DNA of 63,459 bases, counting the filler, from Rozella allomycis CSF55 (Eukaryota): assembly GCA_000442015.1 (NCBI GenBank). It is 6 parts of 6 records of this genome, joined end to end, with 100 filler letters (N's around TTAATTAATTAA, not from the genome) between each part and the next. Parts side by side here need not be neighbours in the genome. Positions count along the whole stretch, not along the records: positions 35,965 to 53,679 come from KE560829.1; 5 more parts are not named here. The stretch is one strand, 5' to 3'. The notes beneath the pieces are model-generated. The model saw nothing but the letters and a program-made list of their open reading frames with translations, did no database searches and was not told the DNA's origin. This document shows positions 1 through 63,459 of this stretch, in pieces; positions within the stretch are counted from its first letter, which is position 1, and every line of letters starts with the position of its first letter. The position numbers and the translations under genes are program-made.

Positions 1-732
1 TATAGACTGATTCCGTCAGAGTGACGGATCAGAGGCGGCAGCCGCGGCACCAGTGAAACCTCAGGCGGACACTGAGGAAAGGTATACCGCGGAAGAGAGG
101 AGCTCTTTTCCTGCATTGGTTTCTTGATGAGCTCGTCACATGGAGATTTGTGAAGTGCCTTATCACCTGCTATATTTAGTCTTCCGGATTTGGAAATATG
201 CCCATTTAACAAAGCTTCAATAATTAGGCGAATTGTGATGGCGATTAACTTAACTCTGATATTAGTTTTCCAGAACTTTTTGTAGTTTTAGTTCGTGGTT
301 TGATTTGGTAGGCCTTACCAGAAGGTNGGCCGATTAGGTGTGACAGTTCTTCTCTTCAAAGATGAATCTTCCAGATCGCGATTGCCATGAACATGGGCGA
401 ATGGCCTATAGACTGATTCCGTCAGAGTGACGGATCAGAGGCGGCAGCCGCGGCACCAGTGAAACCTCAGGCGGACACTGAGGAAAGGTATACCGCGGAA
501 GAGAGGAGCTCTTTTCCTGCATTGGTTTCTTGATGAGCTCGTCACATGGAGATTTGTGAAGTGCCTTATCACCTGCTATATTTAGTCTTCCGGATTTGGA
601 AATATGCCCATTTAACAAAGCTTCAATAATTAGGCGAATTGTGATGGCGATTAACTTAACTCTGATATTAGTTTTCCAGAACTTTTTGTAGTTTTAGTTC
701 GTGGTTTGATTTGGTAGGCCTTACCAGAAGGT
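1..732. repeat. Direct duplication of 1-326 at 407-732 across a single-n join
   Basis: Both copies run tatagactga...ccagaaggt, and the first copy ends exactly at the n at 327. Probably an unmerged contig overlap. Confidence 0.85.
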
Positions 733-1206
733 GGGGAACAAGAATCTCTATGATTACCCACTGCCCTTGGAGAATTAGTCTGTGAGATGGACTATTTCCC
801 AGCCTAGTAATTTTAGTGTCAACCGCACTCGTAGTTGGGTGACGGTATCCTCTTAGGTCCTTTGTTTGGTTAGGAGGGCCAAACAAAGGCTTTTTTGTAA
901 AATGCCCTTTGCATTAGGGCATTTTATTTGGTGTTGAGAGGTTATAACCTCTCGGGAGACTGTGTTTTGTGACTATGGGGAAAAAGGAATTTTCCCGTTT
1001 TAACCAATATATAGCACTACATGCACCTGAAATTTCCTTATTTATAACCAAGAATTTCATTTCGGTTCTCCAAGGGTTTTTAAATCCCCATTTTTGGTCC
1101 CCAAACATCGCAAAATGAAAAAAGCGTTCAGGCTTCAAAAAAATAAGTCTTCATTCAAGTGGTATCAAAAGGTGAACAACAAACCCACAGAAAATAGCAT
1201 TTTTAT

Positions 1207-2560
1207 ATGCTGAACAAACCAAAACAAGTGGCGGCCGGTAATAATATTCACGGCGATGCTGTTGCCGAAAACCAAGGATACGATGATTATGAGGATTACT
1301 ATGAGCAGCCAAAAATCCCTTATCACGCAAAACGTTTCGACCACGAACGTATAAATTGGAAACCGCTATACAAAAGCATAATCGATCGAATTATTCCGTA
1401 CTCAACCATACGGGAGCAGAAATGTAACAGATGCGACAATGAAGAACTCTAAATGTGTAGTGGTTGTGTAAACACAACTATTGTGTGCCTGGGGCATGCT
1501 CAAAACCATATTAAAGAGACTCGCTGCACTATGTATGATCGCGAGCGAAAGATGTTGCAAACCGCTAACTCTGACGTTACTTTGTTTGTGTCCTTGTTTT
1601 TCTGGCATTACGGAAGCTCCACTTCGTTTAATGATATTTTATCAGCGAATTACATGCCCTCCTCTCCATGTAACCCCAAAAACGGCTTCCACTTTAAATT
1701 GTTGCAATTGGCTTCACAAATGTACTTACTGGGCAATTTGTCTCTCTGGGTTATCATGTCGTCCATGTTTCTTAGTCATGCACCTATCAATCTCTATAAA
1801 CGATTTACAGAGACCCTGCGCCGCCAATATATGTTCAGCAAGTATTGTATTGATCATTAGCAGAGGGATCCGCAAGAAGGTATGCAAGGACCATGCATAT
1901 CAGAATGCCCTGCATGCAGTCCACTTGACAATATACTGGAGAGGATGGCGTCTATAAACAAGTGGTTAGTTCTGGAAAGGATACAGATAGTAATTGCCAA
2001 GTCAATCGAAAAGTTCTATTAGTCACAAATACCATTGACTTATGCCACGTATGAAGATACGTGTCGGCTACTGTATGCTAAACGAGAGTTGAGATCACAA
2101 GTGTTAACTAAAAAAGATACGGACAGTGAGAAAATATTAGAGCAAATATATTACAAGGCCAAATATATCAATAAGAGGCGCAAACGACTTACATAATATG
2201 GTACCCAGAGTTAAATGTATGGATAAAAGTAGGTGCAACTAAAGCGTCAAGCATTAGACTTGAAATTTCTCGACTGAAAATAACTATCCAATTTTTGATC
2301 AATCTGTTTTATATTGGACGATAATTACGACAAGTCATTTCGGAATTCAGGATTTATCACGGCTGAGCAATTATCATTCTAAAATGGAGTTACAATTTCA
2401 AGCGAGCGATTCCAACAAAGCATGGAATGAATTGTTGAACATTGAGCGACAACGACATGTTCGTGTTAAGACAATGGCAATTCAATATCGAGAATCGCTT
2501 TTGGAAGTCGTTGTACCAAAGGAAATTGTACAAAGTTTGGGAAGCGTGAATCATGTTTGA
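1207..2560 (+). mobile_element. Degenerate CxC/KDZ (Kyakuja-Dileera-Zisupton)-type transposase remnant
   Basis: Cys-rich start (KCNRC..MCSGC..CLGHAQNH), then ILSANYMPSSPCNPKNGFHFKLL resembling the CxC 'L..G.FP.T...P..AF.F.LL' motif, then ECPAC. Several in-frame stops and no recognisable catalytic core. Confidence 0.5.
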
Positions 2561-3099
2561 CATAAAGACCTATATTCCTTTATTTAAATAAAACTACTTT
2601 TATTTAATTATATAATTATTTACTGAACACTTTTGAAGTACATTAATAATGTTCAAGACTGCATGTACCCGAGGCGGTATCACATATCATCTCACGGCGC
2701 ACGGTTGGTCTTGGTCCGTGCACCACAATCCAAAATTATTACTTAAAGACTCTTGCAACAAACATTTTTTGCTTTAAAGTAAAATTTCGTCTCGTAATGC
2801 ATGATTTGGGCCGATAAATGATAGATGCATCTTATCCAACATAGCAATTTGGTCTCCACGACCTCTCATGTGTCTTAAACCTGAGTACCAAATGTATTTA
2901 GTAACCGCGTGTTTGATGTCGAAAGGGTTGGAATACCGCCAAAATGGCTTTTTATGTACAGCACCAAGAAACAAAAAGTAAATATAGAATTTTATTTCTT
3001 TTAGTTTACGTTCTAGGGATGACATTTCCAAGGAAGTCCATAAATTGGGCTGACATCTAACTCCTGGCGGCCAATTCTCGACTTTTATTTGACCAGTTG

Positions 3100-4930
3100 C
3101 AATTTTTTTTCATGCGACATGTTTCACCGCGCTAATTTACATTTTGTAGTTTTGTCTCAACTCATTTTGAATAATTTGCTTTTATTCCATTCTGTTTCAC
3201 GAGGGACTCCATACATTCAAACTGACTCGAAATTAGACTAAGCTTATTTTGATGATGAAAACTTTTAATCACCAATGGTATTGATATGCCTTCATTCTCT
3301 TAACCCACTTTTACAAATTTCCCTGCTGCAGTACAAGGTGATCCTTCAAATCGACCTTTATAATTAAAGTAACAGACTAAATCTATATTTAGCACCTCAA
3401 ATTTTTTCACGACTTTTGCGTATTCTTCAATGACCTGTTTAGCCAAATTCACGGGTTCTGCCGCTGATATATCCTTTGTCGAGTCAAAATTTTCAAAATT
3501 CTTGCCTGCGTATGCGACGGCCTCCTCGTATATTGGACTCTGCTTATTCTTTGTATTTATTAAAGAATATTGCTTACCAAAATTTGATCGGCAAATCTTT
3601 AGAGTACAATAAAGCGGCATCGGTTCGATCTTGGCTTTCTGTCTTACCATATTCATGAATGGCCTTTCGCCACCCAAGTACACGAGCATAGTTAGTCGGA
3701 CAAAATTTGCGCTTTTTGACTCTTGCCGCAATGATAGACATGTCAACTGCACGATCATTCTGCTGTTCAATAGACTTATCAGCCTTTGAGGTATTCAATT
3801 GTATGTTATTTTTAGTTGGCCGCTTAAAAGTATAAATCTATGCCTGTTATAATCATGCTGCATTTTTACGTTCATTTTCTTAAGCACATTCTGATATTGA
3901 GGGTGTTCNTAATTGTATGTTATTTTTAGTTTGCTGCTTAAAAGTATAAATATATGCCTTTTATAATCATGATGCATTTTTACGTTCATTTTCTTAAGCA
4001 CATTCTGATATTGAGGGTGTTCNTTTCCCTGCTGCAGTACAAGGTAATCCTTCAAACCAACCTTTATAATTAACGTAACAGACTAAATCTATATTTAGCA
4101 TTCACGACTTTTGCGTATTCTTCAATGACCTGTTTAGCCAAATCCTCGGGTTCTTCCGCTGATATATCCTTTGTCGAGTCAAAATTTTCATAATTCTTGC
4201 CTCTAGCGTATTCGACTGCCTCCTCGTATCTCGTATATTGGACTTTGCTTATTCTTTGTATTTTTTTTAAGACAATTGCTTACCAAAATTTGATCGGCGA
4301 CATCTTTAGAGTACAATAAAGCGGCATCGGTTCGATCTTGGCTTTCTGTCTTACCATATTCAAGAATGGCCTTTCGCCACCCAAGTACACGAGCATAGTT
4401 AGTCGGACAAAATTTGCGCTTTTTGACTCTTGCCGCAATGATAGACATGTCAACTGCACGATCATTCTGCTGTTCAATAGACTTATCAGCCTTTGAGGTA
4501 TTCAATTGTATGTTATTTTTAGTTGGCCGCTTAAAAGTATAAATCTATGCCTGTTATAATCATGCTGCATTTTTACGTTCATTTTCTTAAGCACATTCTG
4601 ATATTGAGGGTGTTCCTCAGAAACATAACCCATTGCTGTCATACATTCCTTATGAAGGACTTCTGAGACGGATGTTGCAGTCATTTGCCTGTTTTGTCTA
4701 ATGTCATTAACCATAAAGTGTGTACATAAAAGATTGAATAATTTTCTTTCGTTGTTCATCCAATCTTGTATTTTCCATATTGATATGCGCATTATACTGA
4801 GCGTTGGGTGTGCTATTTGTCGCGGGAAATGACTCAGTGTCTCCGGGAGCGCTACTATTGTTAAACACTTTTTAAATGTAAAATATTGTGTTACCTTCCA
4901 CGCTTGGTCTTTTTGGAGGTCGTAGTACAA
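3100..4930 (-). pseudogene. Multi-copy, frameshifted fragments of an unidentified ORF
   Basis: ORFs 3300-3770/4280-4477 and 3574-3798/4203-4505 encode near-identical peptides. EHPQYQNVLKKMNVKM occurs three times around the n joins at 3909 and 4023. Confidence 0.5.
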
Positions 4931-5351
4931 GTTTCATATATTTTCTTAAATCTGAAGATGGCGAATAGCTTATGAAAACCCTTGGAGAAAAAAATTTTTC
5001 CTTTCTCATAACCTCAAACATGGGTGCAAGCCCTGATATATAGCCTGGTAGTATTTCATTTTCGACTATAAGATTCTTATTAATCTACTATTCTGTCAAA
5101 CACAAAACACTATGAAAAATGTTTATTATATTATAGCGAGCGATATGTAAACACCGATAGCCATGCAAGAGATTCCCGAGACACCGCAGCCAATACCCGT
5201 GGGCTGTGATGATACCAAAATTGCTTGGTGTTTGTAGAACAGACGGAGGCGTATTTTGATTGGTGGGACTAGCAGAAAACAAAGCAAGGGAAACAAAGGT
5301 CGATAAGTAATAACAAGGTGATGTTCAATGCAGTGAAAAATGTAAATTTGT

Positions 5352-6045
5352 CGGAGAATCAGGTCATTGCCTTGATCTGCTCAGAAAATTTAATTAATCA
5401 ATAAAAATGTTGATATATTTAAAAAAATGAGACAACATATATTTTATTTAAGTATTTATGCCAGTCTTCTCAGTATCATTGATGCATCCCTTTTTGCTAA
5501 CGTAAAACTTATCTTTAGACTTTAATCTGGGCCTGTGGTATACCACATTAGTTTCGATATTTTGCACATTGGACACTGCANATTTTCGATTGCGAATCTT
5601 TGTCAAAAAGAATTTGGTATGTAAGCGATATATATGATACTCTTAAACAGAGTCTTAACACGGCATCAACAAAGTTAATGCACTCTTTGCTCACATCATT
5701 TGATTTCTTTAGACAAGAGGAAAGACAAACAGAATTTTACGCAAACGTGCACGGGAAACTTTAAGAATAATTCATGTGGCTGATGAGTTCGATTTGGAAA
5801 CATTTTTCCCATAAACTCCTAATTCACAGGCAGTTTACTTGTTTCTTCTCGACACGGAAGATTTCATGAACCTTCGTGGAAAACGAATTTTGTCCTATAT
5901 TCATGAAGTCAAGACAAATATGCCGGAGAATCAGGTTATTGCCCTGATCAACTCAGATAATTTAATTAATCAATAAGAACTGTTGATATATTTAAAGAGA
6001 AATTATAATTTATTTAAGTGTTTATGCCATTTTTCTCAAAATCAT
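5352..6045. repeat. Diverged ~120-nt direct repeat (about 5352-5478 and 5924-6045)
   Basis: ggagaatcagg..attgcc..gatc..ctcaga..atttaattaatcaataa...gttgatatatttaaa is present twice with substitutions. Confidence 0.75.
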
Positions 6046-6057
6046 TTAGAAATATNT

Positions 6058-6911
6058 AACCCATTCGAGGTGTTATATTAAAATACAATACTAAGTAATG
6101 TTTTAGCTCTTTAGACCATCAAAAATTCAACTCTGTCGGGTTGAACTGGTGAACTTAGTTTGTTGAGTAATCGGAGCCGGGTTAACTATAGAAAACACAA
6201 TTTTCATTTTTAACAAACATTGTGAACTGTATTNTAGTGCCAATCGCAACCAATGTTTTGGCACTCAAGAAAAGTCAATTTTATTTTGAACTAAATGATG
6301 TATTAAAACTGTACTCGTCTACCTAGATTGACAACATTTTTAGTTCCATGTTTTCTTTGTCACATTTTTCAAATTGGTACGGTTTGCCCAACTTACGGAT
6401 TACACCTAATACGTACTAATAAACGAGCCGGAACCCAGTGGAGGCGAAAAGTTAATAGNACAACTTTGTTCAACCATTTTATTACCTTTGCACAAAAATG
6501 CTCTTTATAAGAATACAAATTGTGTTTTGTTTTCAAACTAAGCAGAGCAAATACACAAGCTGACATGAAACGGAAATNACAATCTTGCAAACATCTGTAA
6601 TACTAAAAGCGGAGTTGTCATGGTAATTAGCGGTTGTCAAGAATAACACCGACGACTTTTCAAGCCCTAAATAATTATTTGCCATTATTAATGTATGTAG
6701 AACGATCTGATAATTGAATCTGGACNTTGGTCCGCTACAAAGCGGAGCACTTACGCTATCTCCTCAAGTAAATATTTTTTAACCAATTCGAGGTGTTATA
6801 ATAAAATACAATACTAAATAATGTTTTAACTTTTTAGACCATCAAAAATTCAAATCTGTCAGGTTGAACTGGTGAACTTAGTTTGTTCAGTTATCGGAGC
6901 CGGTTAAACTA
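6058..6911. repeat. Diverged ~130-nt direct repeat (about 6058-6189 and 6781-6911)
   Basis: aacc.attcgaggtgttata.taaaatacaatactaa...gttgaactggtgaacttagtttgtt.ag...cggagcc is present twice. Confidence 0.8.
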
Positions 6912-7211
6912 NGTCATGACAAGATGCCAACACCCTGTGCTCTAGTATGCAAGTCTATCTGCAAAGTATCCGCAATATGTAGGCTTGGATGCATGCTGTC
7001 AGCCAGTCCATAGGTTTAAACGTTGTGTGGGCCAGCGATTTAGTCAACATGTCTCCAAGTGGTCGGGGGTTCGTTGGCAGTGCGGTATATTGTAAAACTC
7101 TTACATGGCGAAGATTAATATATTTGATTGATCAACATTCAACAGCGAAAAACGCAATTTCTCAAACGAATACTAATTGATCAAATAAATCTATTTTATA
7201 TATTTATAAGT

Positions 7212-7826
7212 CTATTTATGCTCGTGTTGAGTGTAAGAAAGAAATGCGTTCCAAAAAAGATTCACTGATTGAACAACCAGTGCTTGAAATGGTACAGGGA
7301 CAAACCGAAAATTAGCTAGCTGCACAGGAGTCCATAAACTAATGTCAACTAGATACGTGAAGCCAAATTCATGCATTAGTTTTTCTTTGGCCTCTTTAAA
7401 TGACTTTCGCTCCGCTAGCGTACTAGATAAGTAAAACACTGATAAGTAAATGGGGTCAAAAACTGTTGCATCTACAATAGCCTTTGTTATTATGATATGC
7501 CATGGAGGTCTAATGAATCTGGATGTCTGAAATAGTTTCCTTAAATACATGTTGAATTTTGATCCTTTCCTGGGATCGAAAAGAGAGCGAACAATGACTT
7601 CAAGTCTTTGATACCAAAATGCGTACATGGGTGAAGCTACAAAGAGCCCGAAACCAGTCATCCGTAGCATTCTTTCCTTGTCCAGTGCTTTCTCTCCTTC
7701 ATTTCTGGAATAGCTGATTCCTTTCTGTGAAATAATATCGCCGAGACACCATAAAGTGCCTCCAGTAACAATCTGAGTCGTATAATAATACCTCTGTATC
7801 AGCCGATTGTAGAAACGAAACATCAT
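7212..7826 (-). CDS. Mpv17/PMP22 family membrane protein (SYM1-like)
   Basis: Intronless 204-aa ORF with the motifs TQIVTGGTLWCLGDIISQ, RMLRMTGFG and LWTPVQLANFRFVPVPFQALVVQSVNLFWNAFLS. Confidence 0.92.
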   Translation of the reverse strand: MMFRFYNRLIQRYYYTTQIVTGGTLWCLGDIISQKGISYSRNEGEKALDKERMLRMTGFGLFVASPMYAFWYQRLEVIVRSLFDPRKGSKFNMYLRKLFQTSRFIRPPWHIIITKAIVDATVFDPIYLSVFYLSSTLAERKSFKEAKEKLMHEFGFTYLVDISLWTPVQLANFRFVPVPFQALVVQSVNLFWNAFLSYTQHEHK

Positions 7827-8138
7827 GGAATTATGAAATTCCTAAAATAAATTCGACATTCGAATCAAAATCACAACGTGCATATTACAATTAAGGTTAA
7901 AAGTTGAATATTACTAAGAGATTCCAATACCAGGCGATGATACTAATCATACTATAGATAATACATGTTCCCGCTTTCCGCCTGTTGTCTTGTAAAAACT
8001 GAATTTGAGCAAACAAGATATTCATATTAATCACTTAATAATTTATATTTTAAACTTTTATTCCAGATCCATAAGAGCTCAAGGAACAATCTACCCCGAC
8101 GAACATAATGTAGTCATATATACCAAAAGGTTTGCAAA

Positions 8139-8608
8139 TTATTCATTGGGATGATCCTTTATTAGTTCTAAAACTTTGCTGTAACCGTCCATCATTTCAT
8201 TTAATGCCACCTTCAATTCCCTATTTTCATTTGCCAGTTCCATATATTTCTGATCGAATGACTTTTGCAAATCTACAATTTCATTGGAATGCTTCTTTTT
8301 AATATCTCTAATATGATCCTCTAACCCAAGTAAAAAATACTTACATGGATCTCGAAGAAATTCGAAAGCATGTCCTTGCTCAATTTCTCATATTCAGCAA
8401 TAACTGACAATAACTCGTGGTTTTCTCTTTGATCTTATAAGTTCTTTAATATGCGCTTACATTTGGGTTTTACAGTTAAGGTCCCCTTTTCCAATGTCCC
8501 TGGTGGTTACGCATACTTTTAAATCGCACCTTGTAATAGATTGTTTATAGTTTTCATTCTATTATCAAAAGAGTCCAAAAACTTTGATATTTCATTCACA
8601 GATTCCAT
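8139..8608 (-). CDS. Small 4-exon coiled-coil protein, possibly SIKE/FGFR1OP2-like (not in the ORF track)
   Basis: Manual splicing of 30-, 27- and 26-nt GT-AG introns gives an open frame: MESVNEISKFLDSFDNRMKTINNLLQG..YQRENHELLSVIAEYEKLSKDMLSNF..ELANENRELKVAL..HPNE*. The family call rests on loose motif resemblance only. Confidence 0.6.
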
Positions 8609-8632
8609 TTCGAAAATATCATAAAGATTCAC

Positions 8633-10562
8633 ATGGGACTTTTTGGCCTAGGAGTCGGAGTAGTTTCAACGCTTTATGCCGTTTCATATGAAGTATCTGT
8701 TTTTTGGATTAGCGTAATGTAATTAAATGTTCAAAAAAGAAAATATATGAATTGACTGTGCATCCAATGATAAGAAGAAGACATTGCTATAATATTCTAG
8801 CGACTGCAGAAACATACGAACAATGGAAACAAGCTGCTATGGAATTGGACATGTATTAAATTTGAATTGCCTGAATAGGTTGGAAGGTAATGATGTCTGG
8901 AAAAGGGACCCCTCAAGCAATGATTTTGATGTTGACATGATTGCCAGCAGATTGGATCAAATGAGGGTAGCGAGATCATCAAACGATATACCCGCTATGT
9001 TGTTTCTGATAAAGACAAGTAATTATCGTAGCCTATTAAGATTTAGATTTGTCCAGGAATATTGGAGATATTGCGAATCCTAAACTCTTTTCATTTACAA
9101 ACGTTGGCACCAAACATATAATTGACGAGTACATTAATGAAGTCATAACGCATCTAAAAATTCTATCGGAATATGACCGAGGTGTTTACAGGGACATTAC
9201 ATTAAGAATTGACTTTTTTAAAGCGTTACGAAGAGCATTTGGCAATACTGCTTTACTTCTTTCTGGTGGAGGGACGCTAGGAATGAAACATGTGGGGGTT
9301 ATTAAAAGTCTTCATGAACAAAAATTGCTGCCCAGAATTATTTCAGGTTCTTCATCTGGATCAATTGTGGCCGCAATAATATCAACACGCACTGATAAAG
9401 AGCTTGATACTTTATTGGATACACTTGAAAATTTCAACTTTGATGCTTTCAGTGAACCAAGCTTACCAGACGACGCCTGCTTTATTGCTCATATTCTTAA
9501 AAAAGTTGAAAGATTTATTAAAAGCAGTATTACACGTTTGAATATTAAATAGGCGTCCTATTCGATGTGGAATCTTTGAGAACTTGCATGAGATTGAACT
9601 TGGGAGATATGACCTTTCTTGAAGCTTATAATCGAACCAGGCGAATCTTAAATATCACTGTTTCTTCTTCGACTATATTTGAGATGCCAAGGCTCTTAAA
9701 CTATCTGACTGCACCTAATGTAGTTGTATGGAGTGCTGTTGTCACATCTTGCTCTATTCCAAACTTTTTCAAGGCTTCTCCTTTAATAGCAAAGGATAAA
9801 AATGGTGCTTTTGTTTCATGGAATCCAAGTGGTAATACATAATAGTGAAAAATATAGGGGACACATGGATTGATGGTTCGTTTGAAAAGTATGAAATTTC
9901 AGAAATTATGATAGTGATTTACCGATGAGAAAGTTGAGCGAAGTATTTAATGTTAACCATTTCATAGTATCTCAAACCAATCCCCATGTTTATCTGTTCA
10001 TACCTAATGAACTCAAAAGCAGTTGGAAGTCTTTCTTTATTGACCGACTACTTTTCTTGTGCAATTCAGAAATACAATATAGGTGTTCTCAGCTAATTGA
10101 TCTAGGAATATTCCCATCAATAATGCACAGAGTCCGGTCTATTTTGAGTCAACGATACATGGGCGACATTACAATTGTCCCTCTAATGTCCATAGTGGAC
10201 CTCTTCCGCTTGTTTTCCAACCCCACCAAAGAAAGAATATTGGACTATGTGCGCAAGGGGGAATTGGCTACTTGGCCAAGTATGAAATAATATGTTGTGG
10301 AATAGAACTTTCGATTATTCAAAACCACTGCAGGGTTGAGACTACTCTGGATGAAATCCTTTACAATCTTCGCTGTATAATGATTGATCAGCTGAACATT
10401 AACAAATCTATCGGCCAGATTGAAATGGAGGAACATGAGATGGAGGGAAACGCATCCAAAGACAATATGGCTACCCCTGTTGTTTCCAGGTTCAAGAGAA
10501 AGACCACTATTTCTTCATTGTCGTATTCTTCATTAACCGATCTGCATAACCGTTACCAATAA
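8633..10562 (+). CDS. Patatin-domain triacylglycerol lipase (TGL3/4/5, SDP1-like), multi-exon
   Basis: N-terminal ATAETYEQWKQAAMELD, LLLSGGGTLG, nucleophile GSSSG, MTFLEAYNRTRRILNITV, LLNYLTAPNV, WIDGS and FNVNHFIVSQTNPH. Exons are joined by 26-28-nt introns. Confidence 0.93.
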
Positions 10563-10574
10563 ATCAATGGATTT

Positions 10575-11372
10575 TCATTCTTTGAACAGCCTTTTCACTT
10601 TATGAAGTATGCACAGTTCATGTATAATATGTTGTGGAGTTGATTTCAGTTCTTTTACACTAGGCGCATTTAGTAGAACTGACACCATACTCTTATTTTT
10701 TAGAGTGAATAGATCGTTAAACAGATTGACATCAATTTTCTTCAATTGGGTGGCGACTATATTTAGCTTTGCAAAATGTGACCACAAATCAGAAACTTTA
10801 TATAATGCGCGCAACAACTTGACGTTACAAGGTATGCAATCCAAATCAATACTCATACACATATAATANCTCAATTGGGTGGCAACTATATTTAGCTTTG
10901 CAAAACGCAGCCCCAAATCAGAAACTTTATGTAATGCCCGCAAGAACCTAAAGTGACTAGATATGCAATCCAAATCAATACTCATGCCCATATAATATAT
11001 CTGTGCATCCAATTCCCTCTGCATAAGGTCCCATTCAATTCCATCCCCTGTATTTTCAATTGCCAATTGTGTAACTATTTGCTTCAAATACTGGTAAAAC
11101 CCAATTTCATCATTTTCGTAAAATGCGCGTTTCTTTGATTGACAAGTGTCCTGAATATTTATAGTATCAATTAGATTGGATTCTAAATCGATCAGGGCGA
11201 GTGTATATGAAGAAGTGATGTCAGTGGGTGAGAGCCATGAAAACCACTTGTCGAGTGAGAAACCGGGTATGAAGAGGTTAGTGTGTGGTTTAAGGCATTT
11301 GTAGAGATCAATTAGATATAAATATTGGTTGTTTGGTAGCGGTATAGTGTATAGCCATTGTGAAATATTCAT
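10575..11372 (-). CDS. Hypothetical protein; the internal duplication at the n join is probably an artefact
   Basis: 265-aa ORF. The YYM.MSIDLDCI...FAKLNIVATQL block appears twice, either side of the n at 10869. Confidence 0.5.
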   Translation of the reverse strand: MNISQWLYTIPLPNNQYLYLIDLYKCLKPHTNLFIPGFSLDKWFSWLSPTDITSSYTLALIDLESNLIDTINIQDTCQSKKRAFYENDEIGFYQYLKQIVTQLAIENTGDGIEWDLMQRELDAQIYYMGMSIDLDCISSHFRFLRALHKVSDLGLRFAKLNIVATQLXYYMCMSIDLDCIPCNVKLLRALYKVSDLWSHFAKLNIVATQLKKIDVNLFNDLFTLKNKSMVSVLLNAPSVKELKSTPQHIIHELCILHKVKRLFKE

Positions 11373-11460
11373 GATTTGTTTGTTTATGCATCGAATTGAG
11401 TTTGCTTATGTATTAAATTGAGATTAACATAAAAATTAGAAATATAATTTATTGGTCTGT

Positions 11461-14400
11461 TCAATTCAATAAATCAATGTCCTTTCTGAACGAAAAGTCT
11501 TCAAAATGTAGTTCATCGTTGCTCGACATGACAGATTCAGTGATAACCGGCGCTTGGTCTGTAAACTCTTGATCAAAATACCTATTTCCCATTTAAACAT
11601 ATTTTACCTATATGAAACACACATAACAACTTACCTAGTATCGATATCGTTTCTCAAATCTGGCACAAACGGCGGCCTGACCAACTTTTTAAACACCATG
11701 TTGAAATCCACTCCATGAAAGAAATCATGCCTTCTAATAGCACAGCTGGCATCACTCCCACATCCCAGCCTGTATTGTGGTTCTCTAACAAGAAACTGTT
11801 CAATGATAGATTTCGTTTGGGTGTTTAAATGATTCGGATAGTGTATGGGTTCTCTTAAAATCTTTTCGTATAGTTTGTGCCTGTTGGGGGAATAAAAGGG
11901 ATGAAACCCGCATGTCATTTCAAAGATGATTATGCCGAATGCCCACCAGTCTGCTGCGAATCCCTGTGTTTCAAACAGGATTACTTCTGGTGCGAAATAT
12001 TCGAGGGTGCCTGAGAATGATTTTGTTGTTTCGTCGTATCGTTTGCAGAGCCCGAAATCTGTTATCCGAATGTGGCCGTCTTTATCTAGTAGAATGTTTT
12101 CTAGTTTGAGATCCCTTGTTGGAACAAGATGATATTTCTACCTTACAATATGAAGAACAATTCGTTACCTGTAAACATAACCTTTGCCATGAAGACATTC
12201 AAGAGCCAGTAGCATTTCAGCAGCATAAAATTGAGCTCTTTCAAAAGAAAATTTACCGAAACGTTGTAAATGAAAAAACAATTCACCACCGTTGACATAT
12301 TCCATTACTAAGTACAATTTGTCTCTAGTTTGAAATGCATAATGCAGACTAACAAGAAAGGGATGCATGATGCCTCTTAGCAATTTGTTTTCATTTACGC
12401 TTGTTTCTGGTGCGTATTTCTTTTTTAAAACTTTTATAGCGAATAGTTGGTCAGTTGATTTCTTGTTTGATAAATAAACTTTGCCATATTGACCCTGGCC
12501 AAGAACTTTGATTATTTCAAAATCGCTAATAGAAATAACAGAAGCGTTGGCAGTTGAATTTGATTTAAAAGACATTGAATTTGATGTTGAATTTGATGTG
12601 CACGCAAGGGATAGTGATTCAATCCAATCTGCGCATTCTTGTTTATTGGATGCTTTCAGATGTATTTTGAGATTATTGTTGTAAATCAGAGTGAATGAAT
12701 GAAGAGATTTATTTCTTTCATCACAAAATATTTTTATTTGAGATAATGGAAACTTTAATTGTTCTTTTGAACTCTTCATGTTGAAATAACAATTCTCAAT
12801 AAAACACCAATAATTAACCCAATTGTTAAGAGATAAAGATAACAACCAACCTTCTTTAATGACGAGATCAATTTTGACGATTTTTTCAGTAAAACTTGGA
12901 TTTGAAATTTTATTTAAAGCTTTTAACATTAAATCAATTTCAGTTCCAAAGAATCCAGCTAGTTTATTAACAGTTGAATTGAAAGCAACACCATCATTCT
13001 CTTTATCATTTGATTGTTCAATTCTTTTAAATAGAAATAATTGTTTATCTCTCCATTTCAACATTCTTTCATACAAAATTTCATCATCTTTTAATTCTTT
13101 TTCATGTCCATTATTCACTTCAAATATTTTATAATTTTCTGAATCATTAATGTTTTTATTTAAACAAATTTTATCTACAATTTCTTTTGATCTTTCTGTT
13201 GTTGAAATTATCATCTTTTTATATGAATGATCAACAAAGTTTATTCTAACAATCAATTTACCAGATTCCAATTTAATCTAAATTTATTTTTTAATTAATC
13301 TTTTTTTACTTTGTTTGATTTCTTTTCAATTTCTCTTCTTATTTTGTCAACTTCATTTTCATCTTTCACTCCAAAGAAATTTACTAATTTTCCTGTTCTA
13401 TTTTTAGAATTCTCTTCAGGGGTACAATTCTCACTCAAACTCAAATCAGCGTTATTCAAACTAATTAAAGTTAAACTAGATGTTAAATTGTCACTCTCTT
13501 TCACATTCAAATTCTTAATAACATTTCTTATTTGATCAACTTCATCTTCATTCTTTTCAACTCCAAAGAAATCAGCAATTTTAAGAGTTCTCTTTGTCAT
13601 TTTATTCATTAAATTATTTTCATTCACAATTTGCTCTTCTCGTGGAATTCTTTCATCTTCAAGAAGAAATTCATATATTTTATCACTCTTCATCAAATCT
13701 ATTCTCTGCAATGGAATTTCATTCTTTTCTAAACAAATAAATTCTTTAAATTAAATAAAATCTTTCTTTACCTTGATTTAATATCAAATTTAATTTAAAA
13801 TGTTCTTCTTCATCCCTCTTCCCTTCTCTGTCTAAAATAGTTCGAATAATCTCCAAACAACAAGTTCTTTCTGTTATTGATATATTAAATAATTTCTTCA
13901 TAAATATTAACTTTACATACACTGATTCTCTCTCTTCTTCATTCTTATTCTGCCTCTTCTTGTACACAAAGATTTCTTTAACATTCCATGGATTAAATGG
14001 AGTTTCTCCCATCATTATTTCTTCAAGCTCATTAAATTTATTTATTCTATAAAGAGAATAGTTTAGCATTTCACTACTACTTTCACTACTCTTCTCCCCT
14101 TGTTCGCTAATTCTTCCTCCTCTTTCATTACCCTCCAAAGTCTTGCTATATATCATTTCAATAGCTTTCAACGCACTAGTAAACACACTAAACCTCATAT
14201 CCACCATCTCCCCACTCTCCTCAACTCTTATCCTAAACCTACACGAATTCTCAACATCCTCAACCAGCAGCCTAAACCCCTTCCCATCCCTCCCAACAAT
14301 GTCCCCAAAAGTCATCGCATATCCACACCCCCTCTCATCACAATCACAATCATACACATAAACTCTAAACCTCTCACATCCTGCCGCCAGCCCCTCACCC

Positions 14401-14888
14401 GCTTTCTCAATAATCACAGTATCAATAAACTCTCCAACAGTCATTTCAGGCGGCCCATAAACTGTGCAGAATCCAACACGCTCAAAATAGAAACTTATTT
14501 CAATCGACTCTTGCCGCGCTTCAGAATGGTTAAACGATTGCGAGCGCATAAATTTAATGGTTTGGTTGTCGCTCACATCCAATTCAGTCGTTGGATTCGA
14601 TAGGTATGGGCGCATATACGCAGAAAACTGTTGCTCCGTATCAATGTCATCCGCAATGAAATCATGAGAGATATCGTTGTTTATGTTGTCTTCACAAAGT
14701 TCCACGTTTCTTTGTTTCATGGGATTGCAATAATTCTTATCGTCTTCTTGCATTACTTGGATGCTTTCAACACTCTGCAAGGTACTCTCCGTGCCGTTCA
14801 CAATCATCTTGAATTCCAAAGTTAAAGGTTTTGGCGGCGTAATTTGAAATAATTCACTGGCGCTTTTAGAAAGTTTGTCAGATATCAT
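11461..14888 (-). CDS. AGC-family (Akt/SGK/S6K-like) Ser/Thr kinase with several N-terminal RA/ubiquitin-like domains and a PH domain
   Basis: Kinase motifs LGQGQYGKV, FAIKVLKK, YRDLKLEN, DFG, SFSGTLEYFAPE, PPFVP, DTRYFDQEFT and hydrophobic motif FEDFSF. PH domain KEGWL...LKASNKQECADWIESL. RA-like LIVRINFVDHSYKKMII...YKIFEV...EKELKDDE. Introns at 13744-13771, 13278-13309, 12115-12168 and 11582-11634. Confidence 0.9.
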
Positions 14889-14975
14889 CTTTATGTTTCC
14901 GGCTGATCTGATTGAGATGGATATCGGAAATTATTGGTACGGACATTTATAAAATTTGAAGATGTTTCAAGCTAT

Positions 14976-15075
14976 NNNNNNNNNNNNNNNNNNNNNNNNN
15001 NNNNNNNNNNNNNNNNNNNTTAATTAATTAANNNNNNNNNNNNNNNNNNNNNNNNNNNNNNNNNNNNNNNNNNNN
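14976..15075. other. Scaffold spacer (Ns around TTAATTAATTAA); identical spacers at 35865-35964, 53680-53779, 55421-55520 and 60668-60767
   Basis: The same 100-nt N pad with a six-frame stop linker occurs five times. Confidence 0.98.
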
Positions 15076-15238
15076 TATTAGCGGCCACAACGCTACGTAC
15101 TAACCGTTATACTATGTGAGCCGAAAGAAAGTTTCAAAGAGCATTTATCAGGATACAGAAAGAATTGTAACCAAAGTCATCATACAATTTATTCCTATTT
15201 AATATTTTGAAGTAAAGAAAATGTGTCCTTTTTAAATT

Positions 15239-16742
15239 TTAGTTTATTAAAGGATTGATTTCGCTCATGAATTGTTTTATATCGTCCTTCATGTTTTCAA
15301 ACTTTCTTTGAACTACCAAAATTTCTTGCTCGTGATTCTTTTTTAAAAGTTGAATCTTTCAATGACATAGTAATGTTTTACCTTGTTATTGTGTGATTCT
15401 ATTTCATTATTGTAATGATTTATTTTATTTTTGACCTTTTGATTTTCAAGTTTAATTTGATTGTATTCTTCTTGTAATGACTTTAGTTTTGATTGAATAT
15501 TTTCCTTTTTGCTCTCTTGTTGAATTCTTAAGCGATTCAATTTTTCTTCAGCGTTATTGAGCATTCTTTCCATTTGCTAATAATACTCAGTAAGATGAAT
15601 TTACTTGTTTTTTCACATCAAATTCACGCAATATTTGTTGCTGCTTGTATATCGCATCTTTTAAATCATTCAATTTTGTTTTGCTTTCATTTTCTCTGTT
15701 TAAGATATTTTCACAATTTCCAAAAACATTCAAACAAGAATCTAACTGAACTTGCAAAGAGTTTAATCCTTCCAGTTTAATTTGGAGTTCTCTACTCTTT
15801 TTCTCATTCAGATTTAAAGAGTTTTTCTCTTCGGCAATCTTATCATGAAAGTCTTGTATTGCCTTTATTTCTTATTTAATATTTGTTTACTTGCATCAAT
15901 TTTTCTGGGCTTGAGACTATCCTTCCTCTTAGGCGATTAATCTCCTGTTTCAAGCTCATTAAATTTTCTTGATTTTCATGCTAATTACATTTATAATATT
16001 TCTTTACTAATTTATCACTGAGTCTGACTTTTTCTGCTTTGGCCTTTGTATATTTTTCTGAAAGAACTCCTTGTTCATTTCTCAATTGAACCATTTTCTC
16101 GACAAGAGCTTGATTTTTCTTTTCTGCGTTCAAAACGGCTGGCTCTTCTTGCTCTCTCTGCAATCTTGTGAAATACATGCCTTCTGTTTACTTTATTCCA
16201 TCCACCTTGGCTTTTAAATCTCTAGTCACTGCACTCAATTCGTCTCTTTCCTTGCTTAATTGGTTCTTTTATAACAAAAATGCTTAATTACTGCTCGTTC
16301 TGTTATTTCTTCATAAATCACAGCGTGTTCTTCTCTGAACTTTGCAAAATTTATAATATACGACAATATCATTTTGAACCTCTTAAATTTTATTAATGGC
16401 TTTACCTTTTTGGTTCCGGTTGAAGAATATCTTTAAGAGAAAAATCCTTGATGCCTGCTTCATACATAAACTCATTTCTATCATACCAAAATCAACTATT
16501 TACAAAACTTTAAAGAAAGATATAAAAGATAAACTTTCAGTGTGCATCTCAGGATAATCTAACATTTGTAAGACCTCAAAATTTGGCTGCGAAAATTGTT
16601 CCTTTGTAACACCAACAAAGTACTCCAAAAACATCTCATAAACCCGCTGAACAGTCTGGGGTGTTGGTTTTAATATATCCTGCTCTGATAATGGTACGTT
16701 CAGACATTCGCAACACTCTACGATATCTTTGACTTTTAGCAT
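15239..16742 (-). CDS. NUF2: Kinetochore NDC80-complex subunit Nuf2, multi-exon
   Basis: N-terminal LKVKDIVEC..LSEQDILKPTP, DFSLKDILQPEPKRFKMILSYIINFAKFREE and IVSSPEKL, followed by a long coiled coil. Eight 26-28-nt introns restore the frame. Confidence 0.88.
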
Positions 16743-16887
16743 GGCGCCAATTCCGGGTCAAAGAAATTTCTCAAATAAAAATGCCAAAGACTATCAAACT
16801 TACTTCATTTATTGCAGTGAAAACAACCTCCTGGAATATTAATTTTTCTTTGTTTCATATTTTACATGGTAACGTTTGAAATTGTCA

Positions 16888-18141
16888 ATGTTTTGTTCTT
16901 GCTTCAAAGTAAATAGGGCGCGGATTAAGCCCTCAAATGATCCATCAGGAAAGAAAATAGCAAGTCGAGAACTAGATACAGAAAATCAAAATTTGCTACC
17001 GGCCATTAGTCCTCAAAATGATCAGGTTCAAGTAGTTCAAGTGGAAATTCCTAGATTAAAGAAAAGCGCTACTCTTCGTTCATTAAATAATCCAGAAAAT
17101 AATAATTTAAATGCAATGGATCAGCGGAATATGCCAGATAATGGAAATCAAGCAGAGCATTCGCTTACACAAGTCCCAAGGCGAGGGAGTGCGCTATCTG
17201 ATGCTCCACCTGTATTTGTTGATATCGATGAAATTATACAAAGACTTTTAGAAATTAAGAATCAGCCAAAGCTGCAGAGGTACATGGTTGTTAAAACAAA
17301 TGAAATTTTATCAATATGCTCAATCGCAAGGGAAATATTATTGGCAGAGCCTTCCTTATTACAAATTGAACCACCCGTTAAAATTGTAGGAGACATTCAC
17401 GGCCAATACCTTGACTTGCTAAATATATTTGATCAATGCGGTCATCCGTCTGTTCAGCCATACCTGTTTCTTGGAGACTATGTGGATAGGGGGAAACAAA
17501 GTTTAGAGACTATGATATTGCTTCTTTGCTACAAAATCAAATATCCCAACACATTCCATATCTTGAGAGGAAATCATGAGTGTGCTAGCATTAACAGGGT
17601 TTACGGCTTCTTTGAAGAATGTAAAAGACGTGTCAATATAAAATGCTGGAAAAGCTTTACTGATGTATTTAATGTAATTCCAGTCGCTGCTATTGTTGCT
17701 GAAAAGATTTTCTGTGTGCATGGTGGTCTTTCACCTGGCCTGTATTCCATGAAGCAAATTGAAATGATTAAACGACCCACAGATGTTCCTGACTTTGGCC
17801 TGCTTAATGATCTTTTATGGGCTGATCCGAATGAAAACGTTGCAGAATGGGAAGAAAACGATAGAGGTGTGTCCTACTTGTTTGGAAAATCCATAATTGA
17901 TCAGTTTCTACAAAAACATGATCTAGATCTCATATGTAGAGCTCACACTGTAGTTGAAGATGGATATGAGTTCTTTAATGATAGGACACTAGTCACGGTG
18001 TTTTCAGCTCCTAATTATTGCGGAGAATTCGAAAATTGTGGCGCGATTCTGCAAGTTTCTCAAAATTTACTTTGCTCCTTTCAAATAATTAAAAATTCAA
18101 GTCCTTTATACAAAATATCAAGTGAAGATATCAATAAATAA
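16888..18141 (+). CDS. PP1-family Ser/Thr phosphatase, PPZ/PPQ-like, with an N-terminal low-complexity extension
   Basis: [40 protein letters not shown] and [16 protein letters not shown]. Intronless; first in-frame ATG at 16888. Confidence 0.92.
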
Positions 18142-18653
18142 ATATGAAATATTATTACTTGTTTTGGAAGTAGTGATTGATATTATGATAGATATTTATT
18201 GAAAGATAATTATCCTTGGAAAATAAGGCCATTGATCCTTGGGAGTACAGTAGGGCCAAACCTTAGTGCCAACCGCTGTGCAATATTTGTTTTACCAAGA
18301 ATCGGTTCTGGTTTGAAAGTTGTCGTAAATTGAAGATCATAATCAACATATTCATATTGTCAATGTATTTTAATTTGAATGGTACCATAAAAATATTAAT
18401 GAAGGCTAAAGCAAAATCAAATGAGGAAAACCAATTTATGTATTTTTAAGCTAAAATAAATTTTTAGACGACTATTATGTTAATAATTTAATAATTAATT
18501 TCTTCGCTTTCTAATTTCTTCAATTTACTGGGTTGTTGACTGTTGATTATCAGTGAATACGGCCGATGTTAAAAAACTAGTCAATAAAGAATGATTGAAT
18601 AAGAGAAATAATTCCTAAAACTGAGCATCTAATATTTAAGTATTTATTTTAGT

Positions 18654-21121
18654 TTAAAAAAACATCGAAGGTAATCCCTTGGACTTTCGATTATTCGATA
18701 TTCTTCTTGAAAAGGTGGAAAAATAATTCCCGATGAAAAAGTCAGCGTGATAACATATTTCTTGTTCCAGAAAGGGGAGCAAATCATCTGTTTTCATGTC
18801 CATCGGTAACAATTCTGGGTTGTTTTGAATTCCTTTCATTATTACATCACTGTTAAAAACATTCAACGTGGTGTTTAGGTAAGATTGCGAAAATTCTTCG
18901 GGCTTGTTGGTGGATACATAAATTGACTTCACTGGTCCGAACTTTTGAATTTCTTTTTGAATCCTTAGCGAAATAACATTATTTGAAGGGTAGCACTTGT
19001 CGATGGAGAATCCACGAAGCCAAGTTTTCAGTAAACCTGGTTCCTTTTTTATGCGTTCAGCCAAGTGCGAACAATAGTTTTCAAAATCCCCCCGCCGAGC
19101 GTGAATACATATGAATGGGCTTTTGCCAAAACTTTCTTGTATAATATTCGAGACTACATTTCTATTTCATCTAACTAGCCTTTTTTACTTGAGTGAATGT
19201 TTCAAATTCCATAATCCCGAAACAGCTTTAGAATGTTGGCGATTCTTTGTTCTTGTATCAAACTTGTAAAATCCCATGAATAAAGTGTTAAATGATAAAA
19301 TATCATCATCGCAAGACCCATACAAGCGTTTTATATCTTTTTCATAGCGATTGGAGCCTTGTATTCTGTATTTAACAGGAGAATCTAAACCATGTTTTTC
19401 AAGTAAAACATTATTAGGCTCAAGAAAGTTAGTTAGCCCTTCCAATACAATCATTCTTCGTGGTGGAGGCAATTGTAGGTCAACAAATTCATCAAAGTAT
19501 GTGAAATTGATGTATTGAGACAGTTTGTCTTCATTTATGTCAAACAAAGAATTTAGAGAGAACCAACTTTGATTTGTGGATTGCACTGGGGGCAAAACTA
19601 AAGTACGCTTCAAAATGTGGGCATAGGCTATAGCATCTTCATACGCTCGAAGCTGATTATTAAACCCGAGTTGAGGTTGAAAAATGATATACTTTTCATC
19701 TGAAACTGGTTCTTCTCTTTCTAATGACCCAAATAGATCCAGAACACAATGATTATTTCCGTCTACAGTATTTATACCATAGAATCTTTTGAATAACTCT
19801 TTTGTATTTCTATTTGTATGATATAGCTGTTCTAAGGCACCCAGGCCAGTTTCGAATAGATGAACTACAGACGGAACTTTTCTATGATAAATGTCAAACA
19901 CGTCAAGATCTTTAATGGGTTTGTTCAAATCATTCCAGAATTTTCTTGACTTCAGGAAACTATCGTCTTCATGAAGAGAAACTGTATAGACCCATAGTTT
20001 TTTCTTTGTCAAGGTGAATGAAGAGGTTTTTCCGGCGGCACCCTTCGATCCTGTATGTTCGCCTTTTTGAATTGCTTTTGATAACTTACCTGGTTCACGG
20101 TGGTTAGTTGAAAATGATAATTGATCAGGGAAATTTGGGTAAATCATGAACCATCCTCTGGCATACGATAAGTCGATTAGATGCCTATTGTAATATACGT
20201 CTATTTCTACCTCTTCCAGGATCTTCTCCATGTATTACTATGAGCATTTGGTGCAATTATTCTAGAGCCAAATTTTCGAACTGCTACTTCACTCGTTCTC
20301 CAGTCATAGTACTCCTTAAATTCACGCCACACTTTAGGAAAGTATACAGCGCCCCAGCTGCAAGGAATCTGGAACATAAATAAAGTACTATTTTGGACGA
20401 TATCTGATGGTATCCATTTTAAAGGAGGATGCACTATTTCATTCCACCTTGGAGTGTATAGAGAAATACCCATCATTTTTGATAAGACATCCGCATTTTC
20501 ACGAAAAACATACCTATTAATATTCATTAGAATAAAACCAAAATAATATTTGGACACTTCGATATCATCTTCCAGGAAAATGGCATATTCATCATCCGAT
20601 GCAGGAGACCATGCCGACATTATCATCTAGTAAAACATCATCCGAAATATTACTTTTTCCAATCCTAATCTATCCGTTCGTATATTTCTGATCGTATCTC
20701 CATGTGGCCATTTGAATGAATCGACTAAGGCTATGACCTCTTCACCAGCATCGCCATCAACATTGATTTGAATATCGACTTTCACTCCAAAGTATAGAGC
20801 GTTTGTTAATGATGTAAGTAGTCTCTGTAAAGATGCAAATCTTCTCCAACCGAAAACCTGTACTACGAATGAAGGATAAGGTCTTGATAGACTTTCTTCA
20901 GTAATGGAATTAACCACTTTTTTATCCCAATTTTTATACAAATGATCATAAAAAACGTCTTTATCAGGATGGGAGACCCAGTTATCAACTACAGCGGTTG
21001 CATTGAAGTCCATGACATTGGGTCGGTATAATACAGGCAAAAGAGATATAAATATCGCGCCAAATATGACGATGGACTTGTAGGATATTCTATAGGCTGA
21101 GAATTTAAACTTTGGATGCAT
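18654..21121 (-). CDS. Type II membrane glycosyltransferase fusion: GT-A-like domain plus O-fucosyltransferase-like domain
   Basis: N-terminal TM segment. GT-A motifs RFASLQRLLTSL, IFLEDDIEVS, GISLYTPR, QIPCSWGAVYFP and NHREPGEH. O-FucT motifs GFNNQL..LKRTLVLP, CIHARRGDF, IYVST and EQEICYHADFFIGNYFSTFS. Four 26-27-nt introns join these into one frame. Confidence 0.8.
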
Positions 21122-21348
21122 TAAATGTGATGTTTGGAGGGCAAGATGAGCGTGTAAACAAAACAATAAACAATCAGATTGGTAATTTGGAATTACGAAT
21201 TATGACTAATGCGGAGCTTAAATTCAATCTAGAAACTCACAGAAAACGTAATAACTAATAAGTAATAAATCATAAAACAATTTTCAAAAATGATATATCG
21301 AAATGCAATGTTTGTTTACATAATTGAAATAGTTTGGTGCTTCTTTAA

Positions 21349-24300
21349 ATGAGATTAAAATATTCCAAGTCAATCTTTAATGCACAAAACAATATGAATA
21401 AAAGAGTTGAAAGCATAACTTGGTCACCAAACGGAAAAAAGATGGCCGTTTGTTTAGCTGACAGAACAGTATCTCTCTTCGACTCTAATGGGGAGAGGAA
21501 AGATAAATTTGGCACTAAATCTATAGATTCAGTAAGTATTTTACTTTAATAATATAGAATTCAAACTACAACGTGGTAGATTCCGTATTTTCACCTGATT
21601 CATCAAAGTTGGCAATTGCACAATCGGACAAGTCTGTGTTCATATACAAAGTTGGTACTGAATGGGGAGATAAGAAAAGTATATGCAACAAATTCACCAT
21701 TGATTCCATGATTACAAGTATTGTTTGGCCGGAATCCGATTCCAATAACATATATTTCTCCAGCATGGATGGTAAAGTCAGGCAAGGTTCAATCAAGTCA
21801 AACAAAATTAACATAATATTTGAATCGTCTAATTTTTCTTGTATATCTTTAGCTGTGTCACAAAATTTTCTCTATTCCGGCCATGTAGATGGAACCATTT
21901 ATCGCCACACTATCGGGGTAGATCAAAGTGATAAAAAAGTAAAACATTGGTTATATTGAGACAGGTCTTTGCCAACTATAAAGGTTATCCATGTCAAATT
22001 TCGGCACACGATTCTGGTATTATTGTCGCTAGTGATCTTCAGCTAACATTTTTCTCAAAAGAAGGTAAATGTAAATTAGCACCATTCCAGGTTCTATTGC
22101 TCAAAAAATTGACTTCTCACAAGAAGAAAATTTGAGAGAGATAACAACAATGACACTCAGTCCTAACCAGCAAGCTCTAATTGTAGGTTGCTTCAATACG
22201 TAATTGGTATGTATTGCTTCTATAGATTCATATCGTTGGAGTATAACTCGTCAAAGCGCATGTGGAGTGAAACCTCTAGAAAGGTAGTGGAAAATTTCTA
22301 TGGTCCTTCGTCAATGGCTTTTAAACCAGATGGTTCAAAGCTATATATAGGAAACATATGCGGAGAGCTTTCTGTGTTTGAATGTTGCCTGAAAAAAGTT
22401 TTGTATAAGAACTCTTTTGAAATGGCTTTCACTATGCCAAGTCAAGTCGTTTTGAAGAGGCTTTCAGATAATACCTCAGTTGTGGTTCAATCAAATTCAG
22501 GTTTTGACATTCAACAAATTGATGTTTTCCACGAAAATTATGTGTTTGCCAAAACAAAAGGAACCATAATTTGTGGAGACATTAATTCTCTGGCTATCAG
22601 TGAAGTAAAAATTGTAATTAATGCTTTAAAGGTTCCATGGTATAATGAAGGCGGTGAAAAATGTATCTTTGACACACCTCCCTTGTGCCTTATTTACAAA
22701 GCCGGTGAATTGTTTATAATAGAGTATGGCCAAAACGAAATCTTAGTTATATGCAGAACAGAATATGTGCAGCCTCATTTAATAAGGTACTATGCTTAGG
22801 ATTTCCAAATAAAGTGCCCGTTGTGACGAAAAAAGCGGCGCCAAGTATCTTGCGTTTCTGGTGGATCCACAGAATATCCATGTTCAAGATATCAATAGAA
22901 ATAACATAATCTCAACAATTAGCCATAACTATAAAATTGACTGGCTTGAGTTATCTGGAAAGACAAATTTGTTAGCCTTTCGAGACAAAAAGAAACAACT
23001 TCATATTTTTAATATGCACGAAACTGACAAGGTTCTCTTGCTTCATTATGTGTCATACGTACAAGTACAATGATGTAGCAATTATGATTTATAGTGGATT
23101 CCTGACAGTGATGTATTGGTTGCCGAAGCCCCAGGATTCTTGTACATATGGTATAATCCCCTCTATCCTGATCAATTTACGAAGATTGCAATTAAAGGGC
23201 AAGTTCAAGGAATAGAGCGAAATGACGGACGAACCAGTGTGATTATTGATGAAGGAGTAAACAACACCATTTTTATCTTGGATGAAAACTTGATTAACTT
23301 TAATTCATTGCTTAAAGAAAAGGAATACGAAAAGTAATTCTTACTGTAAAATGAGACAGGGCCATTATGTTGATCGAGAGTATGGAAAGCGGAAAGAGTG
23401 ATACTGCTCCATTGTGGAATAGTTTATGTGAGCATGCTATGGACGATGGTCGATACAAAGTGGCAGAAAGGTTTCAAATATATGTTACATTTACGTAGAT
23501 GTTACTCTGCTACTGGAAATGTTGTCAAAGCATCCTATCTTCATGAAGTGAATAAACTCGAACAGGTATGATATTCAATCAGTTAAGATCAAGCAAAGCT
23601 TGGTCCAGGCAAAAATGTGTGTCTTGAATAAACAATACCAAGTTGCAGAGAATTTGTATCTTGAAAATGGGAAACTGAATGAGGCCATGGAAATGTACCA
23701 AGAATTGCATAAATGGGATTCCGCTATTAAAGTGGCTCAATTAAGGAACCATCCAGACATTAAAGAGTTAAAGCAAGGATACTTGACGTGGCTCTTGGAA
23801 TCTGGTCAAGAAGATAAAGCTGCAGAGTACAAAGAAACAGAAGGCGACATTTTGACAGCGATTGAATACTATTTAAAAGGAGGTAAATTAACAATACGTG
23901 TTAAATTTATAAGGATTTCCCGGAAAAGCCGCAAGTTTGCTGAACAAGAATCAAGATAAAATAATTGATCCCATTTTACGTGAAAGCGTTGCCAAATCAC
24001 TCTATTCTTTTGAAATGTTTGAAAAGGTACACTTTAAGTTTTCATTTAATAGGCTGGTGAATTCTATGAGAATTTGGGTCAAGATTTAAAAGCATTGGAG
24101 TCTTTTAAAAAGGGAAACTGTTATAGAAAAGCAATTGACATTTCGAGGAAAATTGACCCATCGCTAGTTAAAGAGTTGGAAAAGGTATAATCAATGGACT
24201 CTTTTTCATAAAGAATTGGGGCGATTATTTGTTTAACCAGAAGCAGTATGATTCATCAATAAACCACTATTTGGAAGCGGGATTAGAATTAAAAGCAGCT

Positions 24301-26978
24301 GAAGCATCAATTAAAGCTAAACAAGTATTAATTTTCATAAAGATTACAATAGTGGAAAAAGGCGAGTGATGTAGTAAATAACATGACCATTGAAGATGCA
24401 ATTCCATTGCATTTAGAATTGGCAAATAAATACTTTGAATTAAATGATACCGAAAGTGCTAAATGGCATTTCATGCAAAGTGGAGAGATAAAGATTGCAA
24501 TTGAGAAATTTCTTAAATCCAAGAAATGGCAAGACGCTTACGAGCTGGTTTTGAATAACAAAGATGAAAAAGATTTCTTGGATCTTATAGATGAACAAGC
24601 CAAAAAACTAGAATTTTCAAGTCCGAAAGAAGCCGAAGAAATATATTGTGTTATTAATGAGCCAGACAAGGCTATTTTGATGTACAAGAATAAGAAAGAT
24701 TATGTGAATTTGCTGGGATTAGTATCAAAGTATAGAAAGCAGCATTTGAATGAAACTTTGAATTTTATTGCTAAAGAGTTTGAATCAAGTGGTGATTATT
24801 CAACTGCCGAGATGTACTACTTGAAGGCGAATGACTGGAAATCTGCAATATCTATGCATACTTCTAACAATAATTTTGAAGATGCATATAGAGTAAGGAT
24901 ATTAATGGGATGTGAATAGATTGCAAAAGAATTTGGAAATGAATCAGCATTGAAACAAATAGCTTATATTTGGGCAAGATCGCTCGGAGGAGAATCAGGG
25001 GTTAATTTATTGCAAAAGTTGAATAAGTTGGAGCAAGTTATTGATTTCGCTGTGGATAATGGAAACTTTGAATTTGCATTAATTTTAAGCAAATTTTCAA
25101 AGTTTAAAGAAAAGGAAGTTGATGTTATTTATAAGCAAGCGATATTCTTGGAAGATGAAGGAAAGTATGAAGCAGCAGAAGCATTATTTGTGAAAGCTGG
25201 AAAACCAAGAGAGGCTATTTTGATGTACGTTCATAACCAAGATTGGGATTCAGCCTTGCGAGTTGCCGAACAATTTGATGTGTCCAGTTTGCAAGATGTA
25301 CTTTTGGGACTAGCGAAAGAATTATTTGATAAAAAGGAATACAAAAAGGCAGAGTCTTTGATTCTAAGAGCGCATCTTCCAGAAATTGCGATTAAACTTT
25401 ATCGAGAAAACCAAATGTGGCAGCAAGCGATAAAGTTTGCACTTGAGAATTTGCCAGCCAAAGTTCCAGAGTTAAAAGCAGAGTTTGAAGTTCATTCAGC
25501 AAAACTGAATAGCAATCAATTTCAAGTCAGTCAACTGCAAGCAGCGAAACAATTGGAAATTAATCAAAAATATTCTGCTGCAGTTGATTCTTATTTGATG
25601 GTTTTAAATGATAAATATTCGACACCGCAAGATATTGAAACTGCTATTAATTCTGCATTGGATGTTGTTTATAAACATTTACCTGATCAAATTATTGAAA
25701 CAGCTAAATTAGCTTGTGATTATTACATTTCCAAATCCAAATATTTAGAAGCCGGCGATGTTTACGCAGAAGCTGGATTATTTAAAGAAGCAATTGATGC
25801 ATTTATCAATGGCAATCTGTTTGATGAAGCGAGAAATTTGGCTAAAGAATCAGCGACTGAATTTGTTTCTTATGTAGAAAATTGTTATAAAAATTATTTG
25901 AAACAAAATAAAAATGCTAAAGATCTTTCATCGATTGATGTGAACGCGGCAGTTGAGTTATGCGCTAGGAATGGCGATTGGGAAAAATGTTTTGAATTGG
26001 CTAAAAATTCAGTAAGAAATATTAAACATTTTTAAGCAAAGAATTCAGAAACATTTGAGCATTATTTGAAACAGAGAGCCACAGAGTTAATTAGAGATGA
26101 ACAACTTGAAAATGTTTGTGATTTATTCTTGAAACATTCTTGCCCCTTGAAGAAAGATTTTCATGCCATTTATGATCAACTTTGTTTGTTAATTTTTAAA
26201 AATGGAGAAAAAGAATTAAAAAAGAAATTATTTCAAGTTTTATTCAATTTGGTATTTTCGTTAATTTTAGAAATAATAAGATTGGAAATCTTTCGTTTGA
26301 ATTGGCGCCAAAATCTTTACTTAAGTATCTTCTGGTTTTGTATTTAAAAGACAAAGTTGAATCATTTGAATTAAAAGGATTGAAGCCCCTTGTGGCTAAA
26401 ACAAATTTAAGTCTTCTTCGCTACACTGACATTTTGCCTTGCGATGAAGCTTTCCTTGCTGCTGGAAATGCCTGCAAAGTAATACACATTGTTAATCCAT
26501 TAATAGAATTCTGGCAAAACCAACATGGCGTTTGTCTGTTTCAATCGATTCCTTGATATCCAAGACGCCATTGAAGATGGAGCAAACGACATTGCATCTG
26601 GCCAAGACTTTCAATACTCGGACATTCCAAATGTATTCAAATTGCCAAAATTTAGTTCCATCGACGTAAAAACACAATCAACAATTTATTTAGAAAAATT
26701 TAACAGAGGAAATAAGAGATTGGGTGTTGAATACCTCACTTTCTAATGAGCCACTTAGTCCAGATTTAAGAAAATGCCAAAATTGCAGCAGCGACATTCT
26801 TATTTCATCTTTGAAATGCTGCAACTGTGAATTCGTTAATGAAACATGCATCGTCACTGGATACCCTGTCATTGATGCTATTGAATGCGATGCGTGTCAT
26901 AGAAAGGCCAACAAGGATGATTGGAACACTTACACGAAAACTTTTCATGAATGTCCATGGTGCAAGAAAATGATATAA
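21349..26978 (+). CDS. IFT172: Intraflagellar transport protein 172 (IFT-B), about 20 micro-introns
   Basis: MRLKY start, WSPNGKKMAV, GERKDKFGTK, FSPDSSKLAIAQSD, GTEWGDKKSICNKF, HNYKIDWLELS, AMEMYQELHKWD, WARSLGG, KPREAILMYVHNQDW, SLLRYTDILPCD, AFVCFNRFLD and C-terminal CIVTGYPV..ANKDDWN..CPWC. Confidence 0.97.
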
Positions 26979-27075
26979 CTTTAGCATGGATACTGTTAAA
27001 TAAATTCAAATTGTACTGTATTCCAGTGTTTCTGAATATTTTTGATTTTTTGAATAAACCAAGCCACTCTAAAAA

Positions 27076-30000
27076 ATGCAACAAGTGTTTGCAAAGCTTC
27101 GAAATTTAGAGATTTCGAACCAGAAAAAGGTAATATACAACGAAATAGCATTATAGACATCTGCTATTCTTTCAGCGATTGAGCAGGTAACAGTTTAGAT
27201 TAAGGTTGAAAAGACTATAAAGAGCAAAGGTATGGAACCACAGCCAGTTGCATATTTTGCGTCTATTGTAAGAATTTTATAATGTTTTTAAAAGATGGTT
27301 CTTTTGCAGCAGGATGATGCCATGGATGATGCCGAGACTGCTTATGGTGCAGTGTATTTGCTTTCTCTAGTGATTCCAGAGTAAATTCAATTCTAAATTT
27401 TGAAAAGATGTTCTAATGGATTAATAAGATCCAAATGCAAAGAATTGTGGCAGTTGTTTGTAAAGTTAATGGACCAACATAACCATCACACTGCACTGAT
27501 TAAGACTGTAAAAACGTTGTTACAATTTAAAAGATTATGACAAGTGTTGAGAGTATTTTAAGAGTGCAGGAAAGCAACGCCTGGGGCAAGAACAGTGTTG
27601 CAAGCGAGATGTTTTTGAAGATGGTGTCGATGTGTATGGAAACGAGGCCAAAGTTGCGCAAAAAGGCTGTCGAGGTTGTTGAGCATGTGATCAAGAATCC
27701 AGCGCCGCCTTTGACTGTGCATCCTGTTCTGCCGTATTTCTATTCGTTTGTTGAAAAGATATTTTGCGGGATCAACAAGGCGAATGTAGAACAAACATTG
27801 CATAATCTGTGCTGGATTGGCGTGTGTGTGGGAGTGTTTGGGGAGCGCGAGATGATGGGGTTGTTGGATATGGCGTTTAAGTTTAATGGGCAGGTGAACC
27901 ATGCGTCGTTTTCGCTGTTGCTGTATCAGAATGTTTTGGGTGTTTTTGAAAAAAGTTTTTATGGGGAGGAATTTGAGTGTAAGATGTTGCAGAGGATGCT
28001 TGAATGCAGACCGAATGTGAGTGATAGCGTTGTAGTGCCGTTTTGGTTGAAGACTGTGCAGTCGTTTGCAGAGAATTGCGGTTGTTTTGATAAAGCGTTT
28101 GTGCCAATGTTTGAATCCTTGTTGAATTATTTTGAAACTGATGAGATTGAAACTGTTAAGCAGAGTGGAGAGATTGTGTGTTTGATGATTAGAAGAATGA
28201 ATAATGAGCAGTTTGATAAGATTAGAGATTTTATTCTTGGAAATATTCAAAGTCTTTTTACTTGGAAGTATCAAAGTGCGCATGAAGTGTTTCTGTTTAT
28301 TGTTGATGAATGTACTAGAAAGATTAATAGAGAGGAATCGCATTGTCTTGTTAGTTTGTTGGAATTGTTTATTCAGTTGCATGATGATAATGGATTTAGT
28401 TTTAAAAAGACATTGGAAGATACATTGAAGAGTTTTGTCAAGTGCATGGGGATTGAATTGTTTGTTCGTGTTGCTCCATTGAATTTGAAGCCTGGAGAGT
28501 CACAACCGAGAGCCTGGTTGTTGTCAATCTTTAAAGATAATTTAGCAAATGAAAGGTTGATGTATTTTAATGATAATCTTTTACCGTTGGCTGATGATTT
28601 GAATAAATTTTCGATAGAATTGAAGAAACAAGGGAAAGAAATGGATTCGAAAGTGTATAAAACAGTTTCAATTCAAGTTTGGTCATTGTTTGAATCATTT
28701 TGTAATGAATGTTGCGATATTAGTGAATCTTTTCCAGTGATTGCTAAAACGTTGGGAAAAGAGTTGAATGAACAAATTTATTTGAGGGATTTTATTTATA
28801 ATGGATTGATTTGTTTGTTGAAGCAAGAGAAATGTAAAATTGAATTGAAGAAATTTTCTAAAAACTTTTTACCCTTGTTGTTTAATATTGCAATGACAGA
28901 AAATAATCAAACTTTGTTGGAATGTATTAAACATTATTTATCTATTTGTGAGAATGAATTAATTAATCAATATTTGAAGATTATGGTTAAGAAAGTTGTT
29001 TCAGTTGAGAATGAGAAGGAACAGGGGATGATTATGGATTTGATATTAACGATTGTTCCATTTTGTGATCAAGAAGGATCAACAATTTTATACAAAGTAG
29101 CAATGAATTTTATAAACAAGAATGAATCATTTGATTTAATAAAGAAAAAGAGTTATAGAATATTGATTGGATTGATTGGTAAAATTCCTGAAAGCAACAA
29201 GGATGATTTAATATTTAAAATATTGAAATCAGATAATGTTTCATCTGGAGCGAAAAAGTTTAGAATGAATCTATTTTTAGAAATGGCGCAGAATTTGATG
29301 AAAGAAGAAGATTTAAAACATTTTCCAACAATTCTAACTGAATGCATGTTGGGTGTTAAAGAAGTTAATGAAAAAACAAGACAAATTTCATTTCAAGTCA
29401 TTGTTGCAATGGGAAATCTAATTAAAGAAAACAAATGGATTCCAATGAGTGAATTCATTAAAATGATCTTGGCTGGTCTTGGTGGTGAAACTCCTTTTAT
29501 GATTAGCGCTTCTATTTTATCTCTTTCTAGAGTTTTTTATGAATTTCATGGTAATCTATTTCTGAAATTTCTTAAATAGATCTAGTAGAAATTGAAATTG
29601 TTAAAAATACTTTAGAAATGATCTTTTGTCTTGGTGGTGCAAAAAATAAAGAAATTAATAGATCTCTTCTTTCTTTCATCAAAGTTTGCATTGTTTCTTT
29701 TCCAAAAGATTTAATTGAAGAAAATTTAAAACCAATTTTGGAAATTTTAGAAAATTTATTAAAAGATCAAAAATTAAAAGTTAAACATTTATTTGAAAGA
29801 CTTTTAAGATATTTCTCTTTTGAAAAATTAATAGAAAATCTTTCTGAAGAAGCTCAAAAAGTTTTAATTAACGTCAAGAAAGCCAAAGAAAGAAGAAGAA
29901 AGAATTCTTCCAAACAAAAAGATGAAATTGAAAATGAAATTGAAGATTCAGATCAAGATTTACCTGAAATGTTAAACAAAATGAATGTTAAAAATTCAAA

Positions 30001-30526
30001 CTTTGATTCTTTAACTTTTGAAGAAGATGAAGAAGATCCTCTAGATTTCTTAAATGATAGAATAATCTCAAAATCAAGTAAATTTATTTAATTTCTAAAA
30101 ATAGAATCGGTGCCATCCAAGAAAAAGATTCAAGAAAATCTTGAAACAGATCCAAATGGAAAATTAATCTTTGAAAGTGAAAACGAAAGCGACAATGAAG
30201 GCTTGGAAAATTTATTCTTAAAATCAAAAACTGGCGAATCTTTCACTAAAAATGCTTCTGGAAAAATTAAATTCAACAAGAAGAGATCAATGGATTCTGA
30301 TGATGAAGATGAAAAGTCTTTGAAAAAGCCAAAGAGTAATGAAAGAAGTGAAACTGCTTCTAAATACAAAGCTTCTAGAGCTGATGGAGACGTTAAACGC
30401 AAAAATGATAAATTTGAACCTTACGCTTACATTCCTTTAAATCAAAAGGCTGCGGGGAAAAGAAACGCTACAAAACATCAATCAAAACTTTCTTCTATTG
30501 TCAAGAAGAATTCAAAGAGAAAATAA
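27076..30526 (+). CDS. RRP12: Ribosome biogenesis HEAT-repeat protein Rrp12 (NUC173)
   Basis: RPKLRKKA, RAWLLSIFKD, QVWSLF..FC, FSKNFLPLLFN, KKKSYRIL, KEVNEKTR, AGLGGETPFMISA and C-terminal ADGDVKRKNDKFEPYAYIPL. Short 5' exons start at ATG 27076. Confidence 0.92.
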
Positions 30527-30615
30527 ATTCTATTTACTTGCATTAACTGATACTATTTAAATTGCAAGTTGAATTAAAAGAAAACATTCAAAATGGTTTA
30601 TTTATTTCTATGTGT

Positions 30616-33600
30616 TTATCCAAAGAATTTATCATATAACTTTAGAAAGATACCAAACACTTTATTCTCCTCTTCGTTTCTTTCCTGATAAATGGATTTT
30701 CTGGATGTCCAAATCGCAATGATCAAACATTTAATAGGCGTGCTCAGAAATATTCCCTCGGCAATAGAGATAAAGTATGCAGAGACCCAGCTGGTGCCTT
30801 GTCCTGATCCAACAACGTACTTGAGACCGCTTATCAGAGTCACATAGGTCATTAGCAAACCGCCAAAGATAACTAGAAACCAAGTAAAATATCGAACCCA
30901 GAATGGCAGGATGGGAATCGTGTAGCTTCTGAACTCTGTTGTTAGCTGTGTTTTTTGAGCTTCTTCTTCAATCTTTTTCGCTTCAGTAATTGACTGCCAG
31001 CACATTTTCAGTTTTTGCCATTTCGTTGGCTCGATTTTGTTTACGGAAAGTTTCGATCCTAGAATGTTGACTGATGATTTCCATAAATGAGCAAAACTTG
31101 GGTATGGAAAACTTCTGCTGAACAGAAACGTTACTATTGTTGTGCCAGGCATTGTAAGTAAACCTTGATTTAATTGAAGAATTTTATTTTACTTGTTATG
31201 TAACCAACGTATAGATTTTGCCAGAAAGATCTACTTACACCATCATCAGGAGCAAAAAACAGTGCTCCAGTCATCTTAAATAATATATTACAACTTTTAT
31301 TACCATTGAGCTAATTAAACCAAGAAAGCAAACGGAAACTCTTTCGGTTCTTGTAAACAAACTACCCCTTGGAAAGGCAAAGATGGAAGCCCATAAATGC
31401 TTTGATAAACACTTCAATATTATCTTACCTCATTTTGAAGTGTAAATGTGAAAACACCTGGAAGTCTTTCTTTTAATTTCAAATCTGTATCTGTAGTCTT
31501 TTCAGACACTAACCATTAACTAAAACCATCATACTTACGTTCAAATTCATCTTCTTTCTGATGGTCAATCCATTTGTCACATTTAAACTTGTAAACATCT
31601 CCTGTAGTGCAATTCATTATTTCAATGTACTCAACAAACCAATCAGCGTGAAAACCAGAATTGTCGTGTCTCAAGCCAATTCTACTAATATCTCCAATAT
31701 CAATATAATTCAAACTAAAAGAATCGATTTGATTTCTTTCAAATTCATTTCTAAACAAGGACCCTTTCAAATAATGTTTATCAACTTTTCCTTTCTCACC
31801 CTGAAATGAAATGTAAACTTTGGCATCTGTTCCAGCCTTTTTAACATCACCAGTCTTTATTCTAATCAAATAAATGGTAGTAAACAATGCTTTGGTTTTA
31901 CTTGCTCTTGTTTTAGCTGCATCAGCTTTATCTGCTCTATATGCCCAAAACGAGAGTAAAATGTAAACTAAATATGTCGCGCCGAAAACGTAGCCCAAAA
32001 GTGGATCTGTTTGCAGATTTAATAATTGTTCTGCATCTTTAATAAAATCAATCTGGTTAATTGGAACATAAAAGTCTAGTGGATTTCCAATATCAATTCC
32101 AAAGTATGTCAAATGAGAACAACAACAAACAGTCGTATTGTCAGTTGACAACAAGGGCATAAATTTACATCCATCACTTGACCATTTCTGAAGCCCTTCA
32201 TTATAATATCTACATGTTCTCAAATCTATTTATTCAAATCTGTTTCTATTTACCTATTGTTGTCGTTCCATTATTAAACGTTGTATTACGGCCTTTAGGA
32301 TTAGTAAACGGAAGCGTTATTAAAATGCAAGTGTTTCCTGTAGTGTCATTAACAGCGATTTCGTTTCCACCAGGCTGGCTAAGAGAAAAGGACAAGACAG
32401 TCCCAGACATACTTTATTATCAACTTTAATTTTATTTACTTTGCTGAACTTGGTGAATATGAAAATGGATTTGTTGTCATCACAATCAATTTCGCTTCAA
32501 ACTCTACATTAGATCCTCCTCCAGTTATAAGGCTAGTATCCAGGTTCCCAATCCCTCCTGTTCCAGAACTAGTAAAATTTCCATTAAAAGTCGTTTCATC
32601 ATCTATATTCATATCAAATTATTATCATTACGAACTTGTGCTGCTATAGTAATCGACGATGAAACAACCTGAATTTTATCACCACCAACAACTTGATTAA
32701 CCAACAATCCACTCGCAATATTTCCAACCGAATTCACAATCGAACTCAAAGTCGCTGAATTAGAAGCACTTGAACTGTCGCTCTGTGAATTATTAGACGT
32801 CGCTGCCCCCAAAATATTATCAAACGCATTCAAAAATGTCGCTCCAGTCGATGGCTCCACTCCATTGGACTTTACATTATCACTCAAAGACTTTAAAAAT
32901 GATGCTGCACTCGCTTGTGCTTCTGGACTGATTTGATCAGAACTTGACGTGACTTCTTTAATCAAGGAAACTGACTGCTGAACTGCTGCACTGGAAGCAA
33001 CACTCGCGTCATTTGAAGCAACAATTAAATCTATAATCTGTCCACGCAAAGCACCCGTATCGGAATTCTGTGATGGCGATGCAGTATTCAAAATTGATGT
33101 TAAAACTGACGCAGTTTGCATAACTTGATCAGACTTTCCTTGTTTCGCTAATGAAGCTAAATCAGAGTTTATTAAAGTTGACGCTGCTGCAAGAGCTGCC
33201 GCTGAATCAGCTTCTGCAAATGATTTAACAGTCGCATTTAATGTAACACTAGAAAAGGCACCCAATGAATCATAAATATAAACACTTAAAAATATCGTAA
33301 AATTATTTTGACTGTTTCCAGCTGAAAGTAGCGCAGATAGTGACGAATTAGTAGTTGGTGATTGAATCAATGGGACAAACGGGTCAGTAGCACTCTTCTT
33401 TGATAAAAACAGATACGATAATGGTGAATCAGAATCATACCATCCATTGCAAGAAATAGTGTAAGTTGTATTTAAATCAAATCCGGTTTGTGGATCAACT
33501 TGACAAGAACCTAATGTTGGCGGTCCATTCACAGAAAATGTAATTTCAGAAAACCCTTGTTCATTAGACGCTCCAACAACATCCAACCTCAATTTATACG

Positions 33601-35864
33601 TACTATATGGCGCCAAAGTATTTGGATTAATAGCTAAATTTCTCTTATTGTTTCCGGTAGGTGATATCAACAGATCTGTTAAATTCAAAGTAGCATTTGA
33701 ACTCACCAACGACATGGACCAAGTGTAAGTGAAGGTAGTAGCATATGGCAACGATGCAGATCCCATAAACGTATTCATTAAAGAAGGATTAAGTTTAGCA
33801 ACATCAGGAGCTTTTATAGACACGTCAGGTACACTTCCAGATTGAATTTGTAGAATAAGAGATGTTGAACCAGTTCTTTGAGATGGATTCTTGAGAGCAG
33901 AAAACGATATTAAATAATTTCCAGGAGAATACACATTGGCTGGAAATTGTAAGTAAGGAGTATTGGTTGATGAGTTAAACAGACTTGGGCAAACGGCTGT
34001 ATCTGTTAAATTCAAACAAGACCACGTAAAAACAAACGGTACATTATCTTGACTTGTTGAATTGGTATTTTTAGATATGCAACTGGTACATGTAGCACAT
34101 GATTGACAATCAAAACAAACAAGAGAACAAGGGTCATCTGGATCAAGAGTGGATGATCTTGCATCGATAGTCATAGGAACAGCAGAAGAAGCCAATCTTG
34201 AATTTCCATCTCTCAATCTAACAATGATTGGCGATGCATTTAATGTAACAGTAACATTTGCACTTCCATTAATTGTTCCATCAGGATGATTCATGACAAG
34301 AGTTGAAGTAAAAGTTATCAATCCAACATTCAACGTTCTTAAAGTTGATCTTGATATTTTTATAAACTGACCATTGAATGTTAGAGAATTTGTATTTGAC
34401 TGAGTTGGGCCAGAAATATTCCATGTATAATTAAATGATGTTGCTGTTGGACAATATAATCTCAAATCTGAAACAATTGATGCTGAAAGTGATATATCTT
34501 GAGATCTTGTAAATGTACTCTCTCCCGTCACAACGTTCGCTGTTAACACTGGTGACCTGCATATACCTTTTAATTAATCCATTAATAATGATTTACCATT
34601 GATAAATGAACCAGATAATCCACGATAAAATGTACCTCTAGCAGAATATGATAATCCAGTCGCTATCTTTATATCATCAATCACAGCAACCATAAACTGA
34701 GAATTATCAAATGTGAAAACATTTGATGAAGCAGCTAAAATTGTCAAAGTAAAATTAGTTCCATCATTAGACCAATAACCCTGGTAATCTGATCCCAATT
34801 GCGTTGAAAATGAAAACAATGAATCCACCAGAGTTTTCGAATAAAGAGCACCGCCAGATGTTATTCCAACGTCAGTTGGAGCTGAGAATTGAATAGTTAA
34901 AGTATCACCAACACCGACAACGAAATCTCTGTTAGGATTGGATGCAGTTAGAGAAACAATCAATGGACTTTGTGACACTAAATTTATCAGAATAAAATTA
35001 ATTACGTGCTCCATTAACTTTAGGCCTTGGCAGAGAAATGAAACCAACGCTAGAGTCAATCCAAGCGCATCTAAATGAAGTTGTTGAAATTGCTTGCGTT
35101 AAAAAATCATCCACAGTTATTTGAAGCCAAGTAGAATTAACCCAAACTCCATTGTACGAACTTCCCAATATCTGATTGCAGCTCAATTTATCATCAATTC
35201 CTGCCTTATTCAAATTGCTTCCATCAGAAACACTATCAGAAAATACAATGTCTATCGTTTGAATCTTCAAGTCAGTGTTAGGAGTTAATGAAAATGATAA
35301 AACATAAGCTTGCGAATTCGCATAATATGAAAAATTAGTAGAATGTTCAAATAATCTTTGTATTCCACTCACATTTTGAAATAGCTGCACAGAGACATTT
35401 GGATTGACTAATTGAATATTATTTTGAGATACAACTGGCGACGAAATAGGAATCCACAATCTCTGAAATCTCGTAAAATAGATTCCTGAATAATCTCTTC
35501 CAATTAAGAAGTTCTTGAATTTAAATATATTGTCTATTTGATCTTTTGATAAGATTTGAAGATCAACTAAATTGCTATTATTTTCAAATTGAACTAGAAA
35601 TCCACTAACTTTGTCCATTGTCTTGTTTAATGTTGGAACTTTGGTGCTCAAGTCAGATAAAGCTGAAATTTCAACAATTCTAGTAAAGCTTAATGAATCA
35701 AGAATGGTAAAGTTTCCTATTAATGTCGGATTTGAACATAAACGGAAGTTTGAATTTGTATACGTTGGATTGAATGCAACTGAAAATGTTGTTGTGGAAT
35801 TGAAATAGAAACTAACTTTTGAATTGAATATAAATGCAAAATAATCAACATTATCATTTGTAGT
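30616..35864 (-). CDS. Polycystin-1-like protein (REJ - GPS - TM - PLAT/LH2 - several TMs); 5' end lost in the gap
   Basis: REJ-like DARSSTLDPD, FTWSC, NGPPTLGSCQVDPQTG..ISCNGWYDSDSPLSY. GPS CRYYNEGLQKWSSDGC..CCCSHLTYFG. PLAT YLIRIKTGDVKKAGTDAKV..FERNQIDSF..RHDNSG..W. Then EHLWASIF..FTRTERVSVC and further TMs. Confidence 0.88.
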
Positions 35865-35964
35865 NNNNNNNNNNNNNNNNNNNNNNNNNNNNNNNNNNNN
35901 NNNNNNNNTTAATTAATTAANNNNNNNNNNNNNNNNNNNNNNNNNNNNNNNNNNNNNNNNNNNN

Positions 35965-36921
35965 TCGTCCAAACCAAAGTTCGTGGACGAAATTTTACGC
36001 AAAAGCCCAAGATGGTGACTTTTTAGAGACTCTAAGTTTTCCCAAAGATACCTTCGAGTACATTTATTCATTTTTTGAAGATTGCTATGAGATGAAGACT
36101 GGTTTTGGGCAGCTGGGAAGACCCAGTCGCCTAACAAATAAACGAGCAGTCCTGGGTCTACTACTGTCTTTCTATAATGGAACATGCGGCAAAAACGCCT
36201 TTGTGTCCTTTTTGGAGTACCAATGTCGACTCTATCCAAAATCTTGTAGAAAGCAGAGATGGCCTTAAGAAAAGCGATTAACATGATTCCAGAAGCTGCA
36301 ATTAGATGGCCGACGTTACAGGAACAATACCTATGGGCTTCCAAAGTTACCGCGAAAGAACCTTTAGTCGGAAACAAATGGGGATTTGTAGACGGGAAGA
36401 ATTTTAGAGTTGAAAAGCCTGCCGACGCAAATACTCAAAACGCCATGTATAATGGCTGGCTTCATCAAACATTAGTTACAGGTACAATTTGTTTTGGCGC
36501 AGACGGAACTATTGTTTGGGCAAAACATAATTGCCCGGGCTCATGGAACGATGGCGACACCAGTCGTGCCCTCCAAAACAAACTTTCTGATCCACGTTTT
36601 TCTCCGGATCCCAACATGGGTATACTAAGTGATTCGGCGTTTCCAGTGCTGGGCGCCGTAAAAGGAAAAATTGTGACCCCATTGAAAGATGGCGATCTGG
36701 GTAGAATCCACCCATCGTGTAGATCAGCAGCCACCGCCATGTCTAATGCTATCACCTCTTTACGTCAAGCCGCGGAATGGGGAATGGGTGCTATCGAAAA
36801 GCCGTTTGAGAGATTGTTAATGAAATTACCTAGCAATAAGTTTAGAAGATCAATAAGACTGTCAAACATCTTTCGGCTTTATAACATTAGAGTTCGTCGC
36901 ACGGGAATAAGTCAAATATGA
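35965..36921 (+). pseudogene. Harbinger DDE transposase (DDE_Tnp_4), disrupted 5' part
   Basis: WGFVDG, YNGW, PGSWND, LSDSAF and RQAAEWGMG. The upstream HTH-like LCVLFGVPMSTLS is followed by an in-frame TAG at 36247. Confidence 0.88.
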
Positions 36922-36940
36922 AATGTCTTTTTTAAATAAT

Positions 36941-38023
36941 TTAATCTTTATTGTTCATTAGTTTCAACATCATCATAAATCGTTTATCGACATCTTCTCT
37001 TTCTTGTCGTCTTACTAAATCTCGTTCTTCCCTTTCTTCCTTACGAATTCTTTCAGCTTCTTGCTTTTCCTCCTTTCTCACTTTCTTTAAATATTCCATT
37101 TCCATTCGTCTTTGTTCCCGGGATTTTCTTTCCAACAAAAAAAAATTCATAAAATCCGATGAAGTTTCAAAATTTTCCTTTTCATGAGAGGTTTGATGTT
37201 GTTTCTCCAATCGCTTTTGTGCCGTGTGAGATAAAACATTATTATGTGGTACCTTTATCTTTCTCAAATCATCAATACCAAGTCTGAGATGAGAATACGG
37301 AAGATTTAATTTTGTTGAAATTTTCTTTACTCGCTTTGCACTGGGAGTTGAAAGTATAGAATTTGTTTCCGTGTCCAATTCAGGTTGCGTTGAAAGAGTG
37401 TTATCATCTTCAAATTGCGTGAAATCAAAAGATGGATCTTCAAATTCGTCTTTATTGTTATCGCCTAAAAGTTCGTCAAACGGCATTATCATATCCCCGG
37501 ATATGACAAAATTGGTAATAGCATTTGCCGCCGCTTTCTCCCATGGTTCTTCCAGTCGATCATCGTCCTCTTCAGCTACAGCATTGGTTGTTTCAATCAA
37601 CCGTTGAATTTGTTTAGCTTCTCGGACATGTGGAGGACAATCAGGATCCCCNAAATTGGTTACAGCATTTGCTGCCGCTTTATCCCTTGGTTCCTCCAAC
37701 CGATCATCGTCCTCTTCGGCTACAGCATTGGTTGTTTCAATCAATCGTTGAATTTGTTTAGCTTCTCGGACATGTGGAGGACAATCAGGATCCCCTACTT
37801 TATTTGCTTTTAATTCTTTACCTGTAGGTTTTGGAGTGTTTCTTAAACTATTAAACTTTCGTTTAATAGCATCCAACTCCCTATCAGCAAAACCAGACGG
37901 TCTGCGCAAATTGTACTTCACCGTGACCTCTTCCCATTGAAAGCCACCAGCAGGTAATATTTCTTTCACAATATCTAGCATTCTTTTGGTTTCACAATCT
38001 TTCCAACCTTTTCCTCTTGTCAT
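36941..38023 (-). CDS. Harbinger ORF2, Myb/SANT-like DNA-binding protein with acidic middle and coiled-coil tail
   Basis: MTRGKGWKDCETKRMLDIVKEILPAGGFQWEEV..RELDAIKRKF..KPTG|DPDCP, with an in-frame 27-nt intron. A segment is duplicated at the n join (37652). Confidence 0.75.
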   Translation of the reverse strand: MTRGKGWKDCETKRMLDIVKEILPAGGFQWEEVTVKYNLRRPSGFADRELDAIKRKFNSLRNTPKPTGKELKANKVGDPDCPPHVREAKQIQRLIETTNAVAEEDDDRLEEPRDKAAANAVTNXGDPDCPPHVREAKQIQRLIETTNAVAEEDDDRLEEPWEKAAANAITNFVISGDMIMPFDELLGDNNKDEFEDPSFDFTQFEDDNTLSTQPELDTETNSILSTPSAKRVKKISTKLNLPYSHLRLGIDDLRKIKVPHNNVLSHTAQKRLEKQHQTSHEKENFETSSDFMNFFLLERKSREQRRMEMEYLKKVRKEEKQEAERIRKEEREERDLVRRQEREDVDKRFMMMLKLMNNKD

Positions 38024-38325
38024 TTTGAGTTTGTAACCAGGGTGCGCTCGCAAATTTGCGATCGATTTGCGACGCTCGCAAAAAAAAATTTGCGAAACCG
38101 TNTATCTTTCCAACCTTTTCCTCTTGTCATTTTGTGTTTGTTACCAGGGTGCGCTCGCAAATTTGATTTTGCAAAAATTTGCGAAATCAAATTTGGGTCG
38201 AAATTTGCGATCGATTTGCGACGCTCGCAAAAAAAATTTGCGAAACCGTTTGCGCGATTTTCGAAACACGTCCATTGGTCTATTCAATTGTTTAGGACGT
38301 TAGGAATAANATTTCGGAGTATTTA

Positions 38326-41300
38326 GCACCAGCGTCTGATCTCGTCCCAGATTGGCGCTGTCTCTTTTTTGAATTTTCGGAAATATGAAGTTAACTTGAA
38401 TAAGACAACTTTAGTTAATATGGCCTGAATTTACCTACAATCATCAATTCGTTAATTCTCTTTAATTCTTGTAAATTAGTTTGTTTTCCTCGTCACTTTG
38501 TTAAAACAGTTGAGTCTTGATTTCCTTTAATACTAGCGGTTGCAACAAAATAAAATATAAAAATATTATAACATAAACTGCTCATTTTGTATTAAATTCC
38601 GCTTCAAATTGGCTTCTTTGGGCCTTTGCGTTACAACCTATTGATGAAAACGTTCGTTCACGCTTTACTAGAATAAGACCTGTCCGTGTAACTATATGTA
38701 GTAACATCGCCATGCGAAATTTCGTTCTTAAAGTCTAAAGTCTTTTTGCTCAAAACTCCATTGACAGTGTGTGTCATAAGTTAAGCCACGAAAACAATGT
38801 TGACCATATTTAAACAGGCAAATTGTATCTGATTCACGGGCACTATTACAATATGTAAACCGATATAACGATAACATATTTAGTGCCAATGAAGATGCGA
38901 TTTGCACTTTTTGGTCTAAAGGCACGCATTTTAAGGCTGTATAGGGCATTTTCAACGATTTTTGCTGCAGTACCATCCAAGTTTGAATAATCAAATTTAT
39001 TGTCGAGTTTCTACAAAATATTAAAATGCTGAACGCGGCAATGGTTAACTTATATTTATGCTGTTAAAGCGCACCTTACAAGTCAACGAGGTAGATGATT
39101 TATTGCGTCCTCTAAAACAATATTAACGTATATAAAGTCCATACCAAGCATGAACAATGGCAATTGCGAGCATGTTTAAGGTACAATAAAAAATATACAG
39201 ACTACAACAATAAGTAATAGCTTTGTGCGAACATAGATCACTTTACTTAATTTTGCCAGCACGGTAAGAATCTAAAAAATGATTCAGACTCTTATTTTTT
39301 AACTGCATGCTTTTCAAATCCAATTGTTCAGCTGCGTCCCCTGGGGCTAAACAATGTGCACATGCGTAGTCTTTTATAACAGAAATTAAGGCTTTGAAGC
39401 GTGAATAGGATTTTGCTTTTGCACTGGTGTCTTTCAAGACATTAACTGTATGATTAAGTTCCATAGAGTGAGGCGGGCAAATCGCATGTGCCCAAAGTAT
39501 ATAAACTCCAAATTCTTTCCAACGTTTTAATGTCTCTCAATGCGGGCAAACACAAACTATTTGTAATGGGCTTGGAAATAATGGGCTTAGAATTTATAGA
39601 AGGTTGTTTGTGCTGACTTGTGCTGTGTAAATCAGGGACTGCAATATGCGCATTAGAGTTATTGGGTGCTCCTCTGGACCTTAATTGAGCGATTTCCTCT
39701 TTTAATTCATTAACAGTGGACACCAATTCCTGCATCACAGAAGTTACATGTTGAATGCTGTTTACGTTTTGATCAAGCGCAACTACCAACGCCGGCATTG
39801 AAAGCTACGTAAATACATCATAAATCGTCTTACATTAGTTTCAAACTCATTGTGTTCCTTCACCGTTTGATCTACGTGCGGTATTTGGAGAAGGGCGGGT
39901 TCAAATAGCAAGTACTCCGGTGTTTTAAACACTTCATGAGTAAATACAAAATGGGTCGCGAAAGTCTTTTTTAGAATTGGCGCATCTTGAATAATAACGG
40001 TGCAAGATACGTCAATAAGTTTAAAAAATTTTGAGTTGTTGCCTTGTTTAGTANGACTACTACCTATTATTGTGAATTCCATAAGAACAATCCGAGAGTG
40101 CGACACAACACCGAGGACTGTAGAGCTCGCCAGAGCAGAACAGGAAACAACTCGGGGCGGTCGGAGGAAAAGAAAGAGGCAAGAAAGGTCTTCATCAAGA
40201 AACTCTGCGATAAGTGTGCACAACCTTATGAGAAGGGCCACAATGAAGTGTGTGAGAAGAGAAAGAAGAACAAAGAAGCATCATCTAACGTTCATAACAG
40301 GAGAATAGATCTCCGCGAAGAATTCCCTGAAGAACTCTTGGAAGAAGACGATATTATCGTACCAGGAACAATCCAATTTAACATGGTTAAAAACTTAAAC
40401 CCTGTCAAGTTTTTGTACACATCCATATCCGCAAATGGGGTTAATGCCCGAGCGGGAATAGATTCTATGAGTACACACTCTTTCATTTCTCCAGCCATGG
40501 TTCAAGAACTTTCGATTAAGGTGAATCCAGTGAAAGGGGTATTGCATTTTCGACCAATATTTCTGCAGTACCATCCACGTTTGAATAATTTAATTTACTG
40601 TCGGGTTCATACAAAATATTAAAATGCTAATAGCGGCAATGATTAACTTCTATTTATGCTGTTAAAACGCACTTTACAAGTCAACGAGGTAGATGACCTA
40701 TTGCGTCTTCCAAAATAATACTAACATAAATACTGTGCATAATAAACATCAATCAAAGCGATTCGAGCATGTTTAAGATACAAAAAACTAGTCAGACGTA
40801 AACAATTTGTAATTGATGTCTGCAAATATATATCATTTTATTTAATTTTGCCAGCACGATAGATATCTAAAACGTGATTTAGACTCTTATTTGTTAACTG
40901 CATCCGTTTCATAGTCAATTGCTCAGCTGCGTCCGCTGGGGCTAAACAATGTTTACATGCTAGTCTTTTATAACAGAAATTTAACCTTTGAAGCGTGAAT
41001 ATGATTTCGCTTTTGCACTGGTGTCTTTTAAGACACTAACTGTATGATTAAATCCATAGAGTGAATGGCGGGCAAATCGCATATGCCCAAAGTATATAAG
41101 CTCTAAATTCTTTCCAAAGTTTTAATCTCGCGCAATGCTGGCAAACAAATATTANCGTGATTTAGACTCTTATTTGTTAACTGCATCCGTTTCATAGTCA
41201 ATTGCTCAGCTGCGTCCGCTGGGGCTAAACAATGTTTACATGCTAGTCTTTTATAACAGAAATTTAACCTTTGAAGCGTGAATATGATTTCGCTTTTGCA

Positions 41301-44076
41301 CTGGTGTCTTTTAAGACACTAACTGTATGATTAAATCCATAGAGTGAATGGCGGGCAAATCGCATATGCCCAAAGTATATAAGCTCTAAATTCTTTCCAA
41401 AGTTTTAATCTCGCGCAATGCTGGCAAACAAATATTATTTGTAACAGGCTTAGAAATTATAGTAGGTTGTTCGTGTGGATTTGTGTTGTGAAAATCAGGA
41501 ACTGTAATATGCGCATTCGAATTATTAGTTGCACCGCTGGACCTTAATTGAGCGACCTCGTCCCTTTATTCGTTAACAGTGGAAACCAATTGCTGCATCA
41601 CAGACGTTACATGTTGGATACTGTTTACGTTTTGATCAAGCGAACTACCAACGCCGGCATTGAAGGCTACGTAAATACATCATTAATTGTCTTACGTTAG
41701 TTTCAAAACCATTGTGTTCCTTCACCGTTTGATCTACGTGCGGTATTTGGAGAAGCACGNTCGCGGGTTTAAATAACAAGTACTCCGGCGCTTTAAACAC
41801 TTCATGATCAAATACAAAATACGTCACTAAAGTCTTTTTTAAAATTGGAGCATCTTGAATAATAACTGTGCGAAGATACGTCAATAAGTTCAAAAAATTT
41901 TGAGTTGTTGCCTTGNTAGGGTCGCTAAAGACTTTTTGAAAATCGGAGCATCTGGAATAATAGCTGTGCGAAGATACGTCAATAAGTTCAAAAAATTTTG
42001 AGTTGTTGCCTTGTTTGGTATTTTGCCGATTTCAATTTGGTGTTTTATATTTTCGATAAAAGCGAATATTATTCGTTGAAGCTCCAAGCTAGGTTTAAGT
42101 TCAGATCGGCGAAAGTTGTAGCTACCAAGATGTGATGGAAAACCCGCCAAGGCCAAAAGGAGCTGCTTAGGTACATTGGAACTTTGATAACATCTTTTGC
42201 GTTCGTTGTCCGCTTCCCATAATCCTTGCCTATCGACCTGATCTCCGCTAACGCCNTAAAAGGGAATATCATTCGTTGAAGCGCCAGGCTAGGTGTAAGT
42301 TCAGATCAGCGCAAGTTGTAGCTACCAAGATGTGATGGAAAACCCGCCAAGGCTAACAGGAGCTCCTTGGGCACATTGGAACTTTGATAACATTTTTTGC
42401 ATTCATTGTCCGCTTCCCATAATCCTTGCCTATCGACCTGATCCCCGCTAACGCCGAGGTCTTCCGCAATACAAGCCGCACCGACACGTCGTATATGTGT
42501 CACCTTAGAGCCTTCCAAGCCAACCTAAGTAATTCGTATTAAATATAATTTTACATGATTAATACGGTCTTTCACTAACCGATTGTGTGTGTGATAGGAC
42601 AATGGGTTTTCGGGTCGTCGCTGTAAATAAGAAAGTTTCCCCCTAACAAGCCATTTTTGTCTGTCCAGTCCAGTTTTTCCTTAAGAATATCAAACCGATA
42701 AAGTAACCAAAAACCTAATGCTGCCACCGGACAGGTTAAAGGATTTCTATGTCTCGCTAGATGTGCTACTCACAGCTATGTATTCATTTTGACCCAAATC
42801 AAATCGTCCTCGTTTATTTTCCTTGCCATCACGCGACCAAACATAAACAATATCAATTTCAGTGTTGCTAGACAATCCATATGTTTACCGAATTCCGAGA
42901 TCGGCTAACAAGATCTTGCGCGTCATATCGCCTCTTCCAATAGTTTGATGACTTACAAGTTGATCTAACAANTCACAATATCAATTTCAGTGTTGCTAGG
43001 CATTCCATATGTAGCCCGAATACCCAAATCGGCTAACAAGATCTTGCGCGTCATATGGCCTCTTCCAATAAATTGATGACTTACAAGTTGATCTAACCAT
43101 TGTTTAAGACCTCGTTCAGTGTTGGCGCAAAATGCGAAACGACACATTTCAGCATGTTGCCGCAAGGAATATCCTTCCGAAACTGAAAGTTCACCTTGGC
43201 GATCATTTAAATGCCTTTATGAAGATATAGAACTGTTTGTACTTGGCGGCTTGTCTACAAACTTCCAATTTAGGATAATCCATTCTCAATCGACGTCAGT
43301 TTATACTCTTTTTATCTTACGATTTACTATCCAATTTATGAGGTTTAAGATACTATAAGCGCATGGAGCGACATTTTTTCGATTGAAGAAGAGANAGAAT
43401 ATCCTTCAGAAACTGAAAGTCCACCTTGGCGATCATTTAAATGCCTTTATGAAGATATAAAACTGTTAGTACTTGGCGGCTTGTCTACAAACTTCCAATT
43501 TCGCATTGTCTACGGCTTGGGAAATTAATTCACGTTCTGATTGCGAAATCGCAGTACATTTCCCTTCTGCCGCATGCAATTTGTTTAAATCCACCACCGC
43601 TTGAGTGTAGCTTTTGATAGAGTTCGCAGAATAGACATCTTATATCAAAATACCCCATCCAACGTACTGCCGTTTCGGTTAGTTTGAGTTTTAAGCCAAG
43701 TAGTAAAATTAATCACATTTAATGTGTTTGCTATAGGTTGAATGTTTAACTCGTCACAAAAACGCTTTGATATTGGTGTTATAAATTTTCTTACAGAAAA
43801 GATAGCAGTTCCAGTTGCCCACGTTTTATTACTCCCTTTTGGTCTCATTTCTATCGTTTCCTTTGTAACGTGGAGGCGAGCTTCATTCATGGTTCCCAAA
43901 ACCATTCCAGAGGGGGCTACTTTTTTCAAGCAAACTATAAGTCTTTGGTTTGATTATGACAACTAAATTACGATTGTTTTTGGTTAAGAGCGCTCAGTGT
44001 GAGCGAATTGGTGGCGTTAGTCTTTTTTGGCATGACGCCGTCAAAGGTTATAAATTTCACAAATGGACGCTGGTGC
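38326..44076 (-). mobile_element. Crypton-type tyrosine-recombinase element(s) (NDC10-II plus GCR1_C); several collapsed, partly decayed copies
   Basis: GRGDMTRKILLAD, GKENKRG, ARHRNPLTCPVAALGFWLLYRFD, KVTHIRR, RQGLW, KCY, LAGF, YLRTVIIQDAPIL..HFVF.H.VF, and a GCR1_C-like RDIKTLERIWSLYTLG. Blocks repeat across the n joins. Confidence 0.82.
40055..40550 (+). mobile_element. Ty3/Gypsy-like LTR retrotransposon gag-protease fragment
   Basis: Zn-knuckle-like YYCEFHKNNPRVRHNTEDCR and LCDKCAQPYEKGHNEVC, then aspartic protease-like AGIDSMSTHSFIS. Confidence 0.72.
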
Positions 44077-44161
44077 AAGATATTAATGGATGTCTCCGCA
44101 TTAATGATTTTTTAATAAATCGTTATAAGTTCAAGTTGATACAAATAAAAGTATTTATTGG

Positions 44162-44995
44162 TCAATTTTTATTGACTGCATTTTCAATTTCTTCCGATAT
44201 CTTATTGACATCTTGTTCCTGTGATTTCAATGCTTCTTCTCTTTTAGCTTCGTCGTCTAATTTCATCAATTCCATGATTTGTGACAACTTCCAGCGATAA
44301 ATTCGATTAGAAAACAGATTGACGGTCCTTTCACATTCCTGGTTTATTTTCTGTGTTTGCTTAGCAATCCTTTCTTTGACAGGCCAAATCCAATTTCTAT
44401 AAGCCATTAAAGTATCTTCAACGCTCATGTTGTAAGTAACTGGGTTCATCACTGCATTGTATATTGACTGATCTAGCAATTCGCGGTTTATAATATTTTT
44501 AGACGATGTCACCTTCAAAAAGTTAAAGTCTTCTCTTCTTTCAATTTCTTTATTGGTAACAAATGCTGATTCTCTGGCACGTCTAAGTAACTTGAAAATT
44601 CGTTTGTAATTCAGCTTTGTTTTCTGCAGTGGAGTAATAGTTTTTGGTTCCATGACAAAAATGCCTTTAAATGAAAATAAATAGTTTTACCTGAGGGTGG
44701 CCGTGGTCTAACTTCTTTTACTAGTGATAAACGCTTTTTCTCTTCCATCAAGTCGATTTCCTCTCTCAGTTTATACCAATTTGCACGTCTTCTCTTTAAT
44801 TCTTTAATGTATAATACTCTTCTCCTATTCATAAGGTTGTAGCTCATTTTACCATTGAAAATTGGGTGCATTGCGTATGGTGTCTTGCTTCACCATTTCA
44901 TGAGCTATTTTAGGTGTTAAGGGGATGTCTGTTTCTTTAGAAATTGACCTTACAAACAACTTGTTGGGAATGAATGGTTTAAAATAGGTCCTCAT
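44162..44995 (-). CDS. Uncharacterised basic/coiled-coil protein with a mitochondrial-presequence-like N-terminus, 3 exons
   Basis: Removing two short GT-AG introns gives MRTYFKPFIPNKLFVRSIS..NFQW|RRVLYIKELKRRRANWY..PPSG|IFVMEPK..AVNKN*. Confidence 0.6.
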
Positions 44996-45099
44996 TTACC
45001 AACGCCAGGGTTCAAATTTACAACTCTCAAATGGTTAAATGACATGAAGAAAGGGTATTTAAAATTGCAATTTATTATCAAACAAAGCAAAAGTCTAGT

Positions 45100-46648
45100 C
45101 TATTTTTTTCTTGTACTTCTTTCTACAGCACACATCCAAATTCTTGTCTTGTAAATTTTGAACAATTCTCTGACAAGTTCGCGAAAGTCAATTCTTCTGT
45201 CTGCCACGAAATAAAAAGTAAGTTTCCTTCTATCCCTAAAAATTAAACAAAAATAAAATTTACCATTGATACTCAGCATCAACAACTTCCATCGGTAGCT
45301 TCTTCTGCCTGACTTTCGCCTGACAAACTGCCATGGCCTTTTGTTCATCAAGTGCTTTCGCTTGAAGTTGTGAAACGTCGTCAGCGTCAGCTAAGCGGTA
45401 TATTATTTTAGGCGAAACTGCGACGGTAGAAACATTTTCTCCATCACTACCAACATTTAAATTAGAAAGCGATTGGGATTGCTCAAGAAAGGTTTCATAA
45501 GTAATTTCTTCTACAATCTTCCCCAAGTCCTATTAAACGTAGATTATCATTCGTACCTTTCCGCGATCAGCCTCCACGATAACCAAATCGCCTGAAGAAG
45601 CAAATTTTTCTTCCGCTTCAGGAATAAAGAAAAAGTCTGTTCTTCCAGCTTTAAATTCAACTACAAAGATGGGCCCATTATTTGTTGCTGGATTAAATGG
45701 TCTAGATTTAGAATCAGAATTGGCCCTGGACCTAGCTTCTCCACTAAAATATTCATCTATAGCATCCATGTTTATTTTTTGAGTATTTCTTTCGCTCAAC
45801 GAAAGATTTTCTATTTTATCTATCGCATCATTTTGTATCCCGCCAAATAGTAATGACTCTGCCACCGAGTGACGTCTCTGAAGCTCCTCATTATCCCTAT
45901 TTTGTACCATAATCCTCGCTTACCGTTGTTTAAAATCTATCAGGCTATTCTTACGATTAGGGGAATCCATTGACGGCGTGGAATATGAAAAGCGGGGTTG
46001 CAACGTCTTTAAGCTTGGAGTACTGGCGATCGAAGGCATCGCAAAATTTTGTTCATCGTTACTAGTATTCTCACCCTCCCATACTGTCTTTAAATGAGCG
46101 CCAGGTTCTTCCCATGGATGATTGTTCACTGGAAAACTTTGCGACTTACTTCTTGATCTTTGTTTATTGTCATCTGAAACATTCGAGTTAGAGCTGGGGG
46201 TTATAGCTAGTGAGAATCTTCTGTCATATAATAAGCTTGTAGAATCAGGCCATATATTGTTGTTGGTATTCCATGTCATTCCAAGGGCTGAAACAGTTCT
46301 ATTTCTGGGATTACCGGGAGCCTTCCAATCTTTTCCTGGAGATGTTTGGGTTCTTGTTCGTGCAAATCCACTAATTGGGTTACCATTAATGTTTAATGGT
46401 CCGAAAATGGCTGTCTCTTGAGTTGGTGACGTAAACGATGATAAAGCTGGAGAATGCATATTCCAGTCTGGTAAATGACGAGAAAGCGGACTGGTCGGAA
46501 TCATACTTGTAGCAGACATGTTTACAGTATCTTCCAGAGCAAAACTTGTAACAACTTGTTTCTCTGCCAAATATTTTGTTTCATAATCTTCTGCGTTTTC
46601 TAATAGCTCACCGAGATTAGAATTCAATATGTTTTCTGTATCGTCCAT
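45100..46648 (-). CDS. PSP1 C-terminal domain protein
   Basis: [28 protein letters not shown] and [48 protein letters not shown]. Three ~27-nt introns. Confidence 0.9.
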
Positions 46649-46786
46649 ACTTTTAAAAAGATTTAACCAATACGGAACTTTGTGGCGCAGACATCCAGTT
46701 GATCAGAACTTAATTTTAAAGATGAAGATCTCCATAATCAGAATCACGAGAGAAATTTAATAAATAAACTTTCTTAATTAATAAAA

Positions 46787-47927
46787 CTATTTTAATTTAT
46801 TCAAATGCTCTTTCAAAAACAATTCCGCAGACTGGCGCAAGGCTTTGTTCGGGGATAATTGATCAGGTGTGGCATCCATCAAGCAATTTGGGCAAACAAA
46901 CTTTCTATTTTGATCTTCGACTAAAGATTTTCTTATGCACTCATCACAATAATCTGTCCCACAACAATTGATTGATACGGCGTCTCTTATTAGACTGCTA
47001 CAAAGCGGACAAGTCAATCCAGCTGGAATGGCAAGTTGTGATAACATTGAAGTTATGTCTGACATTGTAGAACCTTGTTTTAGCTGATTCAGCTTTTCCC
47101 ACTCCGACCTGCTTTCTTTTAAATAAATCGCTTACGTATTTGCTTGAACTACGACAAGACTACCATCATCAGTAACCATAACCGTTCCATTAGCTTTGTC
47201 GATTTCTGAAGCATCCACAGTCTTGAGAAAACCTCTGCAAAGAATATAAAAGGATTACTTTTAGGAATACCAGTCGTTCTTTTAACTTTTAAAAGATCAA
47301 AGCTCTTGTCAGAATTTGTAGGGCACTGATGAATGAAGTGACCTTTTTGTCCACACCGGTAACATATGTAATTTGGTGGTGGCTCTTTTGTTATAACTTT
47401 AGCTTTTCTTTGCTTATTTAATTGCATAGAAAGTGCAGAATTATCTTCAATTTGCTTATCCCACTGCAGAAAAGAACTTTCCACCATGGCTGCTATTTTA
47501 TCGTTTTCTGTTGAGTTAACACTAAAAAATACCTAAAGACATGACTTACGCTAATCCTGGTATCAAAGAGGAGTTTAAATTTTTCAGTTGCATTGATAAT
47601 GAAGACTGTTCCACCTTGCTAGCAACAACAGGTTGGATTTTTTGCTTCTTTACAGCATTTAGTGGTACTCTTCTCACTATAACCAACGAATTTTTGGCAA
47701 CAACTTGGGAATCGTCACTATATTCTTTGTTTATTTATTGTTTTTTGTTTACCCTCTTTTGATTGGGCGTCTGAAATGATCAAGTCAAAATCCATGTAAC
47801 CGCTTTTAACAAGCTTTTTCTGTTGGATAATTTCTTTCTTTAAATCATAGATCGTGATTCCAGTGCCGTCAAATGTGATTTTGTCAAATCCCTTTGCACT
47901 TTTAAACTTGTAGTGAATAGTTGACAT
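46787..47927 (-). CDS. MPE1: Mpe1/RBBP6 cleavage-polyadenylation factor (DWNN, zinc knuckle, RING)
   Basis: MSTIHYKFKSAKGFDKITFDG, PPPNYICYRCGQKGHFIHQCPTN, KRTTGIPKSFL and LTCPLC..CCGTDYCDECI..CPNC. Confidence 0.92.
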
Positions 47928-47955
47928 TCCCGAATTTCTGTATCAATTACGAAAG

Positions 47956-49218
47956 ATGAATTTATTGTCCTCGTCCAAATCGATATTGAAAGTATTATCA
48001 AAGGAAGTTCAAATTGATTCGACATACTTCAACATTCCAAAAAATATTCTGGAAAAAATACCTTGTCAATTGCATCGTAAAGAAAACCATCCCGTTAATC
48101 TCATATCGAAAAAGATACAATGTAGTTTAACAGATTATGTACATTTGAATGATATAAACCCTGTAGTGACCAAGAAAGAAAATTTTGACGACTTACTGTT
48201 TCCATATGATCATCCTGGAAAAAGCAGAAGCGATACATATTATTTTTCGGAATCTCATTTGTTAAGGACTCATACATCAGCACATCAATTGAAGCTCCTG
48301 CAGCAGTTTGATAAATTTACTTTAACAGCTGATGTTTATAGAAAAGACCAGATTGACAAAACGCATTATCCTATATTTCATCAGATGGAGGGCATAAAGA
48401 CGTTTCATAAAGATATGTTAATGGCATTGAAATATTGCAATGACGCATTTTCTGAAGAACAAATTATGACTCAGGAATGTCATTCAGTTGACGAGGTGAA
48501 GAAAGTAGTGACAGATTTAAAGTCCCAACTAACTGCTATAATTAGAAATTTATATGGCGACGTTGAAACTAGGTGGATAAACACATATTTTCCATTTACA
48601 CAACCTAGTTTTGAGTTGGAAATAAAGTTTAGAGGAGAGTGGTTGGAAGTACTGGGTTGCGGAGTTATAAGACAGGAAATTTTGAACAATGCAGGTATTG
48701 GATGTTGATTTTTGTAGTAAGGAAAGGGTCATATGATTGGATGGGCCTTTGGAATAGGGTTAGAACGATTAGCTATGTCATTGTTTGATGTTCCTGATAT
48801 AAGACTGTTTTGGTCTAAAGATCCCAGATTTATGACTCAATTCGAAAGGAATGGGTTAAAAACAAAGTACCAACCATTTTCTTCTTTTCCCGCAATTACT
48901 CGGGACATTTCATTTTTCAGTCCAAATTCATTTCCAATTCCAGAAAATGACTTGATGGATGTTGTGAGAAATCATGGCTCGGATTTAGTTGAGAGTGTTT
49001 ACAAGGTACCATAAAAAGTTCTCCATTTTAAAGTTTGACGAATTTCATCACGAAAAAATAAATCGCAAAAGTTTCGGCTACAGAATTGTATATCAAAGCA
49101 TGGAGAGGTAAAAAATACTACTTTTATGTACAGGAACTTGACGGACAAGGAAGTCAACAACATTCAAGACTCAATCAACCACGAGTTGCAAGAAAAGTTT
49201 AAGATCCAATTTAGATAA
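47956..49218 (+). CDS. MSF1: Mitochondrial phenylalanyl-tRNA synthetase (FARS2/MSF1)
   Basis: [76 protein letters not shown] and a C-terminal FDX-ACB domain (RDISF). Confidence 0.95.
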
Positions 49219-49254
49219 TAAAGCTTATTTCAAAGGTTAAATTAATTTATTGAC

Positions 49255-52200
49255 TTAGTTCAATCCGCAGCAACCAATGTGGAGAGCTTTGTATTCTTCC
49301 CATGTCTGAAGAGAAACAGAATTTTTCAAGTCTTGCAAATTTGCGAATCCCATGGCCCAGTAAGAAGGTTTATCATTTGAATGAGAGTGTCTGTTTGGCA
49401 ACTCACGATAATGATGAATATTGCAACGATTTGCCAAATAATATTCGATTAAATCTTCACGGTTCAAGTCAACGAGTAGCCTTTCAACTAATGAAGTGTC
49501 AGTGACTCTGATCCCATTCCCTTTATTCCAAATTTCTTCATCAAGATACTTGCCAGTAACAAGAACGATTAATTTCTGAGCGTGATGCGGGTAAATCTTT
49601 TCAGATTGTAGCAAACTCTCAATTAAAAGGTTAACACCTACTTGATAAGCATCAGAAAACTTGAAAGATCTACACCCCTTGGAAATTCCTTCCTTGAACA
49701 ACTTTAGAAATTTATCAAATGATGTTTCATTCAACATTAGCATCGCTAGCTCATTGCTCAATATTTCAATTTCTTTTTGCTTTTTCTCTTTAACGCGCAC
49801 GGAATAATCATTGGCATAAAATGATTTTGCTTTATTGTAGAGAACCTTTTCAATGGCAGAAAAACATCCAGGATCAGGAAATGTAACTTTTCTTGTATCC
49901 AAGTCCACATCTGCAATTCTAGAATCCAATGTAAAGTAATGAAGAGCTTGAAAAACATTGATGAAACGAAAGAAAGGCAGATCAGAAATTTCGAGTTTTG
50001 AGCAAACCAATTCGTCGGAATTTTCGTCAATTTGTTTTATCCTTTCAATTTTTTCATTGATGTTTAATGTTTTCGAATTGGCTACAGCAAGATATTCTGG
50101 CAACACAGCAAGGAGTTCGATTTTGGAAAAATCAGAAAATACTTCTTGGGCGAATGCAATGTTACGATCATAGGAAAAGGTACTGTAAGGGTCATTTGGC
50201 TCTTCTACGAAATATTCCTGAAGGGGAATACCATATTTTTCAAGGTCCAGGTTGAGTAATTTCTTCATCACTTCATTGCGATCCTCTGTTTTAAACCGTT
50301 TTCGTATGATATTCCAAAGCTCGTAAGAATAAGTCGAACGGAGAATGCGGGGAAGTTCTTTAAGAGAATCATTAGTTAAACACTCGCTTAATGGGGCAAT
50401 TAAATGAGAAACACCAAAATAGGTTCCAATATCAAACGCCATGGTACTATTGTTGGATTCCGCAGTAAGAAAAGGCACGAGTTTTCTGCAATTGGATTTC
50501 ATGACTATTGAAAGTTGATCAACCAGCATTAAAAATGTTTCAATTTTTACGGTCGATTTGTCTTTGTTCAAGATTTCAATCATTTTATAGCAAGAATTAG
50601 CAATAGATGAGCCGAAAGTGTAAGGGACATATGAAATCATTCTTCGCATTCCTAAACTGGCAAGGTACTCCATCATTGTTGGCGCGTGTTTCATCAGAAA
50701 ATTTAGAATTCTTAAATCGTCAAATATAGGAATAGCATTCACAATAGGTCGTTTACTTCCCGGGGTGTAAATGTTATTACTTTTTTCCTTTGCGGCGACT
50801 AAGAGATCAGCCACACTCACGTGACAATCGAAATGAATGTCGTTCAAACGCCAAGTCATGGGGTCTGGATAATCTCCAACGGGTGCTTCACACGGGACAC
50901 CTACAATATTAAATAATAAAAGAATTTCAAGTGCACTTGCCATTTCAATAGATTCATCATCAACAAGGGCACAAACAGTCTTGATGCCTTCCAAAGTCGT
51001 TTCTTGAGAAATAAATGACACTCTGTGATTTGAATCATCGATACCGTTCAGTTCGTGAATATTGGAATGCATCATTCGAACTTCTTGTCTAACAATTGCA
51101 TCAAAGTCAAGTTGATTGTCACATGCCATGGCCCTTCTTGCTAAACCCTTTGCAGTTTTTCCAGAGGCAGATCTCAAATATTCAGCTTGCTGTGATGCAT
51201 TCAGTTTCTCCACGCGGTCATTGTTGGCAATTTCTGCAAAAAGTAAATCCAATGCCTTCTTTTGCTTATTCACATTTCTCTTTAATATTTTCAACCTATC
51301 TTTCAATTTCAATTCATCAAATTTCGACCCTAGCTCGTCCACTGACTCTGGAAGGCTGACACACCAAACGGCCATTTTATTAAAGTACGACGTAATTTCT
51401 TGAAGCTCAGCACGAGAATTATCCGTATTAATAACTTTAAGTAATTTTATCTTTTGCAGAAAGGCTTCCATTTTGGCATTCACTAGCATCGCATATTCAT
51501 CACGTGACAAAGAGTTAACATTCATGTTCATCTCAACTATTTTTCCATCAAGAGTCAATGGCTGTTCAGGCAATTCATCAAACCAAATAAAATTCTGACC
51601 CGCTGACAATTGAACTTTATTTGTACCCGAGGCCTTCCATGGTTCAAGTTTCATAATGGCCTTTCCACAACAAAGATCAACAGTACCAAATGAAAAGCCA
51701 TCATTATCAAATAACTTTACTATTTCGCTTGCAATGGCTTCAATAGAATCATTTGCGTTAATGTCCACAATGCTAAATAATGTATTCGAGTTATTCAACT
51801 GAAGCAAACTACATAATGCTCGAGTATCTGGCTGTCCATAATTTGAAGTAAACAGTCTTATTGACTGCGAGCTTACCTTGAGCCCCATCTTATCAACAGT
51901 TTCTTTCACCGACTGCGCTGCATCTTGAGTTTCCTTTTGATCAAAAATCTCCCCATCAGATATCGTAAGTATTCTCACATGACTTCCCTGTGTAACACAA
52001 AGCTGTCCAGATAACAAAGGCATCACTCCAGCCATGGAAGTTCCTCCTTGATGCCCAATTTCGTATCTTGCCAGATCAGAAATTTTTAAGCATTTCTTTT
52101 CGGACTTACAAGTAAAAGTTATGAATGTTATCAGGTCAGACAAGTCGTAGTTTAAACTACTCAAAGCTTTGGGTAGAATCTGATTTGCCATACGACTAGC

Positions 52201-52323
52201 GTGGTGACACATAGAGCCAGAAATATCCAAAATGATAATAAATGGGGTCTTTTGGGTAGCTTTTCCACTCTCATTAACTAGTATTTTGCCCAAGAATCCG
52301 TCGCTGGTTTGGTAAAATTCCAT
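49255..52323 (-). CDS. Large intronless vWA-domain protein of unknown function
   Basis: 1022-aa ORF with MIDAS-like ILDISGSM, GGT and LTISDGE. The rest is unassigned and ends in a His/Cys-rich tail. Confidence 0.85.
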   Translation of the reverse strand: MEFYQTSDGFLGKILVNESGKATQKTPFIIILDISGSMCHHASRMANQILPKALSSLNYDLSDLITFITFTCKSEKKCLKISDLARYEIGHQGGTSMAGVMPLLSGQLCVTQGSHVRILTISDGEIFDQKETQDAAQSVKETVDKMGLKVSSQSIRLFTSNYGQPDTRALCSLLQLNNSNTLFSIVDINANDSIEAIASEIVKLFDNDGFSFGTVDLCCGKAIMKLEPWKASGTNKVQLSAGQNFIWFDELPEQPLTLDGKIVEMNMNVNSLSRDEYAMLVNAKMEAFLQKIKLLKVINTDNSRAELQEITSYFNKMAVWCVSLPESVDELGSKFDELKLKDRLKILKRNVNKQKKALDLLFAEIANNDRVEKLNASQQAEYLRSASGKTAKGLARRAMACDNQLDFDAIVRQEVRMMHSNIHELNGIDDSNHRVSFISQETTLEGIKTVCALVDDESIEMASALEILLLFNIVGVPCEAPVGDYPDPMTWRLNDIHFDCHVSVADLLVAAKEKSNNIYTPGSKRPIVNAIPIFDDLRILNFLMKHAPTMMEYLASLGMRRMISYVPYTFGSSIANSCYKMIEILNKDKSTVKIETFLMLVDQLSIVMKSNCRKLVPFLTAESNNSTMAFDIGTYFGVSHLIAPLSECLTNDSLKELPRILRSTYSYELWNIIRKRFKTEDRNEVMKKLLNLDLEKYGIPLQEYFVEEPNDPYSTFSYDRNIAFAQEVFSDFSKIELLAVLPEYLAVANSKTLNINEKIERIKQIDENSDELVCSKLEISDLPFFRFINVFQALHYFTLDSRIADVDLDTRKVTFPDPGCFSAIEKVLYNKAKSFYANDYSVRVKEKKQKEIEILSNELAMLMLNETSFDKFLKLFKEGISKGCRSFKFSDAYQVGVNLLIESLLQSEKIYPHHAQKLIVLVTGKYLDEEIWNKGNGIRVTDTSLVERLLVDLNREDLIEYYLANRCNIHHYRELPNRHSHSNDKPSYWAMGFANLQDLKNSVSLQTWEEYKALHIGCCGLN

Positions 52324-52439
52324 CTAAGGTGGCTTGGAAGATGTGATCTAAACCTTGAATTACATTTTGGAATTTTCAGAAATTTATTTGATTGAGTCTC
52401 ACATGAAATTTAGAAACACCATAAAGCCTGTTAGTATCC

Positions 52440-53679
52440 AAATAATAACCGATAAAATGTAACCAGAGTTTTATTGATGTAATCATGGTTATCGGACGGG
52501 GAGGTACGACCCGGACTCCAGACACGATTATTGAAAATNGACCGATAAAATGTAACCAGAGTTTTATCGATGTAATCATGGTTATTGGCGTATAATTTCC
52601 TTCAATATAGATATTGATCATTATTTATACAGCATTGTAAGAGTCAACATTCCCTTTGTTAATCTCGCTTTTGCGTCTATAAAAAGTATTTTTTTGCAAT
52701 ATGCGAGTGAAGTGAGTACAAACCCTAACTATGGACAATGTGGTGGGAACCCGGAGCCGTTATCTTACAACGTTAGCACATTAGTTTTGACTCGAAGGGA
52801 ACTATCTGTACGAGATCACTACTCATCAACTTCGTCAGTTTATTATTCAAGAATTGCTTTGTTTCGAGAATCAGAAAGATTTCAAAACATTTCAATCGGA
52901 AAGTGTTGCTTGTCAGTTATCTGCATCTGTAATACTAAAAGCGGAGTTGCCATGGTAATTGGTTGTCAAGAATATAGATGAACCTTCCATGATGCCAACA
53001 ATGAGTAGTANGTTCATTCCATATTTCCATAGCAGGGAATCAGAACGTCCCATATTCGAAGTACTTAAAATTTAAAATCCATTCGATAGCAAACATGTGA
53101 TGTATTATGAAATATTTTAATCATCAGCTCAAATATTCGGCACGATAAAGGAAATCGTAGTTTTTAGTTCGGTTGCCACTTTTCGCGATTATTTTACGTT
53201 TAAAATAATAAAAAATATAATAATATTAATTATGAATTTGTCTTTATTTATTTAGTGAATAATGGTGCTGTTCCGAGTTTCTCATTATCAGTATTCACTC
53301 ATTAGTCATTTAGTCATAATGATGAATTCTCAAGTAAAAACCGTGTTAAATTGTTTGTTTTTTTAAGATCAATTTCAATTAAGCGAATTGAGAATTGATC
53401 CGTTAAAAAGGAAGGACAATTTCTAAGTTAAGAAGAAGCATTTCGTCAACATAAAAAATAACTATTGTCTATTCATATTGCAATTTATTAGAATACCTCC
53501 CCGTCCGATTAAACGAGCACTGCGAGACTTGTTGGCGTAGTCATAATCAAAGATTTGACCCTTGTAATATTTTTCCCATAACTTCCTTCAATATAGATAT
53601 GATCATTATTTATACAGCAATGTAAGAGTCAAAATTCCCTTTGTTAGTCTCGCTTTTGCGTCTATAAAAAGTATTTTTT
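52440..53679. repeat. Local duplicated non-coding blocks (52449-52493 vs 52541-52588; about 52590-52695 vs 53577-53679)
   Basis: ccgataaaatgtaaccagagtttt.. and ttccttcaatatagatat..gtaagagtcaa..gcttttgcgtctataaaaagtattttt each occur twice. Confidence 0.8.
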
Positions 53680-54133
53680 NNNNNNNNNNNNNNNNNNNNN
53701 NNNNNNNNNNNNNNNNNNNNNNNTTAATTAATTAANNNNNNNNNNNNNNNNNNNNNNNNNNNNNNNNNNNNNNNNNNNNTGACTCGGAATTTTGATAAAT
53801 AGATTGTTTTTATTCAGTTGTTAAAGAACAGAAGTGAAGAAAGAAATCAAAAGATTCAATAGTGAAGGAATCGATATAGGATTCAAAGCAGTGAGAGGCA
53901 GAGGGGGCGACATAGGAGACAATAAGACAGAGGATGAAGAAACTGATATACGAAGAATGCAATCAAATCTAGTTCATGCATTTGAAGTTTACAAAAAGAT
54001 GAATGAAATGGCAGATAAGGGATGTTTGTTTTTGAGGCATGAACTAACATGATGAAGTCTTGACCGACCAAATATGGATAGCAAAGGGCGGAGATGCTTA
54101 GGATTCACGATTACGGATTATACGGAAATGATT

Positions 54134-54334
54134 CTATATAAACTTAATACTGACACATCGTTGTTGAAACAGTTTTTTTTTCATTTTAGATTTTGTTGTT
54201 TTAAATATGTCAACTTTTTTTATTGAATAATTAAATGATGTTCTGAGTTGATCAACTATCTGATTCTCCGACAAATTTTTCTTGAAGGCTTCATGAATTT
54301 TTTGTCTAAAATATCCTAAATTTCCAAAAGACAT
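54134..54334 (-). pseudogene. Possible Clr5-like HTH fragment
   Basis: LGYFRQKIHEAFKKNLSENQIVDQLRTSFNYSI loosely resembles the Clr5 HTH. Short, with no downstream domain. Confidence 0.25.
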
Positions 54335-55520
54335 TTCCCGCTCTTTTCACAATGAATCGCAAAACAAAAATGAAATAACGAAGAATAATCCTAAATTCAG
54401 GAAGGAATGCAAAAATATATATTCTGGGGATTCCGTGCGTGGTTTGGTAGATTTTCGCCTACATTCCATTTTTTGTTATCATTTAACATGTTAAAAGACA
54501 AATGCTAGCGTCGGCGCGAATACCAATCATTGTTTTCTTATAAATCAACATCAACTAAAATAGTTTGGTGGTGAAATTAGAGATTCATTTTTTGTTTGCA
54601 TCTGGCAAATCTTTTGATTTGGGTTTTTGGGAAGCAAATTATTCTTGTCACAGGCAATTACTTCATATGCGATAGTTTCCGCCCTTTGCTATCCTCATTT
54701 GGTCGCAAATCGTCAGATTTCTTTTACTGTGGTGAAGCCTACTTATGTGAAATACTTGTTGTTAGAACTATTAGTCAATTTTATCTATTTTAAGACAGAT
54801 GATTATATGGTTCGTTCACTTGCGACATGGCGAAAGGGGAAAATAGATGGAGGTTTGGGATTCTTTATTTGACGGAAAGAAAATAGGTACATGTTTAACA
54901 AAGTGACAGGAGATTTCGAATGGCAACTTACGATTATATTATAGTTTTGCGATATTCTTAAAAATATGAAGTCCAAAATCGTTAAATGAAATGAAACTTC
55001 TGTTTACTTTCTTCTTAATTGACTTCTGATCTGGATTGCAAAAGTAATGCGTATAAATCACTTACATAGAGTGTCTTTGTTCTATATTGACGTTGTGCTT
55101 GATTCGTCTAACTGTAACTTTCAATCAAATTAAGAGGTCAAAGGACGTTTCTAATCCTGAATCTACTAATTGTTATAAATTGGCTGAAATATTTCAAATT
55201 AATATTCGAGAAAAAGCAAATAACTTGGGATTCGGAGTTCATGCTCATGATATGACAGTGCCTGTGCAACTACCAAAGTCCATGTTTATGTTGATTGAAG
55301 ATGAGAACCCATATATACTCTATTTAAAGCAGAAAGTGCTTACACGGTTTTTCCCTGCTAATTATATGAAGGTTAAAAATGGTCCAGTGAGAAATTCTAA
55401 GCGTCAACTATCTGAAAACGNNNNNNNNNNNNNNNNNNNNNNNNNNNNNNNNNNNNNNNNNNNNTTAATTAATTAANNNNNNNNNNNNNNNNNNNNNNNN
55501 NNNNNNNNNNNNNNNNNNNN

Positions 55521-58500
55521 TTTGGATCCCTCCCTGGTCACCACTCACACTAGATTGTACACTTCCCTCACCACTATTGATGTTTTCATTGATTGAGAAA
55601 TTCTTATTTATATGACTCACATTTTGACTTGGATCAACTCTAAGTTCACTTTCTTTTTGTAACATTTCATTTTGATCAACTCTAAATTCATTATGATTTT
55701 CTAAAATTTCATTTTCATTTGCTTGCTCTTCATCAATGACGAAAGTAAACCTAGATCTCTTCCTTCTTGAAAAGAAAGAGTTGATTGAACTTTGATCTTC
55801 CTGATTTAAAATAAAATGATTTGAAGTTTTCCTTTTTCTTACACTTCCCTCTCCTCTTTCTATGTTTCGTTTTGNACATTGAATCGATTGGGTGATTTAT
55901 TAAATTTGTTTCTACACCTCCCTTTCCACACTGATCATTGTCATTTCCATTTTTGAATTTATCATTAATGGACATTTCATCATTCACACATGTTGCTTTT
56001 AAATCACATAAATCAAATTGCATTTTCATTTCTACTCCTCCCTCACCATCTTCTAATATCACTTTATCAAAATTATTCAAATCAAGTTTAATCATTTCGA
56101 CTTCACCTCCCTGCTCCTTAACTCCTCCCTGATCTAATTTTTGTTTTAATTTATCAAATTCCGAATCCATCCATATATGTACTCCTCCCTCATCATCTTT
56201 TAGTATCATTTTATTTGAATTAAATTTAGTTCTTTCGAACACACTTCCCTTCTTCTTTACTCCTCCCTGCTCTAATTCATTTTCTACTTCACCTCCATCA
56301 TCTTCCAATTTCGCTAAGTTTGAATCCCTCTCGACTACACTTCTTTGCTCCTTTACTCCTCCCTTGCCTTGTGCTGTTTCAATATGATTAAGTTCCGGAC
56401 CTATGAATACATCTACTCCTCCCTCATCATCATCATTTTTGATTATATCTAAGTCTCTCTCGACTACACCTCCCTGCTCCTTACCATTGAAATGTTCGTT
56501 TAAACCTTCTCCCTCTTCATCCATGATTACATCTTTGATATTGGCATTTTCCGTTCTTAAGATATTCTTTTTAGAATTTATTCCTTTCATCTCATTTCTA
56601 TCGTTAGGTCTCCATCCCTCACCACTTCTCAGGTTGCTATCTAGGGCTTCATCGCTCTCTCTTAGGTCTGGATCGTTTCGAGTATTAAAAGAATTTAAGA
56701 ATGTATTTATATTTTTAATTTTGAAGTTTTTAACCATTTTAGTTGAAGAAGTCGCTTTAGGAAATTTCATTCTCTTCCCTTCCACCATGTTCTTAGCTAG
56801 GTCCAACGAGAGTAAGTGATCATTTTTATCTTTTTTTATAGTCGGCCGTTGGAATATATCCTTTTCGCGAAGATTTTGTGTCCAGAGTTGAGTATTTTTG
56901 TGCTTCAGGTAGCCCTGCTTGGTGTGAACTGTTGAATCACTGGATGTTGAGATGAAAGTTAAGTTAGACATATTAACGGACTGGATTAAATTATTTGAAG
57001 CATCAAAGTTAGATTGAATTAAAGATTTAAAAGTGTTGTTTGATGATTCAGAGCTCAGTGGATCAGAAAGACTGATTTGAGTAGAAACTGCATTATTTAG
57101 ATTATTTGAGGCATTTAAATATTTTTTAGAACATATTTTTGAAGATTGTTTGAAAAATTTAGTTAGTTTTGGTTGATTTGAAATTTCGGAAATTTTGGAA
57201 AATGCTCTTGTGGAAGAACTTCTGGATATTTTAATGGAACTAGAATGTTTGGACAGCTTAATCTTATTTTTCATATTTAATTTCATTTCCATTGTTTGAA
57301 TTTGCCCTTTAGGTGAACTTGTTGTTGACTTTTGATGAATATTGTTGAAATATTTGCTTTTTAAACGGGAAATGGGTTCATATATTTTATTTGAATTAAA
57401 CAAAATTATTTCTGGCTCCTCGGCGCTATCAAGGTTCATTTGAGAAGACTGCATTTTTGAAGGAGTCGAAAAGTGTGAATTTGCTGGTCCTGTAAGAAGA
57501 AAAGTTTTTTGAAATGTTGGATTGAAGCTAGATTTTGTGCTTTGGACATGGATTTCGAAAATTGATTTCAACGGATACATTGAAGGTAAGAAATTAAAAG
57601 ATTCCATGGAAGTCAAATGTAGATATGAATTATATATTTTCAGAGAAATTAAATCCATTTTAACATTAAAGATAGAGCAAGTTTTAGATATTAAATGATT
57701 ATAAATTCTATTTTCGATTTTTCCAAAAATCCTTTTGTGTTCCGTTTCCGTTGGGACAGTAGCTAATATTAAAGAATTATTTTTTCCATGCATGTAGAAC
57801 TTTGTTCCGTTTGATTTCGCCCACTTTTGACCTTCAATTTGATATTTGGAAAATTGTAAATTCTGAAATGATTGTATTTGGAGTTCAAAAGGTAAAAAAT
57901 AAGTATTTAATAATATAGGATTAATAAATATTGATTCTCTTTTTGAATTGATTAAAATATATTCATTTGTAAAATTGTGGCTGATATGCCCAACACAAAA
58001 GTTTCGCGATAAGCTTGAAAAATGAACTGAGAAGAAAGATGAATTTATATTATTATCAAATAATTTTGAAGCACTCCAATCGGACAAGTTTTGCCCAACA
58101 TTCGAATAAGTTAAAATTGAAGTCTCTTCAAAAACATTCCTTTGAGGTCTATAATATGAAAAATAATTATTTAAGGATGGTTTGCTATCTAGTTCATTTA
58201 TACCATCAAAATTGGTCGAGTTATGATCATTTTTCAAATTGTGGCTTGACACCCAAACATCATTATATTCCAAATTTATATTCTGAATAACGGAATGAGT
58301 AGATAATAATGTAAGATTTAAATTTAAATTAGTCCCATCGAAATCTGCCGAGTTTAGACCTTGATTTGTTAAGTCGAAAGATGGATAAGGGGAATTAGAT
58401 CCATGATAGAAATTGATAGGTAAGGAGAAAAGGAAATTTAACTTAGGATCATCAAAAATATAATTGTTCTTAAAAATCATTGGATTACATTTAGTGTTCA

Positions 58501-60667
58501 TGTTCTGCGTTGCCTTCGAAATTTCCCTTCGCTCTATATTTTCAATTGGGACACAGGGGTCATTAGACAATAAACTATAATTACATTTTACAATGCTTTC
58601 ATTATCAGTATTTAGAGATTTTCCCTTAGAAAGATTAGAAGTTGAGTCATCGACTTGATAAGGTAATGTTTGATTTTTGATTAGATTTACATTAGATATA
58701 GGTGTAGAGTTAGAGATAGAAGATGGACATGGAAGATCAATCAACATTACCTCACCAAGATCCGATGAAGATAAAGATGAAGAACAAAGAATTGGTGAGT
58801 GGGAGGCTGGTAAGTTAGAAATTTCATGATTAACATTAGTTGAAGCATCGACTTGGTAAGGTATTGCATGATTGGTTAAATGATTAAAATTAGATTTGGA
58901 TGCAGCAGTAGAATTAGAAGATGGACAAGGAAGATCAATCAACATCACCTCACCAAGATCCGACGGCGAAGAAGAAGAAGAATATATATTAGAGTCGGGC
59001 AAGTTAGAAATTCCATGATTCGCATTGGATTGATTGATATTAATAGAATCAAGAGAAGAAATAGAAGATGGTTCTTCAAGTAAGATACTTTCATTATCAT
59101 CATTTAGATTAAAAACATCACTTAATAAATTTTCATTCTCATCAACAACTTCATTGCTTTTAACATCAATGTTTATTTCTTCCACAATGTTGCCCATTGG
59201 TGCAGAACCAAATGTGGACTTGAAGTAGTCCATGTGTTGGTTAATGTTTCTATGATCCAACTGACAGTGATCCTTCAACTTTCTCTTCTTTACTGAGCGA
59301 ACCATTCTCATAAACGAACCATTATTCTGCGGTTGGGCAATATCAGTAACAATAGAATGAAAAACTTCAACTCTTCTCTTATATAATCTATCTCTAAAGG
59401 CTTCGTTTGCATCACGCAGCTTCTTATAAGCTTCAGTCACATCAAAATTAGTAGAGTTCGAATTATCTTGTAAGTTTTGGGCTTCCATTGTCAATGATTC
59501 AATCTTACTGGACTCCTCAATCAATTCTGGAGTCCAGAAATGTTCACTTGTATAAGACTTAAATCTTTTTAAACCAACATGCGTAACCGCCTCAGATGCG
59601 ATCCATTCTTTTATGATGGACCACATCTCATCTACTTTCGCTTGATTATTTAGGGCATTGTTTGACTTTGTTTCACTCAAGAGCTTCAAAATATCAGGAA
59701 GATTCTGTTGAAGAGCAAGAGAAAAAGCTTCTTGGGTTTCTTTATTCACAAATTTTCTAATATTAAGTCGGTTAAATGATTTGAATTTTCTACTATTGTT
59801 CTGAATATCAAGACAGAGCTTCATTGGTCTATGATCTGAACCACCAAGTGATTTATTCTGAAAAACATGAAAAGCAGAAACAACTTTAGCAATATCAAGG
59901 GAAGTAATGAAGTAGTCCGTGATGCCTTTTCCAGTTGCAGTTCTTGTAGTAAATTGGGTTTCATTTGTTTTGATGTTCGTTAGGGGAAAGTCTTCTAGAA
60001 GTTTTTGGAGAACCATACCACGTGAATTGGTGGAATGGTCGCCGGTTAAACAAGAACTCCGGGCGTTAATATCACCCGCCAGAATAAAAGATTCTTTGAA
60101 GCCGTCTGTTTCTTCATCTAAAATTTCAAAAAGATCATTAAGGATTGAATCATTAGCAGATGGCTCAAGATAAAGAGCACATATAAAAATGTCAAAGTAC
60201 TTGAAAAGTGCCCAGCGTTTGCATTCATCTTCTCTTATTAGGAAGAAAGCTTCTCGATTCTTGGCAAGGATGCAGAGACCGCCTTTTCCTCGTCGACCAC
60301 CACGAAGGATGATCTCATCGGAAGAGTGGCATGCATTATAGACACAGCAATTCTTAAAAGGGATATTATCCCCTGAAGAAAGCCATGTCTCACCTAAAAT
60401 TAGCAAGTCAATGTTCTGAGAAACGAAAAAGTGCATTATGTTGTCGGCTTTGCCGACAACGCCGTTAGCATTAAAAAAGCTTAGAGAAATCATAATGATT
60501 CGGGATCTACAGCCATGGCTGAGTCCCTACTTACTTGTTGTTGTTCGATTTGGTTTTGTTCGTTTGTNTTTGGTCATTTGTCTTAGATTCAGTATCAGTT
60601 GATTCCTGCTTGGTAATTTCATTTTGGATTTCGTATGGCAAGCCTTCAATGATGCATGCCTTGAGGT
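55521..60667 (-). mobile_element. Non-LTR (LINE-like) retroelement: end of ORF1, then ORF2 with an APE endonuclease; no RT seen in this contig
   Basis: ORF2 (55751-60493) has FNANG, LILGETW, LYLEP, AGDINA, TNSRG, ITDY and SDHRP, then a FWTPEL linker. The upstream frame ends in a TGA overlapping the ORF2 ATG. Confidence 0.82.
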
Positions 60668-60767
60668 NNNNNNNNNNNNNNNNNNNNNNNNNNNNNNNNN
60701 NNNNNNNNNNNTTAATTAATTAANNNNNNNNNNNNNNNNNNNNNNNNNNNNNNNNNNNNNNNNNNNN

Positions 60768-61049
60768 TAATAACAAAATTTATTCTGGCAAATACATTTT
60801 TTCTATCGCCTTTGCATCTTCAATCAATGCAGGAATGTTCTTTGCCTCAGCGCACTCTAAAACACAACATTATCAAAACATTTCATCCACACACTGCCGA
60901 TACTCTGTAAAAAGGTCTCGACAATCATCCTCAAATACTCCATTCAGCAATTTCTCTGTATACCACTTGTTAAAGCACTTTCCGTACTTTCTTTTCAAAT
61001 CTGTACATTTATCATCCAAAGATGGCAGCGACGGTTCCGTATCTGGCAT
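60768..61049 (-). CDS. MDM35: Mitochondrial intermembrane-space twin-Cx9C-type protein Mdm35/TRIAP1 (not in the ORF track)
   Basis: MPDTEPSLPSLDDKCTDLKRKYGKCFNKWYTEKLLNGVFEDDCRDLFTEYRQCVD, plus a second exon (S)ALRQKNIPALIEDAK. Confidence 0.88.
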
Positions 61050-61086
61050 CTAATCGGTCAGTTTGGAAATATGTAATTTCAATGTT

Positions 61087-61790
61087 CCTTTTCCTAACCC
61101 TTTTGGGCTGTTGTGTTTTTGTTTGCTATCTTTAGAGCCAACTTCAAGTACGCAGTCGATAAATTTCAGTCGATAATTTTACGACTGAAAGTCGATTGCA
61201 ACTGAAGTAACTGAGCCTCAAAGCGAAATGAAAGACATCGAGAATAATTGCATTAATGAGGGATTTTGGCAACGACTGAATTCTCTCTTAAATACAAATT
61301 AACAGTTTATCTTTTATTTGCACCATATCACATATTCGCAATTAACAATTTAATTTATTAATCATGCNCCTTTTCCTAACCCTTTTGGGCTGTTGTGTTT
61401 TTGTTTGCTATCTTTAGAGCCAACTTCAAGTACGCAGTCGAAAAATTTCAGTCGATAATTTTACGACTGAAAGTCGATTGCAACTGAAGTAACTGAGCCT
61501 CAAAGCGAAATGAAAGACATCGAGAATATTTGCGGATTTTGACTACGTCTTAAATACAAATTAAAGTTTATCCCTTATTTGCACCATATCACATATTCGC
61601 AATTAACAATTCAATTTATTAATCATTCTTTAAGAAAAGCAAATAGTCTCCAAGAGATTTCCCGNATTCTCTCTTAAATACAAATTATAGTTTATTTAAT
61701 ATCTAAATCTTATCACATATTCGCAATTAACAATTCTTTATTAATCATTCTTTAAGAAAAGCAAATAGTCTCCAAGAGATTTCCCGTAGC
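61087..61790. repeat. Repeated copies of the 3' end and flank of the adjacent gene across n joins
   Basis: ccttttcctaacccttttgggc.. occurs twice, and atcacatattcgcaattaacaatt..attaatcat three times. Confidence 0.8.
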
Positions 61791-63459
61791 AATCAGCGAG
61801 ATGTTCAGTCGTGAGAACTATGCAATTATCGGGTAGCTGATCGTCTTCAAAGTTTTTTGCAATTTTTCTCTTCAGTACGACGACCAAGAAGACTAAATCT
61901 TTACGTAATCCTAGTAATGATGATTTGCAATTCATTACCTTCGTATTGTTTAAGAGTGAGATCCATTTTGCGCTTGACTGCATTGATGGGCTCAACAGTA
62001 GAGGCATCGTCCGTACTCAACCTCGTTTCAATGTTCCATGCCACATCACATAGATCGTTAATAATAGAACCAGCTTTAGGATAACAGGCAAGATCAAATC
62101 CTGCATTCGATCTTCCAAAGTGATAGATAACGTTCGGCTTCACCTGGGAGCGGTCCATGTCGGTGCTTTGCTTCTCAGTACGTTCAAATAGGAAGGTGTC
62201 ACTCGGTACAACAAACATAAAGTCTTGCAATGCTGTTTTTGAGGCAAATGATGGGTAAATAGAAGTCAAGTTCAAAATAACGCTTTGGCCCGGATGTTGA
62301 GACTGATAGAGCAAGCGAATCAAGGTTTCCCACAGACCATGAGCGATTTCGAACGGAGTACCACGAAGATCGGTTTCATTAATCGTCAAGTAATCAGTCA
62401 ACTGATAAAGAGTATAGCCAATTTGATATAACAAGGAACCTTCGTCTTGAGAATGCATCATCCTGGAAGCAAAGATTGACAACGCAAACGGAGAAATAAC
62501 AGGAACAAAACCTTTTTTTTCCATTTCTTCATCGGTGAAATAATTCAAATACAAACCGCGCTCAACGGACTCTTCATATGTGCGATTATGAACAACTTTA
62601 CTCATTGGAACTTTAAGCCGTAGAAGGGCAGGCCTGACGTCCTCAATACTCAAATCAAAATAACTGATTGCATGTTTAGCGACAGAAAGAATTGTAAAGA
62701 GTTTTTGATAATTGAAATTAGAAGAGCCAAGAAAATGAGAATTACACTTAAGAATTTCAAACAATACTTCAAGACCCCGTGGATGGCCACCAAGAGTAAC
62801 AATCAAACGCTTAACGTACTCGAATCTTGTGTAATCACTAAAGAGTTTAAGGGCACTTTCTACGCTCAGTGGATTCAGAGGAACAAAATGAATAAGCCGA
62901 CCAGATTTTGACGCTGATATCATCATATTGGAGACTTCTAGTGATGAAATAATCACGTGACAGCGCGAGAAAGCAATACCAGTAATAATGGCCGTAAGAC
63001 CCCTGAGACAAGCATACATCTTCTCAAGGGTTTGAACTTTTCCAATTTCATCAAACAATACAAACAGAGATTCCTTCTTCGAGTGCTCATAAACTAAATA
63101 TAAACAATCACTAATAGTCACATTAAATCGGATCTTGTCCAGTCTACGCNAAACGAACCTAGTGAGAGCTCCTTGGATTTATCAATGAAATAGCTGTAAA
63201 GGATTCTAATTGCAATGGCCTGTTCACAAGTTTCGTTACGTTTGATTGTCGTTTCTCCATTGAAACTGATAGGAATATAGACAGACTCATTTAGCATTTC
63301 CTTTAGGTTTGCCACTTTAGCATTCAACTATACATTAACTAAATTAAATTATTTTATACCATTTCGTGATTATCAAAAGTAAATTCTTCAGGTAACTTTA
63401 ATTCTGCGTACACATCCTCGTACACTGCCGCAACGTCCACGTGGTCCATGATTAAACCC
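61741..63459 (-). CDS. Crinkler/RHS-like P-loop NTPase plus restriction-endonuclease-fold protein; 5' part outside the window
   Basis: YIPISFNG, Walker B LFVLFDEIGK, TLGGHPRGLE, GTPFE..WE, SNAGFDL..WNIETR (PD-(D/E)xK-like) and terminal LADCYGKSL. A 28-nt intron follows YEG. Confidence 0.7.

What the first reader, a model, noticed from the sequence alone, without database searches (positions are those of the whole stretch)
11582..11634. Second tandem twin intron (27+26 nt) in the same kinase gene
Seen (minus strand): GAT ACT AG|gtaagttgttatgtgtgtttcatatag|gtaaaatatgtttaaatgggaaatag|G TAT TTT GAT restores the AGC-tail DTRYFDQEFT. The units are 11634-11608 and 11607-11582, each with a GTAA donor and a TAG acceptor. 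These two cases are the only introns well above ~32 nt among the several dozen I reconstructed, and both have a central AG|GT, so chance seems unlikely. Both sit in an AG|G exon context and the halves are not obvious copies of each other. Inference: a new intron was gained at the proto-splice site of an existing one, or a micro-exon shrank to zero.
Basis: partly seen in the sequence, partly recalled or inferred. Interest (0 to 1): 0.85.

Follow-up and report, generated by a model that had tools for sequence, protein, structure and literature searches.

The report
Two abutting mini-introns in Rozella kinase
A 53-base interruption in a Rozella allomycis protein kinase gene looks like two of this parasite's standard ~27-base introns placed end to end with no exon between them, a miniature of the stepwise splicing known from very long animal introns, but no RNA data were available to show how it is removed.

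Summary
The window is Rozella allomycis nuclear DNA. The finding lies in an RA-PH-AGC kinase gene (minus strand, 14888..11461; EPZ35551.1).

Observation: confirmed. Removing exactly 11634..11582 (53 nt) restores DIDTRYFDQEFT, without gaps against a Catenaria homologue. Read-through stops at once.

My reconstructions give a unit intron size of 24-32 nt, 70 of 75 predicted. The 53-nt and 54-nt kinase introns are the only clear exceptions. The 53-nt one splits at TAG|GTAAAA into 27 + 26 nt. Each half scores like an ordinary intron, at the 27th and 37th percentile of 62.

It is the only such abutting pair on both strands of the window, against 0.1-0.2 expected. A random 53-nt intron would show a central AGGT in 1.1% of cases, and two passing halves in 0.11%.

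The 54-nt intron is a weaker twin: its inner donor is GTAG, and G at +4 occurs in 0 of 62.

Not shown: that the halves are spliced separately. No RNA run covered the gene and no close relative was found.

Verdict: probably a zero-length-exon (abutting-intron) arrangement, a new variant of a known kind. Origin is open. Interest is moderate.

The parts
11608..11634 (-). Unit a: 27-nt intron-like unit, GTAAGT...ATATAG
   Evidence: Donor plus acceptor score 11.3, the 27th percentile of 62 reference introns. A minor DNA variant adds one base after 11626 (X1, depth 354 of 1798), as tolerated in non-coding sequence.
11582..11607 (-). Unit b: 26-nt intron-like unit, GTAAAA...AAATAG
   Evidence: Score 11.9, the 37th percentile of 62.
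11606..11609 (-). Inner AG|GT: acceptor of unit a directly abutting donor of unit b (zero-length exon)
   Evidence: It is the only abutting pair in the window with both units at or above the 5th percentile.
11635..12114 (-). Exon before the 53-nt intron: C-lobe of the kinase domain, ends GAT ACT AG
   Evidence: Pfam Pkinase profile 123-254 of 263, E 1.2e-28. Coordinates.
11461..11581 (-). Last exon: G TAT TTT GAT... (YFDQEFT, FEDFSF tail) to TGA
   Evidence: Pfam Pkinase_C profile 9-44 of 44, E 1.5e-6. Coordinates.
12115..12168 (-). Companion 54-nt intron (27 + 27, centre AAG|GTAG) at YVYR|DLKLEN
   Evidence: Its halves score at the 6th and 2nd percentile, so it is a weaker twin.
11461..14888 (-). 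Whole RA_2 - PH - AGC kinase gene (EPZ35551.1). Its other introns are 13771..13744 (28 nt) and 13309..13278 (32 nt)

Best explanation
The 53-nt interruption is a composite of two complete, unit-length spliceosomal introns (27 nt and 26 nt). They abut at TAG|GTAAAA, so the 'exon' between them has zero length.

Proposed mechanism (inferred, not shown). Rozella's splicing machinery is tuned to introns of about 26-30 nt. It pairs each donor with the nearest good acceptor. Each unit is therefore cut out in its own reaction, in either order. Removing unit a puts exon ...CTAG in front of GTAAAA, leaving unit b intact. Removing unit b leaves ...ATATAG|G for unit a. Only the doubly spliced RNA encodes the kinase's C-terminal tail. 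Either half-spliced RNA reads AGG TAA and stops at once. One-step removal from the outer donor to the outer acceptor may also occur in parallel.

Shown: the anatomy, the need to remove exactly 53 nt, the unit size of this genome's introns, and the non-random position and quality of the inner sites.

Inferred: actual use of the inner sites.
For: (1) Unit size. 70 of 75 predicted introns are 24-32 nt, and 51 of those 70 are 26-28 nt. An independent ORF-joining seed set gives the same picture. Papers state that Rozella introns are about 30 nt (PMC6349667, passages) and that the lowest fungal intron median in a set that included Rozella was 29 bp (PMC8042348, passages).

(2) Size match. 53 = 27 + 26, twice the unit.

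(3) Signal quality. Both halves carry ordinary signals: GTAAG and GTAAA are 9 and 25 of 62 donors, and TAG is 32 of 62 acceptors. Total scores fall at the 27th and 37th percentile.

(4) Uniqueness. Exactly 1 abutting pair passes the 5th-percentile threshold on both strands of the 63-kb window, and it is this one. Thirty simulated windows average 0.2, or 0.1 at the stricter threshold.

(5) Conditional chance. Given a 53-nt intron, a central AGGT is expected in 1.09%, two passing halves in 0.11%, and halves as good as observed in 0.013%. The 54-nt neighbour also has a central AGGT (1.30%).

(6) No helping structure. No RNA fold would shorten the intron (z -0.18 and +0.29).

(7) Precedent. [quoted passage not shown] A zero-length exon is known in S. 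pombe (bioRxiv 10.1101/226894). [quoted passage not shown] Passages only were read for all of these.
Against: No transcript evidence of any kind. No RNA run held the gene, and all laid runs were DNA contigs.

Both public gene models simply remove 53 nt. They are predictions and do not distinguish one step from two.

Nothing shows that Rozella cannot splice a 53-nt intron in one step.

The reference intron set comes from my own gene finder, which has a length prior and misses some exons. It missed kinase exon B and a 26-nt patatin intron at 9889-9914.

The public model EPZ35551.1 also removes an AT-rich 45 nt at 13911..13867 with no central AGGT. If that is a real intron, longer single introns exist in this same gene.

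I found no sharp branch-point motif, so I could not test whether each half has its own branch site.

The companion 54-nt intron is a poor twin.
Confidence: 0.6

Rival explanations
1. One ordinary 53-nt intron, removed in a single reaction from the outer donor (11634) to the outer acceptor (11582) using a branch site in the 3' half. The inner AG|GT is either a relic of how the intron arose (composite by descent only) or is silent.
For: Both public protein models are compatible with it. Spliceosomes generally have a lower length limit, not an upper one (general knowledge). In Lipomyces a complex intervening sequence can be removed either in one reaction or in two (PMC7138796, passages). A possible 45-nt intron without a central AGGT is annotated in the same gene.
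Against: A good acceptor sits exactly one unit length (27 nt) from the donor, in a genome where 70 of 75 predicted introns are 24-32 nt. Ignoring it would need explanation. A purely chance AGGT is unlikely (1.09%; 0.11% with both halves passing).
Confidence: 0.3
2. A regulatory switch. The inner sites are used so that a share of transcripts stays half-spliced. These read AGG TAA and end before the YFD/hydrophobic-motif tail, which tunes the amount of active kinase.
For: Either half-spliced form meets TAA immediately (sequence). The site lies just before the Pkinase_C tail. In vertebrates, recursive-site exons are proposed to act as binary splicing switches (PMC5126111, passages).
Against: No expression data at all. 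Any retained short intron in this genome would usually give a stop as well, so the feature is not specific.
Confidence: 0.05
3. Not an intron pair at all, but an assembly artefact or a coding insertion.
For: None found. The window does carry many N positions elsewhere.
Against: DNA contigs of two runs from different studies bridge the stretch with its length unchanged (X3, X5); one contig of a third run, X1, ends inside it and carries a 1-nt insertion variant at low depth there. Read-through hits TAA at once. Homologues have no residues there.
Confidence: 0.02

Closest known systems
Recursive splice sites / zero-length exons of long animal introns (Drosophila Ubx-type 'ratcheting points', vertebrate RS-sites). 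Cited via PMC6616335 and PMC5126111, passages read.
   Same: A 3' splice site directly abuts a 5' splice site (YAG|GT) inside an intervening sequence, so the sequence can be removed piecewise and nothing is left in the mRNA.
   Different: Those sites subdivide introns of tens to hundreds of kilobases. Here the whole interruption is 53 nt and each piece is at the organism's minimal unit size. Either order of removal is possible here because both units are complete. No RNA evidence exists here.
Zero-length exon in the 336-nt intron of S. pombe SPNCRNA.445 (bioRxiv 10.1101/226894, passages read)
   Same: A fungal-lineage example of a 3'SS immediately next to a 5'SS within one annotated intron. 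The authors called it the first documented recursive splicing in a yeast.
   Different: That case is in a non-coding snoRNA host transcript, in a much longer intron, and was shown by spliceosome profiling and RT-PCR. The Rozella case lies in a coding sequence, is ultra-short, and rests on sequence only.
Fungal stwintrons (spliceosomal twin introns) and the Lipomyces complex intervening sequences (PMC6616335, PMC7138796, passages read)
   Same: Two U2-type intron units occupy one intron position. Removal by two consecutive reactions is possible, with an alternative one-step route.
   Different: In a stwintron the internal intron is nested inside the donor, branch or acceptor element of the external one, which only becomes functional after the first excision. 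Here the units are side by side and both are intact from the start.
Ordinary ultra-short Rozella allomycis introns (about 30 nt; PMC6349667 passages)
   Same: Each half has the length, the GTAA(A/G) donor, the TAG acceptor and the AT-richness (GC 0.30 and 0.23 against a mean of 0.24) of the standard introns.
   Different: No exon separates the two.

Membership tests
Rozella ultra-short spliceosomal intron (each half taken alone) | GT...AG boundaries with GTA(A/T/C) donor and (T/A)AG acceptor | tested here: met
   GTAAGT...TAG and GTAAAA...TAG. Donor and acceptor types are common among the 62 reference introns.
Rozella ultra-short spliceosomal intron (each half taken alone) | Length within the 24-32 nt class | tested here: met
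   27 and 26 nt. 70 of 75 predicted introns are 24-32 nt.
Rozella ultra-short spliceosomal intron (each half taken alone) | Excised from RNA | not testable with these tools
   No RNA run held the gene. Only DNA contigs were laid.
Spliceosomal intron (the 53 nt as a whole) | Removal restores a conserved reading frame, and retention breaks it | tested here: met
Zero-length exon / recursive splice site (abutting introns) | Acceptor AG immediately followed by donor GT inside the intervening sequence | tested here: met
   ATATAG|GTAAAA at 11609-11606.
Zero-length exon / recursive splice site (abutting introns) | Inner sites of functional quality, placed more often than chance | tested here: met
   27th and 37th percentile. 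1 pair seen against 0.1-0.2 expected in the window. 0.11% conditional chance.
Zero-length exon / recursive splice site (abutting introns) | Splicing intermediates or lariats showing stepwise removal | not testable with these tools
   No RNA data.
Zero-length exon / recursive splice site (abutting introns) | Conservation of the inner sites in relatives | tested here: inconclusive
   A contig of a more divergent DNA run (X5, 25 differences over 10989-12064) bridges the site with no length change listed. Letter-level differences inside the intron were not shown (117 rows cut). No close relative was found in metagenomes (best 48% identity).
Stwintron (nested spliceosomal twin intron) | The internal intron interrupts the donor, branch or acceptor element of the external intron, which forms only after the first excision | tested here: not met
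   The units are side by side. Both donors and both acceptors are intact in the DNA.

The most novel reading that the evidence does not exclude
Rozella's spliceosome may have an effective upper length limit near 32 nt. Intervening sequences longer than that would then persist only as chains of unit-length introns joined at AG|GT. Genome-wide, the rare 45-65-nt 'introns' would be doublets. Such doublets would record intron birth at the proto-splice sites that every existing intron boundary recreates.
Probability: 0.2. Interest if true: 0.8.

Novelty: new variant of a known kind. Interest (0 to 1): 0.55.

Why it matters
If the two halves are really spliced separately, this would be the smallest known case of recursive (zero-length-exon) splicing, and it would sit inside a coding sequence.

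It would show that a genome whose introns have shrunk to a fixed unit size handles a longer interruption as two units.

That would give a direct handle on two open questions. The first is whether ultra-short-intron spliceosomes measure intron length. The second is whether new introns arise at the AG|GT sites created by existing intron boundaries.

It also bears on annotation. Public Rozella gene models treat these as single long introns. They also contain dubious in-frame 'introns' that would blur genome-wide length statistics.

Tried and rejected
RNA evidence. The look-up of sequencing runs listed no RNA holder. The one RNA run laid (X11) gave only a 35-nt spurious match. Nothing can therefore be said on expression or splicing. 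A first read-laying request failed on short pieces between N runs.

Own genome. None is held, so no genome-wide count of doublet introns was possible.

Relatives. The metagenome scan kept 80 of 273 loci, best 48% identity, mostly intronless transcripts. No orthologue was found.

Duplication origin. The halves are no more alike than random intron pairs. For halves against flanking exons, 7 of 8 comparisons were unremarkable. Unit a against the downstream exon reached the 99th percentile of a null that was not conditioned on the shared GTA start. I treat that as not significant.

Branch sites. No sharp motif or position was found in 62 introns.

RNA structure bringing the ends together: none.

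Flat-prior gene finder. It produced many long 'introns' that resolved into short introns plus small exons once a length prior was added. These are not counted as evidence.

A 73-nt GT..AG stretch upstream of the Mpv17 gene lies before its start codon and is not a needed intron.

Literature searches for tandem, abutting or zero-length-exon mini-introns in Rozella or other ultra-short-intron organisms found none. Subscription journals and supplements were not searched.

Full report
**What the window is**

The longest kinase exon is 100% identical to RKP16890.1. It clusters with EPZ35551.1, 'Protein kinase, catalytic domain-containing protein [Rozella allomycis CSF55]'. GC is about 0.28-0.42.

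The gene lies on the minus strand from ATG 14888 to TGA 11461. Pfam finds RA_2, PH and the first half of Pkinase in exon 13268..12171. It finds Pkinase positions 123-254 of 263 in 12113..11637, and Pkinase_C in 11580..11464.

**The observation**

The minus strand reads GAT ACT AG | 27 nt (11634..11608, GTAAGT...ATATAG) | 26 nt (11607..11582, GTAAAA...AAATAG) | G TAT TTT GAT.

- Reading through gives NDIDTR followed by TAA.
- Removing exactly 53 nt gives DIDTRYFDQEFT, as in both public models.
- BLASTP against a Catenaria kinase (55% identity over 297 residues) has no gap at this junction or at YVYR|DLKLEN, where the 54-nt intron sits. So 53 and 54 nt must be removed, and no residues are missing.
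- DNA contigs of runs from different studies bridge the site (X3 11289-11663; X5 10989-12064). It is therefore not an assembly artefact.

**The unit size of this genome's introns**

An ORF-joining scan gave a seed set of GTA...AG introns of mostly 26-30 nt between long open frames.

A simple Viterbi gene finder used a codon score, splice-site matrices and a length prior with a flat tail to 200 nt. It predicted 75 introns. Seventy are 24-32 nt: 24:1, 26:19, 27:13, 28:19, 29:9, 30:4, 31:1, 32:4. The other five (39-183 nt) sit in models with scores of 1-5. Sixty-two lie in models scoring 20 or more and were used as the reference set.

The finder broke the kinase gene at exactly the two long introns.

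Caveats:
- The prior favours short introns.
- The finder missed kinase exon B and a 26-nt patatin intron at 9889-9914.
- With a flat prior it bridged small exons with long false introns.

The literature agrees on the scale. Rozella introns are described as short, about 30 nt (PMC6349667, passages). The lowest median among the fungi of one study that included Rozella was 29 bp (PMC8042348, passages; its Table S7 was not visible).

**Is the central AG|GT more than chance?**

Matrices were built from intronic positions only (donor +1..+8, acceptor -12..-1). With these, unit a scores 11.3 (27th percentile of 62) and unit b 11.9 (37th).

I scanned both strands of the window for two abutting 24-32-nt units, each at or above the 5th percentile. 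This finds exactly one pair, the finding itself. Thirty Markov-simulated windows average 0.2 pairs, or 0.1 at the stricter threshold.

I also kept the real outer ends and drew the interior from an intron-trained Markov chain. The results for a 53-nt intron were:
- a central AGGT with halves of 24-32 nt in 1.09% of simulations;
- both halves at or above the 5th percentile in 0.11%;
- both halves as good as observed in 0.013%.

The 54-nt intron has a central AGGT in 1.30% of its simulations.

The empirical AGGT rate inside the 62 short introns is 3 in 1277 positions, which gives the same order of magnitude.

**The companion 54-nt intron is weaker**

Its halves score at the 6th and 2nd percentile. 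The inner donor is GTAG, and G at +4 is seen in 0 of 62. At that relaxed quality, abutting pairs are not rarer than chance in the window (9 against 4.35 simulated). In that scan the 54-nt pair itself fell just under the threshold. It supports the pattern only through its length (2 x 27) and its central AGGT.

**How it most likely works**

The acceptor ATATAG lies exactly one unit length from the outer donor, and a full unit follows it. I therefore think each unit is usually removed in its own reaction, in either order.

- The half-spliced forms read AGG TAA (from the sequence).
[quoted passage not shown] There the sites defining the smallest internal intron are chosen first (PMC7138796, passages).
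- No RNA fold would shorten the intron (z -0.18).
- No branch motif could be defined for this genome.
- All of this is inference. No RNA run covered the gene.

**Origin**

- The halves are not similar to each other, so I see no sign of a recent duplication.
- They are not convincingly similar to the flanking exons either.
- No residue is missing at the junction, which speaks against a vanished micro-exon.
- The exon context is AG|GT, found at only 2 of 62 ordinary introns. Every boundary here is AG|GTA. That fits a second intron arising at a proto-splice site made by the first. It fits equally well new inner sites arising within a longer intron.
- No relative close enough to decide was found.

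**Comparison with what is known**

- The arrangement matches abutting U2 introns and zero-length exons removed by recursive splicing in animals (PMC6616335, PMC5126111).
- It also matches the single S. pombe case (bioRxiv 10.1101/226894).
- It is not a stwintron, because the units are not nested.
- What is new is the scale (two minimal units, 53 nt in all), the coding context, and the link to a genome with a fixed intron size.
- Searches for such cases in Rozella or other ultra-short-intron organisms found none.

**Verdict**

- The composite anatomy is well supported for the 53-nt intron and weakly for the 54-nt one.
- Separate splicing and the origin remain untested.
- I rate it a new variant of a known kind, of moderate interest.

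Noticed in passing
window 12115-12168 (-): The companion 54-nt intron at YVYR|DLKLEN splits 27 + 27 at AAG|GTAG. Its second half is a poor intron (2nd percentile; GTAG donor, 0 of 62). Three unrelated metagenome loci (L072, L077, L080) carry 33 extra nt at exactly this YR|D position, so the position may be old or recurrent.
   Followed up: partly
window 13196-13261 (-), 12774-12818 (-), 13867-13911 (-): The public model EPZ35551.1 removes three in-frame stretches as introns (66, 45 and 45 nt). The first two lie inside the RA_2 and PH matches, which Pfam reads straight through, so they look like annotation errors. The third is AT-rich, lies outside any domain and is undecided. Such models would distort Rozella intron-length statistics.
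   Followed up: partly
window 20185-20238 (-): In the O-fucosyltransferase-like gene, two candidate 26-nt introns lie 2 nt apart or abut (GTAATACATGG...GGAAG and GTAGAAATAGACG...AATAG), and only one can be used to keep the frame. The AT-rich GTAG-donor unit looks more intron-like than the one my gene finder chose. If it is the real one, GTAG donors exist in Rozella.
   Followed up: partly
window 9889-9914 (+): A further 26-nt intron in the patatin-like lipase gene joins WIDGSFE to NDLPMRKLSEVFNVNHFIVSQ. My gene finder missed it.
   Followed up: yes
window 11626; 11384; 10859-10989: DNA-run variants: a 1-nt insertion inside unit a in a minority contig of X1, a 22-nt deletion at 11384, and a 129-nt deletion at 10859-10989 in X5. 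The last lies in a locally repeated stretch downstream of the kinase gene. X5 differs from the window at 25 positions over about 1.1 kb, so two diverged haplotypes or strains exist. RKP16890.1 likewise differs from the window's protein at 4 residues.
   Followed up: no
window 14976-15075, 35865-35964, 53680-53779, 55421-55520, 60668-60767: Five places have the same odd pattern: 44 N, 12 bases, 44 N. There are also about 28 single N positions, clustered in 1-7000 and 37600-43400. The first block starts at 14976, right after the 14975-nt contig length recorded for EPZ35551.1, so these are probably scaffold joins.
   Followed up: no
window 55877-60526 (-), 36250-36918 (+), 37655-38101 (-), 41917-42255 (-): Mobile-element-like ORFs: a 1550-codon ORF with an endonuclease/exonuclease/phosphatase domain, a DDE_Tnp_4 transposase, DUF6818 and an NDC10_II-like piece.
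   Followed up: no

Follow-up and report, generated by a model that had tools for sequence, protein, structure and literature searches.

Stwintrons, which are found in filamentous fungi, are nested: the inner of the two introns lies within a splice signal of its outer partner and has to be removed first. In animals, recursive splicing proceeds through ratchet points, and the cases described there split introns of many kilobases (bioRxiv 10.1101/006163; PMC6110456). It has also been shown experimentally in two fungi, in each of which a zero-length exon divides a much smaller intron. The 375-nt intron of Cryptococcus neoformans BOT1 is split into pieces of 210 and 165 nt (bioRxiv 10.1101/224170), and a 336-nt intron of Schizosaccharomyces pombe SPNCRNA.445 undergoes the same kind of splicing (bioRxiv 10.1101/226894). 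Both were revealed by spliceosome profiling, with one or two such cases per genome (bioRxiv 10.1101/224170, 10.1101/226894). The original prediction made for the locus discussed here, that recursive splicing at AG/GT ratchet points is described mainly in very long animal introns, therefore has to be widened to take in these two fungal examples. At the other end of the size range are genomes with ultra-short introns, given as about 25 nt in Paramecium, 27 nt in dicyemids and 22–27 nt in myxobolid myxozoans (PMC13644364; PMC6543705; PMC5014332). For Rozella allomycis the reported value is about 30 nt (PMC6349667). The idea that intron length may itself aid the pairing of splice sites has been voiced for ciliates (PMC5014332).

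This article deals with a 63,459-nt stretch of Rozella allomycis CSF55 DNA, hereafter the window, in which one kinase gene carries two introns of double length, each made of two abutting units. As at the ratchet points of Drosophila and vertebrates, the intron contains a 3′ splice site set directly against a 5′ one, and a donor would be rebuilt, here as CAG/GTAGAA (the slash marks the junction). In contrast to those ratchet points, the intron measures 54 nt, each step would remove 27 nt, and the inner sites are candidates. With BOT1 and SPNCRNA.445 the locus shares an intron that is longer than the species norm and split by a zero-length exon. Their pieces, however, measure 165–210 nt and were found experimentally, whereas the pieces described here are about as small as splicing allows, correspond to the modal intron of the window, and occur as two pairs in a single gene. 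The likeness to stwintrons is that two introns are proposed to leave one interruption in succession. Unlike stwintron partners, the units stand next to each other, both have a GT and an AG that are intact, neither depends on the other, and in the 54-nt intron no inner intron interrupts an outer splice signal. Finally, the very narrow length distribution, with its peak near 27 nt, and the weak motifs recall the ultra-short-intron genomes, but double-length introns made of two units go unmentioned in the available portions of those accounts (PMC13644364; PMC6543705; PMC5014332; PMC6349667). A literature search returned no report of such abutting pairs or of recursive splicing in tiny-intron organisms; supplementary files lay outside that search, and absence is unproven. 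The doubles would be a miniature variant of the zero-length-exon recursive splicing already shown in two fungi.

The host kinase gene

The gene lies on the minus strand at 11461–14888, as delimited by our own gene finder, with a predicted start and a stop codon at 11463–11461, and it encodes an RA-PH-AGC (Akt-like) protein kinase. Pfam recognizes RA_2, PH and Pkinase domains in the ORF at 12171–13277, Pkinase again at 11634–12113, and Pkinase_C at 11464–11580. The 394-aa upstream ORF of the region has no Pfam match. The kinase (12171–14930, minus strand) has the layout RA + PH + AGC-kinase, and its top full-length matches come from aphelids and chytrids, whose RA-PH-kinases are 27–34% identical to it across 98–99% of the query. 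Apart from the two double introns, the gene contains two ordinary ones, of 28 nt (13744–13771, minus strand) and 32 nt (13278–13309, minus strand). It is otherwise intact, with every motif present.

The 54-nt double intron

On the minus strand, positions 12168 to 12115 form a 54-nt GT..AG interruption of this gene. It stands in phase 2, splitting the arginine codon (AG/G) of YRD, between an upstream exon ending in ..TTTACAG and a downstream one beginning with GGATCTC... Its first letters are GTAACG, its last ACAAG, and its middle reads ..GTAAG/GTAGAA... The central AG/GT junction, between 12142 and 12141, constitutes a zero-length exon and candidate ratchet point, with a first unit of 27 nt on one side (12142–12168, GTAACG..GTAAG) and a second unit of 27 nt on the other (12115–12141, GTAGAA..ACAAG).

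Once the 54 nt are spliced out, the protein reads ..GKGYVYR/DLKLENILLD... The predicted restoration of the catalytic-loop YRDLKLEN is thus borne out by the reading frame, and it is equally upheld by the continuity of the Pkinase profile and by the protein P0121. In the 263-position Pfam profile, the upstream ORF stops at position 121 and the downstream ORF begins at 123; the missing position is accounted for by the arginine codon that the intron splits. P0121 (335 aa, NCBI/UniRef) is an independently annotated gene model from another assembly, and carries the peptide uninterrupted at the intron site. Compared with the window it shows a single gap of 18 residues, corresponding to 54 nt. It is 100% identical to the query over the best local alignment, and against the window it has 2 mismatches over residues 1–296 and 3 over residues 295–335. 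Retention of either 27-nt half would bring in a stop codon at once (AGG TAA or AGG TAG), a point that had been predicted and can be read directly from the sequence. DNA contigs from two runs (X1 record 3; X5 records 11 and 12) cover the site without a gap, which means that the 54 nt are present in the genome and are no assembly slip. Among the differences listed for the X1 contig, none falls inside 12115–12168. The interruption thus combines GT..AG ends with a conserved protein that is continuous after its removal and, by these sequence features, it is an intron of the spliceosomal GT-AG type.

The strength of the individual sites was scored with splice-site matrices trained on 35 unambiguous ORF-bridging introns from the window. 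In the first unit (12142–12168), the donor scores 5.44, ranking 13 against the 35 training introns, and the acceptor 1.85, below all 35 training acceptors. In the second unit (12115–12141), the donor scores 5.38, the 98th percentile among all GT dinucleotides of the window, and the acceptor 2.33, rank 34 against the training set. The GC contents of the two units, 0.30 and 0.33, respectively, are intron-like.

Homologues from metagenomes give a view of the same position in other organisms. The site is read straight through in seven of the eight metagenome homologues inspected, and in the eighth, L077, a 33-nt GT..AG intron of its own occupies the identical codon position. Another metagenome contig, L073, likewise carries a single 33-nt intron there. 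The L077 intron (2966–2998) interrupts TAC AG/../G GAC, an exact match to the codon position of the double intron. The source of L077 and L073 is an unrelated environmental eukaryote with a GC content of 0.54 and several introns of about 33 nt, and its kinase is 39% identical in the main alignment. Across the 80 loci of the metagenome search, the best was 48% identical, and none was near enough for the intron sequence itself to be compared.

A second double intron in the same gene

Another double intron lies 480 nt downstream of the first in the same kinase gene, and it too is split at AG/GTA. It spans 53 nt (11582–11634, minus strand, 27 + 26 nt) in phase 2 (ACT AG/G TAT), between ..DIDTR and YFDQEFT.., and reads GTAAGT..ATAG/GTAAAA..AATAG. 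Both double introns share the AG/G phase. The first unit (11608–11634, 27 nt, GTAAGT..ATAG) has a donor score of 5.33 and an acceptor score of 4.06; for the second (11582–11607, 26 nt, GTAAAA..AATAG) the values are 5.22 and 3.63. Across this site P0121 reads ..NDIDTRYFDQAFT.., and the downstream exon matches positions 9–44 of the Pkinase_C profile from its first residue onward. A 1-nt insertion variant exists at 11626, inside the first unit, where it would make a unit of 28 nt; it occurs in an X1 contig, at a depth of 160 out of 873, and in X9 as well.

The exon that follows (11559–11581, minus strand) itself opens with GTATTT, with ..ACAG following after 23 nt, which gives a third consecutive AG/GTA junction. 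Because the conserved YFDQEFT motif is encoded here, this segment has to stay in the mRNA, and its 23 nt fall below the length of every one of the 69 short introns in the census described below. To judge by this sequence, an AG/GTA junction is insufficient on its own as a splicing signal.

The intron population of the window

A census of introns was made over the 63 kb with our own simple gene finder, a crude tool whose output consists of predictions only. It contains 92 predicted introns, of which 69 measure 24–32 nt and 23 at least 33 nt. The lengths peak at 26–28 nt, and the 54-nt intron splits exactly, as had been proposed, into two GT..AG units (12168–12142 and 12141–12115) of this typical local length. 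The short introns are distributed as follows: one of 24 nt, 18 of 26 nt, 14 of 27 nt, 20 of 28 nt, 10 of 29 nt, four of 30 nt, and one each of 31 and 32 nt. A large majority (62/69) therefore fall within 26–29 nt, and the predicted introns show the narrow mode below 30 nt that characterizes an ultra-short-intron regime. Their splice motifs are weak, with GTA as donor and (A/T)AG as acceptor. The mean GC content of the short introns is 0.24, compared with 0.23–0.33 for the units of the double introns and 0.42 for the exon between the doubles. The letters that follow an ordinary short intron are GT in 7 of the 69 cases and GTA in only one.

Among the 23 predictions of at least 33 nt, eight collapse to an intron of 24–32 nt plus in-frame codons, two are the doubles, and 13, of 36–120 nt, are unverified. 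Five of these 13 run antisense to an RRP12-like gene, and three flank a phosphatase ORF that the window's own database protein, P0241 (417 aa), covers without them. One lies beyond the natural C-terminus of a Phe-tRNA synthetase and is hence contradicted; the remaining four are at 27187–27222, 46787–46709, 44999–44935, and 44176–44070. By this crude census, the two doubles are the only verified introns longer than 32 nt in the window.

A different arrangement is seen in an O-fucosyltransferase-like gene (20185–20238, minus strand), where two 26-nt GT..AG units (20238–20213 and 20210–20185) lie 2 nt apart. Either unit alone joins both ORFs in frame, and removal of both together would not. They could be alternative or competing mini-introns.

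Other features of the window

The phosphatase ORF mentioned above (16873–18138) is of the PPZ type, and its best named matches, at 66–68% identity, are from chytrids and other fungi. To our knowledge, PPZ-type phosphatases are specific to fungi. The tiny introns and a REJ domain might suggest a dicyemid or a myxozoan, but this reading was dropped in view of the phosphatase and of the kinase's aphelid and chytrid matches; the gene content looks like that of an early-diverging zoosporic fungus, for which a rozellid is a lead, given the introns of about 30 nt in Rozella allomycis (PMC6349667). In this otherwise fungal-looking genome, a polycystin-1-like gene with REJ, GPS, and PLAT domains occupies 31519–34573 on the minus strand, and it is adjoined by an intraflagellar-transport-like gene at about 21349–26978 on the plus strand. 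At 55754–60526 (minus strand), an open frame of 1591 aa with an endonuclease/exonuclease/phosphatase domain looks like a LINE-type retroelement, and families of repeats cluster at 38.9–43.5 kb. The window also contains single N letters flanked by near-identical direct repeats (for example 10742–10868 and 10871–10997, which are 87% alike), as well as paired runs of 44 N set 12 nt apart. Both the single-N sites and the 44-N runs resemble scaffold joins whose ends are redundant, or else stretches that were masked.

Tandem build, chance and origin

How often such an arrangement arises by chance was estimated from 200,000 simulations of random introns with the local intron composition. A split at AG/GTA with both halves of 26–28 nt occurred in 0.25% of random 54-nt introns (0.0025) and in 0.17% of random 53-nt ones (0.0017). 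Under a looser test, which accepts any AG/GT and halves of 24–30 nt, the figures rise to 1.4% (0.0143) and 1.25% (0.0125), respectively. When both strands of the window were scanned with the splice-site matrices, 179 intron-like units came to light, along with just two abutting pairs, which are the two doubles. In 40 Markov-simulated windows, abutting pairs numbered 0.15 on average, with a maximum of 2, and this difference shows that the tandem build is not due to chance. Both pairs sit precisely where the complete pair has to be removed from the message, and all four units measure 26 or 27 nt, which is the mode of the 69 short introns. The inner donors score 5.38 (54-nt intron) and 5.22 (53-nt intron), where the training introns average 4.79 and the GT dinucleotides of the window, taken together, −0.23; the inner acceptors score 1.85 and 4.06. 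The tandem build is real and goes beyond chance.

A recent tandem duplication was considered as the origin of the doubles and discarded, the two halves being no more similar to each other than random intron pairs are: the score of the halves is equalled or exceeded by 77% of random pairs for the 54-nt intron and by 67% for the 53-nt one. A hairpin that would shorten the intron was likewise rejected, since the doubles fold no better than shuffled sequences (z = 0.29 for 54 nt and −0.18 for 53 nt). Several further candidate pairs were also set aside. In the one at 34596–34540 (30 + 27 nt), the second half has an exon-like GC content of 0.44 and stays in frame, and it was read as coding. Those at 45583–45530, 8853–8905, and 4928–4868 each consist of one real intron plus coding sequence.

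How the double introns may be removed

Two-step, recursive removal is the mechanism that we moderately favor as the most likely, because each half looks like a normal intron of the preferred length. With lengths so narrow and motifs so weak, intron length itself probably helps match donor to acceptor. Under such a length rule, each half would be a normal substrate, and the outer donor and acceptor would stand twice too far apart; two ordinary splicing reactions, one after the other, would then be the likeliest course. If the 5′ unit were removed first, ..CAG would be joined to GTAGAA and a good donor would be rebuilt. If the 3′ unit went first, the first unit would retain its own AAG acceptor. 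Either order would lead to the identical mRNA, and any half-spliced RNA would carry an immediate stop codon. The AG nearest downstream of the branch is normally the one chosen. If the spliceosome used the outer donor together with a branch in the first unit, it would accordingly be expected to stop at the inner AG.

The anatomy of the two introns is that of a recursive site. At 12142/12141, and again at 11608/11607, a 3′ splice site is followed immediately by a 5′ one, and by sequence the donor rebuilt after a first step would be ..CAG + GTAGAA in the one and ..TAG + GTAAAA in the other. The lack of support for shortening by a hairpin also counts in favor of two steps, and so does the fact that removal in two steps through a zero-length exon is an established reaction, in fungi as well. 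On the opposite side stand the weakness of both acceptors of the 54-nt intron (inner 1.85, outer 2.33) and the restriction of the evidence to two cases, both in one gene. The coding stretch of 23 nt after the 53-nt intron, which has to be kept despite its AG/GTA junction, likewise counts against. To these are added the 13 long predictions (36–120 nt), neither verified nor fully dismissed: if some of them are real, the spliceosome can handle other lengths and two steps would be unneeded. The contigs of runs X1, X5, X9 and X11 placed on 10870–14975 contain no splice joints, and X11, an RNA run, matched there over only 35 nt, at 90–95% likeness. What the sequence shows is the anatomy, the frame, the exact junctions, the local range of lengths and a design beyond chance; in vivo use of the inner sites, and the order of that use, are inferred. 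A stronger proposal, which we advance only tentatively, is that the length rule of about 27 nt may be so strict that longer introns must be chains of full units, in which case the doubles would be removed by obligate recursive splicing through zero-length exons, the smallest such splicing known, and would be a natural readout of the spliceosome's length rule.

Weighing the alternatives

The double could also be a single ordinary 54-nt intron, removed in one step through its outer sites, with the inner AG/GT as an unused relic of the way the intron arose. A second intron may, for example, have been gained at the AG/GT of an existing exon–intron border, or two neighboring introns may have merged. 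This is possible, if clearly less probable than removal in two steps. Its final mRNA would be identical, and the annotated P0121 model is equally compatible with it. In its favor, too, the inner acceptor of the 54-nt intron scores under every training acceptor, and the metagenome homologue, with just one intron, of 33 nt, at this position, suggests that the older state may have been a single unit. The unverified longer predictions would likewise be in keeping with a spliceosome able to process introns above 32 nt. Inert inner sites, however, give no reason for four units of modal length, nor for two inner donors that score like real ones. A spliceosome that recognizes 69 weak-signal introns of that size would be expected to see these units as well, and the window contains no verified single intron above 32 nt.

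The immediate stop produced by retaining either half, and the presence of both doubles in one signaling gene, might instead point to a regulatory device, in which the inner sites would sometimes be used to make half-spliced, stop-containing RNAs and so lower kinase output by unproductive splicing. We regard this as improbable: a half-spliced RNA would still contain one whole intron of the normal kind, whose removal would simply follow, and any retained phase-2 AG/GTA intron gives an immediate stop, so that this property is not special to the doubles. As for there being no real intron at all, and the 54 nt being an assembly artefact, an insertion, or a pseudogene lesion, the window is indeed a gapped scaffold whose joins have duplicated ends. 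The chance of this is nevertheless close to negligible in view of the gap-free DNA contigs of two runs. Elsewhere the gene is undamaged, with all its motifs; GT..AG ends bound the insert, whose GC content is 0.30–0.33 vs. 0.42 in the exon; and an independent assembly yielded the identical gene model (P0121).

Biological meaning

If the inner sites are used, the two introns would represent recursive splicing at the smallest scale possible. Recursion would then be a general answer to a mismatch between the length of an intron and the length that the spliceosome prefers, one that extends beyond very long introns. The doubles would also offer a clean natural test of intron length as a recognition signal in tiny-intron genomes. 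In practical terms, such loci may be mishandled by gene finders and read aligners whose models allow a single intron per gap or set a lower limit on exon size. Even if the inner sites are unused, the pairs would still trace intron gain or merging under extreme pressure on genome size.

Follow-up and report, generated by a model that had tools for sequence, protein, structure and literature searches.

Intron 3 of an RBBP6/Mpe1 homologue in Rozella allomycis CSF55 is, in our judgment quite probably, a genuine 26-nt U2-type GT-AG intron that is cut after a GAG, with a CAG ending two nucleotides earlier left unused through a blind zone that covers distances of <26 nt from the donor. Introns predicted throughout the 63-kb window (the whole stretch of DNA that was analyzed, 63,459 nucleotides including filler) support a limit of 26 nt in this window, in the sense that the first AG at or after that distance would be the one taken. 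The third intron of the Mpe1 gene would therefore be an ordinary instance of a clean property of this genome, and ultra-short introns of this kind are already known elsewhere.

If the rule holds genome-wide, it would give a one-line, testable account of 3' splice-site choice in thousands of tiny introns, and would add a lineage on the fungal side to the few cases of introns <30 nt. Searching for the first AG at or past 26 nt would also mend many Rozella gene models.

The Mpe1 gene and its third intron

The host gene is a homologue of RBBP6/Mpe1, as judged from a predicted DWNN domain, CCHC knuckle and RING. RBBP6/Mpe1 is one of the subunits of the machinery that cleaves and polyadenylates mRNA 3' ends. 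Spliced translation of five exons on the minus strand, from an ATG at 47927 to a stop at 46787-46789, yields a 343/344-aa protein. Exon 1 encodes 58 residues, which match the Rozella allomycis CSF55 proteins P0121 (O9G_005013) and P0122 with 100% identity; both of these public models are predictions, not transcripts. The same exon matches the N-terminal ubiquitin-like DWNN domain (Pfam PF08783, E = 2e-19), and the match carries on into exon 2, with profile positions 1-53 and 55-74 continuous over intron 1; the DWNN part can also be aligned to structures 2c7h (human RBBP6) and 6i1d. A CCHC zinc knuckle (zf-CCHC_2, PF13696) is present and is followed by a conserved GIP-x-x-F-L stretch. The C-terminal finger scores 30.2 bits against zf-C3HC4_4 (cut-off 30) and 21.0 bits against U-box (cut-off 21.4), and this region was aligned to the RBBP6 RING structures 2yur and 3ztg.

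The exons and introns of the gene are listed in Table 1, together with other introns of the window in which an AG is skipped. In intron 1, use of a TAG located 7 nt beyond the used AAG would shift the frame. Two AAGs precede the used CAG of intron 4, one at 20 nt (out of frame) and one at 24 nt (in frame); since P0122 aligns gaplessly to yeast Mpe1, the 27-nt form is favored over the in-frame 24-nt form.

Table 1. Exons, introns and splice-site candidates discussed in the text, in coordinates of the window
Feature	Position	Strand	Details	Basis
Exon 1	47753..47927	-	N-terminal DWNN part, ATG	Pfam DWNN 1-53; identity to P0121/P0122
Intron 1	47725..47752	-	28 nt, GTAAAC...AAG, first AG past donor	DWNN continuity; gapless to 2c7h and yeast Mpe1
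Exon 2	47550..47724	-	DWNN end and linker	frame, Pfam
Intron 2	47522..47549	-	28 nt, GTAAGT...TAG; out-of-frame TAG at 17 nt skipped	frame
Exon 3	47259..47521	-	CCHC knuckle, ending ...TTGIPK plus 1 base	zf-CCHC_2; yeast Mpe1 residues 128-216
Intron 3 (studied)	47233..47258	-	26 nt, GTAATC...GAG, phase 1	frame and homology over junction
Skipped CAG of intron 3	47235..47237	-	intron positions 22-24, its A = position 23	sequence
Used GAG acceptor of intron 3 (predicted)	47233..47235	-	intron positions 24-26	frame, homology
Alternative donor of P0121	47265..47270	-	GTATTC, 12 nt upstream, same GAG acceptor	model comparison
Exon 4	47136..47232	-		frame; aligned to yeast Mpe1 within P0122
Intron 4	47109..47135	-	27 nt, ends CAG	P0122 has 27-nt form, gapless to yeast Mpe1
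Exon 5	46787..47108	-	RING/U-box, stop TAG 46787-46789	frame, Pfam
NUF2 intron	16380..16405	-	26 nt, AAG at 24 skipped, GAG at 26 used	Pfam Nuf2 89-110 / 113-139
Class II Phe-tRNA synthetase intron (neighbor gene)	48695..48721	+	TAG at 23 skipped, AAG at 27 used	
IFT172 intron	26012..26041	+	AAG at 25 skipped (early stop), AAG at 30 used	frame, ORF only
Forced skips, GAG at 22 nt	21939, 23334			frame
Forced skip, TAG at 23 nt	48695			frame
Forced skips, AG at 24 nt	16405, 36246, intron 3			frame
Forced skip, AAG at 25 nt	26012			frame

Read on the minus strand from 47258 to 47233, intron 3 is GTAATCCTTTTATATTCTTTGCAGAG (26 nt), and its flanks are ...CCTAAAA and GTTTTCTC.... When the intron is retained, the frame runs to a stop at 47149 (ORF 47149..47532), and a cut after the CAG, whose G is intron position 24, leads into the same dead frame as the unspliced RNA. 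A cut after the GAG, at position 26, joins the zinc-knuckle exon in frame to exon 4 and then to the RING exon. Boundaries moved by +1 or +2 would give an identical mRNA, but the intron ends would no longer be GT-AG, and thus GT...GAG is the canonical reading.

Homology was followed over the junction. Exon 3 can be aligned to yeast Mpe1 (PDB 7zgp_F) through its final residue. The predicted protein P0122, which has exactly the GAG junction, aligns gaplessly to the same yeast chain over the junction, and can also be aligned through it to the human RBBP6 knuckle construct 2ysa. Three loci were found by an alignment-based metagenome scan; in two of these relatives, L003 (GC 0.26) and L001, the stretch corresponding to the junction lies in one unbroken frame with no intron. 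A metagenome scan with P0122 alone as query returned no relative, and exon 4 alone, when compared with the PDB, gave only repeat matches to designed 'Pizza' propellers, which are uninformative.

The initial annotation had held that the frame is kept, and the conserved TTGIPKSFL obtained, only with the GAG at 26 nt. The reading frames, the Mpe1/RBBP6 alignments and the two metagenome relatives all agree with it. From frame and homology we infer that the GAG of intron 3 is used and the CAG is not, and that productive mRNA of the Mpe1 homologue comes from cutting after the GAG. A metatranscriptome that carries the same species label placed no reads on positions 43396-52538.

With a GT at its 5' end, an AG at its 3' end and a frame that is restored by its removal, intron 3 has these features of a U2-type intron. 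U12-type introns are marked by an extended donor, (A/G)TATCCTT, and a branch site resembling TCCTTAAC. Assignment of intron 3 to that type was rejected, given its donor GTAATCCT and no U12-like branch motif. The intron was also considered as a NAGNAG acceptor, with which it shares a pair of AGs within a few bases of each other at the end of the intron. This assignment was rejected as well: the AGs are spaced by 2 nt rather than 3, so that the CAG breaks the frame instead of giving a one-codon variant, and there is no sign that both are used.

Intron length and acceptor choice across the window

The length rule was examined in the 63-kb window with introns from our own predictor. This exon chainer uses codon log-odds trained on the long ORFs of the window and accepts any GT...AG of 15-50 nt, with intron length and the base preceding the AG left unweighted. 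On the dominant strand it returned 84 introns, whose lengths peaked strongly at 26-29 nt. In the reversed window, which served as a control, it found 7 chains and 2 introns, compared with 42 chains and 92 introns in the real one. Introns of 20, 21, 23, 24 or 25 nt were never predicted in the unconstrained run, versus 16 of 26 nt.

A high-confidence set was then defined by a GTA donor, a stop within 25 codons upon retention, flanking exons ≥60 nt long and a chain score ≥40. Three artefactual introns that connected the stop of Mpe1 with the following gene were discarded, which left 56; intron 3 itself lies outside this set. For each threshold T from 8 to 40, we scored a rule by which the acceptor is the first AG that has its G at or after T, an intron being counted as a fit when this AG is compatible with the downstream frame. 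The number of the 56 introns that fit rises from 28 (T ≤ 10) through 45 (T = 20), 50 (T = 24) and 52 (T = 25) to 53 at T = 26, and above this optimum it falls to 45/56 (T = 27), 36/55 (T = 28) and 24/55 (T = 30). When all GT introns that are necessary for frame are counted, T = 26 fits 65 of 71. The summed chain score did not discriminate among values of T.

Of the three introns that miss the rule, two are choices of the chainer for which alternatives that obey it are available. The first has a 28-nt alternative at 61938-61911, and the second a 29-nt one with a donor at 31303 and the acceptor unchanged. The third (4576-4545, minus strand) is left as an exception: use of the CAG at 26 nt would bring a stop into frame, and it is a TAG at 32 nt that fits. 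Its read-through frame, however, likewise stays open as far as a stop, and it belongs to a low-scoring chain.

The 53 rule-consistent introns have a median length of 28 nt, and 45 of them are 26-29 nt long (12 of 26 nt, 12 of 27, 14 of 28, 7 of 29, 4 of 30, and one each of 32, 36, 37 and 41), with the qualification that frame cannot tell apart acceptors separated by a multiple of 3, as with 22 versus 28 nt at 9019 and 23566 and 24 versus 27 nt in intron 4. As an independent check, Pfam domain profiles run on over several junctions, including Nuf2 (22-85 / 89-110 / 113-139), Nuf2_DHR10 (2-81 / 82-117), PSP1 (2-45 / 50-85) and DUF3336 (31-78 / 80-134), the last of which favors 28 nt over an in-frame 22 nt.

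The initial annotation had proposed a minimum intron length of about 25-26 nt and acceptors chosen by their distance from the donor. The optimum at T = 26 is in line with this proposal and places the limit at 26. Tabulation of the window points the same way: the reading frame demands that seven AGs at 22-25 nt be skipped, six in the high-confidence set plus that of intron 3, and no intron of ≤25 nt is required anywhere. As between 25 and 26, it is the single IFT172 intron (26012), by virtue of its frame, that would put the limit at 26.

Three of these skips occur in genes unrelated to Mpe1. The NUF2 intron is an exact repeat of the layout of intron 3, with an AG at 24 nt skipped and a GAG at 26 nt used. 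In the Phe-tRNA synthetase gene, the tRNA-synt_2d profile picks up at positions 211-246 only in the frame given by the 27-nt intron. The exon 5' of the IFT172 intron matches IFT172 (8bd7_S) residues 1083-1447, and the exon 3' of it had no match in the PDB.

AGs upstream of the used sites behave as though they were not seen. There are 57 in the 53 introns, of which 37 lie at ≥10 nt; among these, 13 (about one third) are in frame with the used site, which is the rate expected if skipped AGs are never used. AGs with their G at 7-25 number 42, compared with 49.3 ± 5.0 in shuffles, and so are not depleted. An AG with its G at 20-25 was found 11 times in the 53 introns. Because AGs at this distance are common, a skipped AG just before the used one appears to be an ordinary by-product of the rule and not specific to the Mpe1 gene. 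The chance that an intron ends, per position from 26 to 30, is 0.23-0.50 compared with a background of ~5%, and this large excess indicates that introns are kept close to the minimum.

Internal signals and the origin of the 26-nt distance

The base at -3 in the 53 rule-consistent introns is T in 27, A in 21, C in 4 and G in 1, whereas the intron interior is composed of 38% A, 40% T, 8.5% C and 13% G. GAG acceptors are thus under-used (1/53, P = 0.005). The initial annotation had described GAG as the least-used acceptor, which stands, and had expected the first YAG normally to win, which does not carry over to this window: AAG is about as common as TAG, and there is no pyrimidine preference at -3.

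Other signals are sparse. Donor positions 5-6 are almost without information, and the A at position 3 is imposed by the filter. On the acceptor side, only an A at -4 and the avoidance of G at -3 stand out. A search of the window introns for a branch motif found no localized yTnAy-type signal, only the enrichment of A at position 23 from the donor and at -4. Among the 49 introns of 26-30 nt, 37 have an A at position 23, whereas A makes up 38% of the interior. In the introns of 27-30 nt, a small sample, the proportion is 27/37 (P ~2e-5; 11/12 at 27 nt, 8/14 at 28 nt, 4/7 at 29 nt and 4/4 at 30 nt), so that the donor-anchored A is no weaker than the one anchored to the acceptor at -4 (24/37). Both GAG acceptors in the window, those of intron 3 and NUF2, belong to 26-nt introns that end in AGAG. 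Since A is common at position 23, nearly any intron with a G at position 24 will contain a skipped AG there, which explains this pairing.

We propose that the 3' splice site would be the first AG whose G is at or past position 26, counted from the first G of the intron, and that AGs ahead of this point would be passed over. Introns would also be held near the minimum length, mostly at 26-30 nt. Our best guess is that the distance would be set by a fixed geometry between the 5' splice site and the branch site. In intron 3, A23 is the A of the skipped CAG; this CAG would then overlap or adjoin the branch region, leaving the following AG as the sole reachable one. In 26-nt introns, a branch A at position 23 would leave a very short distance of only 3 nt to the 3' splice site. 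What the DNA itself shows is the sequence, the reading frames, the homology over the junction and the fit of the rule in the window; that the spliceosome follows a 26-nt rule, and what would set the distance, are conclusions drawn from these patterns. A hard lower limit, with AGs undepleted right up to it, would bear on how spliceosome geometry sets the minimum size of an intron.

Elsewhere, the default acceptor is whichever AG comes first downstream of the branch point. Among the other explanations, branch-point scanning is the best placed; we consider it somewhat short of an even chance. It holds that the branch site is at a near-constant place, so that '26 nt' would be the minimal distance from 5' splice site to branch plus the minimal distance from branch to 3' splice site. 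AGs upstream of the branch, or only a few bases from it, would be unreachable, and the first AG after these would be used. The conserved A at donor-anchored position 23 and the A at -4 are consistent with scanning, but no yTnAy-type motif could be localized. Moreover, a branch at ~12-16 would make AGs at 22-25 usable, yet seven of these are skipped, and a branch at 21-23 leaves only 3-9 nt to the 3' splice site. Some encouragement for scanning comes from passages of PMC13644364 in which the A's of myxobolid and Dicyema introns shift likewise with intron length and are speculated to be the branch site. A ruler that starts at the donor and one anchored at the branch are inseparable here, because intron lengths span only 26-30 nt.

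A bolder version, which we regard as possible but doubtful, is that a donor-anchored device operates in thousands of Rozella introns. The branch A would be at ~21-23 nt, AGs at <26 nt would be invisible and the next AG would be cut. The distance from branch to AG would then be 3-9 nt, and the requirement at -3 would amount to little beyond 'not G'. If true, this device would have a third independent origin beside those of myxobolids and dicyemids, and its spacing from branch to acceptor would be among the shortest known.

It is improbable, in our estimate, that both AGs of the CAGAG in intron 3 are used, with the frameshifted CAG product removed by nonsense-mediated decay and the GAG mRNA being the surviving or minor form. 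Splicing at the CAG could in that case amount to noise, or serve to dampen expression. Dual use would accord with the intrinsic superiority of CAG over GAG as an acceptor and with the rarity of GAG in the window (1/53). However, the lack of depletion of AGs at 7-25 (42 versus 49.3 ± 5.0) and the chance rate of productive frames (13/37) are not expected if early AGs are used at a costly level. The recurrence of the AGAG layout in NUF2 and the fact that introns of ≤25 nt are nowhere needed also argue against it.

Very improbable is the reading that the true intron is the 38-nt one of GenBank model O9G_005013 (P0121) and that the 26-nt intron is a mis-annotation. The deposited protein does read ...RTTG|FLKTV..., but the longer intron deletes four residues that are kept in yeast Mpe1, human RBBP6 and the two metagenome relatives. 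P0121 also loses part of DWNN, skips the RING exon and is fused to a downstream gene with a PSP1 domain. The GenBank model thus sidesteps the tiny introns of the Mpe1 gene at the cost of conserved residues and the RING exon, and by joining two genes. Even so, the 38-nt intron would still need the GAG with the CAG skipped, and the oddity remains.

Finally, an assembly error or a decaying gene, in which an indel of 1-2 bases near the junction fakes the need for the GAG, is scarcely credible: although the window is draft sequence, interrupted by gaps and by many single N's, positions 43396-52538 contain no N, the site does not lie in a homopolymer, the gene shows no other damage over its five exons and the skip pattern recurs in unrelated genes.

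Relation to other short introns

Narrow classes of very short introns are also known in nucleomorphs. In yeast and mammals, a recognizable branch site serves as the reference point for an AG exclusion zone, and AGs are depleted between the branch and the acceptor. The pattern in Rozella resembles this zone, and scanning in general, in that the first AG past a reference point appears to be taken while nearer AGs would be invisible. It differs in that no branch motif was detected and the choice is predicted by distance from the donor. Furthermore, AGs in Rozella are undepleted up to 1-2 nt before the used site.

Close parallels are found in animals. Myxobolids and Dicyema japonicum have median introns of 22-27 nt, a 5' signal reduced to GTa, little 3' signal beyond the AG, and weakly conserved A's that lie farther from the AG in longer introns, according to passages of a recent study (Hadjez et al., Mol Biol Evol 2026, PMC13644364). 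Rozella introns are likewise ultra-short, with reduced signals and a donor-anchored internal A (position 23). Unlike these animals, Rozella belongs to the fungal side, and its introns disfavor GAG and appear to have a hard lower limit of 26. In the portion of PMC13644364 drawn upon here, Rozella is not named in the list of lineages with introns <30 bp, and no explicit rule of a 'first AG beyond a fixed distance' is given.

Ciliate introns are comparable in size, with 21-29 nt in Nyctotherus ovalis and 20-33 nt in Paramecium given in excerpts of PMC2633312. By the same excerpts, they share with Rozella introns a narrow length window, the form GTA...AG, no detectable branch motif and a frame that is broken by retention. 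Nearly all ciliate acceptors are TAG (46/48 in Nyctotherus) in that source, whereas AAG is about as frequent as TAG in Rozella, and the lineage and the minimum are different.

Microsporidia, the sister group, are a related lineage with very short introns, but they keep few introns and have strong, extended branch motifs, as described in part of PMC6349667. A passing remark in the same source notes two putative introns of ~30 nt in Rozella S23 that do not have the microsporidian 5' and branch motifs. Rozella is rich in introns, at 2.5 per kb in the relevant passage of PMC8476143, and motifs of the microsporidian kind are lacking from its introns. Fungal medians range from 29 to 197 bp (PMC8042348), and the species with the 29-bp minimum is unnamed in the text. 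Our search of the Rozella intron literature, which covered sources other than the original genome paper (James et al. 2013), found no length or acceptor rule; as far as we found, such a rule for Rozella has not been described previously.

The window has a GC content of 35% and contains LINE elements and ciliary genes, including IFT172 and polycystin-like genes. Rozella, which is related to Microsporidia, forms zoospores and parasitizes the water mould Allomyces; the presence of IFT172 and polycystin-like genes fits its flagellated zoospores.

Internal sequence of short introns and a possible departure from the rule

Of the window's 49 introns of 26-30 nt, 37 have A at donor-anchored position 23 and 34 have A at acceptor position -4; the remaining internal positions carry no information in this set. 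The sole high-confidence intron at odds with the rule that the first AG at least 26 nt from the donor is used lies on the minus strand (4545-4576). There, splicing at the CAG at 26 nt would create an in-frame stop (TAG), and the acceptor that fits is the TAG at 32 nt. Because the unspliced frame is likewise open as far as a nearby stop, this stretch may be a gene end instead of an intron.

GenBank model of the Mpe1 homologue

The GenBank prediction for the Mpe1 homologue (P0121, O9G_005013; 645 aa) spans 44165-47927 on the minus strand. It merges this gene with the downstream PSP1-domain gene, which starts near 46653, into one protein and leaves out the RING exon. Longer introns of about 49 and 38 nt stand in for the tiny ones, and conserved residues are lost. 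This older annotation seems to have systematically avoided introns under about 30 nt.

Other genes, mobile elements and N's

Some 20 introns, each 26-32 nt long, break up the IFT172 gene. Our exon-chain predictor carries it on into the downstream RRP12 gene (27.5-30.5 kb); the gene boundary probably lies near 27.0-27.3 kb. Nine tiny introns are found in the polycystin-1-like gene, whose domain architecture, here in a rozellid, is better known from animals. The Harbinger-like gene has a 29-nt intron in line with the rule, in which an AAG at 24 nt is skipped.

Other features of the window
Feature	Position	Strand	Remarks
IFT172 gene	21376 to about 27000	plus	match to Chlamydomonas IFT172 (8bd7_S)
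Polycystin-1-like gene	30628-35864	minus	REJ, GPS and PLAT domains
Harbinger-type DDE_Tnp_4 ORF, adjoining DUF6818 ORF	36250-38140
ORF without introns, 1022 aa	49255-52323	minus
LINE-like ORF, intact, 1591 aa	55751-60526	minus	endonuclease domain

The 1022-aa ORF has no Pfam match of its own. Its relatives, at 30-38% identity and some labelled VWFA, are spread patchily among chytrids, bdelloid rotifers, chironomids, haptophytes and giant viruses (Terrestrivirus, Hyperionvirus), and this distribution suggests horizontal transfer.

Forty-four N's, 12 real (non-N) bases and 44 further N's recur in this layout at five places (14976-15075, 35865-35964, 53680-53779, 55421-55520 and 60668-60767), and about 28 single N's stand alone in the window. 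The pattern looks like an artefact of masking or scaffolding, not ordinary gaps.
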